Assembly (NCBI GenBank): GCA_964356075.1
Contig: CAYHGC010000001.1
Location: 1 to 33,516, forward strand
Origin: an uncultured archaeon
GTDB lineage: Archaea; Iainarchaeota; Iainarchaeia; Iainarchaeales; VGJJ01
DNA length: 33,516 nt
Direction of reading: 5' to 3'
In this document: positions 1 to 33,516 of the stretch, piece by piece
Layout: every line of letters begins with the position of its first letter
Numbering within the stretch: position 1 is the stretch's first letter
The notes under the pieces: model-generated
What the model saw: the letters and a program-made list of their open reading frames with translations, nothing else
The model's database searches: none
What the model was told of the DNA's origin: nothing
Position numbers and translations under genes: made by a program

Positions 1-409
1 CGCCCAAGTAGAAGTGTCGACCCACATAGAATTGGACCGGCGTTGCAAGCGCAAACAATATCCATTCCCGATAGGGGATTTCCATGAAAAACATCCCAAT
101 CAACAATGCGGGAAAACTGAGCACGGCTCCCAAAATGAGTTGGTTTTTCAATTCCTCAATCTCATGCAATCGAATCTGGGACTCGCGTTCGGGTGATACA
201 TTCAAACTAGCAGAATATCCCCGCTTTTTAACTGCTTCAATTAGGTTTTCTTCTTTCGCCACTTTCTCATCGAACTCGACGCGTGCTTTTTGGGTCCCAT
301 AATTCACATTCGCTACTGAAACACCCGGAACTTTTTCCAAGGAACGCGAGATCAGCACGGCACAACTCGCGCAATGCATGCCATCAATCGCCAATTCCAC
401 TTTCTTCAT
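1..409 (-). CDS. copA: Copper-translocating P1B-type ATPase, N-terminal fragment (gene continues beyond the window edge)
   Basis: Absent from the ORF track because there is no stop inside the window. The reverse-strand ATG at 409 reads MKKVELAIDGMHCASCAVLISRSLEKVPGVSVANVNYGTQKARVEF.... This is a GMHCxxC heavy-metal-associated domain followed by the first TM region (...LFALATPVQFYVGRHFYLG) typical of CopA. ATGA start/stop overlap with the upstream ORF at 406-409. Confidence 0.8.
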   Translation of the reverse strand, partial: MKKVELAIDGMHCASCAVLISRSLEKVPGVSVANVNYGTQKARVEFDEKVAKEENLIEAVKKRGYSASLNVSPERESQIRLHEIEELKNQLILGAVLSFPALLIGMFFMEIPYREWILFALATPVQFYVGRHFYLG

Positions 410-1332
410 ACCAGTGCTCCAAATGCAATGGCCGACTTGGGTCCGAAAAAGATCAGAGTAACAATTACTGTCAACGCCAAAACACTAACGAGCGCCAATG
501 GAAACAGCGCCAGTTCCTTTCGTTCATCATGAATAGGGCCAATTTCCTTAATCATGAAATAACTCATTCCTCCCAAAATAATGGTACAGACCGCGAAGAG
601 AATGTAGAGGAAAAGAATCAAGTTATCGGTTACCATCATCACCGAGAGCATGGCTCCCATGGTTCCGGCCATCAATCCCGCCATAAGACCTTCTAAAATA
701 CCCATGATTCCCGTTTTTCGAACCGCATAGGCACTTGCACCCATTCCAACTGCCATTCCCGTAAGGGAACCCACAAACATTCCGTTCGTTGCACCGATTA
801 ATGCCCCACTCATGAAGCCGGAGATCATGCCAATAATCATTCCCGTCATCATGCCGTTGGTGCAGGTGAAATGGTGGCATAATTGTCGTACATGCAACAA
901 TGCCCCCACATTAATCGCAATTCCTACTGGAATTAACGCTAAAATGGGCCATAATTGAATGAACAGCGCGTTTTGAAGGAACCCGAAAAAATACATGGCA
1001 CCCAGTATGACAAACAAAACCCCAAATAGAATAATCGTGCGAGTAAGTAATTCGTGCTCGGCTTGAAAGCCCGGATGATTTTGAATTATTTTTTGGATAG
1101 TATATGAAAAATGAGGACGTGTACTTTCTTCCTCGTTCAAATAGTTGTATTCGCGCAGTTTGTCCTTAATCGAACCCAAATCATTTTCCTGGCATGTAAT
1201 CGTGAGGGTTTGCGCGTCGGGAGAAACGGAAACAAACGTGGCTTGATTAAATCGTTTCAAAAGACGACCAATGACTTTCGCACATGCATCACAGGAGACA
1301 TTCCGAATGGGTAATTGCACCGTTTGAGTCAT
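406..1332 (-). CDS. HMA-domain protein fused to a polytopic Met/Gly-rich membrane domain (putative metal permease or membrane metallochaperone)
   Basis: The N-terminus (IRNVSCDACAKVIGRLL...) is an HMA-like fold with CxxC. It is followed by about 6 predicted TM helices rich in Met and Gly (MMTGMIIGMISGFMSGALIG..., LMAGLMAGTMGAMLSVMM) and a CHHFTC motif. Translationally coupled to copA. Confidence 0.7.
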   Translation of the reverse strand: MTQTVQLPIRNVSCDACAKVIGRLLKRFNQATFVSVSPDAQTLTITCQENDLGSIKDKLREYNYLNEEESTRPHFSYTIQKIIQNHPGFQAEHELLTRTIILFGVLFVILGAMYFFGFLQNALFIQLWPILALIPVGIAINVGALLHVRQLCHHFTCTNGMMTGMIIGMISGFMSGALIGATNGMFVGSLTGMAVGMGASAYAVRKTGIMGILEGLMAGLMAGTMGAMLSVMMVTDNLILFLYILFAVCTIILGGMSYFMIKEIGPIHDERKELALFPLALVSVLALTVIVTLIFFGPKSAIAFGALV

Positions 1333-1360
1333 CGTTTTCTTTGCTCCATTTAACTAAAAT

Positions 1361-1558
1361 TTAAGACAGCGAATATCCTTCTTTCTCCACGGCTTTCCTG
1401 ATGGCAATCAGTTCATTTTCACTTTTCATATCGACTATGATTTCTCCTTTCCGATGATCGGCTGATATTACTTTTGTTCCATTTTCTTCAATAGCCTCTT
1501 TCAAGAGTATTTCACAACTATTGCAATGCATTCCATTTATTTTGAGCGTTTTTTTCAT
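1361..1558 (-). CDS. copZ: Copper chaperone, single HMA domain
   Basis: An internal ATG at 1558 gives MKKTLKINGMHCNSCEILLKEAIEENG..., about 65 aa with the MxCxxC motif. This start forms an ATGA overlap with the stop of the upstream ORF (1555-1558). The longer tracked ORF (to 1600) would overlap that gene. Confidence 0.8.
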   Translation of the reverse strand: MKKTLKINGMHCNSCEILLKEAIEENGTKVISADHRKGEIIVDMKSENELIAIRKAVEKEGYSLS

Positions 1559-1980
1559 TGAACCACCTCGATTACTCCACGAAACATATTCATGGGACAC
1601 CGATAGGAGAATTTTCCTACTTTCGTTGGAGTAAATTCAATGAGAGCTTCCCCCTGAGAAGGAGCCAATTTTCGCACTTTGAATTCATCGAAAATAACTT
1701 CTCGTCCACATCCTGCATACTCATCGGCGGAATAATGGATGCGAACGGGAACACCTACCTTTACTATCATGTGCGTTGGATCATAGACTCCATATTCTGT
1801 GGATTTGAGAAATAAGTCCTGTTTTCCATTTACTATAGGAGGTAATTTTAGGGACGTTTCATTCGTATTAATGGAAGAATCGACTATTTTTCCCGTTGGA
1901 TTGGCCGCCGCCCCCACGAAGAAGAACATTCCGACTACGATCATTGCAACCAAAATACTGACGATGACAAGCTGATTCAT
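1555..1980 (-). CDS. Membrane-anchored cupredoxin-like domain protein
   Basis: N-terminal TM anchor, then a beta-rich domain ending ...HYSADEYAGCGREVIFDEF...FSYRCPMNMFRGVIEVV. Cys, His and Met ligand candidates are arranged as in cupredoxin_1/EfeO-type domains common in cop operons. First gene of the minus-strand cop operon, with GGGTGA RBS-like upstream sequence. Confidence 0.6.
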   Translation of the reverse strand: MNQLVIVSILVAMIVVGMFFFVGAAANPTGKIVDSSINTNETSLKLPPIVNGKQDLFLKSTEYGVYDPTHMIVKVGVPVRIHYSADEYAGCGREVIFDEFKVRKLAPSQGEALIEFTPTKVGKFSYRCPMNMFRGVIEVVQ

Positions 1981-2004
1981 TCGTTCACCCTGTTATTTCA
2001 AGGA

Positions 2005-2057
2005 TTGAAACAATATATATAAAGTGATGAAACATTGTTTCAGAATCATGAAACAAT
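2005..2057. promoter_or_regulatory. Bidirectional AT-rich TATA region plus TGAAACA repeats and a 7-1-7 palindrome (candidate operator)
   Basis: ATATATATAAAG lies at about 2013-2024 between divergent genes. TGAAACA(A/T)T occurs at 2006-2014, 2028-2036 and 2049-2057. TGAAACATTGTTTCA at 2028-2042 is a perfect palindrome. Confidence 0.4.
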
Positions 2058-2551
2058 GGGGCTTATCCGAGTTTTCGCTCCAAAAGAAACTGAGTATATG
2101 GTTTGCTTCGGTGGTCTTATTTTTGGGCTTTTTGGCCATCACCACCATTTCCTATTTTTCCCCAACTACCGAAGGAATTATTGGAATCTTTGTTCAATTT
2201 CATTTTGAGGCCATGGTTTTGATTGGATTAATAGGGGTTGGAATCGGAGGATTGAGTTTCTACCTTCTTTCACAGGAAATTAGAGAGAAAAACCAAACCG
2301 TGCGAAACCAATCCCAACTCCTTCTTTCGTTTCTGAATCCGCAGGAAAAAGAATGCGTGTTGTATTTAGCCAAAAACAATGGAGAAACCTACCAATCGGA
2401 TTTATCCAAATTGCCCGGAATGACGCGACTCAAAGCCCATCGGATGGTTCAAAAGCTTTCGGATCGAAAAATTATTCAACTATCCAATCACGGAAAAGCC
2501 AATAAGATCGTGTTATCCGATGAGTGGAAAAATGGGCTAATTGAACAATGA
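2048..2551 (+). CDS. Membrane-anchored winged-helix (MarR/ArsR-like) transcriptional regulator
   Basis: Two or three N-terminal TM helices, then ...ECVLYLAKNNGETYQSDLSKLPGMTRLKAHRMVQKLSDRKIIQL..., a wHTH signature. ATG 2048 is preferred over tracked GTG 2024 because it lies about 30 nt downstream of the TATA box and just after the palindrome. Confidence 0.6.
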   Translation: MKQWGLSEFSLQKKLSIWFASVVLFLGFLAITTISYFSPTTEGIIGIFVQFHFEAMVLIGLIGVGIGGLSFYLLSQEIREKNQTVRNQSQLLLSFLNPQEKECVLYLAKNNGETYQSDLSKLPGMTRLKAHRMVQKLSDRKIIQLSNHGKANKIVLSDEWKNGLIEQ

Positions 2552-2663
2552 AGAGCTATTTCTTTTTTTTCTAGTGAAAAGTTCCTTTGATAAATAGAGG
2601 GCAGTCCTTCAAACCACTATTTTATTAATTCTAGGATTTTAATCAGAATAAGGAGGCGAAAGT

Positions 2664-2921
2664 ATGGATCACTTGAATATACGTGCGGCAACCATTGGAG
2701 GAGCTCTCGCAGCGGGAGGGTCTCATTTCATTTTTGGGATTATCGGAATGATCACCGGAACCACAATGAGTATGTATCGCTTGATGATGGGCGGCGCGAT
2801 GATGAGTGGTGGAGATTTCGGTCTCAGCTGGATCATCATGAGTACGATCGTCTGGGCCATTATTGGCGGAGTCATTGGGTATTTGGTCGCATTCGGATAT
2901 AATTGGGCAATGAAAAAATAA
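2664..2921 (+). CDS. Small Gly/Met-rich membrane protein, unknown function
   Basis: AAGGAGG RBS at 2650-2656, 7 nt before the ATG. About 3 TM helices (GIIGMITGTTMSMYRLMMGGAMMSGG...). Followed by a hairpin+T-run. Confidence 0.55.
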   Translation: MDHLNIRAATIGGALAAGGSHFIFGIIGMITGTTMSMYRLMMGGAMMSGGDFGLSWIIMSTIVWAIIGGVIGYLVAFGYNWAMKK

Positions 2922-2946
2922 GAAATTGCCCATTTCCTTTTTTTTA
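2904..2946 (+). terminator. Hairpin plus T-run
   Basis: An 8-bp stem TGGGCAAT (2904-2911) / ATTGCCCA (2925-2932) whose loop contains the stop codon, followed by TTTCCTTTTTTTT. Confidence 0.4.
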
Positions 2947-3145
2947 TTTACTGAAGTCATCAGCCAATCGATTAACTCTATTTGATCCCACTATTTTTGG
3001 ATGATTTTATTTCCGGATGCATGGGGCAGGCATATGATTCACGCATAACTATTCACCAGATAGGAGATGCTTAAGAACATTCATTTTGGAGAAAGGGAAG
3101 GCAGCAGGCGGACGATAGGATTCATTTATTCAAAATAGTTCGTAT

Positions 3146-3484
3146 CTATTTTACAAACAGCACACATTCGCCGCAAGAGTTTCCTGCACAAGTTACAGGC
3201 GCTTGATGGTAGCGGGTGTGGAACTCCTTGATGTGTTGAATGAGCTCACTCAATTCTTTTCCTTTTGATGTAAGATAGTAGGTTTCCTCTTTCTTTTCAA
3301 TGAGCACCCCTTCTTCCATTTCTTTGAGACGTTGCGATAGTTGTTTGGGCGTAATTTTTATTTTTCGTGTGAGATGATTGAATCCCTCATATTTACCAAA
3401 ATAAAATTCTTCCAGAATGGGAACAAAATCCTTTTTTCCCAGCAAGTGAAAAGTATGCAAAGGAGCACATTCAGTAGGAGGCAT
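3146..3484 (-). CDS. HxlR-like winged-helix regulator with C-terminal Cys cluster
   Basis: ...LLGKKDFVPILEEFYFGKYEGFNHLTRKIKITPKQLSQRLKEMEEGVLIEK... resembles the HxlR/MarR wHTH family. The C-terminus carries CAGNSCGEC. Divergent from the cupredoxin operon. Confidence 0.6.
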   Translation of the reverse strand: MPPTECAPLHTFHLLGKKDFVPILEEFYFGKYEGFNHLTRKIKITPKQLSQRLKEMEEGVLIEKKEETYYLTSKGKELSELIQHIKEFHTRYHQAPVTCAGNSCGECVLFVK

Positions 3485-3558
3485 AGTATCTTTTTGGGTA
3501 CTTTTCCTTTTTTAACTCCATTATTCATACCCTTGCATACGAAGAAGGTGTGGGATAT

Positions 3559-5007
3559 ATGACAAAAAAGAATGAACGCACAGATTGGAAAATTCTTTTA
3601 GGCGTCGGAGTCCTTCTCCTTATCGTGGGAATGGGATCCTATTTTCTCTTTCTTTCAAACCCAAGCAAAATCATTGAGATTCGGGACGATGCCCCCTGGT
3701 ATTTTCCAGCCGTGTTGGAAATCGAACCCGGAACAACCGTAAAATGGACCACGAACCTTCCAGCAGTACATCCGGTTATGGCATTGGAAGGGCCGGAAGA
3801 GATTCATTCCGGACACTTCACGAAGGAATTTGTCCATACTTTTTCCAAGCCGGGCATTTACGTATACATTTGCCCCATCCATCCTTACATGAAAGGAGTC
3901 ATTGGAGTGGGAATGAAAATTCCTCCTGAAAAAATTCCCATTTGGAATAATTGGCCACTCGAAGCCAAAAGTCCACCCGGAGAATTACCCCTTATTTCCG
4001 GTGAAGGAAAAATCTGGATGGACGCCCAATTTGAAAAGGTTCCTGGGAACAAAGAACCGGGCGCCATTTACGTGATCAATGCCGAAACATGGGAAATTGA
4101 AAAAATTATCACCGATTCGCGATTAAACAATCCTCATAATATCATTCCATTCGGAGACAAAATGCTTCAAACCAATTGGTTTGACCAATATTTGAGCGTG
4201 ATTGATCAAGCAACCGGAAAAATAGTCAATCACGTTCTGGTGGGAGAGAGCCCTGCGCACGTGATGCCGGGAATGAATGGCGAAAAAATCTATGTGACAT
4301 TACAAGGGGATGACGGGATTGCTATTTTGGATAAGCAGTTCAATCTCCTCGAAAAGGTTCGCGCGCCCAAAGGGCCTCACGGTCACATGATGAGTGGGGA
4401 TGGGAAACGCATGGCCGTTGCATCAACCGAAAAAGCGGAAATCAGCGTCTGGGATCTGGAAACAAATAAAATTATTTTTAGCGCCCCGCTATATGTTGAT
4501 GATTCTCACACCGTCATGGATGAAGAAGGAAAAGAACACACTCATACACTGCCTCTCATGGCCGGAATGACACTGGATGGAAAATTCGCATATGCAGCCA
4601 CGAGTAATGAGGGAATATTCTACGTGTTTGACGTGGACAACAAAACGCTTGTAAAATCATTCGAAATCGGAAAAGGACCTATTCAAGTCGGATTAAGTCC
4701 GGATGGAAAATACGTGGTGGTTCCACTAACCTATGATGCCGCCGCTGCCATTATTTCGACTGAAACATGGGAGATAGTACAAAAAGTTCCTAATGTCGGA
4801 TTGGGAGCACACGGGGTTGCATTTGGACCCCAAAAAGGAGGAGGATATTACGCCTATATCACCAATAAGTTCACGACCTGGGTCACGGTTATAAACATGG
4901 AAAATTTTCAAGTTGCAGGATACATCCCCCTCCCTCCTACTGCGTGGGGTGGACAAGGAATCGCGGTTGTACATGAAGGAGTGATGATGAATGACCAAAA
5001 CCAATAA
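3559..5007 (+). CDS. Membrane-anchored type-1 cupredoxin domain fused to a YVTN-type beta-propeller
   Basis: TM anchor, then a cupredoxin domain with HPVM... and YVYICPIHPYMKGVIGV (Cys-x2-His-x2-Met, a blue-copper ligand pattern). About 7 repeats of the 40-residue YVTN propeller type follow (IYVINAET, IYVTLQGDDGIAILD, ISVWD, FYVFD, YVVVPL, YAYITNK...VTVIN). ATG 3559 is preferred over tracked GTG 3550. Confidence 0.75.
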   Translation: MTKKNERTDWKILLGVGVLLLIVGMGSYFLFLSNPSKIIEIRDDAPWYFPAVLEIEPGTTVKWTTNLPAVHPVMALEGPEEIHSGHFTKEFVHTFSKPGIYVYICPIHPYMKGVIGVGMKIPPEKIPIWNNWPLEAKSPPGELPLISGEGKIWMDAQFEKVPGNKEPGAIYVINAETWEIEKIITDSRLNNPHNIIPFGDKMLQTNWFDQYLSVIDQATGKIVNHVLVGESPAHVMPGMNGEKIYVTLQGDDGIAILDKQFNLLEKVRAPKGPHGHMMSGDGKRMAVASTEKAEISVWDLETNKIIFSAPLYVDDSHTVMDEEGKEHTHTLPLMAGMTLDGKFAYAATSNEGIFYVFDVDNKTLVKSFEIGKGPIQVGLSPDGKYVVVPLTYDAAAAIISTETWEIVQKVPNVGLGAHGVAFGPQKGGGYYAYITNKFTTWVTVINMENFQVAGYIPLPPTAWGGQGIAVVHEGVMMNDQNQ

Positions 5008-5596
5008 CGGAGGTTCCTCGGCCACCAAATGGATCATCCCGATCCTCATCCTTCTTGGAATTGGAATCATCGGATATTCCTTGTTTGTCACATTCAACTC
5101 CGGGGCTTCCACCGAAGGAATCGTCACATGTCCTACCCCCGATACATGTTTTTGGAGCTCGCACTTTCATATTTATGCGCCTATTGAAATATGTGGAGAA
5201 GAATTCCCGTTACCGGTTGAACTCGGTTCCCTCCAAAAATCCCACACGCACGAAGAGAAAAACATTATTCACTGGCACGACAAACTTCCGTATGACAATG
5301 TCGCCAAAAAAATAATTGATACCACCGACCTTACACTCGGATCGTTTTATGATCAGGTTAACATTCCCTTCTCCTCTACTCAACTCGATGGAAAAACGAA
5401 CGGGGACACGTGTTCGGATGGGACGGTTGGTACGTGGAAAATGCTCGTAAATGGAAAACCCAATACGGAGTATCGTAAATATGAAATGCACGATCGGGAT
5501 GTCATATGGACGGTGTTTGATTCCCGCACGATGGATGAAGTGACGCAAGCATGGAGCCAAACGCCCATTCGTTTTCCCACTCTAGGAAACGGGTGA
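4991..5596 (+). CDS. Membrane-anchored His/Cys-rich extracytoplasmic protein (putative metal-binding)
   Basis: TM anchor, then CPTPDTCFWSSHFHIYAPIEICGEEF...KSHTHEEKNIIHWHD. Overlaps the upstream gene by 17 nt, consistent with an operon. Confidence 0.55.
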   Translation: MTKTNNGGSSATKWIIPILILLGIGIIGYSLFVTFNSGASTEGIVTCPTPDTCFWSSHFHIYAPIEICGEEFPLPVELGSLQKSHTHEEKNIIHWHDKLPYDNVAKKIIDTTDLTLGSFYDQVNIPFSSTQLDGKTNGDTCSDGTVGTWKMLVNGKPNTEYRKYEMHDRDVIWTVFDSRTMDEVTQAWSQTPIRFPTLGNG

Positions 5597-5606
5597 ACCC
5601 ATTCCC

Positions 5607-6467
5607 ATGAAAAAAACCATCCTGCTTGGAATGTTCATTATCCTATTACCTGCTGTTTTCGCGCAACAGGATTATTCTAATTTTACTCCCCCCGAATTAT
5701 CTATCCCTATCATCATTGGGTTGGGACTCATTGATTCCATTAACCCTTGTGTCATTGGCGTGCTGATTTTGCTCCTCACCATGCTTCTCAAATCGGGAAA
5801 CAAAAAAGCCATTTTGATTAACGGACTAACCTATACGTTGGGTGTCTACCTTACGTATTTGATTGGGGGATTAACGCTCTTGAGCTTGTTTAACTCCGTG
5901 CGCGACATTGTGGTGATTTCCCAATTGTTCTATTTTGTGATTGGAGCATTTGTCATGATTGCAGGATTCCTTGAAGTCAAGGATTATTTTTGGTACGGAC
6001 GATGGTTTTCGTTGGCGATTCCTCAACAACTCGTTAAACTGGTTGAAAAACAAGCCAAGGGTGCCCATGTCAGTCTTGCTGCGACATTCATGGCCGGAGC
6101 CATTCTCACTCTTGTTGAACTCCCCTGCACCGGTGCCCCCTATTTGGCCGTTCTCACCCTCATGTCGCAATCGGGGTATGGGTATGTGACGGGATTGCCA
6201 TTGCTACTACTCTACAACCTTGTCTTTGTCCTTCCCCTCTTGGCATTGATTTACCTCGCTTACACTGGAATGGGCCTCAAAATGATGGAATCCTGGAGAA
6301 AAGAACACCGTGGAGTCATGCGCCTAGGAATAGGAATCGCACTCCTGTTGATTGGGATATGGATCCTCTCCACCGTTGCGGGGAATCTATTGATTTCGTT
6401 GATGGTGGGAACGATAATCGTTATTCTCCTTATGGCTTTTCTTCAAAAAACGGGAATGGTGAAATAA
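5607..6467 (+). CDS. CcdA/DsbD-family transmembrane thiol:disulfide electron transporter
   Basis: Polytopic membrane protein with the two signature TM cysteines (DSINPCVIGVLILLL and VELPCTGAPYLAVL). Confidence 0.7.
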   Translation: MKKTILLGMFIILLPAVFAQQDYSNFTPPELSIPIIIGLGLIDSINPCVIGVLILLLTMLLKSGNKKAILINGLTYTLGVYLTYLIGGLTLLSLFNSVRDIVVISQLFYFVIGAFVMIAGFLEVKDYFWYGRWFSLAIPQQLVKLVEKQAKGAHVSLAATFMAGAILTLVELPCTGAPYLAVLTLMSQSGYGYVTGLPLLLLYNLVFVLPLLALIYLAYTGMGLKMMESWRKEHRGVMRLGIGIALLLIGIWILSTVAGNLLISLMVGTIIVILLMAFLQKTGMVK

Positions 6468-6468
6468 C

Positions 6469-7023
6469 ATGACCGTGGAACGCGTGGTAAAACGCAACGG
6501 ATCCGTTGAACGTTTTCAATCCTACAAAATAGTCGAGGGGCTTGAGAAATCATACGCGCATGCGCGCGGACGAAAAAAATTAATTGAAAAAATATGGATG
6601 GAAGAAATTGCCCTTCGTGTTCACCGTGTGCGCCCGAAACAACTTTCATCCGACACGATCCGAAAGATCATTGTGGATGATCTCAACACACGAAAAATGA
6701 ATGACATCGCAGACCATTACGACTTTTCTTTTTTACAAGAATCCCCATCTAAAATAAAAAAAGTATTGAAACGCAGTGGAAAAACCGAACTATTTTCCCC
6801 CAAAAAAATATTCAAATCCATCCGAAAAGCATTCTCTATGACGGGTATTACCAGCGAAAGAGAATGCGAGCGGGTCACGAAGATTATTATTCGACGCTTG
6901 GAAAAAATAGTTGGAAACAAACCGCTTCCTGTGGAAGCCATCCGTGAAGTGACGGAAGAAGCCCTAATGGAAACCGGCCACCATGCTGCGGCGCACCGAT
7001 ACATGCTACATCGTTACATGTAA
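6469..7023 (+). CDS. Stand-alone protein with two ATP-cone domains
   Basis: Two copies of the ATP-cone signature (VVKRNGSVERFQSYKIVEGLEKS and KVLKRSGKTELFSPKKIFKSIRKAF). Starts 1 nt after the CcdA stop. Confidence 0.7.
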   Translation: MTVERVVKRNGSVERFQSYKIVEGLEKSYAHARGRKKLIEKIWMEEIALRVHRVRPKQLSSDTIRKIIVDDLNTRKMNDIADHYDFSFLQESPSKIKKVLKRSGKTELFSPKKIFKSIRKAFSMTGITSERECERVTKIIIRRLEKIVGNKPLPVEAIREVTEEALMETGHHAAAHRYMLHRYM

Positions 7024-7069
7024 AAAAACGGGAAATAAGTAGTATCTTTTTGGAAAGTTCCTTGTTTTT

Positions 7070-7513
7070 ATGGAAGAAAAGTCATGCAACCCGTATATGG
7101 CCATTCCTCGCATGACCAAAATCTTTCTTCTTTCACTTACTGGATTTTTATTTGCAGGATTTTTGACCTATTCCAAACTTACCACGGGAACGTGTCCTCT
7201 CACGGAAGGATGCCCCTACTTGCTGGGATTGCCCGTCTGCGTGTATGGGCTGGTATTATTTGGAATCATTCTGGCCATGAGCATCCTTCATGATACCCAG
7301 CGGAACAACATGAGCCTATCCTGGATCCGCTGGGTTTCCCTTTTTGGAGTAGCGTTTTCAGGATACTATGCCGTGAATGAGCTCCTATTCCCGAGTTGTT
7401 TCATCGGCCCCTGCACGTACACACTACTTCTTCCGAGTTGTGTGTATGGTTTGGCTATGTATGCACTGATCGCATTTTGGGCTTGGAAAAAAGAAATGAA
7501 AATGACTGAATAA
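7070..7513 (+). CDS. Four-TM Cys-rich membrane protein, VKOR/DsbB-like (tentative)
   Basis: Internally duplicated motif: CPLTEGCPYLLGLPVCVYGLVLFG and CFIGPCTYTLLLPSCVYGLAMYA. The Cys-loop plus G(L/I)P..(V)YG resembles the VKOR N-terminal segment. No classical CxxC was seen. Confidence 0.45.
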   Translation: MEEKSCNPYMAIPRMTKIFLLSLTGFLFAGFLTYSKLTTGTCPLTEGCPYLLGLPVCVYGLVLFGIILAMSILHDTQRNNMSLSWIRWVSLFGVAFSGYYAVNELLFPSCFIGPCTYTLLLPSCVYGLAMYALIAFWAWKKEMKMTE

Positions 7514-7784
7514 ATGGGAAGATATGGTGGGATAGAAATTATTTTGGCCAAATGCAGGGATAATCAACGATTTTTTTCGAATGGCTCACGAAATAAGCGT
7601 GTTTTGATTACATCGTCTTTAGAAAGAAACTCAACATGGTAAAATCATAGATGCGTTTCAAGAAATTGGACGATTTGCCCTTGAACCTGATTGGGCAAAC
7701 CATTGCCAAAATACCCGTGAAGAAATGCATCGAAATGTATGAGAAAGGCCGCCAATACGTCAAAAAATAATCGACGCATTCCTA

Positions 7785-8081
7785 CTATTCTTCGGTTTTC
7801 ACGAGATGATCTTTGAATAAGTATTTTTTGAGCATGTCTTCAACCTGCGAATCGTTCTTTCGAATCCATTCCAATAACATCGCCGCGTGTTCTTTTTCTT
7901 CTTTGGCATTATGTAAGAGGATTTTTTTCAATTCTTCATTTTTGGTAGCATCTGCGCGTTGGTTATACCAATCAATCGCTTCCAATTCTTCGCGCAGTGA
8001 GTCAATGGCGCGCTTCAAATCAATGGTTTTTTCTGTAAGCTGAGTTCGTTCTTCGTGCAACATCGTGTACCCCATGATCAT
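7785..8081 (-). CDS. Encapsulated-ferritin (EncFtn)-type ferritin-like protein
   Basis: ...RAIDSLREELEAIDWYNQRADATKNEELKKILLHNAKEEKEHAAMLLEWIRKND... closely matches the EncFtn signature as I recall it from Rhodospirillum rubrum (EELEAVDWYDQR...HNRDEEKEHAAMTLEWLRRND). The Glu/ExxH iron ligands are present. Confidence 0.75.
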   Translation of the reverse strand: MIMGYTMLHEERTQLTEKTIDLKRAIDSLREELEAIDWYNQRADATKNEELKKILLHNAKEEKEHAAMLLEWIRKNDSQVEDMLKKYLFKDHLVKTEE

Positions 8082-8184
8082 CTCTCAAAAAAACAAGTTA
8101 TAAGGGGACTGTTCGGATGGGCCCCCGATCCTTGTAAAGGGCCCTCATCGATGGCTTAAAACACTTTAGGGGAGTTCTATTGGT

Positions 8185-8802
8185 ATGCACAAACCAATAT
8201 TCGTATCCGGACCCCACGGCGGGGGAAAGAGTGCCCTCATTCAGCGGTTGATTCAGCGGGATAACCGACTCACGGAAAACGATCTGACGATTGATGTGGC
8301 CGAGGAGTTTCAACATCTCAAATTGCTTTCTAGTTTTGAAAAAACATTGCTGCGCATGCTCATCCGTGTCGTGCGGGTGCAGCGTGCCTATGAAATGGCC
8401 AGTAATGAGCCGGATCGAATTATTCTGACGGATCGTTCCGTCTATGATTCTCTTGCGTACGCCCACGTCTACCGCGAACTGGAGTGGGTGACGTCCGAGG
8501 AATACATGAAACTCCACGCGGTCAAGGAAAAAGTTCCATTGCACGCGCGAACTATTATTCTCAACCCACCCGTGGAAACTCTGCTTGAACGGCTGGAAAA
8601 CCGGAAGAAAAATAAAGAACGCGTGGTTCGCGACGCATTGTTTAACGATGAAGACACGGTTGAATTTGTCACGCTTCTTCAGGAATCATTTACTGCCTTT
8701 GAAGATGACCCTAATGTCATTGTGGTGCGTAACAACGAAAAAGACGAAATAGAAAAAATACTCCAGTGGATTCACCACGCGCCCGTATTGTTGCGCTCGT
8801 AA
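8185..8802 (+). CDS. P-loop kinase, deoxynucleoside-kinase-like
   Basis: Walker A SGPHGGGKSALIQRL. DRSVYDSLAYAHV and LERLENRKKNKER motifs resemble the dNK/dNMP kinase family. Confidence 0.6.
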   Translation: MHKPIFVSGPHGGGKSALIQRLIQRDNRLTENDLTIDVAEEFQHLKLLSSFEKTLLRMLIRVVRVQRAYEMASNEPDRIILTDRSVYDSLAYAHVYRELEWVTSEEYMKLHAVKEKVPLHARTIILNPPVETLLERLENRKKNKERVVRDALFNDEDTVEFVTLLQESFTAFEDDPNVIVVRNNEKDEIEKILQWIHHAPVLLRS

Positions 8803-8809
8803 AGGAATC

Positions 8810-9727
8810 CTAAAATCCGCCACCGGCCCCGCCGCCGCCACTCGAACCGCCGCCAAAGCCTCCGCCTCCAAATCCCCCACCCCCAAAGCCGCCTCCACCC
8901 CATCCTCCGATGAATGAACCGGAATGACTGGAGCCGTGGGAAACCATGGGAAATTTTCCAAAGAGAAGTAAGTAGGCATAAAACGCCGAAAGGGCCGTGA
9001 ATCCAAAAAATCCATTAAACAAAAACGTCGTGAAGAATCCAACTAGAAACGTGATCCAGATTCCCATCATGATAAAGAAAAAGAAATGAGAAAACACATT
9101 TACTGCTTTTCCCGATCCTTTTATGGAAAGGGTTGCTTTGATGAGGGTGAGAATGAGTAATACCCCTGCGATGAGGACCATGGTAAATCCCAATCCGAAC
9201 AATTCAAACGGACCTTCGAATAGCGGTTTTTCTTCGTAGCTCGCCTGGACGGATGGATCATTCAATACAAATCCTTCAATGTCATCCAACGCCGCGGAAA
9301 TTCCGGAGAAATAATCCCCTTCTTTCAAATACGGAACTAACTTTCGTGTGCCGATTTGATACGCCCATGCATCCGGAAGCGTTCCTTCCAATCCATACCC
9401 AGTGTGAATGCGCCACTCTCTATCTTGCGCGGAAATGGTGATGAGTAATCCGTTGTTTTTTCCTTTTTGGCCTATTTTCCATTGCTCAAACACGGACTGC
9501 GTGTAGAGGAACATGTCTCCTCCTTCAAGCGAGGGAAAAATATACACCGCGATCTCCACCGACGTGGTTTGCTCGAGCGCCGCCAGCCGGGTTTCGAGGG
9601 ATTGTTCCTGTTCGAGCGTGAGCATGTCCGCAGTATCAAGAACAAACCCTTGAGGGGTGGGAATGATTTGGGCGTGGACGCTCAGCGCGAATAAAATAAT
9701 AAAAGAAAAAAAGAGGAGACGGCGCAT
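8810..9727 (-). CDS. TPM-domain (YgcG-like) membrane protein with Gly-rich C-terminal tail
   Basis: Signal peptide, then the TPM signature (GFVLDTADMLTLEQEQSLETRLAALEQTTSVEIAVYIFPSLEG), TM helices, and the tail GGWGGGGFGGGGFGGGGFGGGSSGGGGAGGGF. Confidence 0.8.
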   Translation of the reverse strand: MRRLLFFSFIILFALSVHAQIIPTPQGFVLDTADMLTLEQEQSLETRLAALEQTTSVEIAVYIFPSLEGGDMFLYTQSVFEQWKIGQKGKNNGLLITISAQDREWRIHTGYGLEGTLPDAWAYQIGTRKLVPYLKEGDYFSGISAALDDIEGFVLNDPSVQASYEEKPLFEGPFELFGLGFTMVLIAGVLLILTLIKATLSIKGSGKAVNVFSHFFFFIMMGIWITFLVGFFTTFLFNGFFGFTALSAFYAYLLLFGKFPMVSHGSSHSGSFIGGWGGGGFGGGGFGGGGFGGGSSGGGGAGGGF

Positions 9728-9748
9728 AGGCGGATTCCGTTCTCCCGT

Positions 9749-10369
9749 TTAGTTGGTAAAATCACTCGGCACTTCCGGCGCGTTTTCCGATCCGGGTGCG
9801 GACTCAAAGTATTCCTTGGCTTTTTTTCCACCTAAGAAAAAGGTATTAGGAAAGACTTGAATGTACGTGTTGTATTCGCGCGCCGTGTCGTTGTATTTCT
9901 TTCGTTCAACGGAAATGCGGTTTTCAATTCCTTCGAGTTGAATTTGCAACGTTTGAAATTGTTCATTGGATTGTAAGGTGGGATAATTTTCAGCCACGAG
10001 CAACAATTTGGACAACGTGGATTCGAACTGATTCGCGGTTTCAATTTTATCATTCACATTGGTCTGCGTCTGCCATTGCGTGCGCAGCTCGCTTAATTGG
10101 GTAAGCGTTTCTTGTTCAAAGTTGGCCGCACCTTTCACGACATTCACCAATTGGGGGACCAAATCAAAGCGTTTCTGGTATTCCGTCTCGACGTTCGACC
10201 ATTGCGCATCCACGTTTTGGTTGCGGGAAACCTCTCCGTTGTAAATGCCCATGACGAAGACGCCCATGAGAAGTAACACCACGACAATAATCCCCACCAC
10301 GGGTAAAATACGATTTCCGTCCATACGTTCCATCACGCTCCATGAATGATACTTATTCTTTTCTCCCAA
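9749..10369 (-). CDS. lemA: LemA family protein
   Basis: N-terminal TM, then YNGEVSRNQNVDAQWSNVETEYQKRFDLVPQLVNVVKG...ENYPTLQSNEQFQTLQ...YNDTAREYNTYIQVFPNTFF, the LemA signature. Forms the classic LemA-TPM gene pair. Confidence 0.85.
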   Translation of the reverse strand: MGEKNKYHSWSVMERMDGNRILPVVGIIVVVLLLMGVFVMGIYNGEVSRNQNVDAQWSNVETEYQKRFDLVPQLVNVVKGAANFEQETLTQLSELRTQWQTQTNVNDKIETANQFESTLSKLLLVAENYPTLQSNEQFQTLQIQLEGIENRISVERKKYNDTAREYNTYIQVFPNTFFLGGKKAKEYFESAPGSENAPEVPSDFTN

Positions 10370-10405
10370 ATCCCTAATAAACCCGTGCCGATTTTGGAGA
10401 AAAAA

Positions 10406-10963
10406 TCAGCGCGCACCTGGTTTTCGTCGGACGCGCGGGCGAATATGAAAGGTGGCCGTCTCATATCCTCCTTTCATTCCGGGTTCTAATGAGAGTGAGA
10501 GTATATCGGAGAGGTGCGGCTTGCTTGCAATTAATCGCTGATACTTATGATGCCACTCCACGCTGGGCCTAGTCACGAGCTCTCGTCGTAGGAATGGAAT
10601 CCGTTTCTTTTCCGCGTACCGGATAATGTCGAGCGTTAACTTCGCGTAGATGCGCGATCGCTGAATGGAGGGCTTGATCGCAGTATAGTGATCAATAATT
10701 CGGTTGTGCTTCTCCAGAACATTCATCACACCCACGGGCTTGTCATTGATGTAGGCGAGGATAAACAGCTCTCCATTTTCAATCTGATGACGCACTATCG
10801 ACGGTTGAAGGAGTTCTCTCAAACCGGATCGCACTTGCTCCAAGTGAGGGTCGGGCGTGCTGAGGAGTTCTTCGGCGATCTCTCGCAGGTCATCGAGCAG
10901 TTTTTCGGAAACCGTTCCTTGATTTAACCATCGCAGCGTGACAAACTGAAATTTCGTCTCCAT
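10406..10963 (-). CDS. Hypothetical protein, possibly GNAT-fold (weak)
   Basis: Coherent ORF. The segment LFILAYINDKPVGVMNVLE...RSRIYAKLTLDIIRYAEKKRIPFL resembles the GNAT beta4-alpha3 region, but the Q/RxxGxG/A motif is not canonical. Confidence 0.4.
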   Translation of the reverse strand: METKFQFVTLRWLNQGTVSEKLLDDLREIAEELLSTPDPHLEQVRSGLRELLQPSIVRHQIENGELFILAYINDKPVGVMNVLEKHNRIIDHYTAIKPSIQRSRIYAKLTLDIIRYAEKKRIPFLRRELVTRPSVEWHHKYQRLIASKPHLSDILSLSLEPGMKGGYETATFHIRPRVRRKPGAR

Positions 10964-11071
10964 GCATCATTCATTGTTCTCTTCTTTTTAATCGTAGGAT
11001 GGATTCCCAAAAGACTGCGTTTTTTTGAAGTAAAATAGGGGTTCATAATGCTTTCCACCCCCACTGGATGA

Positions 11072-11386
11072 ATGGAAACGTTCAAACCCACTCAAACGAG
11101 ACTCATTCTGGTCTGTTGCAACCAAAAGGACGTGAACGATTCCACGTTGTGCGGAAACCGGGAAGGGTTGGAGTTGCACGCGGAACTGAAAGCCTATGTT
11201 AAAAGTAAAAATCTTCAAATGAAAGTGCGCGTGGTCAAGAGCGGGTGTTTGGATTATTGTGGGCTCGGACCGGTAATTTCCATCGAACCCGAACACATTT
11301 GGTATAAGGGCGTGACGAAAGATGATTTGGCCCAAATCAAGAAAGATTGGATTGATCCTTTAGTTTTCGGACAGGATATTTGGTAG
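11072..11386 (+). CDS. Thioredoxin-like [2Fe-2S] ferredoxin domain protein
   Basis: LILVCCNQKD...LCGNREG...VVKSGCLDYCGLGPVISIEPE matches the Cys spacing of thioredoxin-like 2Fe-2S ferredoxins. Confidence 0.65.
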   Translation: METFKPTQTRLILVCCNQKDVNDSTLCGNREGLELHAELKAYVKSKNLQMKVRVVKSGCLDYCGLGPVISIEPEHIWYKGVTKDDLAQIKKDWIDPLVFGQDIW

Positions 11387-11674
11387 CTTCTCGGTGAAAA
11401 CCGAACGGGGCATTACCGTGATGGGCAGCATGGGTGTGCGTTGAATCAAATCCGCTCGTTTGTGGGAAAGAAAACCAATTATTTTCACGTTGGGATATTC
11501 TTCCAGGATTTTTTGTAATCCTTCCAAACCAAACTCTTCCAAATCCACTAAAATGAGTGTTGGGTTTTTGATTTTGTAAATATCGGACTCAAACTGAACT
11601 TTTTTCTTCAGCACGTTAGCAATCCCATCGATTTTGGATTTGAAAAACAGGTCTTTGACAAGAACATGGATCAT
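11360..11674 (-). CDS. Hypothetical protein (receiver/flavodoxin-like alternating pattern, no canonical acidic pocket)
   Basis: 104-aa ORF: MIHVLVKD...PTLILVDLEEFGLEGLQKILEEYPNVKIIGFLSH. The function is not recognisable. Confidence 0.4.
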   Translation of the reverse strand: MIHVLVKDLFFKSKIDGIANVLKKKVQFESDIYKIKNPTLILVDLEEFGLEGLQKILEEYPNVKIIGFLSHKRADLIQRTPMLPITVMPRSVFTEKLPNILSEN

Positions 11675-11698
11675 GAGAAAAACAACGACTGTGAGAAA

Positions 11699-11989
11699 TT
11701 AAATAACATCCACGACTTTTCCGCGGCCGCGGTAGTGCGAGATGACTATGTTCATGTACAAATTGAGAATCCCCACGACCGCGGCACCGATGGTAAACAA
11801 CGTGTCGGGAGAAATAATCTTGGGTAATCCCCACGAAAGAAAGGCCATCAACGCAATAATTCCTAAGAACTCGGAAAGCGCATACTTGCCAATATTCCAC
11901 CCGTTTGAGTGCTCAAACATGTGAATGCGTCCACCATAGTAGGAGGCGCGTTCTTTCGGCGACATTCGCGAAGGCATAGGGTGTTCCAT
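11699..11989 (-). CDS. Small two-TM membrane protein, unknown function
   Basis: Two hydrophobic helices (ALSEFLGIIALMAFLSWGL; LFTIGAAVVGILNLYMNIVI). Coding looks better than in the overlapping alternative frames. Confidence 0.4.
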   Translation of the reverse strand: MEHPMPSRMSPKERASYYGGRIHMFEHSNGWNIGKYALSEFLGIIALMAFLSWGLPKIISPDTLFTIGAAVVGILNLYMNIVISHYRGRGKVVDVI

Positions 11990-12044
11990 TCATTTTGAGG
12001 ATATAAATCGCACGGATGGGCGAACCGAGCTCAGTAGGTTTTTA

Positions 12045-12488
12045 ATGTCGTTTTCCAAGGGAATTCATTCTATGGAACCCGGATACGTTGATTTTCAAGT
12101 CCAAATGGGAAAATGGAATGAAACCAAGAAAGTTCCCGTCGCGAATGATTTTGCATCGGCCGGAGAAGCACTCTTGATTGCCCGCTCCACGAGTGGGGTG
12201 GATGAGCTCGTTGATCGTTCGGTGCATGAACTGATGAACCTTGCTCCCGTGGACGCGATGATTGCCGATGCGATGAAGTCAACGGATGCGGGAAAAGCAT
12301 TTGTGATCTTAGCCAGCCGAAAGTTTACGCAAGCGATTGCCGAATCCATGTCGGCGAGAAAGTGGCAGCCGAAAGAAATGAAAGAAGTGCAGCAGTTTGT
12401 TCGCATCTATGCCACGCGGAAAATGCTCGCTCATTATGGATTCATTGTTAACTATGGAAAAGCCGCCGGTAAAGCGGTGAAAGGATAG
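12045..12488 (+). CDS. Hypothetical protein, paralogue A of a tandem pair
   Basis: Shares N-terminal (GYVDFQVQMGKWNETKK vs GFIQFIANYEEWKCIKK) and C-terminal (YATRKMLAHYGFIVNY vs YAARNVLREKGLIVEY) blocks with the next ORF. The start may instead be ATG 12072. Confidence 0.5.
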   Translation: MSFSKGIHSMEPGYVDFQVQMGKWNETKKVPVANDFASAGEALLIARSTSGVDELVDRSVHELMNLAPVDAMIADAMKSTDAGKAFVILASRKFTQAIAESMSARKWQPKEMKEVQQFVRIYATRKMLAHYGFIVNYGKAAGKAVKG

Positions 12489-12505
12489 ACGAAGGGGGGT
12501 TGTTT

Positions 12506-12934
12506 ATGGACGACGGATTTATCCAATTCATTGCCAACTACGAGGAATGGAAGTGCATCAAAAAATACCGTACCGTTCCAACGACCAACTCATTAACGTT
12601 CGCGGAGTTTCTCGCGTCGTATTCGATCACCCTCGATCAGCGCTTCGTCATGTATTTGCGCACATTCTTGGACATGAAATCCCTCGACACGATTTTGAGC
12701 AAAAGCCCCGGAAAGAGTGCCTCGGTGGGAGAGTTACTCGCGTTTCTTTCCAGTCCTCCCGTGGTTTCAACTATTCAGTCCATCGCAAAAAAAGAATCCA
12801 ATCATGCAGGAGAACTCGAATCGATGTTGAAAGCGTATGCTGCGCGCAACGTGTTGCGCGAAAAAGGACTGATTGTGGAATATGCTCAAGTGGGTATTCC
12901 CGGACTCAAACGCCTGATTAACAAAAAACTCTGA
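12506..12934 (+). CDS. Hypothetical protein, paralogue B of a tandem pair
   Basis: ATG 12506 is preceded by GAAGGGGGG. See the paralogy blocks listed for 12045-12488. Confidence 0.5.
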   Translation: MDDGFIQFIANYEEWKCIKKYRTVPTTNSLTFAEFLASYSITLDQRFVMYLRTFLDMKSLDTILSKSPGKSASVGELLAFLSSPPVVSTIQSIAKKESNHAGELESMLKAYAARNVLREKGLIVEYAQVGIPGLKRLINKKL

Positions 12935-12987
12935 GACCCAAAGCTTTATTTACAGCCAATCGTTCTAGGATTAGAGGTTGAATGTTT

Positions 12988-13152
12988 ATGGCAACTCCTG
13001 GAAAAAAACATATTTTTACCCGAGAAGAAGCCGATCAACTACGTGCATTGTTTTATGATGGCGAATTTTTGTCCCGAGGGAAAAAAGGGCATGCGAAAGG
13101 AAGAAGGCTTACTCCTGGTAATACCATTCGCCGCCGACGAATGATGCGATAG
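12988..13152 (+). CDS. Small basic protein (54 aa), unknown function
   Basis: Below the ORF-track length cutoff. GAGGT at 12974-12978 lies upstream. Reads MATPGKKHIFTREEADQLRALFYDGEFLSRGKKGHAKGRRLTPGNTIRRRRMMR. Confidence 0.3.
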   Translation: MATPGKKHIFTREEADQLRALFYDGEFLSRGKKGHAKGRRLTPGNTIRRRRMMR

Positions 13153-13192
13153 TGACCTCGCCCATTTTATTCTCGGTATTTTTCATTGACGC

Positions 13193-13711
13193 ATGACTCA
13201 ACCCCCTTTTGCGTCGAATGAAACCATCGAACGGGAAATTCCCCCCAGCAAAAATACGGTTGCGTATTATACCATCAAAGCCGCTCCCTTGTTTGGTGTG
13301 TGGTTTGTGGGATTGATTGTGTTTCTGATTTACTCCTTCAAGCTCAAAGGAGGAAGCCCGCAAACATTGTTGTTTCAAGCGCTCGCGCTTTCTGTATTTG
13401 CCTATTTGATTGGGGTGATTGCCCGCTGGTTGTGGCGCGTGGACGTGTCCCAACGCGATGCGTGGATTACTAATTTAGGAATTTGGGTGCAAAACCCCAG
13501 CGGAATGAAATTCGTTCCCTATGCTCACATTTCCTCGCTTCGAAAAAAGAACGACTGGATGCAAAAATGGCTGCATCTGAACGAAATCGAAATCCAGTTT
13601 GTGACGGAAGGAAGGAGCAACAAAATTGCCCTCGTTGGGGTGGAAAACGCCGATGAAATAATGGTGCAGATCCAGGGACACCTACCTCCTTCTTCGGGAA
13701 CACAGGTGTAG
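13193..13711 (+). CDS. Membrane protein with bacterial-type PH (YdbS/YdbT-like) domain
   Basis: Two TM helices followed by a beta-rich domain (ITNLGIWVQNPSGMKFVPYAHISSLRKKNDWMQKWLHLNEIEIQF...) resembling bPH_2. Confidence 0.5.
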   Translation: MTQPPFASNETIEREIPPSKNTVAYYTIKAAPLFGVWFVGLIVFLIYSFKLKGGSPQTLLFQALALSVFAYLIGVIARWLWRVDVSQRDAWITNLGIWVQNPSGMKFVPYAHISSLRKKNDWMQKWLHLNEIEIQFVTEGRSNKIALVGVENADEIMVQIQGHLPPSSGTQV

Positions 13712-13748
13712 GGTTATAACAATTCCCTAACCCCATTATCTCTGTAGT

Positions 13749-13821
13749 GGGTTTGTGGTGTAGCCTGGTAGCATTGTACCTTTGGGAGGTACCGGCCTCG
13801 GTTCAAATCCGGGCGAACCCG
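13749..13821 (+). tRNA. tRNA-Pro (anticodon UGG)
   Basis: Manual cloverleaf. Acceptor GGGTTTG/CGAACCC, D arm GTGT-AGCCTGGTA-GCAT, anticodon arm GTACC-TTTGGGA-GGTAC, 4-nt variable region, T arm CTCGG-TTCAAAT-CCGGG. No encoded CCA. Confidence 0.85.
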
Positions 13822-13924
13822 CTCGCCGCTTCCGACCGGCATTTCTTTCGTGGCGGACGATCGTGCGAACGATTAAATATCTACGATCTGATACCATACT
13901 ACTATTGTGAGGAGGATTTTTTTT

Positions 13925-14371
13925 ATGAAAACAACATTCAAATTTACGACGGGAATAGGGGTCCTGGCACTTGTGCTGGTGGCCTTGCTTCCGTTCGTGA
14001 GCAGTACCATCTACAACGGTCTTTTTGCACCAATCACGGTGACGAATAACAACGATGCTAATTCTATCCAATACGACGTGAATCTCGTTGCGTACGGGGA
14101 TGTGAATGGGTGTACGGACACCGATAACGGTGTCTATGGCGACATTAACGGAACCATCACGTGGAAAGATCCGCGCGACGTGAACATGACGACTCACGTG
14201 CAATCGGACTTCTGTGACTCCAACACGTCGGTTGTTGAAATGGCCTGTATTAGCCAAGTCAAAATCAACGGAGTGCAGTACCAGAACTACTTCATTGCGG
14301 TTCACGAGAACTGTAGCGAAATGGGTAAGACATTCTGTCAAACGACGGGCGGAATTGGTAAGTGCGTCTAA
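13925..14371 (+). CDS. Secreted Cys-rich protein, paralogue 1
   Basis: GAGGAGG RBS at 13909-13915, signal peptide MKTTFKFTTGIGVLALVLVALLPFVSS, and a mature domain with 6 Cys. Clearly paralogous to 14477-14938 (STIY.G, YGD, W.DP.DVN, K(I/V)NGVQ). Confidence 0.7.
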   Translation: MKTTFKFTTGIGVLALVLVALLPFVSSTIYNGLFAPITVTNNNDANSIQYDVNLVAYGDVNGCTDTDNGVYGDINGTITWKDPRDVNMTTHVQSDFCDSNTSVVEMACISQVKINGVQYQNYFIAVHENCSEMGKTFCQTTGGIGKCV

Positions 14372-14382
14372 TTTCGAGAGGG

Positions 14383-14412
14383 GGGGAAATAATTCCCCTT
14401 TTTCTTTTTTTT
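14383..14412 (+). terminator. GC hairpin plus T-run
   Basis: GGGGAA-ATAA-TTCCCC (14383-14398) followed by TTTTTCTTTTTTTT. Confidence 0.5.
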
Positions 14413-14476
14413 CAATTTTGTTCAACGAAGTGTTATATATCTCTAAGGGCGTTTTACCAATCGAGGAGGATTTGGA

Positions 14477-14938
14477 ATGAATTTTTTGACTCATAAATGG
14501 AAAATTCTCGGAATATTGGCCGTATTGGCTCTGATTCCTGTAGCATATAGTACGATTTACCCCGGTGGAAACACTCCGGTGACGTTTACCAACACCGATC
14601 TCAATGGTCCGTATGTGGCTAATCTTATCGGGTATGGAGACCATAACACGCAATGTCTGGATTTTCCGGATAAAGGATTCAAACCTTTGATCCCAAGCTT
14701 CATGCAATGGGCCGATCCCACGGATGTCAACTTCCCGGGCGGACCACCGAACATCCACAACCAAGGAGATGCGTGCTTGGATGCCAACACCCTCTTAGAA
14801 GTAGGATGTATTGAACACTTCAAAGTCAACGGTGTCCAGCATTCGAAGTACGTCATTGGAGCCGCGTTCAACTGTAAGAACATCTCCCCCACGAGTACGT
14901 GTGTGATGAATTTCAACCAGTTAGGACGATGTACGTAA
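14477..14938 (+). CDS. Secreted Cys-rich protein, paralogue 2
   Basis: GAGGAGG RBS 7 nt upstream, signal peptide, and the same Cys framework as 13925-14371. Confidence 0.7.
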   Translation: MNFLTHKWKILGILAVLALIPVAYSTIYPGGNTPVTFTNTDLNGPYVANLIGYGDHNTQCLDFPDKGFKPLIPSFMQWADPTDVNFPGGPPNIHNQGDACLDANTLLEVGCIEHFKVNGVQHSKYVIGAAFNCKNISPTSTCVMNFNQLGRCT

Positions 14939-14953
14939 AATAGACATTTAGTT

Positions 14954-14991
14954 GAGGAGGGATTTTTCCCTCCTCTCTTTTTTTATTTTTT
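14954..14991 (+). terminator. GC hairpin plus T-run (between convergent genes)
   Basis: GAGGAGGG (14954-14961) / CCCTCCTC (14968-14975), an 8-bp stem, followed by TCTTTTTTTATTTTTT. Confidence 0.55.
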
Positions 14992-16017
14992 TAACAATTC
15001 TAATACTCGTAATTGAACTTTGGACAAGGGCTTTTTCTCCAGTTTTTTGGAATCAAACCACGAAAGAGTAGAAGGGGTTGAATTCGTGAGAGTGGCTTCA
15101 AACACGTGCACGTGCTGGGTGAAATGAGAATAGGAATGCTTTACCTCTCCCTTCCTCGTTCCTATTTTTATCCGAATCCCCATTTCTTCAAACTTTTTTT
15201 CAATGTCATAGGTTGAATCCGTTAGCGGGGAATATTCCACCATGGGGCACTCCCACATGCCGTTCAATAATGCCGTTTGGCGCTGAACAAAACCCAGTGA
15301 GTCCACTTGACGAATGGCCGCCATCGCAAAATGCTTCTGGGGTGCTTTCCCCTTTTTGGCTTTTACGGGGAATGAGGATTGTTTGGAATAGCGATACGCG
15401 AAGCATTCTTTTTGCAGCGGACACGTACTGCACAATGGATTATCAGGAACGCAGATCAACGCCCCCAATTCCATTAACCCTTGATTGAACGCCCGGGCCT
15501 TTCCTTGCGGAAGAACTTCGTTTAATTTTGCATTGATCTTTTCTCTCGTTTTGGGAAGAGATACATCCTCTGAAATTCCCCAAAAACGAGTGGTCACCCG
15601 CAAGACATTCCCATCCACCACGGGAACGTTTTCGTTGAATGCAATGCTCGCGACTGCAGAGGAAATGTAGGGACCGAAACCTTTCAACTTCTCCAATTCC
15701 TTTTGGGAATGCGGGAGCTCGCCTTTGTGTTTCTCCACGACCTGCTTCGCCGCATCGTGCAGATTGCGCGCGCGGGAATAATACCCTAACCCCTCCCAAC
15801 TTTTCAACACCGTTTGAGGATCGGCATCCGCAAGGGCGTGCACATTGGGAAATTGTTTCAAAAAACGCGCATAATACGGCTGCATCTGATCAATGCGCGT
15901 TTGTTGCGCCATGATCTCCGATATCCACACGTGATACGGATCGTAAGCTTTCCGCCAAGGAAGCGGACGCTGGTTTTTCTGAAACCACTCCATGAGTTCT
16001 TGGGATGGAAAGTCCAT
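14983..16017 (-). CDS. mutY: A/G-specific adenine DNA glycosylase
   Basis: LPWRK..DPYHVWISEIMAQQTR, an HhH-GPD region (LKGFGPYISSAVASIAF), the 4Fe-4S loop CVPDNPLCSTCPLQKEC, and a C-terminal Nudix-like domain. Confidence 0.9.
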   Translation of the reverse strand: MDFPSQELMEWFQKNQRPLPWRKAYDPYHVWISEIMAQQTRIDQMQPYYARFLKQFPNVHALADADPQTVLKSWEGLGYYSRARNLHDAAKQVVEKHKGELPHSQKELEKLKGFGPYISSAVASIAFNENVPVVDGNVLRVTTRFWGISEDVSLPKTREKINAKLNEVLPQGKARAFNQGLMELGALICVPDNPLCSTCPLQKECFAYRYSKQSSFPVKAKKGKAPQKHFAMAAIRQVDSLGFVQRQTALLNGMWECPMVEYSPLTDSTYDIEKKFEEMGIRIKIGTRKGEVKHSYSHFTQHVHVFEATLTNSTPSTLSWFDSKKLEKKPLSKVQLRVLELLKK

Positions 16018-16059
16018 ACTATTCCTTTATCGTTGACATTTTTTAGGTATTGTATTCAA

Positions 16060-16485
16060 TTAGTGATTTTGAAGCTTCTTTGGTAAATACCGGAGCACCT
16101 TTCGGTCTATTTCTAAATCTAATGAGGAACCAATGATGGGACGCCAATGAACGGATTCGGCTTCGTTTGATGTAATTTTTCCTGTCCATTCGGTTACTAG
16201 GAAATAATGAAGATTGAACTTCAATCCAGATGACTGATAAGGGAGTGTGACTAGAAAGTGGTATTGTATTGGTCGAACTGTTAGTTCTTCTTTTACTTCG
16301 CGCAATAGGGACTCTTCAATGGTTTCGCCTTTTTCGATGCCCCCTCCTGGAATAACAAATTTTCCTGGATCAACTTTTTTGCTCATCTTACGTTTTTCAA
16401 TCAACATTTTATTGTTTTTTACCAGGAGAAAAGCAACACATTCGATGGCCTTTTCTACTGCACCGCTCACTCTTTCCTTTTTCAT
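16060..16485 (-). CDS. Nudix hydrolase (MutT-like)
   Basis: Nudix box GGGIEKGETIEESLLREVKEELTV. ATGA overlap with the upstream ORF at 16482-16485. Confidence 0.85.
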   Translation of the reverse strand: MKKERVSGAVEKAIECVAFLLVKNNKMLIEKRKMSKKVDPGKFVIPGGGIEKGETIEESLLREVKEELTVRPIQYHFLVTLPYQSSGLKFNLHYFLVTEWTGKITSNEAESVHWRPIIGSSLDLEIDRKVLRYLPKKLQNH

Positions 16486-17120
16486 TTTTTTTCACGCGGC
16501 TTCATGTTGTGCAATTCCTCGTCTTGCACATACTCGAGGTTGGTCATCAAACAATGGTAGGCTTTTTCCAATTCTCGACCCAAGTACGCAAAATGCTCTT
16601 TGCGTAAATTCAACTCTGTTTTCGTGGCAATGGTATGATACACATCAATGGGTTTCTTTCCCATGACTTTGAGAATAACACTATTTTTTTCATTGCAAAA
16701 ACCCGCTTCAATTTCGTTGGTTTCCCAATTGATTCGAATCAAAAAATAGCCTTTAGGATCTAAGACAAAGTGTTTGGTATCATCATACTCGGCTTTCATT
16801 TCCTGGGCATCTTTGGCTTGAATTTGATTTCCCACGAGCATATTTTTGGAATCAAGATCCATGACCACAAACGCGTTCACCGGACAGGAAGAAGCGGCAT
16901 CCACGGCACGTTTAATCCGCTCCGGGCTTCCTGAAATATCCACTGAAAACAATCGTTCTCCGATCGGCTTTCCATTCAATAAAATAGCAGTGGCGCGCGC
17001 ATGATCAAACCCAAAGGTTTGGGGGTCAGCTTTGTAACAGGGCTCGGAACCAATACACTTGGCCTCGTCAAACTCAATCCGAATACGCTTCATACCTTGA
17101 TCCATATCAGCTAAACCCAC
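16482..17120 (-). CDS. Ferredoxin-domain / DUF4346-like fusion protein
   Basis: The N-terminal part has a single-cluster ferredoxin pattern (AKCIGSEPC...CPVNAF). The C-terminal part (DPKGYFLIRINWETNEIEAGF...HFAYLGRELEKAYHCL...YVQDE) matches the DUF4346 pattern as I recall it. Confidence 0.6.
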   Translation of the reverse strand: MGLADMDQGMKRIRIEFDEAKCIGSEPCYKADPQTFGFDHARATAILLNGKPIGERLFSVDISGSPERIKRAVDAASSCPVNAFVVMDLDSKNMLVGNQIQAKDAQEMKAEYDDTKHFVLDPKGYFLIRINWETNEIEAGFCNEKNSVILKVMGKKPIDVYHTIATKTELNLRKEHFAYLGRELEKAYHCLMTNLEYVQDEELHNMKPREKK

Positions 17121-17252
17121 GCAAAACGGCTTTTAATGCCGTCTCGTACAACGCTCGTTAAAAAGCCTTTTCCTCGCTCTTTTCTTTGCCGGACTATACT
17201 CCATATTACGTGGATTTTTCCATTGAAGGTGGGGCGAATCAAATAAAGTGTT

Positions 17253-17325
17253 CCCGCCTTAGCATAGTAGCTAATGCGTCCGGCTGTAGACCGGAAGATC
17301 CCCGGTGCAAGTCCGGGAGGCGGGA
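17253..17325 (+). tRNA. tRNA-Tyr (anticodon GUA), archaeal type
   Basis: Manual cloverleaf. Acceptor CCCGCCT/AGGCGGG (C1-G72), D arm GCAT-AGTAGCTA-ATGC, anticodon arm TCCGG-CTGTAGA-CCGGA, 5-nt variable loop AGATC, T arm CCCGG-TGCAAGT-CCGGG, discriminator A. No CCA. Confidence 0.85.
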
Positions 17326-17328
17326 CTA
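17308..17328 (+). repeat. Direct repeat DR1 (attL core) = 3' end of tRNA-Tyr
   Basis: CAAGTCCGGGAGGCGGGACTA is identical over 21 nt to 25437-25457. Its 19-nt core AAGTCCGGGAGGCGGGACT is also found at 26963-26981. Confidence 0.9.
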
Positions 17329-17390
17329 TAACCATTAAATCAGTCCAGGAATATAGTATTCCAAAGGACATTTATCATTCAGCGGAAGGA

Positions 17391-18326
17391 TTGAAGAGAG
17401 CCCTGGTGGCCCTTTCCGCGGTTACAGCCATTAGTGAAGGTGGTAGGGGAGAGATACAACGGTACGTGCGATATTCTCTTGCCCAAGGAATCAAACCCAT
17501 TCGTGTTAGAAAAACAGTTTACATGTTGCGAGACATGTCTATCGTTCTAGGAAAACCATTTTCGGAATGCACTAGAGATGATATTGAAGGATTGATGGTT
17601 GAGATTGGCCAACGCGATTATGCGGAGTGGACAAAAGCCGATTATCGGATAATCCTTAAGCGGTTTTACAAATGGTTACTGGGTAACAATGAGGAATTTC
17701 CTATCCAGGTTAAATGGATTCGGTACCGAGAGCCAAAGAATACCATCTTACCAGAGGAACTACTAACCGAAGAGGAAGTTTTACGAGTAGTCGATAAAAC
17801 AAAATTGATTCGGGATAAAGCATTCATCTATTTACTGTATGAAAGCGGAGCGCGAATCGGTGAAATACTTACACTTTCAATCAAACATGTCACTATTGGA
17901 AATCCAATATCATCCATTTTAGTAAGTGGGAAAACGGGTCAACGAAGAATTCTATTTGTAAAAAGCGCAAGATATCTGAGAGAATGGCTGAGCGAACATC
18001 CGTTTAGAGAACATCCCGAATCCTCTTTGTGGGTTCGTATGGACTCTGCTCGAGTAAGCGGGAAGTGGACAAATCCAGCAGAAAAGGAAATCACCTATAC
18101 AAGTGTGAAGAAGCTTCTTGGGAAAGCGTTTTTGGAAGCCGGGATAAAGAAAAAACACCGATGTCACCTATTCCGCCATTCTAGAGCTACTTTTTTGGCT
18201 CAGCATCTAACCGAAGCGCAGTTGAAACAATTTTTTGGATGGACTCAATCTAGCGATATGGCCGGGAGGTATGTTCACCTAAGCGGGAGGGATTTAGACG
18301 GTGCAATTTTGAGAGTGTATTCATAA
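17391..18326 (+). CDS. Tyrosine recombinase / integrase (XerC/D-like)
   Basis: SAM-like N-terminal domain plus a catalytic domain with ...GARIGEIL..., HLFRHSRATFLAQH (HxxR) and GRYVHLS (catalytic Tyr). The tracked ORF (17274) starts inside the tRNA. There is no ATG after the att core, so the start is probably TTG 17391 or GTG 17406 and remains uncertain. Confidence 0.85.
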   Translation: MKRALVALSAVTAISEGGRGEIQRYVRYSLAQGIKPIRVRKTVYMLRDMSIVLGKPFSECTRDDIEGLMVEIGQRDYAEWTKADYRIILKRFYKWLLGNNEEFPIQVKWIRYREPKNTILPEELLTEEEVLRVVDKTKLIRDKAFIYLLYESGARIGEILTLSIKHVTIGNPISSILVSGKTGQRRILFVKSARYLREWLSEHPFREHPESSLWVRMDSARVSGKWTNPAEKEITYTSVKKLLGKAFLEAGIKKKHRCHLFRHSRATFLAQHLTEAQLKQFFGWTQSSDMAGRYVHLSGRDLDGAILRVYS

Positions 18327-18380
18327 TCGGTGGCGCTTCCGCTCAAATACCTTTTTTAACCAACAATTTTTCTCAATGTT

Positions 18381-18551
18381 ATGGGGATCATCGATGTTCT
18401 GGTACTTGTCACGTTAGTCGCGCTCTTCTTTTTTGCGTCAGGAGCTATCGCTAGTCACTATTTTTCAAAATGGATTGATGCAAAAGCGACTGAAAAGTAC
18501 AACCACTATCTACGTGCAAAAACAAAACAATCATTTTCCCATAATGGTTAG
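18381..18551 (+). CDS. Possible 56-aa single-TM protein
   Basis: Below the ORF-track cutoff. Reads MGIIDVLVLVTLVALFFFASGAIASHYFSKWIDAKATEKYNHYLRAKTKQSFSHNG. No clear RBS. Its 3' end overlaps the convergent gene by 21 nt. Confidence 0.25.
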   Translation: MGIIDVLVLVTLVALFFFASGAIASHYFSKWIDAKATEKYNHYLRAKTKQSFSHNG

Positions 18552-19253
18552 CAATTCGAGAAGGGTGTTTTCCGTTTTAGGAGAAATGATCCATGTGGTT
18601 AATGACATCTCACACTCTTTTTTTGTTAGTTTGATAATTCCTTCGTCTATTTTCGCTTCGATGTATTGAACGTCTTTGAAATGTTCCACTGGTTTGAATT
18701 TTACTCCTTCCTTCATTTTGAAAATTAATTTTGAATGAGTGTATTTTGTATTACGACCATTGGCATCCCCCATTTTTTCTTCACACTTTTCCAATTGGCC
18801 TTTAATGAGATTGCAGTTCGAGCGGGTCTCTTTGAGGAGTGTGTGGCAGGTATACTCTAAAGAAATTGTTTTTGCGAGGAGTGTGTCGGAATTCTTGAGG
18901 CGCTTTTTGTCGTCGTAATCTGGGTGAATGGTAGCCATTAGTCTAAATGGTATGTTGTCGATTTCAAAGTTGGCCTTGATCTCATTGAAATCGCTTCCAT
19001 GCTCGATGCGGTACAATTCGCCCATTGCCCTTTTGATTTCAGCGACTGTCATCGGAGAACCGAGGTTGATTGCCGTTTGAAAAATGAATTTCCTTCTGTC
19101 ATTGCGCTTTATGAAAACACGAATGGGTAAAATCACCCACTCGTAAATCCTTCCAAGGACTTTGTTAACCAAAAAATCAAGAACTGCTCCTACGAAGGGC
19201 AATACAATGTTTTGGAGGGCTGTCCATGCTAGTACAAGTTCTGCCCAAACCAT
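18531..19253 (-). CDS. Hypothetical protein with hydrophobic N-terminus (element A cargo)
   Basis: 240 aa. The N-terminal ~45 residues are hydrophobic (MVWAELVLAWTALQNIVLPFVGAVLDFLV...) and are followed by a soluble domain with no motif I recognise. A TTTAAAAAC TATA-like box lies about 30 nt upstream. Confidence 0.55.
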   Translation of the reverse strand: MVWAELVLAWTALQNIVLPFVGAVLDFLVNKVLGRIYEWVILPIRVFIKRNDRRKFIFQTAINLGSPMTVAEIKRAMGELYRIEHGSDFNEIKANFEIDNIPFRLMATIHPDYDDKKRLKNSDTLLAKTISLEYTCHTLLKETRSNCNLIKGQLEKCEEKMGDANGRNTKYTHSKLIFKMKEGVKFKPVEHFKDVQYIEAKIDEGIIKLTKKECEMSLTTWIISPKTENTLLELLTIMGK

Positions 19254-19304
19254 AGGAATGCCTCATCGAAGGATGTTTTTAAACAGAAATGACGTACTAC
19301 TCCC

Positions 19305-20177
19305 ATGCAACCACGAAGGGTTATCGACGCTGCCAAGGAAGACGCTCTTGCTCAGACTTATGAGCGCCACCTTTTTACTCAAGCGAGCAATTCCTATCTC
19401 CTCATTCCATCAGAGCCGTCCATGGATATCATCGGGATTTTGGAAATAACCCTTTCGGCGTTCAATGTTGAAACTACAAGGAAGTTACCTTCCCATATCA
19501 AGATTCCGTCTGAGTTCAGCGTCGACGATAAGATTACTTTGACTCAGAGTGCCGGACGAACCGCGCGTCACGGGGAAAAATTTCTCGGTTGGTTTCGGAT
19601 TGACGAATACGAGGTTCAAAGTGTGCAGTTTGATCTTTACGCTTTCCCCCGTACTCATCACGCATTTTTTACAGTTCAGCGCGTTGGCGAAGACAGTTAT
19701 CTACATATTCTGGCTACGCAAGAAAGAGCAAACTCGTTAATTTCTAATTTGCGTCCACTTTTGGAAGCAGAAGGGATTGCGATGGCGCGTTGTGTGTTAG
19801 ATGAAACACGCATTTACAAGGTTAAGGAGAAATTGGGGCTAAAGACCATTGAAGAAATTATTGATGGAGTTGTGCCAGGGGTCAAGTACCGTGCGACCGG
19901 TGATTTGGACAACCCTGACCATATTAAAATCACCAAAGAAGGAACGCGAAATAGTTTTGTTTTCCGATACGGTGCGTTGGACAAGAAAGAATTGGTTTTA
20001 TTTCGCATTAGCACTAGCGGATTGACGCACTTTCGTAGTAAAGTTACACCAAAGTTCCACATTGATTTTATCACAAACCACTTGATCCCGTTGTTTGCAT
20101 ACGAGCATTTGCTCTCCACTATTATGCCAGCAAGAAAAATCGACGGAGTTTCACATGCCGTTCAAATTCCGCACTAA
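19305..20177 (+). CDS. Hypothetical protein (element A cargo)
   Basis: 290 aa with no recognisable motif. Divergent from 18531-19253 across a 51-bp AT-rich spacer, with a TATA-like TTTTTAAAC about 25 nt upstream. Confidence 0.55.
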   Translation: MQPRRVIDAAKEDALAQTYERHLFTQASNSYLLIPSEPSMDIIGILEITLSAFNVETTRKLPSHIKIPSEFSVDDKITLTQSAGRTARHGEKFLGWFRIDEYEVQSVQFDLYAFPRTHHAFFTVQRVGEDSYLHILATQERANSLISNLRPLLEAEGIAMARCVLDETRIYKVKEKLGLKTIEEIIDGVVPGVKYRATGDLDNPDHIKITKEGTRNSFVFRYGALDKKELVLFRISTSGLTHFRSKVTPKFHIDFITNHLIPLFAYEHLLSTIMPARKIDGVSHAVQIPH

Positions 20178-20440
20178 GGGCGGATTTTTATTTTACTCAA
20201 ATCTATTGTCGCCTTGACTTTCGTCACTCTGCCCTCACGCTTCTTTTCCATCAAACCTTCTTTCTCAAGCATACTTACGTAGTCTGCGCATTTGTTATAC
20301 GCAAGATTAGTACTTTTGCTTAATTCTGTGACTGATTTCGGCTCTTTTTGTGTTAGTTCCAGCATTCTAAAGCGGTTCCTATTGGCCATTATCCTCATTT
20401 TTTGAAATAGTGCTTCATGAGAAAGCGGAGTTCTGAACAT
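20174..20440 (-). CDS. ArsR/SmtB-like winged-helix regulator
   Basis: NRFRMLELTQKEPKSVTELSKSTNLAYNKCADYVSMLEKEGLMEKKREGRVTKVKA is a typical small wHTH sequence. Confidence 0.65.
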   Translation of the reverse strand: MFRTPLSHEALFQKMRIMANRNRFRMLELTQKEPKSVTELSKSTNLAYNKCADYVSMLEKEGLMEKKREGRVTKVKATIDLSKIKIRP

Positions 20441-20460
20441 ACTCCATTTTTAGGGTAACG

Positions 20461-20492
20461 TTTATATGTCAATACAACACCAAATTTGGTGT
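20461..20492. promoter_or_regulatory. TATA box plus 16-bp perfect palindrome (candidate operator of the ArsR-like repressor)
   Basis: TTTATATG at 20461-20468. ACACCAAATTTGGTGT at 20477-20492 lies between the divergent genes 20174-20440(-) and 20509-21342(+). Confidence 0.5.
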
Positions 20493-20508
20493 AGTGTGAG
20501 GCGTTAAG

Positions 20509-21342
20509 ATGGCAAAAAAAGATGATCAGAAAAAAGAAGTGAAGAAAGTTGGTTTTGGAAGCGTTCTCTCTCTTTTGGGTTACATTTTTGGTGCCTTGTT
20601 TGTTGTATGGGGAATAGTTGGTTTGTTCAAAAGTTTTATTGGGGGACTGTTGATTATTATTGGTGGTCTTTTACTTATTCCAAAGTTCAACACGTTTATT
20701 CGTGAAAAATATAAAATTGAATTGACTAATGGCCTTCGCATCGCCGGTTTCTTTATTCTTTTTGTAATTGGTGGATGGATAGTGGCATTGGCGCCATCCC
20801 ATTCTAGTGGTTCATCAGTTGCAGATACTGCGGATAATTCAGGAACTCCACTTATTGTAATGAATATCAAAAGTGTTTTTCCAAGTCCTGATGATATTCC
20901 AACATCATTGAAAATTGGTGCTATCGGGGACTTACCCCCAAATGTGGATTATGTGCCACCATCGGATGCGAATTACGTGTTAGGAAAACACTCTGCAGGA
21001 GCAACGCAGACATATTACACTCCAACAGCGCTCGGTTTTGGTGGAGAAAAAATAACACTAGATGCTTACCTATTTGACAGCCCAGAAAGTGCCAGAGTTG
21101 GATATGATGCACTAATCAACGAAATAAAAGCCGGACGTGGATATAACGAAGAAAACTCAGGTTCAAAAAATTGTTTCGCATACTCCAATAACTCGGATCT
21201 TGTTATCCGTTGGGATGCAGCCTGCCTATGGGGTAATATCTACCTTAAAGTACGCGGTTACTCTGGAGGATATTCCTTTGATCCAGTGCATCCTAAAGAA
21301 ATAATTGGGTTGGTGGACAAACAATTAGAAAAACTAGGTTAG
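20509..21342 (+). CDS. Membrane protein with about 170-aa extracytoplasmic C-terminal domain, unknown function
   Basis: Lys-rich N-terminus, 3-4 TM helices (VLSLLGYIFGALFVVWGIVGLF..., LLIIIGGLLLIP, IAGFFILFVIGGWIVALAP), then a soluble domain. Confidence 0.55.
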   Translation: MAKKDDQKKEVKKVGFGSVLSLLGYIFGALFVVWGIVGLFKSFIGGLLIIIGGLLLIPKFNTFIREKYKIELTNGLRIAGFFILFVIGGWIVALAPSHSSGSSVADTADNSGTPLIVMNIKSVFPSPDDIPTSLKIGAIGDLPPNVDYVPPSDANYVLGKHSAGATQTYYTPTALGFGGEKITLDAYLFDSPESARVGYDALINEIKAGRGYNEENSGSKNCFAYSNNSDLVIRWDAACLWGNIYLKVRGYSGGYSFDPVHPKEIIGLVDKQLEKLG

Positions 21343-21740
21343 GCTGGCAGTTTTCTATTGGGTTCTAACCGTTTTGCAAGCTCCTCGAACGTGAGTTTCT
21401 TTCCTTCTGACTTAACTTTTTGTCGATTATCGAGGGCATTAATCATTGCGTTGCATAGAAATCCAATGCAGTTAGCCTGTGTCGTGTTTATTCGATTCAT
21501 GCGTACGTCGTTGATTGTTTGAGTGAGTAGTATAACAACGTCTTTCGGATTTTCTACAATAACTTCACTTTCAATGGGTTCAAGCATCTTCTTGCGACCG
21601 TTCTTTCCACCTAATATTTTGGCAGCAAGTCGTTTTTCAATAATTTCAGGTAGGCGCGAGTGCGCAAAACAAAACACATCATTGGATATTGTTTGCGCAA
21701 CGCACTTTTTGCCATCCGGCTTTAGGAAACCGCACTCCAT
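21339..21740 (-). CDS. Small Cys/His zinc-ribbon-like protein (mobile-element associated)
   Basis: ATG 21740 is preceded by GGGGGTGGTGG. MECGFLKPDGKKCVAQTISNDVFCFAHS resembles the Cx8C...CxxH knuckle seen at N-termini of phage and plasmid proteins. The tracked start (21818) would overlap the upstream gene. Confidence 0.5.
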   Translation of the reverse strand: MECGFLKPDGKKCVAQTISNDVFCFAHSRLPEIIEKRLAAKILGGKNGRKKMLEPIESEVIVENPKDVVILLTQTINDVRMNRINTTQANCIGFLCNAMINALDNRQKVKSEGKKLTFEELAKRLEPNRKLPA

Positions 21741-21777
21741 CCTACCACCACCCCCACAAGTAACACATATAACCGCC

Positions 21778-23118
21778 CTAACCGCGGTTAGTATCGCCAT
21801 CCCCTTCCAATAAATCAAAATAGCCTTTTGATTCTATATAATGTTTTACCGTGTCGGGCGACATTCGATATTTCACGCGGTCTTTATCGCGTTCTTTACG
21901 AAAAGGAGCTCGGCTCAATCTTTTCCCAATCCATTTTCTTAAATCAATTCCTTCGTTGATGTCTCCTTTCACCCAGCCAAGGACTTCGTCCATTTTGTAA
22001 TACCTTTCCTCCTTTACATTTTCCTTAATCCTCCGCCACAACGTCCGATCTGGGCTTTCTTCTTCTGTTATATCTCGTTGTTCAAATGTTTCATTAAGAT
22101 AATCAGCTATTCCATTATGCACGTCCATCCCAACTAGCATAGCGATGGAAAGCAGTCCCTTTGTTGTCTCAAGGTTGCGGTTATTCAATCGGTCATTAGT
22201 GTAGTGGTCGTACAATGATTGGATTTGCTCCCAGTTTTGCATTGTTGCAACGTAGCAAGAGTCTCGCAGTTCTTGCCATTGTTGGTCAATTTTTGGGGTC
22301 ATCCGTCCCTTCTCGGATGTTGATTTGAACAAACGAATTGGGATACAACGCGATAAGGTAATGGGTTCCAAACCTTCCGTATTGCTTATGATTTTAGGGC
22401 AGTACAAGTCAAAGGAATACGTTTTGTACCCGTCTTTGTATGTTTCTGTGCGTGATGTTTTTCCTCCTTTTTTGTACCCAATTTTTAGCATTAAATTAAT
22501 GGCGCGCTGTTTCAAAAAATCCATACCGTCATAATCATCGATGAAAAAAGTTGATTGATTGTGATGCACAAGCCTGAACAAGGATGATTCGCTTGGGTTT
22601 GTTGCATTCTGGGAGTTAAAACAAACTTGCTCCATCAATCGCATGAATTTTGTTTTCCCAGATTCCATTTCTGAGTGGAAAAATAGGTATCCGTAGGCAT
22701 CGAAAAGACAATGGCAGTATGTTCCAATGCTGTATACTGCAGCGAGATCAAGGATGCGCTCATCTGGAACGTCCATGTATCTTTCATACTGTTCTCTTAT
22801 CGCATGGAATAACTCCAGAATGGTTATTTCAGGCACGCTACCCTCTAGGAAGTTGTCAATGGATGCGTTACTCCAAAAAGTACCTATCCGTTGGATTTGG
22901 TCCATCGTTCGTATTCCGCTATTACGTATTTCGTCCTCGCCTTTATCGACCCTGAAAAAATCGACCTTGTAACTTCGGTCGGAAAATATAAGGCAGTTTG
23001 TTTCACCACCCGGTAAATCGATTACTTTTCCGAAATAAAAGAGGCCATCGTGAACCCCTTGATTCAATTTCAATGAAGTTTTTTCCGGATGACCAAATAG
23101 TTCATTCTTATTCACCAT
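21778..23118 (-). CDS. P-loop NTPase of mobile-element replication type (DUF3631/SF3-helicase-like, tentative)
   Basis: Walker A HSEMESGKTKF and Walker B STFFIDDYDG. The downstream block ...IGYKKGGKTSRTE...FDLYCPKIISNTEGLEPITLSRCIPIRL resembles plasmid/phage primase-associated ATPases. AAGGAG RBS upstream. Confidence 0.55.
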   Translation of the reverse strand: MVNKNELFGHPEKTSLKLNQGVHDGLFYFGKVIDLPGGETNCLIFSDRSYKVDFFRVDKGEDEIRNSGIRTMDQIQRIGTFWSNASIDNFLEGSVPEITILELFHAIREQYERYMDVPDERILDLAAVYSIGTYCHCLFDAYGYLFFHSEMESGKTKFMRLMEQVCFNSQNATNPSESSLFRLVHHNQSTFFIDDYDGMDFLKQRAINLMLKIGYKKGGKTSRTETYKDGYKTYSFDLYCPKIISNTEGLEPITLSRCIPIRLFKSTSEKGRMTPKIDQQWQELRDSCYVATMQNWEQIQSLYDHYTNDRLNNRNLETTKGLLSIAMLVGMDVHNGIADYLNETFEQRDITEEESPDRTLWRRIKENVKEERYYKMDEVLGWVKGDINEGIDLRKWIGKRLSRAPFRKERDKDRVKYRMSPDTVKHYIESKGYFDLLEGDGDTNRG

Positions 23119-23290
23119 ATCATGTATTATCTCCTTTTACCCGACCATTGCTGGTTCGGACGGTTTGGATTCCCGCACCGTAACATTTGTGTTCAACCAT
23201 GTTGCTTCAAATATGTTTTGGGTTCTCTATGGAAAGTTTTTTCAATACATATTTCATATATAACTTATAGGAAATATATCTGTCGCAAAA

Positions 23291-23755
23291 GTGGGATCAC
23301 GTGTGTCTTCAAAACCAATTACACGGGAACAGTATATTGCAAAACTGGAAGAGGACGAAGGGAAAAAAATTGAGAAAATTAGTGCATTTGGAAATATCTT
23401 AAATCATTGTTCGAGATTCCGTGAAGAAAAAATTTCTACTCTCGATGAGTTTAGGCGTCTTTTTTGGTGTCCAAAGGGGCCGACTGGTCCTCATGATGAA
23501 ATAGATAAACTTTCAAATAACACAAGAAATATTGGTGCTATACTTGAGAGTGCGCGGGAAGATTTGGACCAATGTCCAAAAGCATATTTTGAAGATAGAG
23601 AGCCTGTTGGGCCAAAAAGATGTTTTTTCTTGATAGAAGCGGGTGGTAGAAAAGAAATTTATAATGGAAATCACCGCGCGGGTGGAATTATCCGTAAAAT
23701 TTTACAGGGAAGTGAGTTCAAAGAAATTACTTCCTATGTGGGAGTTATTGAATAG
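23291..23755 (+). CDS. Hypothetical protein with ParB/DGQHR-like NGNHR motif (tentative)
   Basis: GTG start about 30 nt downstream of the CATATATAAC TATA box. The C-terminal segment FFLIEAGGRKEIYNGNHRAGGIIRKIL resembles the ParB-nuclease-fold (D/N)GxHR motif. Confidence 0.45.
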   Translation: MGSRVSSKPITREQYIAKLEEDEGKKIEKISAFGNILNHCSRFREEKISTLDEFRRLFWCPKGPTGPHDEIDKLSNNTRNIGAILESAREDLDQCPKAYFEDREPVGPKRCFFLIEAGGRKEIYNGNHRAGGIIRKILQGSEFKEITSYVGVIE

Positions 23756-24494
23756 TATTTTTTTCTTTGTTTATCTCTGGAAAGGAACGCAATTTACGAA
23801 GTTCTGTGTTGAGGCTGGATTTTGGAAAATGTTTTCTTTCAAAGTTGCCTAGTTCACGAATGGCTGTCTTGTTGGTCTTCAAGGACTCTTCAAAAAACCA
23901 TTTATTGAAAGAGATAATTTCTGAATGGTAGGTTGTTACCAGTTTTTTGATATTGATATCGTCGTTGCTATTTTTTAGATGCTCCTTCACTACTGGGTTT
24001 ATTTTTTCGTCATTCAATAGTTGACTCCTTTTTATCCAAACGTCTTTTTGATAACTTTTTTCTCCACTAGAGGACCATGAAGAAAGTTGTCTTACAACCG
24101 TGTTTGCTCCCTCCCTGTGCATTATGAAATCCCAAATTTCTTGTAGCAATTGAACGTCGATATTTTCCATCATTTTATCAATTCTTTTGTTACACCCATC
24201 GTCAAAGTTACTGTTTCCAAAATGTTTTCTATATCGGTAGGTATATCCAACCAATGCACGGGCACTAAGACAATAGTTGTGGAAAAAGCGTTTTATTCTA
24301 AATCCATAGTTTGCTGAACGCCTTCCATCGAACGCCTTAATATCCCTTTCAAAATTGTTGATTTCTTTTACCAATTGCTTGTAATTTTCATGAGTAATAT
24401 AGAACTCCGTTTTAATCATGTGGAGTTCTCTGAATATCTTGTACCCTTCGAGTTCCATTATTTTTCGACGCGCCTCTGTTAGAGCAAAGTTCAT
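23745..24494 (-). CDS. Hypothetical helical protein (Abi-like is only a guess)
   Basis: 249 aa. It contains ...RFFHNYCLSARALVGYTYRYRKHFGN... but no clean catalytic motif that I can identify. Confidence 0.5.
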   Translation of the reverse strand: MNFALTEARRKIMELEGYKIFRELHMIKTEFYITHENYKQLVKEINNFERDIKAFDGRRSANYGFRIKRFFHNYCLSARALVGYTYRYRKHFGNSNFDDGCNKRIDKMMENIDVQLLQEIWDFIMHREGANTVVRQLSSWSSSGEKSYQKDVWIKRSQLLNDEKINPVVKEHLKNSNDDINIKKLVTTYHSEIISFNKWFFEESLKTNKTAIRELGNFERKHFPKSSLNTELRKLRSFPEINKEKNTIQ

Positions 24495-24552
24495 TTAGAA
24501 ATAGTCTGCTGTTGGGTTTAATGGCCTAACTCAAAGGGCCCAAACCGCGGTA

Positions 24553-25377
24553 ATGGCTCTTTCTGCGTTTTCTCCTGCTATACTTTTTATGAATTGGGGT
24601 TCTTATAGACTATATGGTGGTTTCGTGGTAAAGAAAAATATTCGGGCCATTTTTGACCTGCTGATTCAGCGTCGATTCTGGATACTTGGTGTTCTATTCT
24701 ACGGATTTTTTTTGTGGTTGCTGACAACAATGTTATGGTCCATGAATACTCCATTGGCCGTCGTAGTATTAGCTGCTCTTGTTGGTCCTCCGCTTGTTGC
24801 AAAATTTATCTATGATCGTCCACTTGGCCCTATGCTTGAATTCCTTGGTAGAGGTGTGGAGACAGGAATGGTCCCAAGAGGGGAAGCACCGGATGCTAAT
24901 CAGAAAAAGAGTCTAAAAATCATGTTCGACACGAATGTTTTCAATAAAATGGCTGATGGGTTGCTGGATATCGAGCAGCTGAGGCGCAGTACTCTTTATG
25001 GTTTTGAGTATTTTACAACGCATGTGCAAACGGATCAAATCGCAGCAACCCCTGATAATGAAAGCGAAAAACGAAAAAGAATGGTCTTATTTCAAACCGA
25101 AATTAAGCCAACGGTTTTACCCACAACGTCCTTCGTTCTTGGAGTTTCTCGACTGGGTTATGGTAACCTTAGTGATGGTAAGCTGCTTGACAAAATTCGG
25201 AGAGGAAATAAAAGCATCCGAAAAACAACGGACGCGCTCATTGCTGAAACGTGTATCAAAAATAAAATAACCCTTGTTACTGAAGATACTGAACTAATAA
25301 AGCGCATGAAAGAGGAAGGTGGGAAAGTCATCGGAATTCAGGAGCTAAAAGAATTCCTTAACTTCACTGTCCGTTGA
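24553..25377 (+). CDS. Membrane-tethered PIN-like domain protein
   Basis: The N-terminal ~95 aa hold 2-3 TM helices. The C-terminal ~150 aa have PIN hallmarks: KIMFDTNVFNKM (first Asp) and TTDALIAETCIKNKITLVTEDTELI (distal Asp). An alternative shorter start at ATG 24922 cannot be excluded. Confidence 0.55.
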   Translation: MALSAFSPAILFMNWGSYRLYGGFVVKKNIRAIFDLLIQRRFWILGVLFYGFFLWLLTTMLWSMNTPLAVVVLAALVGPPLVAKFIYDRPLGPMLEFLGRGVETGMVPRGEAPDANQKKSLKIMFDTNVFNKMADGLLDIEQLRRSTLYGFEYFTTHVQTDQIAATPDNESEKRKRMVLFQTEIKPTVLPTTSFVLGVSRLGYGNLSDGKLLDKIRRGNKSIRKTTDALIAETCIKNKITLVTEDTELIKRMKEEGGKVIGIQELKEFLNFTVR

Positions 25378-25436
25378 TTAATATCATACAGATAATGGTG
25401 TTATATAAAGTATGAAACATATTATTTTTTATTAGC

Positions 25437-25457
25437 CAAGTCCGGGAGGCGGGACTA
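25437..25457 (+). repeat. Direct repeat DR2 (attR of element A / attL of element B)
   Basis: CAAGTCCGGGAGGCGGGACTA is identical to 17308-17328. The flanking sequence is unrelated to the tRNA. Confidence 0.9.
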
Positions 25458-25529
25458 ATCCATTCACCTACTCAAGCTTCGCTTTCGTCCCGCCGGACGG
25501 ATTAAATATCAAAGAACGGTTTGTATCCT

Positions 25530-26201
25530 ATGAGTTCTGAAGATTGCCGTTCGTTAGACGATTTATGGAGAATAGTGAATGATACCCATACTCAGTTTTT
25601 TCCAGAAAATAAGTTAATGCCTATTGTAGGAAATGGCCGTATTGAGCGTCCGGACTATATGTTTGTTTTTATTAATCCAACGCACCGCAACATTAGCTCA
25701 AACCCTTTATGGAAAGGTCCTCGTTTTCCTTTCATTGGAACCAAGCCCGTCTGGAGAATTTTTAATCGCGCGGGATTATTTGACGATGAGCTGATGAAAC
25801 AAATTGAGAGAGAGCCCAATTGGTCGTTGGAATTTACTGAAAAAGTAAGGTCTTTCTTGGATTCGAAATCGTTTTACTTTACTAATATTGTGAAATGGAC
25901 AGGCGCCGACGCTACATTGCCAGATGCACAGAAAGTCAAGTTATTTCTGCCTATTTTGAGAAGGGAGATTGAGATAGTTCAGCCCAAAACCATTGTAACA
26001 TTTGGGTTAATTCCATTTACATTTCTCACACAAGAAACAATCAGGCTACAGGATTATTATGATAAATTCGTTCAATCAAGCAAACTTGCAGCTTACCCAT
26101 TGAAAGTAGGCAATCATCAAACCAGCGTGGTCCCGTGCTATTTCCCTGTGGGAAGAGGGGACCCTAAACGCGCAGTTGAAATGCTAAAGGCAATAAAATA
26201 A
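25530..26201 (+). CDS. Uracil-DNA glycosylase superfamily protein with non-canonical motif A
   Basis: ...FYFTNIVKWTG...LPILRREIEIVQPKTIVTFG... matches the family-4-like UDG core (v..tN.vKc...C...L..ei....Pk.iv.lG). The usual GE(A/G)PG position reads FVFINPT. ATG 25530 lies about 25 nt downstream of TTAAATAT. Confidence 0.55.
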   Translation: MSSEDCRSLDDLWRIVNDTHTQFFPENKLMPIVGNGRIERPDYMFVFINPTHRNISSNPLWKGPRFPFIGTKPVWRIFNRAGLFDDELMKQIEREPNWSLEFTEKVRSFLDSKSFYFTNIVKWTGADATLPDAQKVKLFLPILRREIEIVQPKTIVTFGLIPFTFLTQETIRLQDYYDKFVQSSKLAAYPLKVGNHQTSVVPCYFPVGRGDPKRAVEMLKAIK

Positions 26202-26273
26202 TACTGAAAACGCGAGTTTAAGGTATATATTTATATGCGTTATATGTCTATATTAGTGTAGTTGGTGAAGTTT

Positions 26274-26528
26274 ATGCAGGTCTTACACTATCCTACTCTC
26301 AAAACCGTTCTTTTAGTCGAAGAAATTCTCAAAGAGGCTAAAGAACCCCTTTCTCGTTACGAGTTACTAAAACGAGCAGGAAATAAAATTATGCGTCCCA
26401 CATTAGATGTTATTCTTGATTACTTGGAAAAGCGCTTTATGGTTTTAGATACTCCTAAAGGAATTATTTGGGTATACGTTCCTAAAGACAAAATGAAGCG
26501 TTTGATGGATGCGAGCGTGGAAGTATGA
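26274..26528 (+). CDS. Small winged-helix protein, putative antitoxin
   Basis: About 84 aa (MQVLHYPTLKTVLLVEEILKEAKEPLSRYELLKRAG...). ATGA overlap with the downstream toxin-like ORF. TATA-rich upstream region at 26225-26255. Confidence 0.5.
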   Translation: MQVLHYPTLKTVLLVEEILKEAKEPLSRYELLKRAGNKIMRPTLDVILDYLEKRFMVLDTPKGIIWVYVPKDKMKRLMDASVEV

Positions 26529-26878
26529 AAGCACGCGTCCGATTGACCGGCCAAGCGCTGGAAGAATATGAACGACTTAAGAAACTCGTAACCGAAGAAG
26601 AATCTAAAGGAATTAAGAGTTCAGAGAATCAAACCCTGTGGCGTTCAATTAATGAAAAGATTGAATGGTTGAAAGAAGATCCCTTGCGTGGAGAAGTGGT
26701 TTCAAAGAAGGACATTCCGAAAGGCTTGGATGTTGACAATTTATTCAAAATTCGCTTGGCACAGTATTGGCGAATGCTTTTTACGATTCGCCGCCAAGAA
26801 ATTGAAGTCATTTGCTTTGTTTTAGTTATTGAGTCGCATCCCGATTATGATAAACGGTTCAAGATAAAGAAAAGGTAA
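26525..26878 (+). CDS. RelE/ParE-superfamily toxin-like protein
   Basis: The C-terminal ...LFKIRLAQYWRMLFTIRRQEIEVICFVLVIESHPDYDKRF matches the RelE/ParE pattern (l+.g.yR+i+.i....i.+..i..H..Y). Confidence 0.6.
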   Translation: MKARVRLTGQALEEYERLKKLVTEEESKGIKSSENQTLWRSINEKIEWLKEDPLRGEVVSKKDIPKGLDVDNLFKIRLAQYWRMLFTIRRQEIEVICFVLVIESHPDYDKRFKIKKR

Positions 26879-26962
26879 GATAATGCATCCTGTCAACATC
26901 ACTAACTGCACTAACCTCAGCGAGTCCCATAAGGACGAGCCTTCGAATAAGAACCGGTTGCT

Positions 26963-26981
26963 AAGTCCGGGAGGCGGGACT
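26963..26981 (+). repeat. Direct repeat DR3 (distal att copy; displaced tRNA 3' remnant)
   Basis: AAGTCCGGGAGGCGGGACT is identical to the cores of DR1 and DR2. The upstream AAGAACCGGTTGCTAAGTCC resembles tRNA positions AAGATCCCCGGTGCAAGTCC with indels. Confidence 0.85.
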
Positions 26982-27090
26982 CATCCTTATCCATGTCTCG
27001 TCTTTTGACTTTTTTTTATTGTGGCGAAAGCGCGTCCGAGTCATTATTAACATTTTCTCGACAAAATGATGCTATGGAGAATGAATCCCT

Positions 27091-27576
27091 ATGACGAATG
27101 ACTTGAAACCGATGCAGATTATTTTGAATTTGAATACGCGATTGTTTATCAATGCCCTCGAAGGAATTACGGAAGAGCATTGGAATGCACGCATGAGTGA
27201 CCATAACAACCCACTCAAATGGATTGCGGCCCATGTGGTGAGTTCACGCTACCTGTTTCTGACTCTCCTCGGAAAGCCCGCTCAAAGTCCGTATCAGGAA
27301 TTGTTTGCCAATCAGCGACCATATGACGCAAAGGATGTCTATCCTTCATTAGAGGAGGTCAAAAAAGAATGGGAAACGGTTTCCGCTTTGTTGAAGGTTG
27401 CCCTTGAATCTCCTTCTCCTGAAGCATTGGGAAAGAATCCTCCGTTTCCGCTTCCAATTGAGGATCAAACCAATTTTGGAGCCATTGCTTTTTTTGTCGA
27501 ACATGAAAGCTATGAAATTGGACAGTTAGGATTTTTGAAAAAATACCACACGAAAGAAGCCATGAATTATTCGTAA
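27091..27576 (+). CDS. DinB-family protein
   Basis: ...EHWNARMSDHNNPLKWIAAHVVSSRY...FFVEHESYEIGQLGFLKK has the His-triad four-helix DinB_2-like pattern. Confidence 0.65.
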   Translation: MTNDLKPMQIILNLNTRLFINALEGITEEHWNARMSDHNNPLKWIAAHVVSSRYLFLTLLGKPAQSPYQELFANQRPYDAKDVYPSLEEVKKEWETVSALLKVALESPSPEALGKNPPFPLPIEDQTNFGAIAFFVEHESYEIGQLGFLKKYHTKEAMNYS

Positions 27577-27682
27577 TTAGCAGACTCCCGGTACACCACC
27601 GGGAGTTCATTCTTTTCTCTATTCTAACTTTGCTTTCTCCAAGCGACACGATTTAATAAGCGCTTTTTGGTCGTGGTTAGTG

Positions 27683-28048
27683 ATGAAAGAAGATAGTAAG
27701 ACACTACAACGCGTCCGCAAAATGAGCTTTGCTGGAGTCTATCCGTATTACATTGCTAAAGCCGAAAAAAAAGGACGAACGAAAGAGGAAGTCGATGAAA
27801 TCATCCGTTGGCTGACGGGGTATACGCAGAAAAAATTTGAAGCTCAACTGGAAAAACGAACCGACTTTGAAACATTCTTTGCAAAAGCGCCTAAGCTCAA
27901 CCCATCGCGGAAATTAATCACTGGGGTAATTTGCGGTGATCGAATCGAAGAAATCAAAGATCCAATTATGCGCGAAGTTCGCTACTTAGATAAACTAATT
28001 GATGAGTTGGCAAAGGGCAGACCCATGGAAAAAATATTGCGGAAATAA
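27683..28048 (+). CDS. DUF2200 family protein
   Basis: [34 protein letters not shown] is the characteristic DUF2200 N-terminus. Confidence 0.7.
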
Positions 28049-28059
28049 ACAATTTTCAT

Positions 28060-28527
28060 TTACGTATTATTCAACCGGCCTTTGGTTTTCATGTTGTGCT
28101 CGTAATCCTTAATGTACTCCTTCACGCTATTCAATGCAATGGCTTTTCCCACAATATCAAGGGGTATTTCGTCCAGCGTTTTGAAACGCACACATCCCAA
28201 TCCTTTATTGAGTTTTATTTTCTTTTTCTTGTATTCATTTTCGAACCATTCGCGTTTACGTTTATCCCAATACAGTCCCATCAAGTGTAATGAATAGTAA
28301 TTTTTCTGTGCCGCAAGGGCAGCCGTGACGAGTGGTTTTTTGTTGTAGGTGGTGGGGTATGTTTTCAACGGAATTTCATAGGAAATCATTCCCCAGTTAA
28401 TGGTCTCTTCATATCCTTTGGGAAGATTATCCAAAATTACTTTTCGAACGGCCCTCATCACTTTTGCTCGTTCGCGCGGAAGGGAAGCGAGGTATTCCTT
28501 GACGGTTTTAGCGGTGGTTTTAACCAT
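28060..28527 (-). CDS. DUF1801 (YdhG-like) domain protein
   Basis: VKEYLASLPRERAKVMRAVRKVILDNLPKGYEETINWGMISYEIPL matches the DUF1801 pattern. Confidence 0.65.
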   Translation of the reverse strand: MVKTTAKTVKEYLASLPRERAKVMRAVRKVILDNLPKGYEETINWGMISYEIPLKTYPTTYNKKPLVTAALAAQKNYYSLHLMGLYWDKRKREWFENEYKKKKIKLNKGLGCVRFKTLDEIPLDIVGKAIALNSVKEYIKDYEHNMKTKGRLNNT

Positions 28528-28551
28528 GGTGATATTCCGTTTTGATTTTTG

Positions 28552-29172
28552 TTACACTCTCAACGAGCCGCGGAATGCGCGTGCGGCATAATACGAGTCT
28601 GCTCCGTTGTGGTAGAGGAATACGTGATCGTAGCGTCGATCCATGAAGATTGCTCCCTCGTGCTTTCGAATATCGGTGGGCGTTTTCACCCAGCTTGAGG
28701 TAGTGGTGTCAAACGTTCCTAGCTTCTGTAATTCTCGGTATTGTTCTTCGGTTAACAGTTCAATCCCCATGGACGCGGCCATGTTCATCGCGCTATCTTT
28801 GGGCGAGTGTTCTTTTCTCGCTTTCAAGGCTTCGTGATCGTAACAAATGCTTCGACGACCTTTGGGGCTCTCGGGTGAACAATCGTAGAAAATAAATTCA
28901 CCCGTTTTTTTGTCGTAAGCAACTACGTCTGGTTCGCCGCCCGTGCGTTCCATTTCGCTGAGTGACCGCCATTTCTCCAGTTTCGCCTCCAACCGCGCTT
29001 GTACTTTCGACCATTCCATCCCTTTATGACGATCTTTGTGTTTTTCAAAGCGCGATTTCAAGACATGGAATAGTTGTTCTTGCTCCTTCATGGATAATTT
29101 CTTTTTGGATGGGGGCGATTGCGTGCTCATACATTGATTGTTTTTTCTGAGTTTATAAAATAGTTTAGGCAC
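28552..29172 (-). CDS. DUF4256 family protein
   Basis: ...ERTGGEPDVVAYDKKTGEFIFYDCSPESPKGRRSICYD...MGIELLTEEQYRELQKLGTFDTTTSSWVKTP...YHNGADSYYAARAFRGSLRV is the DUF4256 signature. The true start may be ATG 29130. Confidence 0.7.
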   Translation of the reverse strand: MPKLFYKLRKNNQCMSTQSPPSKKKLSMKEQEQLFHVLKSRFEKHKDRHKGMEWSKVQARLEAKLEKWRSLSEMERTGGEPDVVAYDKKTGEFIFYDCSPESPKGRRSICYDHEALKARKEHSPKDSAMNMAASMGIELLTEEQYRELQKLGTFDTTTSSWVKTPTDIRKHEGAIFMDRRYDHVFLYHNGADSYYAARAFRGSLRV

Positions 29173-29177
29173 GGGAG

Positions 29178-29747
29178 TTATTTTTCTTTTCCGTAGTGAA
29201 GAAGTACCACTCCTTGCGAGAAGGTCTTCGTTTCGAGTAGCTTCAGCTTGATTTTCTTTTGTGCATCGGTAAAGAGGGGTTTTCCTTTTCCTAAGAGAAT
29301 AGGATTTATCGTCAAATAGAATTCATCAATCAGATCTGCTTTCATCAGTTCCTGAATCACGCTTGGACTGCCATAAATTTGAATATTTTTCCCAGATTGA
29401 TGTTTGATTTTCTCAATGTTTTGGACAAGATTGTCGCGAATGATGATTGTTTTTTCCAATCCTTCGTCTTTCATGGTTTTGGAGACGACTATTTTGGTTA
29501 CGTTGTTATACCACGCAGAGTGTTCTTTATCATGCTTACTCGCATTGGGTTTGCTTCCGGCTGTGGGCCAGTAATTTTGCATCATCCCATACGTGGTGTG
29601 TCCGTACAACGCGGTATCAGCTTGTTCGGTGAGGGTGGTTCCCCAATCAAATAATTCTTGCGGCAAACTAATCCAATCCATTTCTCCATTGGGGCTCGCA
29701 ACAAACCCATCCAGGGAAACGTGAACCAAGAATATTATTTTTCGCAT
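29178..29747 (-). CDS. Dihydrofolate-reductase-family (RibD C-terminal domain) protein
   Basis: MRKIIFLVHVSLDGFVASPNGEMDWI...IQIYGSPSVIQELMKADLIDEFYLTINPILLGKGKPLF. Confidence 0.75.
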   Translation of the reverse strand: MRKIIFLVHVSLDGFVASPNGEMDWISLPQELFDWGTTLTEQADTALYGHTTYGMMQNYWPTAGSKPNASKHDKEHSAWYNNVTKIVVSKTMKDEGLEKTIIIRDNLVQNIEKIKHQSGKNIQIYGSPSVIQELMKADLIDEFYLTINPILLGKGKPLFTDAQKKIKLKLLETKTFSQGVVLLHYGKEK

Positions 29748-29753
29748 AATTCT

Positions 29754-30365
29754 TCACTGCTCCGCTGCAAACGAACCGACCTTGATATCTCCTTCTCGCT
29801 TGTAATTGGCAATGATCACTCCGGATGGCGTGACTTCGCTATAAATGAGTTTGAACCCCGCCGGAATGGCTCCCGATCCAAACAATCGTTTTCCTTTTCC
29901 GAGTGTCAGGGGGAAAATCTTCAACCACATTTCATCAACTAAATCATTCTGGAGTAAGGTTTGGATAAAATCACCCGAACCATGGACTTGCAGTTCCAAT
30001 CCGTCCGTCTGTTTCAGTTTTTTGACCTCTTGCGCGACATCGGTGCTCAATACGACGGTATTCTCCCAGGTTGGATTTTTCAGGGTGCGTGAGGCCACGT
30101 ATTTGGTAGCTTTGTTGAACTGCTCCGCAGGAGGCTGTTTTTGATTCGGCCAATAACCGGCAAAAATATCATACGTTTTTCGCCCAAGAAGCAAATCAAA
30201 TGGGTGACCCATCTGCTCGCCCATGACTCGGTTGGATGATTCATCCCAAAACGGAAAGCTCCATCCGCCGTATTTGAATCCATCGGATGTGTCTTCTTCG
30301 GGTCCACCCGGAGCCTGTACAACTCCATCCAGGGACATGAATTGTAGAACGATGAGCTTACGCAT
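29754..30365 (-). CDS. Dihydrofolate-reductase-family (RibD C-terminal domain) protein, tandem paralogue
   Basis: An internal ATG gives MRKLIVLQFMSLDGVVQAPGGPEED...LQVHGSGDFIQTLLQNDLVDEMWLKIFPLTLGKGKRLF. Confidence 0.75.
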   Translation of the reverse strand: MRKLIVLQFMSLDGVVQAPGGPEEDTSDGFKYGGWSFPFWDESSNRVMGEQMGHPFDLLLGRKTYDIFAGYWPNQKQPPAEQFNKATKYVASRTLKNPTWENTVVLSTDVAQEVKKLKQTDGLELQVHGSGDFIQTLLQNDLVDEMWLKIFPLTLGKGKRLFGSGAIPAGFKLIYSEVTPSGVIIANYKREGDIKVGSFAAEQ

Positions 30366-30423
30366 AGATGATTTCCTCCGATATTCTGAATGATAGTACT
30401 GGGTATTCCGCCCCATATAAGAG

Positions 30424-31326
30424 TTATTTTTTCAACGCCAGCACACCCGAATAATAGGCGCCCCACAGCCCAATATCGTCGCCCAAATGGGTGGGAGTAA
30501 TAGCGGGCACTGGATGCGTGGTATACGGTTTGATTTCTTTCGCGGAAGGAATCATTTCAGAAAATTGAGAAAGTCCAACGCTGCCCATAATGATAATCTG
30601 TTCCACCGCGAATGCACTCAACATGGTCCCAATGCCATGGGCATTGGCCCTTCGTGCATTTGAAATGATCGAAGAAGCCAACGCGTTTCCTTTTTGAGCC
30701 AATGAAAAAACATCGGCCGTGGAAAGCGATTGATTCATTTCATTTTGGGCACGCGCTTGGATTCCGGCGCCCGAGGAGTAGGCAATCCAACATCCCACAT
30801 GGCCTAACGCACATATTGGAGCGTTTGCGTCGGTGCTTACCACCATGTGACCAAATTCGCCCATGGTTCCCTCCAAAATGGTTTTATCCCACACGAGACC
30901 GGCACCAATGCCCGTGCTGAATGTCAAGAGGTAAAACGAATTCAGATTATTTCCTTGCCCTCGAAAATATTCGGCCTTTACCGCGAGCTTCATATCGTTT
31001 TCAAACCGCAATGGATTGGGGAAAAACTGAAAAAGAGGTTCGAGTGAAACCGCAGAAGCGATGTTGAGCGGAAACGAGCAAAGTAAGGTGCGATCCTGAA
31101 TGGACCCCGGAAGGCCGATGACGGTGTAGTCGACTGTTGAGTTAGGGGACTGGTTTCGCAGTTCGGTTGAAAGTCCTTGAATCATCGAAAAGAGTTTTTC
31201 GGGTGAACCATTTACACTTGGAATGATTTTTTGGATGAGGATTTTTTCATCTTGAATGAGCGCGGCCCGGATGGAGGTTCCTCCCACGTCGAAGCATTCA
31301 ATCAAGGGCATATAACATATTTGCAT
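30424..31326 (-). CDS. ROK-family sugar kinase
   Basis: CFDVGGTSIRAALI (ATP-binding DxGGT) and the ROK Zn motif CALGHVGCWIAYSSG. Confidence 0.8.
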   Translation of the reverse strand: MQICYMPLIECFDVGGTSIRAALIQDEKILIQKIIPSVNGSPEKLFSMIQGLSTELRNQSPNSTVDYTVIGLPGSIQDRTLLCSFPLNIASAVSLEPLFQFFPNPLRFENDMKLAVKAEYFRGQGNNLNSFYLLTFSTGIGAGLVWDKTILEGTMGEFGHMVVSTDANAPICALGHVGCWIAYSSGAGIQARAQNEMNQSLSTADVFSLAQKGNALASSIISNARRANAHGIGTMLSAFAVEQIIIMGSVGLSQFSEMIPSAKEIKPYTTHPVPAITPTHLGDDIGLWGAYYSGVLALKK

Positions 31327-31643
31327 CCTGAATGATGTAAAAAGGTTTGTCTGACTCCGTCGACTTTTCCCTCGTGGATTAAATATTCAGACGCGTTAAT
31401 CGGGTATGCGCACAGCAAGGCAGCACGACCACCACTGAAACGACAAGCACTACGAGAGATACTGGAACACCCAATGTCCCGGATGGAACAACTCTCGGAA
31501 CCACGGGAACTGAAGTCGAAACGACACCTGCTCCAACGACAGGAAGTTCAATCGGAACGTTTGCCAGCGCCAGCCCGCCGAATGGATACAAAGCGGATTA
31601 TACGACGATCATTACCGGTTCAAATGTCAATAGTAATACCGCA

Positions 31644-32072
31644 TTGACGATGTATGGAAAATACCCCAACTTTCGAACGGACGTAGCAGTGAATGCCAAT
31701 GGAACCACCATTAACACGCGCGCCTATTTCGAAGTGGGCGGCGATAAAACGTATACCTGTTCTGACTATGGCGGAACGTGGAGTTGCTCGGATAATACAG
31801 CCTACGAAGCCTATTCCTCTCCTGCAACCCAAGCATCTGATCCCGACTTCACATTTGAGGCGGACGGGACCATGGTTGTAGCCGGAGAAAATGGAACGTG
31901 CTTCAAGGGTCAACGTGTTTCAAAACCTGAACAGACATTCAAGTTCTGCTACACCACGGACGGAATCCTCGTGTATTCCGTTTCCAATAGTGGACAAGGA
32001 TACACGAACGAGATGACTGCCACAAGCGTTGTGCGCGGAATTGATAATTCGGTATTCACGTTGCCGGCCTAA
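31644..32072 (+). CDS. Cys-containing secreted-type domain protein; 5' end unresolved (frame is open from 31383)
   Basis: 142 aa from the first ATG. The same frame is open a further 87 codons upstream and encodes a Thr-rich linker without any ATG, GTG or TTG until 31638. Followed by a hairpin+T-run. Confidence 0.5.
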   Translation: MTMYGKYPNFRTDVAVNANGTTINTRAYFEVGGDKTYTCSDYGGTWSCSDNTAYEAYSSPATQASDPDFTFEADGTMVVAGENGTCFKGQRVSKPEQTFKFCYTTDGILVYSVSNSGQGYTNEMTATSVVRGIDNSVFTLPA

Positions 32073-32074
32073 AT

Positions 32075-32863
32075 TCAATATTTGAGGGAGGGGAGTATTC
32101 CCCCCTCTTTTCTATTTTTTAACGTGATCAGCAATTCATGTCCTAACCAGAGTACATCGACGTGTTTTCGAATGTGTTTGAATGTTTCACGCAAACGAAT
32201 CGCGCCTTCAAATCCGGCATCGGCGTACCCATTCAATCCTACTTCCGTAAACGTTAAACCACTCGTCATCAAACATCCCTTTCGTGTTAAACGAGGAAGA
32301 TATTGCGTGATGAGCGTGTCCAATCCCCTCATTTCGAGGAGTGCTAATTCTTTGAGTTGGAGACTCACATCTCTACTCACTTTCTTTCCCGCCGTTCGTT
32401 CGACTTCCGTACGAAATCTCAGCGCTTCTTTTCTCCCAGAAGGGGTTGCCCCAAATCCTCCCGATAATCCCAACACGGACTGGGCCAAAATGACATCGAA
32501 CATTCTCCCTTCTCTCAATGGGGGTCGATGCAAATCTCCACTTAGTTTGGGAATTTTCCTCCTTTCTCCTTTGAAATAGGATTGAACATGCGGGGTTGCA
32601 TGATAAAGCGGGTCCATCATCACGATATTTTTGGGGCTCACTCCTCGCCGGGACATCATTTCAATGGCTGCAAAACCATCGGCCGCGCCAATGTCCAACA
32701 CTCGAGATGTGGGACTCAATCGGTCCAGAACTCTTCGTTCAATTTCAGGATGGTAAATAAATCGTTTCTCAAAAATGGGAATGGTTGCTTCGCGCGGTTG
32801 TACAGGAGTGGTTCGACGTGAACGAGAGGGACGGTTTCTCTTTCCTCGCGGAGTGGGTTTCAT
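32075..32863 (-). CDS. Class I SAM-dependent methyltransferase with basic N-terminal tail
   Basis: Motif I RVLDIGAADGFAAIEM. N-terminus MKPTPRGKRNRPSRSRRTT. ATG 32863 is preferred over tracked TTG 32869. Confidence 0.65.
   Translation of the reverse strand: MKPTPRGKRNRPSRSRRTTPVQPREATIPIFEKRFIYHPEIERRVLDRLSPTSRVLDIGAADGFAAIEMMSRRGVSPKNIVMMDPLYHATPHVQSYFKGERRKIPKLSGDLHRPPLREGRMFDVILAQSVLGLSGGFGATPSGRKEALRFRTEVERTAGKKVSRDVSLQLKELALLEMRGLDTLITQYLPRLTRKGCLMTSGLTFTEVGLNGYADAGFEGAIRLRETFKHIRKHVDVLWLGHELLITLKNRKEGGILPSLKY
32084..32120 (+). terminator. GC hairpin plus T-run
   Basis: GGGGA-GTAT-TCCCC core (32090-32103) with extended G/C flanks, then TTTTCTATTTTTT. It lies inside the 3' coding end of the convergent methyltransferase gene. 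Confidence 0.45.
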
Positions 32864-32881
32864 TCCCAAAGAAGCCAGGCG

Positions 32882-32897
32882 ATATATATATAATTAA
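32882..32897 (-). promoter_or_regulatory. TATA box for the methyltransferase gene (leaderless-type spacing)
   Basis: On the minus strand, TTATATATATAT is followed by 18 nt and then ATG 32863. Confidence 0.45.
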
Positions 32898-32938
32898 GCA
32901 AAAAAAGAAATGACGGGGAAGTTCCCCATCCTGTATTT

Positions 32939-33058
32939 TTACGTCTTCATTATTTTCTTTCCAACGGCGCGGTGCTTAACGCGTCCTTTTCCGCCTTTCG
33001 TTTTCTTTGCTCGCTTAACGGCGGCCGCCATTCGGGTTCCGCGTGTTTTTTTAGCCAT
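32939..33058 (-). CDS. 39-aa highly basic protein (not in the ORF track)
   Basis: Reads MAKKTRGTRMAAAVKRAKKTKGGKGRVKHRAVGKKIMKT. AGGAG lies 9 nt upstream of the ATG. Downstream is the hairpin GGGGAACTTCCCC followed by a T-run. 16 of 39 residues are Lys or Arg, and there are no Asp or Glu. Confidence 0.55.
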   Translation of the reverse strand: MAKKTRGTRMAAAVKRAKKTKGGKGRVKHRAVGKKIMKT

Positions 33059-33268
33059 TTTTGTTTTTCTCCTTTTTTTCTAGGATCCGCTCATGATTTA
33101 TGAGGGGATTAGATGATGGATAATACTCCAATCTTCGTATAAAGTCGTCACTTTGAGAAATGAATCAGTGCAATATCTCACAATACTCCGTAATACATCG
33201 GCCTATAAACTCGAACCACCTTAGTTAGGCTATGGCTTATTTGTTTGTCTCGGGTTTCGTTCACTAAA

Positions 33269-33478
33269 ATGGTTGAATTCATTACGCTTGGTCCCATTCT
33301 TTCCGTTGTATTGTTGGCGCTGCTGATTATCATCGCGCTTAAATTTGGAAAAAGTATTGTGTGGTTGGTTCTCAATAGCTTAATTGGGATGCTTTTTCTC
33401 ATCGTCGTGAATTTTTTGCCGTTTATAAACATCACGATTAAAATTTGGTGCATTTTGATTATATTTTTTGAACAATAA
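33269..33478 (+). CDS. Small membrane protein, BofA-like (tentative)
   Basis: MVEFITLGPILSVVLLALLIIIALKFGKSIVWLVLNSLIGMLFLIVVNFLPFINITI... resembles the BofA family pattern (K..W...N...G...L..VN....I.IN). Confidence 0.4.
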   Translation: MVEFITLGPILSVVLLALLIIIALKFGKSIVWLVLNSLIGMLFLIVVNFLPFINITIKIWCILIIFFEQ

Positions 33479-33516
33479 AATTTTTGGCATAGAGAATAAA
33501 AAATTATTAAAAATAG

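Follow-up and report, generated by a model that had tools for sequence, protein, structure and literature searches.

Nitrous-oxide reductase (NosZ) is an extracytoplasmic copper protein in which electrons enter through a cupredoxin carrying binuclear CuA, with two Cys, and the innermost strands of a seven-bladed beta-propeller present His residues toward an axial site, the CuZ cluster, which has seven His ligands. NosZ is among the few enzymes controlling a greenhouse gas, and its design couples a blue-copper relay to an axial metal site in the propeller. The lactonase-type form, L-NosZ, has a YVTN/lactonase-type propeller, as its name implies. The copper site of thiocyanate dehydrogenase (TcDH) is trinuclear. 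In this enzyme a seven-bladed propeller holds a His-ligated multi-copper site in its central tunnel, and a separate c-type cytochrome accepts the electrons (PMC9456337).

Other described systems bear on one or another part of the protein considered here. Three-domain Cu nitrite reductases have an extra type-1 copper (T1Cu) domain that serves as a built-in electron donor, tethered C-terminally to a trimeric two-cupredoxin NirK core with T2Cu, and no propeller. The heavy chain of methylamine dehydrogenase is a metal-free propeller of seven blades, and its partner, an amicyanin-type blue copper protein, is a separate polypeptide; the cofactor, TTQ, is carried by the small subunit. The copper-resistance proteins CueO, CopA/PcoA with CopC/PcoC, and CopI have other folds and no propeller. 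CopI is a blue-copper protein required for copper resistance. AztD, a periplasmic zinc chaperone, is a propeller with a His-bound metal and a His-rich flexible segment.

The Gene and Its Protein

The window, the whole stretch of 33,516 nt that was analyzed, contains a gene for a protein that joins a cupredoxin to a propeller:

3559–5007 (stop codon included), + strand: whole gene, 482-aa membrane-anchored cupredoxin-propeller protein (ORF list)
3586–3651, + strand: N-terminal transmembrane anchor, residues 10–31, N-in/C-out (AF2/DSSP helix; basic N-terminus MTKKNERTDWK)
3670–3909, + strand: amicyanin/pseudoazurin-like cupredoxin, residues 38–117 (NCBIfam, PDB matches, AF2 beta-sandwich)
3769–3771, 3871–3873, 3880–3882 and 3889–3891, + strand: T1Cu ligands H71, C105, H108 and M111, invariant in alignments
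3910–4008, + strand: Pro/Trp-rich linker, residues 118–150 (alignments; pLDDT about 90–97)
4009–4971, + strand: seven-bladed YVTN/lactonase-type beta-propeller, residues 151–471 (AF2 DSSP, Foldseek, Pfam)

The open reading frame and all motif strings quoted in a first-pass annotation of this DNA are present in the sequence. The ATG at 3559 is preceded, at a spacing of 8 nt, by an SD-like AAGGTG, and the protein has 37 full-length homologues of 37–84% identity. In its AlphaFold2 (AF2) model (pLDDT 90.8, pTM 0.87), DSSP assigns the transmembrane helix to residues 10–31, and the cupredoxin to residues 38–117, and shows a ring of seven blades, each of four strands, which the C-terminal strand (465–471) closes by joining strands 151–184. 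The first-pass annotation had read a TM-anchored cupredoxin with a Cys-x2-His-x2-Met site, followed by a roughly 7-bladed YVTN-type propeller. Both parts hold: the anchor and the full ligand set are found, AF2 shows seven blades, and the top Foldseek match is the YVTN propeller 1l0q.

In subfamily-2 relatives a lipobox (LLAGC) replaces the anchor, and these two kinds of N-terminus support a location of the protein outside the cytoplasm. The linker retains P127, W129, W132, P133, P144, G148 and G150 in the alignments, and its high pLDDT suggests that it probably packs on the propeller.

The Cupredoxin Domain

The motif YICPIHPYM supplies C105-x2-H108-x2-M111, and the fourth ligand is H71. All four are unchanged in 31 of 31 close and 24 of 24 distant homologues. 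NCBIfam gives weak, sub-threshold matches to amicyanin, pseudoazurin and halocyanin. The PDB matches are to amicyanins, whose C-x2-H-x2-M loop has equal spacing, and, as the best, to the tethered cupredoxins of three-domain Cu nitrite reductases (9cck, 6hbe), where YVYIC(S/P)IHPYMKG is nearly identical. With the family profile, amicyanin/pseudoazurin matches go down to E = 6e-12. The domain thus unites a cupredoxin fold with the His...Cys-x(n)-His-x(n)-Met pattern of blue (type 1) copper, and, judged by its residues, the ligand set is complete. Neither a Cu-oxidase domain nor the HCH motif of multicopper oxidases (MCOs) is present in the 482-aa protein. In contrast to the nitrite reductases, the tethered domain is here N-terminal.

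The Propeller and Its His and Gln Residues

The AF2 model matches 1l0q in Foldseek with E = 7e-22 and TM 0.66, and it also matches lactonases, hydrazine synthase beta, NirN, NirF and BtuG. The family profile scores 4.6e-38 against 1l0q, the TIGR02276 repeat reaches 39.4 bits against a cut-off of 27.85 (NCBIfam), and Pfam YNCE and Cytochrom_D1 lie narrowly above threshold. These are the matches of a seven-bladed YVTN/lactonase propeller. The residues of interest within it are:

4135–4137, + strand: H193 (NNPHN), start of the innermost strand of blade 1, family-invariant (AF2 DSSP)
4258–4260, + strand: H234 (SPAHV), innermost strand of blade 2, family-invariant (AF2 DSSP)
4378–4386, + strand: H274-G275-H276 (GPHGH), innermost strand of blade 3, H274 invariant (AF2 DSSP)
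4498–4548, + strand: Asp/Glu/His/Met-rich inserted loop or hairpin, residues 314–330, DDSHTVMDEEGKEHTHT (pLDDT about 72)
4684–4686, + strand: Q376 (GPIQV), equivalent position of blade 5, family-invariant
4810–4812, + strand: H418 (GAHGV), innermost strand of blade 6, family-invariant (AF2 DSSP)
4867–4869, + strand: K437 (NKF), invariant in all cupredoxin-fused members, Met in stand-alone propellers
4954–4956, + strand: Q466 (GGQGI), innermost strand of blade 7, Q or N across the family

In the model H193, H234, H274 and H418 occupy residues 1–2 of innermost strands, and these four, with Q376, are invariant from 27% to 84% identity. H276 is His in 17 of 25 diverse members. The starts of innermost strands are the usual location of the active site in propeller enzymes, and the top-face entrance of the central channel holds metal or cofactor in NosZ, TcDH and cd1 nitrite reductase. 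By standard propeller topology, the four invariant His would lie at that entrance.

An alignment with 1l0q served as the control for these positions. The matches of about 355 aa labelled "YncE family" were rejected as generic controls because they have the same His4-Gln site. H193, H234, H274/H276 and H418 fall, in this alignment, on the x or the G of PxG; the residues of 1l0q there are K, G, Q, L and the like, never His. Five His fall within 21 PxG positions, as against 10 His among 325 propeller residues (hypergeometric P = 1.4e-4). Conservation is a stronger argument than this positional enrichment.

His had been proposed at the PxG position of five blades, forming a ring. The proposal stands for blades 1, 2, 3 and 6 (NNPHNI, SPAHVM, GPHGHM and GAHGVA), whose His motifs are at innermost-strand starts by AF2 DSSP, and fails for the fifth motif, HTHTLP, which lies in a loop. 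Its residues H327 and H329 are off the PxG position, which in blade 4 is P332-L333-M334, and belong to the inserted, lower-confidence hairpin, conserved in one subclade only. With Gln in blades 5 and 7, the pattern is therefore not a five-His ring, rather His4 + Gln2, with Q376 invariant and Q466 varying between Q and N.

The inserted loop (residues 314–330) directly precedes the innermost strand of blade 4 and contains H317, H327 and H329. It is found only in subfamily 1; subfamily 2 has instead an EGEHGHG insertion before blade 3. His-rich loop insertions occur at three different top-face positions in three lineages. In the oxidase-linked clade, a Cys stands just before the equivalent of H418 (GCHG).

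Comparison with Nitrous-Oxide Reductase and Thiocyanate Dehydrogenase

The likeness to NosZ is a loose analogy at most. C105 is the sole Cys of the protein, so CuA, with its two Cys (C-x3-C) in a C-terminal cupredoxin, is absent, and the one-Cys T1Cu domain is N-terminal; the first-pass annotation was right that the domain order is opposite to that of NosZ. By position, seven His may be counted near the axis in this clade (193, 234, 274, 276, 327, 329 and 418), of which four are family-invariant, joined by one invariant Gln, as compared to seven CuZ His. The canonical NosZ model does not appear among NCBIfam matches at E <= 0.01, nor NosZ among the top 60 PDB profile matches or the top 50 fold matches. 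No nosDFYL/nosR accessory families were found in the scanned ORFs of the window, although clade III NosZ likewise lacks canonical nos accessory genes, according to the literature. The L-NosZ model NF052460 gives the second-best NCBIfam score of the protein, 61.8 bits in two partial stretches, far below the curated cut-off of 700. Relatives score 18–79 bits, and all nine other family members scanned score. Judged by sequence, the protein is not a nitrous-oxide reductase. In place of the partners of NosZ, the family has CcdA with a Cys/His protein, an MCO, or cytochrome c (see below).

NosZ had also been named as the only well-known precedent for a His-ligated metal cluster on a propeller axis coupled to a cupredoxin, which is out of date, given the propeller copper site of TcDH and the lactonase-type NosZ. 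TcDH (8q9x/8yu5) is matched by the family profile with E = 4e-5 over blades 3–6 only, a similarity no better than that to cd1 nitrite reductase, and it is absent from the top 50 Foldseek matches, all of them generic seven-bladed propellers. It has no cupredoxin domain, and no thiocyanate or sulfur genes were found near the gene studied here. Both proteins have a seven-bladed propeller; TcDH oxidizes a small substrate with a c-type cytochrome as acceptor, and some relatives of the present protein are fused to cytochrome c.

Neighboring Genes

The genes around the cupredoxin-propeller gene are:

406–1980, − strand: metal-handling neighbors (Pfam HMA, HMA, Cupredoxin_1), namely the following three
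406–1332, − strand: HMA + Met/Gly-rich membrane protein (Pfam HMA)
1361–1600, − strand: HMA chaperone (Pfam HMA)
1555–1980, − strand: Cupredoxin_1 protein (Pfam Cupredoxin_1)
3146–3484, − strand: divergent HxlR-family regulator with a C-terminal C-x5-C-x2-C tail (Pfam HxlR)
4991–5596, + strand: co-transcribed partner, 201-aa TM-anchored Cys/His-rich protein, its start overlapping the stop of the cupredoxin-propeller gene by 17 nt
5607–6467, + strand: CcdA/DsbD_TM-type membrane thiol-electron transporter (Pfam DsbD_TM, SfLAP; Cys in INPC and LPCTG)
6469–7023, + strand: ATP-cone protein, 1 nt after CcdA (Pfam ATP-cone, 84 bits)
7070–7513, + strand: polytopic Cys-rich membrane protein, weakly VKOR-like, tentatively the last gene of the operon (Pfam VKOR E = 0.0033, below threshold)

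Scans for operon promoters and terminators found sites no more frequent than in shuffled sequence. The regulator has homologues beside relatives of the cupredoxin-propeller gene at three loci (L017, L047 and L062). The CcdA-type gene is a conserved neighbor in four lineages; it is fused to the ATP-cone protein (DsbD_TM+ATP-cone, 391 aa) in Doudnabacteria (L001–L003), and in one protein (P0085) the cupredoxin-propeller relative, the Cys/His protein and CcdA form a single polypeptide.

The 201-aa partner carries C47, C53, H58, H60, C68, HTHEEKN-IHWHD and C141, and the invariant Cys/His set is kept by 15 homologues, some of which have an additional N-terminal YtkA-like domain. Homologues adjoin cupredoxin-propeller relatives in Doudnabacteria, Saccharibacteria and Woesearchaeota. 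In the CPR/DPANN-type loci sampled, the cupredoxin-propeller gene, this partner and CcdA stand side by side in four lineages. No family match was found in Pfam or NCBIfam, and the AF2 model (pLDDT 85.5) has no significant match in the PDB; the best in Foldseek, with E about 0.01, is the transcobalamin beta domain. Neither family models nor fold matches identify it as a known copper chaperone (Sco, PCuAC, CopC, CopZ). The likeness to the transcobalamin beta domain and DUF4430 was set aside as a beta-grasp-like resemblance only, and, the likeness being so weak, a corrinoid-binding reading, with a BtuG-like propeller and a transcobalamin-like partner, was dropped.

These matches bear on the idea that the propeller is metal-free and acts as a scaffold or binds a ligand, as in the heavy chain of methylamine dehydrogenase, YncE or BtuG; His, Gln and Asn would then form a hydrogen-bond network or a site for an organic ligand or a cofactor subunit served by the cupredoxin. 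That heavy chain, a seven-bladed propeller with no cofactor of its own, operates together with amicyanin, which the present cupredoxin resembles; the tetrapyrrole-binding propellers BtuG, NirF and NirN are among the fold matches; and the Cys-rich partner, whose weak fold match is a cobalamin-binding beta domain, is in principle a possible cofactor subunit. I nonetheless consider a metal-free propeller very improbable. Four invariant His on four blades at the channel mouth, together with lineage-specific His and the Cys beside H418, have the signature of metal ligands. The Cys/His partner is confined to a few sampled loci of the CPR/DPANN type, whereas the His4 site is universal, and unrelated propellers or beta-grasp proteins match in fold at least as well as BtuG and transcobalamin do.

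Family, Fusions and Distribution

The protein has 520 relatives among species-representative genomes. The family motifs are C-x2-H-[PV]-[YF]-M in the cupredoxin, then N-N-P-H-N, x-A-H, P-H-x, P-I-Q, G-x-H-G and GGYYAY-x3-K in the propeller; all are found in the 482-aa protein, and the core motifs in 80 of 80 loci among the best 80 of the 520 genome matches. By these motifs, the protein is a member of an unnamed family, defined here, of cupredoxins fused to a His4-Gln propeller. No curated model of this family was found in Pfam or NCBIfam, and no paper on it was found in the literature, including for its member in Nitrosomonas europaea (CAD84475).

Among the best 80 of the 520 genome matches, 63 are from ammonia oxidizers, Nitrospira or methanotrophs, and Methylomirabilota and Methanoperedens are also present. 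The oxidase-fused form occurs, within the same 80, in many ammonia-oxidizing bacteria (AOB), in soil ammonia-oxidizing archaea (AOA), in comammox/Nitrospira and in methanotrophs. In AOB and AOA relatives the MCO is fused at the N-terminus, and the fused part has the HCH motif. At 48 loci, a two-domain MCO-like gene of roughly 340 aa lies directly upstream. That these two-domain copper oxidases might be NirK was considered and rejected: NCBIfam assigns them to the CopA/CueO type, and HCH is present in the fused domain. Cytochrome c fusions are seen in other relatives (P0045, P0064, P0083 and P0086). Stand-alone propellers of Bacillaceae keep the equivalents of H193, H234, H274, H418 and Q376 in 28 of 28 cases, and stand-alone propeller lipoproteins with no redox domain adjoin an MCO in Mesobacillus.

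The distribution bears on a second alternative, a small-molecule reductase in the manner of NosZ, NirK or oxidases, in which thiol electrons would pass through CcdA and the Cys/His protein to the blue copper and on to a propeller copper site, where N2O, NO, nitrite, O2 or peroxide would be reduced extracellularly. Alternatively, that site might oxidize hydroxylamine or NO in nitrifiers and methanotrophs. The 63 genomes just mentioned, with Methylomirabilota and Methanoperedens, all belong to organisms that handle NH2OH, NO or N2O, and the CcdA fusion (P0085) offers an electron source to organisms without respiratory chains. A cupredoxin with a His-lined propeller follows the logic of NosZ and L-NosZ; the L-NosZ model scores throughout the members scanned, if far below cut-off; the seven His countable near the axis equal the CuZ ligand number; and the want of nos accessory genes has its parallel in clade III NosZ. 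I judge such a reductase unlikely, however. Only four of the His are family-invariant, the single Cys leaves no CuA, the domain order is reversed, the L-NosZ score stands at less than a tenth of its cut-off, and NosZ is missing from the top sequence and fold matches in the PDB. The neighbors are copper-homeostasis and not nitrogen-oxide genes, and in the largest clade the O2-reducing MCO partners (HCH motif) favor substrate oxidation.

Copper genes recur around the relatives: CsoR, DUF305 and a Cu-ATPase in Doudnabacteria; 2dMCO, DsbD and a Cu-ATPase in Methylohalobius; and 2dMCO, CopC-CopD and plastocyanin at a further locus (L011). This setting of Cu-ATPase, CsoR, CopC-CopD, HMA chaperones and plastocyanin-like genes is that of CueO, CopA/PcoA-CopC/PcoC and CopI, and a direct MCO partner, found with most relatives, is a further likeness to the copper-resistance MCO systems. 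The difference is one of fold, and no family model of those proteins matches the protein studied here.

Loci of this kind would also suit a non-catalytic metal-binding protein or metallochaperone, AztD- or CopC-like, that captures copper, zinc or nickel outside the cell and exchanges it with the MCO or the Cys/His protein, the blue copper being a second binding or sensing site. AztD is among the fold matches, the flexible His-rich loops resemble those of metal-capture proteins, and the His4-Gln site is kept in the propeller lipoproteins that stand beside an MCO with no redox domain of their own. Nevertheless, a full invariant T1Cu set marks electron transfer rather than trafficking, the repeated fusions to cytochrome c and MCO are hard to explain on this basis, and the match to AztD, which has no redox domain, is weak (TM 0.40/0.49, rank 40), with no match found to its sequence family. 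A purely metal-carrying role therefore seems to me quite unlikely.

Proposed Function

The T1Cu set, the invariant propeller His, the redox fusions and the copper genes, taken together, fit an uncharacterized copper redox enzyme. This much of the first-pass annotation, which had suggested an extracytoplasmic enzyme of that sort, is sustained by these features and by the anchor; kinship with NosZ is not. Architecture, ligand conservation, gene linkage and fusions are observed; the metal binding of a second center, the identity of its metal, the direction of electrons and the substrate are inferred. It is somewhat probable that the protein is a metallo-redox enzyme with two centers. Whether it is, more specifically, an extracytoplasmic, membrane-tethered two-center copper oxidoreductase for the redox processing of copper under copper stress I put at even chances, and that copper itself is the substrate is a tentative and rather doubtful proposition. 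The role in copper stress is proposed because copper loci are found in unrelated lineages and His-rich loops on the top face.

The first center would be the type-1 (blue) copper of the amicyanin-like domain, acting as a built-in electron relay, the same role as that of the extra domain in three-domain nitrite reductases. The second would be on the top face of the propeller, at the mouth of the central channel, built from H193, H234, H274, H418 and Q376 as placed by the model, and in this clade probably also from H276 and the flexible His/Asp/Glu/Met loop 314–330. Its metal would most likely be copper, possibly more than one ion. Electrons would move between this site and the blue copper, and then to a partner that differs with lineage. 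Here the partner module would be the co-transcribed Cys/His-rich membrane protein with the CcdA-type transporter, through which cytoplasmic thiols would supply reducing equivalents to the cell exterior; the multicopper oxidase would take this place in nitrifiers and methanotrophs, and the fused cytochrome c in some bacteria. The result may be the interconversion of Cu(I) and Cu(II), or a hand-over of copper, a job like that of CueO or CopA-CopC performed by a different fold.

Several considerations weigh against a two-center copper reading. Four His and a Gln would be atypical for a site with Cu(I) as substrate, as such sites are usually built from Met or Cys. CcdA implies an outward, reductive flow of electrons and an O2-reducing MCO an oxidative one in the opposite direction, and the partners may therefore differ in role. 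Maturation is another possible task of CcdA and the Cys/His protein, by analogy with TlpA/Sco for CuA. Ordinary cuproenzymes, too, have copper-trafficking genes beside them, so the genomic context is no proof that copper is the substrate, and the enrichment in nitrifiers and methanotrophs may fit a nitrogen-oxide or hydroxylamine substrate equally well.

The two-center copper oxidoreductase may be carried a step further, in what is frankly a long shot: the protein would represent, in its minimal form, a new class of propeller copper oxidoreductases, with an axial His4-Gln copper site and a tethered blue copper, whose oxidase-fused form performs an unassigned step with nitrogen oxides or hydroxylamine, or acquires copper for copper monooxygenases, and whose CPR/DPANN form is driven by thiol electrons exported through CcdA. 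If so, the design seen in NosZ would recur with T1Cu as the relay and with another ligand set and other partners. To our knowledge, nitrification still has enzymatic steps with no assigned protein, and the copper supply of nitrifiers and methanotrophs is poorly understood. A conserved, unassigned copper protein in ammonia and methane oxidizers is a concrete candidate, and one accessible in cultured strains, Nitrosomonas europaea among them. The CPR/DPANN form, if the reading is true, would be an extracytoplasmic redox enzyme powered without a respiratory chain, and its link to a CcdA-type exporter of thiol electrons suggests how small-genome organisms that lack such a chain might power, or mature, a redox enzyme on the outside.

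The cupredoxin-propeller protein and its blue-copper domain

The protein is encoded by a single open reading frame (3559-5007, + strand, 482 aa), which contains every sequence string quoted in the first-pass annotation. The ATG chosen there is likely the start, since AAGGTG precedes it at a spacing of 8 nt; a GTG 9 nt upstream is an alternative. The AlphaFold2 model, built with 31 homologues, is confident (mean pLDDT 90.8, pTM 0.87) and consists of the following parts:

residues 10-31: transmembrane helix
residues 38-117: beta-sandwich (cupredoxin)
between beta-sandwich and propeller: linker rich in Pro and Trp
propeller: seven four-stranded blades, the ring closed by a C-terminal strand (465-471) that pairs with the first three propeller strands

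The seven blades and the helix bear out the earlier description of a membrane-anchored cupredoxin fused to a roughly seven-bladed YVTN-type propeller, and the protein is indeed a blue-copper protein joined to a propeller of the YVTN/lactonase type. It faces outward, because it has a transmembrane anchor that is replaced in relatives by a lipoprotein signal.

The sandwich carries a full set of type-1 copper ligands (H71, C105, H108, M111), in which C105 is the only cysteine of the protein and the C-x2-H-x2-M spacing is like that of amicyanin. In the PDB it is closest in sequence to the tethered cupredoxin domain of copper nitrite reductases with three domains (9cck, 6hbe), and then to amicyanins and pseudoazurins. 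In those reductases the cupredoxin is a tethered relay, and the same role is proposed for the domain that most resembles it here.

The histidines of the propeller

The first-pass annotation had placed histidines in five blades at the position that is usually P-x-G. According to DSSP, the innermost strands of the modeled blades begin at residues 192, 232, 273, 332, about 374, 417 and 465, and in blades 1, 2, 3 and 6 the first or second residue of that strand is H193, H234, H274 (with H276 nearby) and H418, respectively. HMMER alignment to 1l0q puts these histidines on the x or G of P-x-G, positions filled in 1l0q by K, G, Q, L and the like. Four of the five proposed motifs therefore hold, but the fifth, HTHTLP (H327 and H329), sits instead in an insertion directly ahead of blade 4, a hairpin modeled with lower confidence (residues 314-330) and containing many D, E, H and M residues. 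The equivalent position reads P-L-M in blade 4, P-I-Q (Q376) in blade 5 and G-Q-G (Q466) in blade 7, so that two glutamines had been overlooked.

Histidine occupies 5 of the 21 innermost-strand motif positions, as against 10 of 325 across the propeller (P = 1.4e-4). Far more telling is conservation. Aligning 31 close homologues (38-84% identity) and 24-25 distant ones (27-58%) leaves only about 25 invariant columns, among them the four type-1 copper ligands, H193, H234, H274, H418, Q376 and K437. H276 is histidine in 17 of 25 homologues. H327 and H329 are restricted to one subclade, and a second has in their place an EGEHGHG insertion before blade 3.

In beta-propellers the innermost strand begins on the top face, at the mouth of the central channel, and it is here that NosZ (nitrous-oxide reductase) and cd1 nitrite reductase place metals or cofactors. 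Thiocyanate dehydrogenase (TcDH) likewise places metal there (PMC9456337). I infer from the topology of the model that H193, H234, H274 and H418 would converge on the propeller axis.

Comparison with NosZ and thiocyanate dehydrogenase

NosZ had been offered as the precedent for a histidine-ligated metal site on a propeller coupled to a cupredoxin. As an analogy of design this stands, but the protein is not NosZ: its one cysteine precludes the CuA center that NosZ possesses, and its domains are in the opposite order. The canonical NosZ model finds no match in it, and the model of the clade III lactonase-type enzyme (L-NosZ) scores 61.8 bits against a cut-off of 700 bits (18-79 bits in relatives). 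No nos accessory genes were seen among the window ORFs scanned. Thiocyanate dehydrogenase is a possible relative that gives only a weak profile match. The best structural match found by Foldseek is 1l0q (E = 7e-22) and the others are generic seven-bladed propellers, both NosZ and TcDH being absent from the top 50.

The operon with its Cys/His and CcdA-type proteins

The genes around the cupredoxin-propeller gene are arranged as follows:

3146-3484, - strand: HxlR-family regulator with a Cys-rich C-terminal tail (C-x5-C-x2-C)
3559-5007, + strand: cupredoxin-propeller protein
4991-5596, + strand: membrane-anchored Cys/His protein of 201 aa, its start overlapping the preceding stop by 17 nt
10 nt downstream of the Cys/His gene: thiol-electron transporter of the CcdA/DsbD_TM type
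6469-7023, + strand: ATP-cone protein, 1 nt after the CcdA-type gene
after the ATP-cone gene: weakly VKOR-like membrane protein

The Cys/His protein has invariant cysteines (C47, C53, C68, C141) and an HTHEEKN-IHWHD signature, with no family match in Pfam or NCBIfam and no significant fold match. Its gene and that of CcdA also flank orthologues of the cupredoxin-propeller gene in Doudnabacteria and Saccharibacteria, and in Woesearchaeota the Cys/His gene again adjoins the orthologue. One metagenomic relative (P0085, on a 2507-bp contig at whose edge the polypeptide ends incomplete) joins a YtkA-like domain, the Cys/His domain, CcdA/DsbD_TM and a cupredoxin of this family in one reading frame, and by the Rosetta-stone argument the last three would work together. 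In Doudnabacteria (locus L001, 7408-8583) DsbD_TM and ATP-cone form one protein of 391 aa; it is unusual for an exporter of thiol electrons to carry a domain that senses nucleotides.

Relatives in nitrifiers, methanotrophs and Bacillaceae

Generic repeat models aside, neither Pfam nor NCBIfam has an entry that covers the protein. Its full-length homologues, about 37 in number, belong to CPR bacteria (Doudnabacteria, Saccharibacteria CPR2, Peribacteria) and to archaea (Woesearchaeota, Methanosarcinales MAGs). Longer relatives (about 600-1190 aa) possess the same cupredoxin and propeller motifs. With each species represented by one genome, the scan yielded 520 relatives, the best 80 of which are distributed as shown below.

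Lineages of the best 80 of 520 relatives
Methanotroph lineages: 25
Nitrososphaerales ammonia-oxidizing archaea: 23
Ammonia-oxidizing bacteria, including Nitrosomonas europaea: 11
Nitrospira: 4
Methylomirabilota, Methanoperedens, Chloroflexi, among others: one each

Relatives in ammonia-oxidizing bacteria and archaea bear an N-terminal multicopper-oxidase part with an HCH motif, and in certain other relatives the fused part is a c-type cytochrome. The N. europaea protein, CAD84475.1 (locus L039, 4396-7179), whose sole annotation is "multicopper oxidase type 1", is a fusion of 912-927 aa comprising the oxidase part (HCH), cupredoxin and His4 propeller. In nitrifiers and methanotrophs, 48 loci have directly upstream, on the same strand, a gene for a two-domain oxidase-like protein of about 340 aa. 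The one in N. europaea (3380-4399, 339 aa) has HxH motifs and lacks both HCH motif and type-1 copper cysteine; it may form a composite trinuclear site with CAD84475.1. An identification of these neighbors as NirK was set aside, NCBIfam placing both of those scanned with CopA/CueO.

Lipoproteins of about 355 aa from Bacillaceae ("YncE family") have H193, H234, H274, Q376 and H418 in 28 of 28 sequences and lack the cupredoxin and K437. In Mesobacillus jeotgali the stand-alone propeller gene adjoins one for a three-domain multicopper oxidase. There (L012, 8001-11400) the 353-aa lipoprotein has the His4-Gln site and an HGHGSHGDE loop; its neighbors encode a small NIR_SIR-domain protein and the 508-aa oxidase, with a PadR regulator upstream. 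This organism is culturable, and the His4-Gln site could be tested in it.

A literature search found no paper on proteins of this family, including the oxidase-fused and YncE forms. Together the sequences form a large family that has no name and in which the His4-Gln site is absolutely conserved; its members are fused to oxidases in nitrifiers and methanotrophs and linked to CcdA in the small-genome lineages sampled.

Copper context and possible function

The operon is flanked by the divergent HxlR regulator and by two HMA proteins and a Cupredoxin_1 protein. HxlR homologues adjoin relatives in Nitrososphaera and another archaeal MAG (L017, 1054-1407; L047, 1229-1831; L062, 2455-2865), and this recurrence suggests that the regulator is conserved and responds to redox state or metals. 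Neighbors elsewhere include CsoR, DUF305 and a copper P-type ATPase in Doudnabacteria, an oxidase, DsbD and a copper ATPase in Methylohalobius, and an oxidase, CopC-CopD and plastocyanin beside an 807-aa form (L011).

The invariant blue-copper site, the invariant multi-histidine site placed where propellers canonically carry out catalysis, and the redox modules repeatedly fused or adjacent to the family (cytochrome c, multicopper oxidase, CcdA-linked Cys/His protein) together point to a two-center oxidoreductase, in which the cupredoxin would serve as tethered electron relay. The earlier proposal of an uncharacterized extracytoplasmic copper redox enzyme is supported as the best hypothesis by these sites and fusions. 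Copper loci recur, and in three lineages the top face bears inserted His-rich loops, at three different positions; both observations suggest that the multi-histidine site may itself receive trafficked copper ions, as cofactor or as substrate. For that reason I favor copper redox handling under copper stress; copper as the substrate is a tentative assignment, less likely than not. A small-molecule reductase like NosZ remains a live rival, supported by the guilds in which relatives occur and by the seven histidines that can be counted in the clade of this protein.

The partners imply opposite directions of electron flow, CcdA exporting reductant and the oxidase being an electron sink. Either the site would run both ways in different clades, or CcdA and the Cys/His protein would serve maturation, much as TlpA and Sco do in CuA assembly.

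Other features of the window

406-1332, - strand: 308-aa protein with an N-terminal HMA domain (CDAC) and a polytopic membrane part very rich in Gly and Met (e.g., MTGMIIGMISGFMSGALIGATNGMFVGSLTGMAVGMG)
2024-2551, + strand: 175-aa protein with N-terminal membrane helices and a C-terminal winged helix (DUF7343, just below threshold)
7785-8081, - strand: encapsulated-ferritin-like (EncFtn) gene
17253-17326: tRNA-Tyr
17274-18326: phage-type integrase gene

The 308-aa protein, whose membrane part matches no Pfam family, is possibly an undescribed type of metal (copper) transporter. The 175-aa protein, encoded between the HMA/cupredoxin genes and the operon, may be a membrane-bound regulator. The EncFtn gene follows closely on the operon, and the window ORFs scanned included no encapsulin shell gene. 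The tRNA-Tyr, at only 74 nt, has no long variable arm and is of the archaeal rather than the bacterial type, a hint of an archaeal host. The integrase gene, whose start overlaps the tRNA gene, is followed by a run of ORFs to about 25400, without family matches and of lower GC (0.37-0.42), the whole having the look of a mobile element that has integrated.

Follow-up and report, generated by a model that had tools for sequence, protein, structure and literature searches.

A tandem array of two elements probably integrated at tRNA-Tyr in an Iainarchaeota-like archaeon

Introduction

A tRNA-Tyr gene in a 33,516-nt stretch from an uncultured archaeon (GCA_964356075.1, CAYHGC010000001.1:1-33516; the window, taken at its full length) is followed by three copies of its own 3′ segment within 9.7 kb. 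Do these copies bound two mobile elements that entered the same tRNA gene in succession, as a preliminary description of the sequence had claimed, and if so, what are the elements and how would they move? We conclude that this DPANN (Iainarchaeota-like) lineage very probably uses the tRNA-Tyr 3′ end as an attachment site, and that the window very probably holds a tandem array left by two successive integrations, here termed element A and cassette B.

Results

Three att copies at tRNA-Tyr

The target gene and the repeats lie as follows.

17253-17326, + strand: tRNA-Tyr (GTA), 74 nt, the integration target (attB), located with ARAGORN
17308-17328, + strand: att copy 1, which consists of the 3′ segment of the tRNA, CAAGTCCGGGAGGCGGGACTA, and forms attL of element A
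25437-25457, + strand: att copy 2, a hybrid in which the right end of A meets the left end of B
26962-26982, + strand: att copy 3, attR of B (19-nt core, 26963-26981), beyond which the original chromosomal flank resumes

The tRNA is of archaeal type, without a long variable arm; it matches Rfam RF00005 at 17253-17325 (63.2 bits), and the same tRNA-Tyr is present in related loci L005-L009 and L011. Its 3′ end is contributed by the element-borne att copy. As first described, a 21-nt repeat recurs identically at the first two positions (21/21) and a 19-nt core recurs at the third, all in direct orientation on the + strand. Copy 3 has two mismatches to CAAGTCCGGGAGGCGGGACTA, both at the outermost positions, and keeps the core AAGTCCGGGAGGCGGGACT. 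The reported division of the repeat into 18 nt of tRNA plus 3 following nucleotides holds if the tRNA ends at 17325 (Rfam), and becomes 19 + 2 if it ends at 17326 (ARAGORN). A search of the whole window allowing up to 3 mismatches returned these three copies only, which argues against a generic dispersed repeat; the chance expectation was 0.00 matches (100 shuffles).

Empty site, strain variants, and composition

Comparison with related contigs tested the proposed boundaries. An uncultured-archaeon MAG, L006 (CAZKYB010000036.1), has the tRNA-Tyr core directly abutting the homologue of the window from 26983 onward. To the right of the array, the first gene is chromosomal and lies outside the elements.

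27091-27576, + strand: DinB-superfamily gene (Pfam DinB_2, 4.7e-13)

The DinB-like protein is 89% identical at the amino-acid level in L006, adjoining the unoccupied tRNA-Tyr. In L001, which shares its groundwater well (Hainich H43, replicate 2) with the window, positions 17274-17328 are joined to 25458-27996 at 99.96% identity; since the tRNA runs straight into B, element A is absent. This variant could be the ancestral, never-occupied state rather than an excision product. The empty site and the repeat-bounded polymorphism that the preliminary description had proposed to look for were thus both found, the latter within the same population, and L006 and L001 contradict a universally fixed 9.7 kb at this locus.

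The independent contigs L002, L003, and L042 jointly confirm the junctions from tRNA to integrase, from the end of A through att to B, and from the end of A through copy 2, B, and copy 3 to DinB, at 99.9-100% identity. The copy 2 junction is present in the independent contigs L003 and L042, and L042 spans the end of A, copy 2, B, copy 3, and DinB on a single contig at 100% identity. Composition, another of the proposed checks, also differs from the flanks by each of three measures: GC of A (0.404) and of B (0.398) is below the flanking 0.447-0.462, GC3 averages 0.38 versus 0.48 (Mann-Whitney p = 0.0007), and tetranucleotide correlation falls across 18-27 kb. Repeats, related contigs, and composition together support the tRNA-targeted tandem integration first proposed, with its attL and attR.

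Element A

Element A occupies 17329-25436. Its length of 8108 nt accords with the earlier estimate of about 8.1 kb, and the integrase it was said to carry is intact.

17274-18326, + strand: tyrosine integrase, Xer-like, intact and not partitioned, directly inside att copy 1
18531-19253, − strand: variable cargo, a 240-aa protein whose N-terminus is hydrophobic
19305-20177, + strand: 290-aa orphan, no family match
20174-20440, − strand: 88-aa winged-helix (wHTH) regulator (Pfam HTH_45, 1.4e-6); conserved core of the element family
20509-21342, + strand: 277-aa predicted membrane or secreted protein, with hydrophobic segments in its translation; variable cargo
21339-21818, − strand: Cys-rich protein of 159 aa, encoded downstream of the helicase
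21778-23118, − strand: 446-aa P-loop AAA+ protein with an SF3/MCM replicative helicase fold
23291-23755, + strand: 154-aa protein, no family matches
23745-24494, − strand: 249-aa protein, helical bundle plus beta hairpin, of a widespread unnamed family
24553-25377, + strand: 274-aa protein; transmembrane segments at the N-terminus, weak PIN/VapC-like match at the C-terminus

The integrase, correctly described as complete and immediately inside the first repeat, matches Pfam Phage_integrase at 1.8e-18. Its best NCBIfam match is archaeal XerA (XerA_Arch, 2.3e-24, under the family cutoff), and it matches the XerA-like PDB entry 4a8e at 1.1e-7. The catalytic signature is readable (ESGARIGE, GKTGQRR, HLFRHSR, GW, RYVH) and the set of catalytic residues is complete. 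Homologues adjoin tRNA-Tyr in L005 (61% by pairwise BLASTP, 62% in a four-way alignment), L009 (54-55%), and L029 (56%), while IMG/VR returned no match to either the att core or the integrase. The open frame extends back across the att core into the tRNA, and its sole in-frame ATG (17274) lies within the tRNA gene. The only canonical starts downstream of the core, TTG 17394 and GTG 17406, fall past the conserved N-terminal DIY motif (17367-17375), and the window contains no canonical start between the att core and that motif. In the circular form, a TAG at 25432-25434 would close the integrase frame just before the core. Judging from this reading frame, the present copy may be poorly expressed or reliant on a non-canonical start.

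The 446-aa AAA+ protein has 14 homologues in total, all unnamed, one of which carries DUF3631; G154-K155-T156 and D194 are invariant across this family. Its AF2 model (pLDDT 85.9) matches MCM subunits (5.6e-6), ASFV PrimPol, PriRep1, AAV Rep40, and SV40 LTag in a Foldseek search of the PDB, with low TM-scores of 0.3-0.4. In L029, a homologue (43%) shares the tRNA-Tyr locus with an integrase and a wHTH gene, and distant relatives (20-28% identity) occur on IMG/VR contigs. The modelled fold suggests that this is the putative replication protein of element A. The 159-aa protein was considered as the missing C-terminus of the helicase homologues and rejected on comparison; it has no family matches.

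Among the remaining genes, the wHTH regulator has a 78% identical counterpart in L005 and matches more weakly in L009 and L029. The 240-aa protein has no match in Pfam, PHROGs, PADLOC, or NCBIfam and no relative in the related elements, a search of 5.8 billion clusters with the 290-aa orphan returned nothing but a fragment of the same protein, and the 277-aa protein has no family matches. The 249-aa protein has 174 remote homologues and an AF2 model with a pLDDT of 91, with no Pfam match and no significant fold match in the PDB or BFVD. Matches of the 274-aa protein to Pfam PIN (1.4e-4) and NCBIfam VapC (1.1e-5) are both under cutoffs. We identified no transfer, packaging, or capsid genes in element A, and searches of Pfam, PHROGs, and IMG/VR related it to no described element. 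By sequence comparison, its conserved core is the integrase, the wHTH regulator, and the helicase, the remainder being orphan or variable cargo; we therefore regard A as a probable cryptic integrative element. The cargo had been singled out as the likeliest place in the window for an undescribed system. None was demonstrated, and PADLOC defence models matched none of the ten proteins submitted, namely the eight of A other than the integrase and the wHTH protein and the two of B other than the UDG-like protein.

Cassette B

Cassette B extends from 25458 to 26961 (1504 nt), and no integrase was found in it, consistent with its initial description as an integrase-less element of about 1.5 kb.

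25458-25508, + strand: conserved left arm of B (~44-45 nt)
25521-26201, + strand: UDG-superfamily protein (Pfam UDG, 6.8e-8), 226 aa from TTG or 223 aa from ATG 25530
26262-26528, + strand: 88-aa protein, putative antitoxin or regulator (84 aa from ATG 26274), with a 4-nt overlap with the next gene
26525-26878, + strand: 117-aa putative toxin, weakly ParE/RelE-like (Pfam ParE_toxin, E 0.012, under cutoff)

Within the arm, the core segment GGCGGGAC recurs inverted as GTCCCGCC (25487-25494), and a TATA-like box, ATTAAATA, lies at 25501-25508, 29 nt upstream of ATG 25530. B recurs in at least four contexts. In L011 it stands at array position 2 with 88% nucleotide and 93-99% amino-acid identity (93% for the UDG-like protein, 99% for the putative toxin), and the arm of this copy is itself recombinant. 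In L023 it lies between different elements and is 99.9% identical over att, the UDG gene (100% at the protein level), and the 88-aa gene before giving way to other DNA. The putative antitoxin, which has no family match, also travels separately, being 91% identical in a different cassette of L007, against only 57-63% for host genes. Mosaicism is seen in B and in other cassettes. On this comparison, B behaves like a cis- or trans-mobilizable element of the CIME type.

Related arrays and a shared arm

The Iainarchaeota-like loci L007 and L011 carry arrays of 3 to 5 or more att cores at tRNA-Tyr, filled with small integrase-less cassettes; no integrase was present within the 8 kb examined. The arm of B recurs, at 77% mean identity, at 11 distinct cassette boundaries (L007, L008, L011, L013, L017) whose cargo is unrelated, and its inverted repeat is kept in 10-11 of the 11 copies. 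Since the core does not vary, the inverted repeat shows no covariation. Within a single array, the arms of cassettes L011a and L011d are almost the same in sequence. Cassettes in these arrays measure 0.8-2.5 kb and have genes in mixed orientation with apparently their own TATA-like promoters; judged by eye from the ORF translations, their cargo would include pairs resembling HicA/HicB and genes for a putative Fic protein, glycosyltransferase, and cupin, among others of this sort. In L029, a third att copy delimits a second element, which lacks an integrase. The core-adjacent arm of A differs from the arm common to B-type cassettes, and action of the A integrase on B is accordingly hypothetical.

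Discussion

We propose that cassette B, with its UDG-like gene and putative ParE-type toxin-antitoxin pair, was probably in place first, and that element A integrated afterwards into the tRNA-proximal att copy. The integrase would exchange strands inside the 19-nt core, the likely crossover region, and the element's own copy of the core would restore the tRNA. A would then be a cryptic integrative and probably plasmid-like element whose cargo beyond the core turns over fast. B, which keeps both att sites, would move only through a neighbour's integrase, perhaps that of A, or through recombination between att copies or arrays.

Other readings of the locus deserve weighing. One holds that tRNA-Tyr is a dedicated gene-capture site, an integron-like platform at which a trans-acting recombinase shuffles 0.8-2.5-kb cassettes singly; the cassette site would be ~65 bp, comprising the tRNA-derived core and the conserved arm with its inverted core copy, B would be one such cassette, and A an unrelated element sharing the core by chance. 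The multi-core, integrase-less arrays of L007 and L011, an arm common to 11 boundaries with unrelated cargo and a retained inverted repeat, cargo that as read resembles that of chromosomal integrons, the varied array positions and mosaicism of B, and the almost identical L011a and L011d arms are all in keeping with this. But no IntI-type integrase is present (scores with the NCBIfam integron-integrase models are 41.7 and 19.9 bits, where the cutoffs are 265 and 435), cassettes are bounded by tRNA 3′ ends rather than attC sites, the cassette genes run in both orientations from apparently their own promoters, the inverted repeat with its invariant core lacks covariation, and the arm has no linked recombinase. 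The same picture results when larger elements decay and then accrete, as in the Dehalococcoides ssrA islands (PMC3146451), and we consider such a platform unlikely, though it is the strongest of the competitors. That A is instead a provirus of an undescribed archaeal virus family, with the 240-, 290-, 277-, 154-, and 249-aa proteins serving in virions or egress, seems less probable again. An integrase, helicase, and regulator are also typical of small archaeal viruses, several proteins of A are predicted to be membrane-bound, and the helicase has its distant relatives on IMG/VR contigs; yet no PHROG structural, packaging, or lysis match was obtained, the att core and integrase are without an IMG/VR match, the 249-aa model has no viral fold match, and the candidate structural genes are not conserved in L005, L009, and L029, whereas capsid genes normally are.

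We give slightly less credence still to the view that the att repeats are fossils of immobile remnants and that genomes differ through homologous recombination between strains. The questionable integrase start in this copy, the mosaic cassettes with the recombinant arm of the L011 B, and the lack of any circular or excised A or B junction among the contigs compared would suit it. Against it, A-present and A-absent forms from the same well differ exactly at the 21-nt repeat within flanks that are 99.96-100% identical, att copies 1 and 2 are identical, the integrase retains all catalytic residues, and the L006 empty site ends exactly at the core. An assembly chimera of strain variants joined at the short repeat is highly improbable: coverage is low (3-4x according to the contig names of L001, L002, and L042) and the metagenomes are short-read, but the 21-nt repeat is below usual final k-mers, the junctions recur in three independent assemblies, one of them a Logan assembly of ERR3858116, and L042 runs from the end of A to DinB without a mismatch. 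Successive integration at tRNA-Tyr thus remains our preferred account.

Several known systems resemble this array. Archaeal CIEs and integrative plasmids with pNOB8-type integrases, such as the thaumarchaeal CIEs, share a non-partitioned integrase adjoining attL, att sites that are ~20-nt direct repeats of a tRNA 3′ end with the tRNA restored, an AAA+/SF3-MCM-type replication protein, and mostly unknown cargo, and their arrays arise by re-use of the att site (PMC6563490). The present element differs in having a DPANN host, a helicase from a very small family without a name, and a Xer-like integrase with no close named relative. In Firmicutes, ICEs and IMEs undergo tandem accretion with CIMEs (ICESt1/CIME), integrase-less elements that retain attL and attR in a composite with three direct repeats, as B does (PMC5704250). 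Unlike those systems, the present array has no conjugation or mobilization genes, and B-type cassettes are much smaller. They also share a conserved arm and bear no recognisable integrase remnants, so we do not claim an origin by decay.

Dehalococcoides ssrA islands are likewise multiple and tandem, with 20-bp repeats of a tRNA-like gene 3′ end and extra conserved nucleotides or motifs flanking each repeat; insertion has been inferred in the T-loop, and some islands without an integration module are proposed to be cis-mobilized (PMC3146451). Those islands are bacterial, much larger, and use a serine recombinase (DsiB), in contrast to the tyrosine recombinase and the arm 3′ of the repeat with its inverted core copy found here. 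Prochlorococcus tycheposons combine a tyrosine recombinase with helicase/primase modules at tRNAs in a streamlined genome; each new integration displaces earlier arrivals further inward, the island is strewn with partial tRNAs, and cultures are heterogeneous for presence or absence (bioRxiv 10.1101/2020.12.28.424599). They are bacterial and have other integrase and replication families, and we do not claim A as a tycheposon. Integrons, including archaeal ones, offer arrays of small cassettes, a recurring recombination site with an imperfect inverted repeat, toxin-antitoxin and miscellaneous cargo, and CALINs comparable to the integrase-less arrays described here (PMC9668308). In the arrays at tRNA-Tyr, IntI, attC, and attI are absent, a tRNA 3′ end serves as the site, and cassettes hold 1-3 genes in either orientation with apparently their own promoters.

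The arrangement, tandem accretion at a tRNA gene, thus appears real but of a well-known kind. Its setting is a poorly studied groundwater lineage with a tiny archaeon as host, in which the same tRNA-Tyr site gathers swappable mini-cassettes.

tRNA-Tyr and its repeats

The preliminary description placed two tandem integrated elements at a tRNA-Tyr gene, bounded by three direct copies of the tRNA 3′ segment, with a complete tyrosine integrase directly inside the first copy and none in the second element. Each of these points is confirmed: the repeats by ARAGORN, Rfam, a repeat search and shuffled sequences, the integrase by its ORF and Pfam match, and the lack of an integrase in element B by the absence of any recombinase from it. 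The features of the locus are as follows.

Features of the tRNA-Tyr locus (window coordinates)
13749-13822, tRNA-Pro (ARAGORN; Rfam agrees)
17253-17326, tRNA-Tyr(GTA) (ARAGORN; Rfam agrees)
17274-18326, tyrosine recombinase ORF, directly inside att copy 1 (Pfam PF00589, 1.8e-18)
17308-17328, + strand, att copy 1
17329-25436, element A, integrase-bearing, 8108 nt
25437-25457, + strand, att copy 2
25458-26961, element B, integrase-less, 1504 nt; gene 1, UDG-superfamily protein (6.8e-8); gene 2, 88-aa protein; gene 3, 117-aa ParE-like protein (weak match, E 0.012, under the cutoff)
26962-26982, + strand, att copy 3

The tRNA-Tyr gene is 74 nt long and without a long variable arm, which we take to be the archaeal/eukaryal type, and it stands intact beside direct repeats that match its 3′ part. 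The 21-mer CAAGTCCGGGAGGCGGGACTA is identical in copies 1 and 2 (21/21); copy 3 carries two mismatches, both at outer positions. No further match with three or fewer mismatches occurs in the window, and shuffles expect 0.00.

When searched against species-representative genomes, the 22-nt tRNA 3′ end matched eight contigs, seven of them from uncultured archaeal MAGs (two named Candidatus Iainarchaeum); the eighth, from a MAG labelled Saccharibacteria, is probably mis-binned. In public records, contigs with the archaeal tRNA-Tyr and integrase (L009, CAYIUH010000023.1) or with element A's orphan protein (P0015, NCBI AAB649_02270) are binned as Saccharibacteria or Patescibacteria, and probably represent mis-binned mobile DNA from the same 0.1-µm fraction. 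In more distant relatives the tRNA-Tyr gene is split by an intron of ~70-170 nt and is missed by ARAGORN (L004 4425-4610, L010 760-908, L029 16956-17190); in L029 the 3′ exon end still serves as the att site.

Since flank genes are syntenic at 56-63% protein identity in three comparison contigs (MutY-like, NUDIX and ferredoxin/DUF4346 genes in L005, L007 and L008), we infer that the host is a DPANN archaeon of the Iainarchaeota kind. The remaining genes of the window have ordinary chromosomal functions. Repair-type genes surround the site (14983-17120 and 25521-27576), with MutY-like and NUDIX genes on the left, the UDG-like gene in B and a DinB-superfamily gene on the right, a clustering that may be coincidence. 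The interval from tRNA-Pro to the MutY-like gene (13749-14982) is variable: the two are adjacent in L007 and separated by 1.16 kb in the window, which holds two unknown ORFs there, and by 3.7 kb in L008. The window has no att-like repeat there, which rules out a second island of this kind at tRNA-Pro; in L008 the tRNA-Pro 3′ end is repeated over just 12 nt (2133-2144 and 3661-3672).

Occupied, partly occupied and empty sites

Exact-protein look-up matched the region to Hainich groundwater metagenomes, in the 0.1-µm filter fraction of well H43. The predicted empty site, in which 17328 would be joined to about 26982, was found on contig L006 (CAZKYB010000036.1), where the tRNA-Tyr core is followed immediately by the homologue of 26983 onward; L006 6541-7179 is 85% identical to window 27604-26963, and its DinB-like protein is 89% identical. 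An A-less form is present in H43 itself: contig L001 (replicate 2) fuses 17274-17328 to 25458-27996 at 99.96% identity, giving the tRNA and then B. Occupied forms come from L002 (H43, replicate 1), which spans 13432-17959 and runs from the tRNA into the integrase gene; from L042 (H43, replicate 1), which spans 22984-27479 at 100% identity and joins the end of A, att copy 2, B, att copy 3 and DinB; and from L003, the Logan assembly of ERR3858116, which spans 24289-26239. L001 begins exactly 55 nt ahead of the point at which the A-present and A-less forms diverge, as would be expected if the graph of a k=55 assembly truly branched there. Among the comparison loci, which are assembled contigs, the junction of an A circle (25436, core, 17329) was not found.

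The elements also differ from the flanks in composition. A and B have GC contents of 0.404 and 0.398, below the 0.447-0.462 of the flanks; mean GC3 is likewise lower in the elements (0.38 versus 0.48; Mann-Whitney p = 0.0007), and tetranucleotide correlation with the flanks is 0.80-0.87 over 18-27 kb against 0.91-0.95 elsewhere, although composition alone is not decisive because the flanks are uneven (1-3.5 kb is also ~0.40 GC). The three lines of evidence agree: 17.3-27.0 kb is integrated mobile DNA. Tandem integration targeted to tRNA-Tyr is thus borne out by the empty site in L006, the A-less L001 and the occupied L002, L003 and L042.

The integrase of element A

The top NCBIfam match of the integrase is archaeal XerA, at a score under the family cutoff; its nearest solved structure is the Pyrococcus XerA-like 4a8e, and its best solved relatives are XerA, XerC and XerD. 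Across four homologues the motifs ARIGE, GKTGQRR, HLFRHSR, GW and RYVH are invariant, with the catalytic R-K-H-R-H/W-Y set. Integrases 54-62% identical to it adjoin tRNA-Tyr in L005, L009 and L029.

The integrase frame is open back through the att core into the tRNA gene. An N-terminal motif, D-I-Y-x-S (17367-17381; DIY at 17367-17375), is invariant in four of four homologues, and the interval from the core to the motif contains a TTG or GTG start in L005, L009 and L029. Over the same interval of the window integrase ATG, GTG and TTG are all absent; the sole in-frame ATG, at 17274, lies within the tRNA gene and is the one chosen by the gene caller in L002. In a circular form of A, a TAG (25432-25434) would precede the core and close the frame. 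The protein would start at a non-canonical codon, or be a shorter product from 17394 or 17406, or else be expressed only when A is integrated.

A partitioned integrase of the SSV type, where attP sits within int and integration leaves Int(N) and Int(C) at opposite ends, is ruled out because the integrase is intact at the left end, with both N-terminal and catalytic domains, and the frame at the right end is closed by the TAG just before the core, where the last gene encodes a protein with transmembrane segments and a PIN-like match.

A conserved core with a rare helicase-like protein

Related loci define a conserved core of the integrase, an 88-aa winged-helix protein (identity 78% in L005; weaker matches in L009 and L029) and a 446-aa protein, whose homologues at 43% identity occur in L029 and also in L014, L025-L028 and L030. 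The entire architecture recurs in L029, whose lineage has a different tRNA-Tyr, one with an intron: tRNA, integrase, winged-helix protein, helicase homologue, att copy 2, a 4.5-kb integrase-less element carrying CARDB and PIN_3, and att copy 3. Each non-tRNA att copy of L029 is flanked by a 46-nt repeat (2062-2107 and 6577-6622, 78% identical) that overlaps the starts of the neighbouring PIN_3 and Fic genes; in this other lineage the repeat may represent a further conserved arm or a promoter module.

Only 14 homologues of the 446-aa protein were found among 5.8 billion clusters, none of them named and one with DUF3631; G154-K155-T156 and D194 are invariant. Its AlphaFold model (pLDDT 85.9) matches the folds of MCM subunits, the ASFV PrimPol helicase region, PriRep1, AAV Rep40 and SV40 large T, with a best E of 5.6e-6 yet TM-scores of only 0.3-0.4. 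On this model we regard the protein as a putative replicative AAA+ helicase of A. No primase or replication origin was identified in A. The 159-aa ORF was considered as a frameshifted helicase C-terminus and discarded, as it has no similarity to the homologues of 505-612 aa. Exact-protein look-up gave no match for the helicase or for a 212-aa ORF of the left flank, probably through start-codon choice or coverage.

The other genes of A are not common to related elements and have no Pfam, PHROGs, PADLOC or NCBIfam match, apart from a sub-threshold PIN/VapC match in the last gene. The 290-aa protein is an orphan. The 249-aa protein (23745-24494, - strand) is a member of an unnamed but widespread family (174 remote representatives) in which R/H/N residues are conserved. 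Its AF2 model, a confident one, shows a long bundle of helices plus a beta hairpin; the protein has no Pfam match, and fold searches of PDB and BFVD gave nothing significant. The top, non-significant, resemblance is to pore-forming toxins of the ClyA/NheA/SmhA type. Its R..H motifs had raised a HEPN/Abi-like candidate, which found no significant match in Pfam, PDB sequence or fold searches.

Viral origin and defence were both considered for this cargo. PHROGs matches in A are confined to the integrase and a regulator, with no capsid, packaging or other virion gene, bearing in mind that absence of detectable homology is not proof. IMG/VR contains neither the att core nor the integrase, on which ground a viral origin is set aside, and yielded only distant relatives of the helicase; the 249-aa protein, the sole orphan protein modelled, has no viral fold match. 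PADLOC returned no match to a defence-system model for the ten proteins submitted (eight from A, its integrase and 88-aa winged-helix protein excluded, and two from B, its UDG-like protein excluded). The suggestion that the cargo hides an undescribed system was not upheld, as no new functional system in it was shown. As virion genes were not found and IMG/VR lacks both the att core and the integrase, the best name for A is cryptic integrative element, as the term is used in PMC6563490, and A is probably plasmid-like.

Element B and the cassette arrays

Element B is bounded by cores at 25438-25456 and 26963-26981 (attL/attR) and carries no recombination or transfer genes, as is characteristic of a CIME (cis-mobilizable element). 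The 4-nt overlap between its 88-aa and 117-aa genes suggests to us a putative toxin-antitoxin pair. Neither B nor its homologues showed an integrase remnant; mosaic copies of B in L023 and L011 record rearrangement and are not proof of an origin by decay.

The presence of B does not depend on A, for B occurs in at least four contexts: directly 3′ of the tRNA in L001; behind A in L003, L042 and the window itself; in L023 (well H51), with another element on either side, where att, the UDG gene and the 88-aa gene are 99.9% identical to B and the remainder is replaced; and as array cassette 2 of the Iainarchaeum MAG L011, where identity is 88% for nucleotides and 93-99% for amino acids. The L011 copy is fused to a TauE-like gene, as read from translation, and has a recombinant arm. 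The 88-aa gene alone recurs at 91% identity in a different cassette of L007, whereas the host proteins of L007 are only 57-63% identical, which points to horizontal exchange. L011 holds five att cores within 6.4 kb and L007 at least three. Their cassettes have one to three genes each and no integrase; judged by translations only, the genes resemble HicA/HicB-like pairs, Fic, AAA ATPase, glycosyltransferase, cupin and others.

The core is followed by an arm of ~45 nt that is common to 11 distinct cassette boundaries (window B and ten from L007, L008, L011, L013 and L017), with 77% mean identity and unrelated cargo. Further occurrences of B's own arm in L023 and L001, and of the L008 boundary in L024, are not among the 11.

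Positions of the conserved arm
Window, 25458-25508
L007, 3319-3370, 5709-5760 and 7638-7690
L008, 7773-7820
L011, 7750-7799, 5530-5581, 3085-3133 and 2140-2187
L013 and L017, one boundary each

The consensus, aatccattcaccNactcaaRcttcgctttcGTCCCGCCggacgg, has two sub-variants. In every array the final core gives way to chromosomal DNA that lacks an arm; hence the arm belongs to the cassettes. Different arms are found in A, L005 and L009, and a second arm type in L014, L016 and L023. The 3′ end of the arm is an inverted copy, GTCCCGCC, of the core segment GGCGGGAC, and the pairing is kept in 10-11 of the 11 copies. RNAalifold recovers only this core/arm inverted repeat, with zero covariation; because the core never varies, there is no covariation to test. 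Rfam finds only tRNAs, and a structured or known RNA family was accordingly rejected as an explanation of the arm. In four cassettes (window B, L007a, L011a and L013) a TATA-like box lies 3′ of the arm, 28-29 nt upstream of the first ATG, a spacing that fits a leaderless archaeal promoter, judging by the cassette sequences. On this archaeal DNA, scans for bacterial promoters, bacterial terminators and tandem repeats gave no useful information. Conserved nucleotides likewise surround the repeats of Dehalococcoides ssrA islands (PMC3146451), and the arm is taken to be a putative recombinase-binding region.

Discussion

We propose that recombination by the integrase takes place between the core carried by an element and the same 19-nt sequence at the 3′ end of the tRNA. 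Copy 3 has a T at 26962 where the tRNA has a C, and the copies diverge straight after ACT (copy 3) or ACTA (copies 1 and 2). From these three base differences, the exchange would lie within AAGTCCGGGAGGCGGGACT, from the T-loop to the acceptor end. B was probably in place first, as in L001, with A then entering the tRNA-proximal copy and leaving the hybrid site at 25437-25457. B itself could move in trans, in cis with a neighbour, or through recombination between arrays. Such a history is tandem accretion, which has been described for ICE/CIME pairs (PMC5704250) and likewise for arrays of archaeal elements (PMC6563490), and the A/B array resembles tycheposon islands; the mechanism is already known.

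A further reading, which we consider unlikely, is that the tRNA-Tyr 3′ end of Iainarchaeota-like DPANN archaea is an integron-like capture platform for integrase-less mini-cassettes, the tRNA-derived site being the counterpart of attC. Each cassette, 0.8-2.5 kb in length, would bring its own ~65-bp recombination module (the 19-nt core plus the ~45-nt arm), and an Xer-like integrase acting in trans would put single cassettes in, take them out, change their order and spread them between species. Integrons, however, use an IntI-type integrase with an IntI-specific additional domain, which the window integrase is not: it scores 41.7 and 19.9 bits against NCBIfam integron-integrase models with cutoffs of 265 and 435. 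Their sites are attC (R''-L''...L'-R', GTTRRRY) and attI, in contrast to a tRNA-Tyr 3′ core with a conserved arm, and the imperfect inverted repeat of the B-type cassettes is present but lacks integron attC motifs.

The new aspects are the host lineage, an element family that includes a rare helicase, and the arrays of small cassettes bearing the arm. The genomes of DPANN archaea are tiny and, to our knowledge, very little is known of their mobile elements and gene gain. This locus is a clean case with population-level support, since one well holds both occupied and A-less forms, and it defines a small tRNA-Tyr-targeting element family made up of an integrase, a winged-helix protein and a rare AAA+ helicase. 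Small cassettes, common to different genomes, also build up at this tRNA end. Should the arm prove to be a site dedicated to recombination, the arrays would amount to a simple system of cassette exchange in archaea; if it does not, they would be textbook tandem accretion in a new lineage.

Follow-up and report, generated by a model that had tools for sequence, protein, structure and literature searches.

No toxin family is more abundant in archaea than the PIN/VapC nucleases, and to our knowledge almost nothing has been established experimentally about defence in DPANN archaea. Membrane-anchored PIN proteins are widespread in bacteria, where they presumably have housekeeping roles, and one catalogued group, PIN.COG4956, combines PIN and TRAM domains with four N-terminal transmembrane (TM) helices in a YacL-like arrangement (Matelska et al. 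2017, PMC5499597). The same paper describes PIN-like toxins that are linked to restriction-modification (RM) systems, sometimes without an antitoxin.

The locus described here lies in a 33,516-nucleotide stretch of archaeal DNA, referred to below as the window. With moderate confidence, we read one of its genes as encoding a single polypeptide that consists of a two-helix membrane anchor and a VapC-like PIN nuclease, carried as island cargo, acting as a stand-alone protein of the conflict or addiction type, and not paired with the 249-aa protein encoded beside it. A sequence-only reading of the same DNA had called a TM-anchored PIN unusual, and this needs to be qualified because the membrane-anchored group COG4956 had already been catalogued (PMC5499597).

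Organization of the locus

The host is a tiny groundwater DPANN archaeon, Iainarchaeum- or Diapherotrites-like, with a compact 1-Mb genome. Both open reading frames of interest were found at the positions given in the sequence-only reading. The features of the locus are as follows:

17253-17326: tRNA-Tyr at one bound of element A; a repeat of the tRNA 3′ end lies at the other bound
17274-18326: tyrosine-recombinase gene in element A
23745-24494, minus strand: all-helical orphan ORF of 249 aa that diverges from the PIN gene; predicted by gene callers as a 237-aa protein with a start at M13
24495-24552: divergent spacer of 58 bp, with a single TATA-like element (TTTAAT/ATTAAA) at 24517-24522
24553-25377, plus strand: 274-aa ORF with an ATG start and its stop codon at 25375-25377; an N-terminal membrane module followed in the same frame by a PIN nuclease domain
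24553-24675, plus strand: residues 1-41, N-terminal stretch, predicted to be cytoplasmic; residues 1-26 are poorly modelled
24676-24738, plus strand: residues 42-62, predicted TM helix 1; Kyte-Doolittle mean of at most 1.92 and negative simple Hessa sum
24751-24813, plus strand: residues 67-87, predicted TM helix 2; Kyte-Doolittle up to 2.27, AF2 helices at 67-77 and 79-88
24850-24912, plus strand: residues 100-120, flexible linker; pLDDT 51-59, without secondary structure
24913-25374, plus strand: residues 121-274, PIN (VapC-like) nuclease domain; pLDDT 95-98, with the internal methionine M124 at 24922
25435-25461, plus strand: attR of element A, a direct repeat of the tRNA-Tyr 3′ end, 58 nt past the PIN stop

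Copies of the tRNA-Tyr 3′-end repeat start at 17306, 25435 and 26960. The PIN gene is the last gene of element A, which is bounded by tRNA-Tyr and the 3′-end repeat, in agreement with its earlier placement at the attR end of an integrated element. This PIN is carried by 2 of the 215 genomes of the phylum. The DNA of the locus is present in two further assemblies, at 100% identity in one and with a single mismatch in the other that changes F49 to I, and the protein is called in all three. The TM-PIN protein is mobile, sporadic cargo of a tRNA-Tyr-integrated element. In viral contigs, one distant relative of the PIN protein was found, which indicates that the family is not typically virus-borne.

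The C-terminal PIN domain

The AF2 model of the full 274-aa protein has a mean pLDDT of 81.9, and in this model the C-terminal domain is a VapC-type PIN fold with conserved acidic residues. It has the three-layer alpha/beta/alpha build of a PIN domain, with a parallel sheet in PIN strand order. Its strands are placed at residues 121-125, 151-156, 187-189, 240-242 and 258-260 with helices between them, and the candidate catalytic residues D126, D161, D227 and D245 each occupy a canonical secondary-structure position. Across 45 relatives no substitution occurs at D126, D227 or D245, and D161 is retained in at least 90%. The PIN hallmarks noticed earlier, MFDTNVF at residues 124-130 and TDALIAETCIKNKITLVTEDTEL at residues 226-248, fall on the family's invariant columns D126, D227 and D245, and the domain assignment drawn from them was upheld.

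All 50 of the 50 matches listed by Foldseek against the PDB were PIN-domain proteins, with TM-scores by target of 0.55-0.69 for the best of them. These matches include VapC, PAE2754, 1y82, VapC4, FitB and HARP/PRORP RNase P, as well as PIN-domain subunits of the RNA exosome and of the small-subunit processome. The archaeal PIN structures 1y82 and 1v96 were also matched by profile search, with D227 and D245 aligning to their aspartates. The Pfam PIN score (PF01850 clan) was 22.9 bits, slightly below the gathering cut-off of 23.6, and the C-terminal third alone matched; the relative P0002 lies above this cut-off at 29.2 bits. The structure prediction that had been proposed for this region thus spoke for a PIN/VapC fold, since residues 121-274 were modelled at pLDDT 95 or above, the top PDB matches were PIN proteins only, and the acidic residues are conserved. 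The domain would most likely act as a metal-dependent endonuclease, with RNA as its substrate.

The N-terminal membrane module

The TM helices were predicted from a hydropathy scan together with the AF2 model, in which the AlphaFold helices of the membrane module span residues 28-63 and 67-88. TM helix 1 is helical in this model at a pLDDT of about 86, and it carries the sole polymorphism seen between assemblies, the conservative F49I. TM helix 2 is kinked at P79-P80 and is preceded by an outside loop of 3-4 residues. The sequence-only reading had counted two to three hydrophobic helices. Two of these were recovered (42-62 and 67-87), and because residues 1-26 are weakly hydrophobic with a pLDDT below 50, the count is two and not three.

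A basic amphipathic helix (K27, K28, R31, R40, R41) spans residues 28-41. Five basic residues thus precede TM1, the inter-helix loop of 3-4 residues is neutral, and basic residues follow TM2. This charge distribution predicts a hairpin with an N-in/C-in topology, in which the PIN nuclease domain would face the cytoplasm.

Coding status of the extension and choice of start site

No homologue of the N-terminal module was found anywhere, and this fits the alternative that what functions in the cell is a soluble PIN-only protein of 151 aa translated from M124 (24922). In that case the upstream 123 codons would be an untranslated leader, or belong to an upstream membrane gene that has decayed or has become fused by accident. 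The start-site signals, too, slightly disfavour the long form. The Shine-Dalgarno/TATA analysis indicates a largely leaderless genome. Ranked among the genome's first ATGs, ATG 24553 has a poor upstream context (8th percentile), whereas the context of the internal ATG 24922 resembles that of real starts (50th percentile; 94th percentile among internal ATGs). These contexts suggest that the cell may make a soluble 151-aa isoform in addition to the long form, or in its place.

The upstream frame itself points the other way. It is open for 139 codons upstream of M124, and it was still open in only 28 of 100,000 composition-matched shuffles. The codon score of the extension in frame 0 (−0.105) is the best of six, the other five ranging from −0.49 to −0.82, and its codon-position composition (G1 0.30, T2 0.42) is like that of the genome's own hydrophobic-protein genes. 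Translation of the upstream part in frame with the PIN domain is favoured by the open frame and by this codon-position periodicity, and, with the DNA confirmed in two further assemblies, the extension looks like real coding sequence. A start at M124 would leave a non-coding gap of 427 bp in a compact 1-Mb genome, and it was chosen by no gene caller in any of the three assemblies; one gene caller took the alternative start M13 (24589), and there is no in-frame start codon upstream of 24553. In addition, M124 falls on a conserved hydrophobic site of strand beta-1, where many fused relatives have I, V, L or F, which means that it need not be a start. On balance, we regard the soluble 151-aa protein as unlikely to be the functional product and prefer the membrane-anchored form.

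Relatives and their N-terminal modules

An exhaustive phmmer search recovered 769 relatives of the PIN protein. Most of these consist of the PIN domain alone, measure about 150 aa and begin at the internal methionine. Among the 150 best cluster representatives, about 95 are of this solo type, with lengths of 140-160 aa and starts 0-4 residues from the MFDTN motif, which favors the short product. Starts at the internal methionine are not, however, a consistent property of the homologues. In the nearest subclade, as placed by a quick tree in which the window PIN sits on a long branch in an unresolved polytomy, 25 of the 39 members have N-terminal extensions that are either winged-helix-like or membrane anchors. 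Proteins with two TM helices and a PIN domain (2-TM+PIN, 275-315 aa) recur in 13 other 50%-identity clusters; those of uncultured archaea (277-315 aa) include P0012, P0016, P0025, P0029, P0033 and P0035, and further P0040, P0048, P0053, P0055, P0072 and P0089. Many fused relatives lack a methionine at the junction, for example a same-genus 231-aa protein (42% identity) with the junction ...KKGVIFDSN. A word-based search had returned solo PINs of 153-181 aa, as if the family were solo-only, and the phmmer search identified this as an artefact of search sensitivity and a length filter.

Soluble N-terminal domains were found in about 17 of the 50%-identity clusters of relatives, and the module types of the subfamily are none, winged-helix-like, RHH-like, or a 2-TM anchor. 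This is a subfamily with a conserved catalytic domain and an interchangeable N-terminus. The swapping of N-terminal modules within one PIN subfamily points to regulation or localization in cis, and not by a partner protein.

Homology between the window anchor and the N-terminal module of the TM-PIN family was considered and rejected, as the hhalign probability was 2% and the family profile matched the PIN part alone. Given this value, the anchor was probably acquired independently, or it has diverged beyond recognition. At least two membrane anchors of the PIN subfamily appear to be unrelated to each other.

Antitoxin genes and the divergent 249-aa protein

There is no plausible small antitoxin ORF in the 58-bp upstream spacer, nor between the stop at 25377 and the repeat at 25435-25461, and the earlier statement that the PIN gene lacks an adjacent small antitoxin gene therefore holds on both sides. 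A conserved small upstream gene is also missing beside the solo relatives.

In the sequence-only reading, the TM-PIN gene and the divergent 249-aa gene could form a two-gene module of the abortive-infection or defence type. Spelled out further, such a module would be abortive-infection or toxin-antitoxin-like, with the orphan as a sensor or neutralizer. The short divergent spacer is compatible with this. Counted from the orphan gene, its one TATA-like element occupies −28 to −23, which is apt, and counted from the PIN gene it occupies −36 to −31, which is roughly so; a T/A-rich signal is found genome-wide at −31 to −23 of first ATGs. The element may thus serve as a shared promoter element through which the two genes could be co-regulated. 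Both belong to the cargo of the island and have atypical codon usage, and the frame of the orphan is the best of six by codon score. Its AF2 single-sequence model is all-helical, with a pLDDT of 52.9.

Homology and neighbourhoods count against the module. The orphan had no homologue in a word-based search of 5.8 billion proteins and no match in Pfam or NCBIfam, and a PADLOC-DB v2 search (E ≤ 0.1) with the 274-aa and 249-aa proteins and the products of four neighbouring genes gave no match. One weak relative of the orphan (19-21% identity, in G132) was found in a set of 196 genomes of the order; like the orphan it is on an integrase-bearing element, but it adjoins the integrase and not a PIN gene. 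At three other TM-PIN loci, the neighbours are unrelated to the orphan and to one another: a 384-aa coiled-coil protein at one, a metallophosphoesterase and a 207-aa protein at another, and a RusA-like protein and a 221-aa protein at the third. The same-genus 231-aa relative also has neighbours that differ from those in the window. Homologues of the two proteins were not seen together at any of these loci, the proposed pairing is thus unsupported, and we consider the two-gene module highly doubtful.

Genomic context of the related PIN genes

Of 78 related loci, 16 have type I or type IIG RM genes or AlbA_2 genes on the strand of the PIN gene and no more than a few kb away from it, and in several of these 16 loci the RM gene abuts or overlaps the start of the PIN gene. 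This proximity fits the link between PIN and RM genes, sometimes without an antitoxin, that is described in PMC5499597. By analogy, the RM-operon context of the soluble relatives suggests a conflict or addiction role. RM genes adjoin neither the window PIN gene nor any of the three TM-PIN loci with context. One other TM-PIN gene (L009) is also near an integrase.

The protein might instead be a membrane-localized nuclease for RNA processing or turnover that serves the physiology of the element or the cell, like COG4956 (4TM-PIN-TRAM) or the membrane-anchored RNases, and not a conflict effector. The wide occurrence of presumably housekeeping membrane-anchored PIN proteins in bacteria (PMC5499597) and the presence of a COG4956 PIN domain (3ix7, rank 15) among the structural matches are in line with such a role. 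It does not sit well with the restriction of the gene to two genomes of the phylum, on an integrated element, which is unlike the distribution of a housekeeping gene, with a protein that has no TRAM or other RNA-binding domain, or with the RM and defence neighbourhoods of the closest PIN relatives. A physiological nuclease of this kind is, in our view, quite improbable.

Proposed mode of action

In the reading that we prefer, that of a membrane-anchored stand-alone nuclease, a two-helix hairpin with both ends in the cytoplasm would be joined by a disordered linker of about 20 residues to the PIN endonuclease. The N-terminal module, which here would be a membrane tether, may restrict where or when the nuclease acts, in a subfamily that appears to have no conserved adjacent antitoxin. 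The most likely role would be that of a stand-alone conflict or addiction-type nuclease.

A more far-reaching proposal, which we consider rather unlikely, is that the 2-TM+PIN proteins, among them the window protein with an independently acquired anchor, form a class of nuclease effectors not described before, each encoded by a single gene and gated by the membrane, in DPANN and other uncultured archaea. The hairpin would keep the PIN RNase inactive or confined until it is released upon perturbation of the envelope, taking the place of an antitoxin, and the repeated gain of non-homologous 2-TM anchors by one PIN subfamily would reflect convergence. Envelope triggers that come to mind for such gating are virus entry or egress, conjugative transfer, and the contact site between symbiont and host. 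Should the tether gate the nuclease, mobile elements of DPANN archaea would carry a compact conflict or addiction device made of a single gene. If there is a tether without gating, it would be one more lineage-specific PIN fusion on an integrated element.

Comparison with known systems

The VapC toxins, represented by Shigella VapC (5ecw), Pyrococcus VapC4 (1v96/5h4g) and PAE2754 (1v8o), share the fold and the order of elements with the window PIN. Their acidic residues are likewise located at the ends of beta-1 and beta-4 and at helix N-termini (D126, D161, D227 and D245 in the window protein), and their C-terminal signature D-A-L-I-x-x-T-A ... L-V-T-x-D aligns directly. Unlike VapBC, the window protein has no adjacent VapB-like antitoxin gene and carries a 120-residue N-terminal membrane module. 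It also differs from VapC in its score against NCBIfam NF047959 (25.5 versus a cut-off of 80 bits), in the family motifs T-H-x-Q-x-D and L-G-V-S-R, and in an insertion between beta-3 and the next helix.

In terms of the membrane tether, PIN.COG4956 is similar in that a PIN nuclease is held by N-terminal helices, and it is a member of this group whose PIN domain (3ix7) appears among the Foldseek matches. However, the window protein has two TM helices and not four, and it belongs to a different PIN subfamily. It has no TRAM domain (no Pfam match) and ends about 30 residues after the last candidate catalytic aspartate. While COG4956 is broadly conserved in bacteria, the window protein is archaeal, sporadic and located on a mobile element.

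The RM-embedded relatives (L011-L018 and L035), which are either winged-helix-like + PIN or solo proteins, belong to the same subfamily, as does the same-genus 231-aa protein, and also have no separate antitoxin. The winged-helix-like + PIN relatives have a soluble N-terminal module, and the RM-embedded genes overlap or abut type IIG, hsdM or hsdS genes, whereas the window protein has a membrane module and no RM neighbour.

The archaeal 2-TM+PIN proteins (P0012-like) have an N-terminal helical domain (LEKYVKYS..EEL...HWLTKL) and a juxtamembrane motif (LDDGT..LRR..IELVL) that are not in the window protein. They fall in the same PIN subclade, by a placement within a polytomy, and are 38-42% identical to the window protein in the PIN part. 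Their layout is the same, with a predicted cytoplasmic N-terminus followed by two TM helices, about 35 spacer residues and a PIN domain.

A PIN gene at the end of an integrated element

The genome that holds the window (1.0 Mb in 113 contigs, 88% complete, with the window as contig 1) has features that point to a DPANN archaeon, among them its class I tRNA-Tyr, which is the archaeal type. Both open reading frames of the sequence-only reading, a membrane-tethered PIN gene and a divergent orphan, were found where it had placed them. The features of this region are:

17253-17326, tRNA-Tyr gene, 74 nt, class I
23291-23755 (+), ORF of 154 aa
23745-24494 (-), orphan ORF of 249 aa
24517-24522, TATA-like element
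24553-25377 (+), PIN gene of 274 aa
24922, ATG of the internal Met, M124
25435-25461 and 26960-26986, repeats of the tRNA-Tyr 3′ end

The tyrosine recombinase gene that follows tRNA-Tyr and the two repeats of the tRNA 3′ end indicate two integrated elements in tandem, the first of which ends with the PIN gene; the element-end position proposed for it is borne out by the repeat at 25435-25461. The gene is sporadic, being carried by 2 of 215 genomes of the phylum, and its relatives are rare on viral contigs. The 154-aa ORF is convergent with the orphan, with an 11-nt overlap of the 3′ ends (23745-23755), and a family search with its product gave zero matches. On identical DNA, the gene callers of different assemblies chose different starts for the PIN protein (274 aa from 24553 or 262 aa from 24589) and likewise for the orphan (249 aa from 24494, the longest ORF, or 237 aa from 24458).

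The PIN domain and its membrane module

The Pfam PIN match of the window protein was sub-threshold (22.9 versus 23.6 bits, residues 214-251) and NCBIfam gave a weak VapC match. The structural evidence, which is that of a predicted model, is stronger. AlphaFold, run with a 45-sequence alignment, predicted residues 121-274 at pLDDT 95-98 with the strand and helix order of a PIN domain, and all 50 matches listed by Foldseek against the PDB were PIN-domain proteins, as expected of the C-terminal PIN domain that had been proposed. These included Shigella VapC, 1y82, PAE2754, VapC4, FitB, VapC11, HARP/PRORP RNase P, 3ix7, and PIN-domain subunits of the RNA exosome and the small-subunit processome, with TM-scores (normalised to the target) of 0.55-0.69 for the best. 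D126, H157, Q159, D227, I230, T243 and D245 are invariant across the relatives, while N128, T156, D161, T191, S199, R200 and E232 are near-invariant, and a profile search of PDB sequences aligned D227 and D245 to aspartates of two archaeal PIN structures. The conserved aspartates and structural matches thus place the four candidate active-site acidic residues, which had been asked about, at the canonical positions.

By hydropathy, residues 42-62 and 67-87 stand out clearly as transmembrane segments, and both are helical in the AlphaFold model, so that of the 2-3 hydrophobic helices suggested earlier, two stand. Residues 100-120 form a disordered linker. Five basic residues lie ahead of TM1 and further basic residues come after TM2, with a neutral inter-helix loop of 3-4 residues. 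These basic flanks and the short neutral loop suggest an N-in/C-in hairpin, which would put the PIN domain in the cytoplasm.

Translation of the N-terminal stretch

If translation began at M124, the product would be soluble. Several results argue for the long form. The 139 codons open before M124 survived in 28 of 100,000 shuffles, and the codon-position composition of frame 0 (G1 0.30, T2 0.42) is like that of the genome's own hydrophobic-protein genes. Codon log-odds were clearly best in frame 0 among the six frames, at a level that is low in absolute terms, as in other island genes. The DNA recurs in two independent assemblies of this groundwater site; one copy has 100% identity and the other differs by one conservative substitution in TM1 (F49I), which excludes an assembly artefact. 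Gene callers took one of the two upstream starts, and never M124.

The start contexts count against the long form. First ATGs of this genome are preceded by a T/A signal of the leaderless type at -31 to -23. By position-weight score, ATG 24553 ranks at the 8th percentile of first ATGs, and ATG 24922 at the 50th percentile among first ATGs and the 94th among internal ones; a soluble isoform is therefore possible. At the junction, the same-genus 231-aa relative reads ...DKKGVIFDSN, and Met is absent there in many fused relatives, so that M124 is a conserved hydrophobic beta-1 position and not necessarily a start. Overall, a soluble protein starting at M124 is considered unlikely to be the actual product, and the long form is preferred.

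In the long ORFs of this genome generally, a strong T-then-A-rich signal is centred ~27 nt upstream of the first ATG and a Shine-Dalgarno-like motif is present in only ~21%. Most genes thus appear to be leaderless, with a fixed spacing between TATA box and start codon.

Architectures among the relatives

A word-based search gave only seven solo PINs (153-181 aa) starting three residues before MFDTNVF, while the exhaustive search gave 769 homologues in all. Among the best 150 representatives of these 769, ~95 were solo proteins, ~17 had soluble N-terminal domains (40-160 residues), ~15 were 550-640-aa proteins, and 13 others had two TM helices ahead of the PIN domain (275-315 aa). A consistent start at the internal Met had been named as the pattern that would count against the fusion. 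Such a start is common, as seen in the word-based search and the solo majority, but it is not consistent, given the TM-PINs and the soluble fusions. The soluble N-domains look winged-helix-like: Pfam HTH_45 weakly matched 3 of 8, and the best PDB matches, all weak, were Sso10a and eS10. The N-terminus of one relative, P0014, was judged by eye to be RHH-like.

A quick tree placed the window PIN domain in a polytomy within a 39-member subclade (14 solo, 13 TM, 12 soluble N-domain). Ten TM-PINs formed one clade, and the TM label requires at least three origins. The main TM-PIN family has an HWLTKL helical domain and an LDDGT..LRR motif, both absent from the N-module of the window protein. Homology of the two N-modules found no support: hhalign gave a probability of 2%, and the family profile matched only the PIN part. 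With 13 TM-PIN relatives and an N-module unlike that of the main family, the architecture is recurrent and the window anchor is itself an orphan, which by sequence appears to be independently derived.

Context of the relatives

The PIN subfamily overall does have a conflict-system flavour. At 16 of the 78 named-genome loci, genes for type IIG or type I restriction-modification (RM) or for AlbA_2 proteins share the strand of the PIN gene and are no more than a few kb away, and at several the RM gene adjoins the PIN start or runs into it (4-nt overlap with type IIG, 0-17 nt from hsdM/hsdS). An association of PIN toxins with type I RM systems, in some cases with no antitoxin, had been noted by Matelska et al. 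(PMC5499597). The RM link is absent at the window and at the three TM-PIN loci with context.

Several arrangements were seen at the RM-linked loci, with the PIN and RM genes all co-directional (further loci L011, L013, L017, L018, L035; L031, L037, L057, L066):

L012, L014, L015, L016: type IIG gene upstream of the winged-helix-like plus PIN match

Winged-helix-like plus PIN relatives from DPANN and other archaeal MAGs begin 4 nt inside the end of the type IIG restriction-methylase gene (~900 aa), others sit between AlbA_2/HATPase_c_4 and hsdS/hsdM genes, and 550-610-aa PIN-containing proteins come after hsdM. In L014, the protein encoded directly downstream of the PIN gene (386 aa, 4558-5715, +) carries an HTH at its N-terminus and a HEFAH zinc-peptidase motif, and was judged by eye to be ImmA/IrrE/DUF955-like; this arrangement is the HTH-DUF955/PIN association described in PMC5499597. 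In the same-genus locus L002 (G001:C14), the stop of the 231-aa winged-helix-like plus PIN gene (1249-1944) overlaps the start of a 177-aa ORF (1944-2477), and a convergent gene (2496-3134) codes for a PF10107 endonuclease, a relative of archaeal Holliday-junction resolvases. In L031, from a Nitrospira MAG, a 558-aa PIN-containing protein and hsdM are followed by a 1047-aa protein (5135-8275, +) with a putative SIR2-like N-terminus (GAGAS motif, by eye), possibly another defence gene in the island. In the TM-PIN locus L009 (JGI Ga0366829_1000068, 29-2275 and 6001-6903), ~4 kb separate a 300-aa 2-TM+PIN gene from the gene of a 463-aa tyrosine recombinase. A TrbC/T4SS-pilin-like gene is also close by, and small proteins of archaeal type surround the locus. 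Here, for a second time, a TM-PIN looks like mobile-element cargo.

The orphan as a candidate partner

The ORF listing and the spacer sequence agree with the earlier statement that no small antitoxin gene adjoins the PIN gene, and no conserved small gene was found upstream of the solo relatives. For a working pair of PIN protein and orphan, as implied by the proposed two-gene module, there is a single link: the genes are divergent and one TATA-like element lies between them, -28 to -23 from the orphan start and -36 to -31 from the PIN start. This is no more than positional evidence. For the orphan, a word-based search found no homologue, Pfam, PADLOC and NCBIfam gave no family match, and the model was all-helical and of poor quality. 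One weak relative (19-21% identity) was found among 196 genomes of the order, after an integrase and beside a TM/winged-helix-like protein; its neighbour is not a PIN. The neighbours at the three other TM-PIN loci with context are unrelated, and the module is thus unsupported; the pairing is given very little credence.

L089 (G132:C158), locus of the orphan relative: 323-907, 939-1640, 1620-2228

The relative (233 aa, ~20% identity over the N-terminal 100-200 residues) directly follows integrase gene fragments, and the gene convergent with it encodes a 202-aa protein with TM helices and, at its C-terminus, a winged-helix-like part. These findings hint that the orphan and its relative form a small family of island cargo proteins that evolves fast.

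Comparison with known membrane-anchored PIN proteins

In summary, a PIN nuclease domain is encoded in frame with a membrane hairpin, as island cargo and without an antitoxin. The fusion is genuine and is found repeatedly, the idea of a partner gene is dropped, and what the protein does is something that we infer. The nuclease would face the cytoplasm on a flexible tether and, by analogy with VapC enzymes, may cut RNA, while the N-terminal module would control the place or time of its action. The reading that we favour, with moderate confidence, is a nuclease of conflict or addiction type that stands alone.

Membrane anchoring of a PIN has a precedent in PIN.COG4956, with its four TM helices and TRAM (PMC5499597). 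A membrane RNA-processing role like that of COG4956 would draw on this precedent, but the window protein has neither the four TM helices nor TRAM and belongs to a different PIN subfamily, and such a role is judged improbable. The view that a TM-anchored PIN is unusual is qualified by COG4956. Within the literature searched, which is not the whole of it, we met no account of archaeal proteins with the 2-TM+PIN architecture. Membrane-tethered PIN proteins as such are already known from COG4956, and what appears to be new here is a 2-TM+PIN fusion with an anchor of its own.
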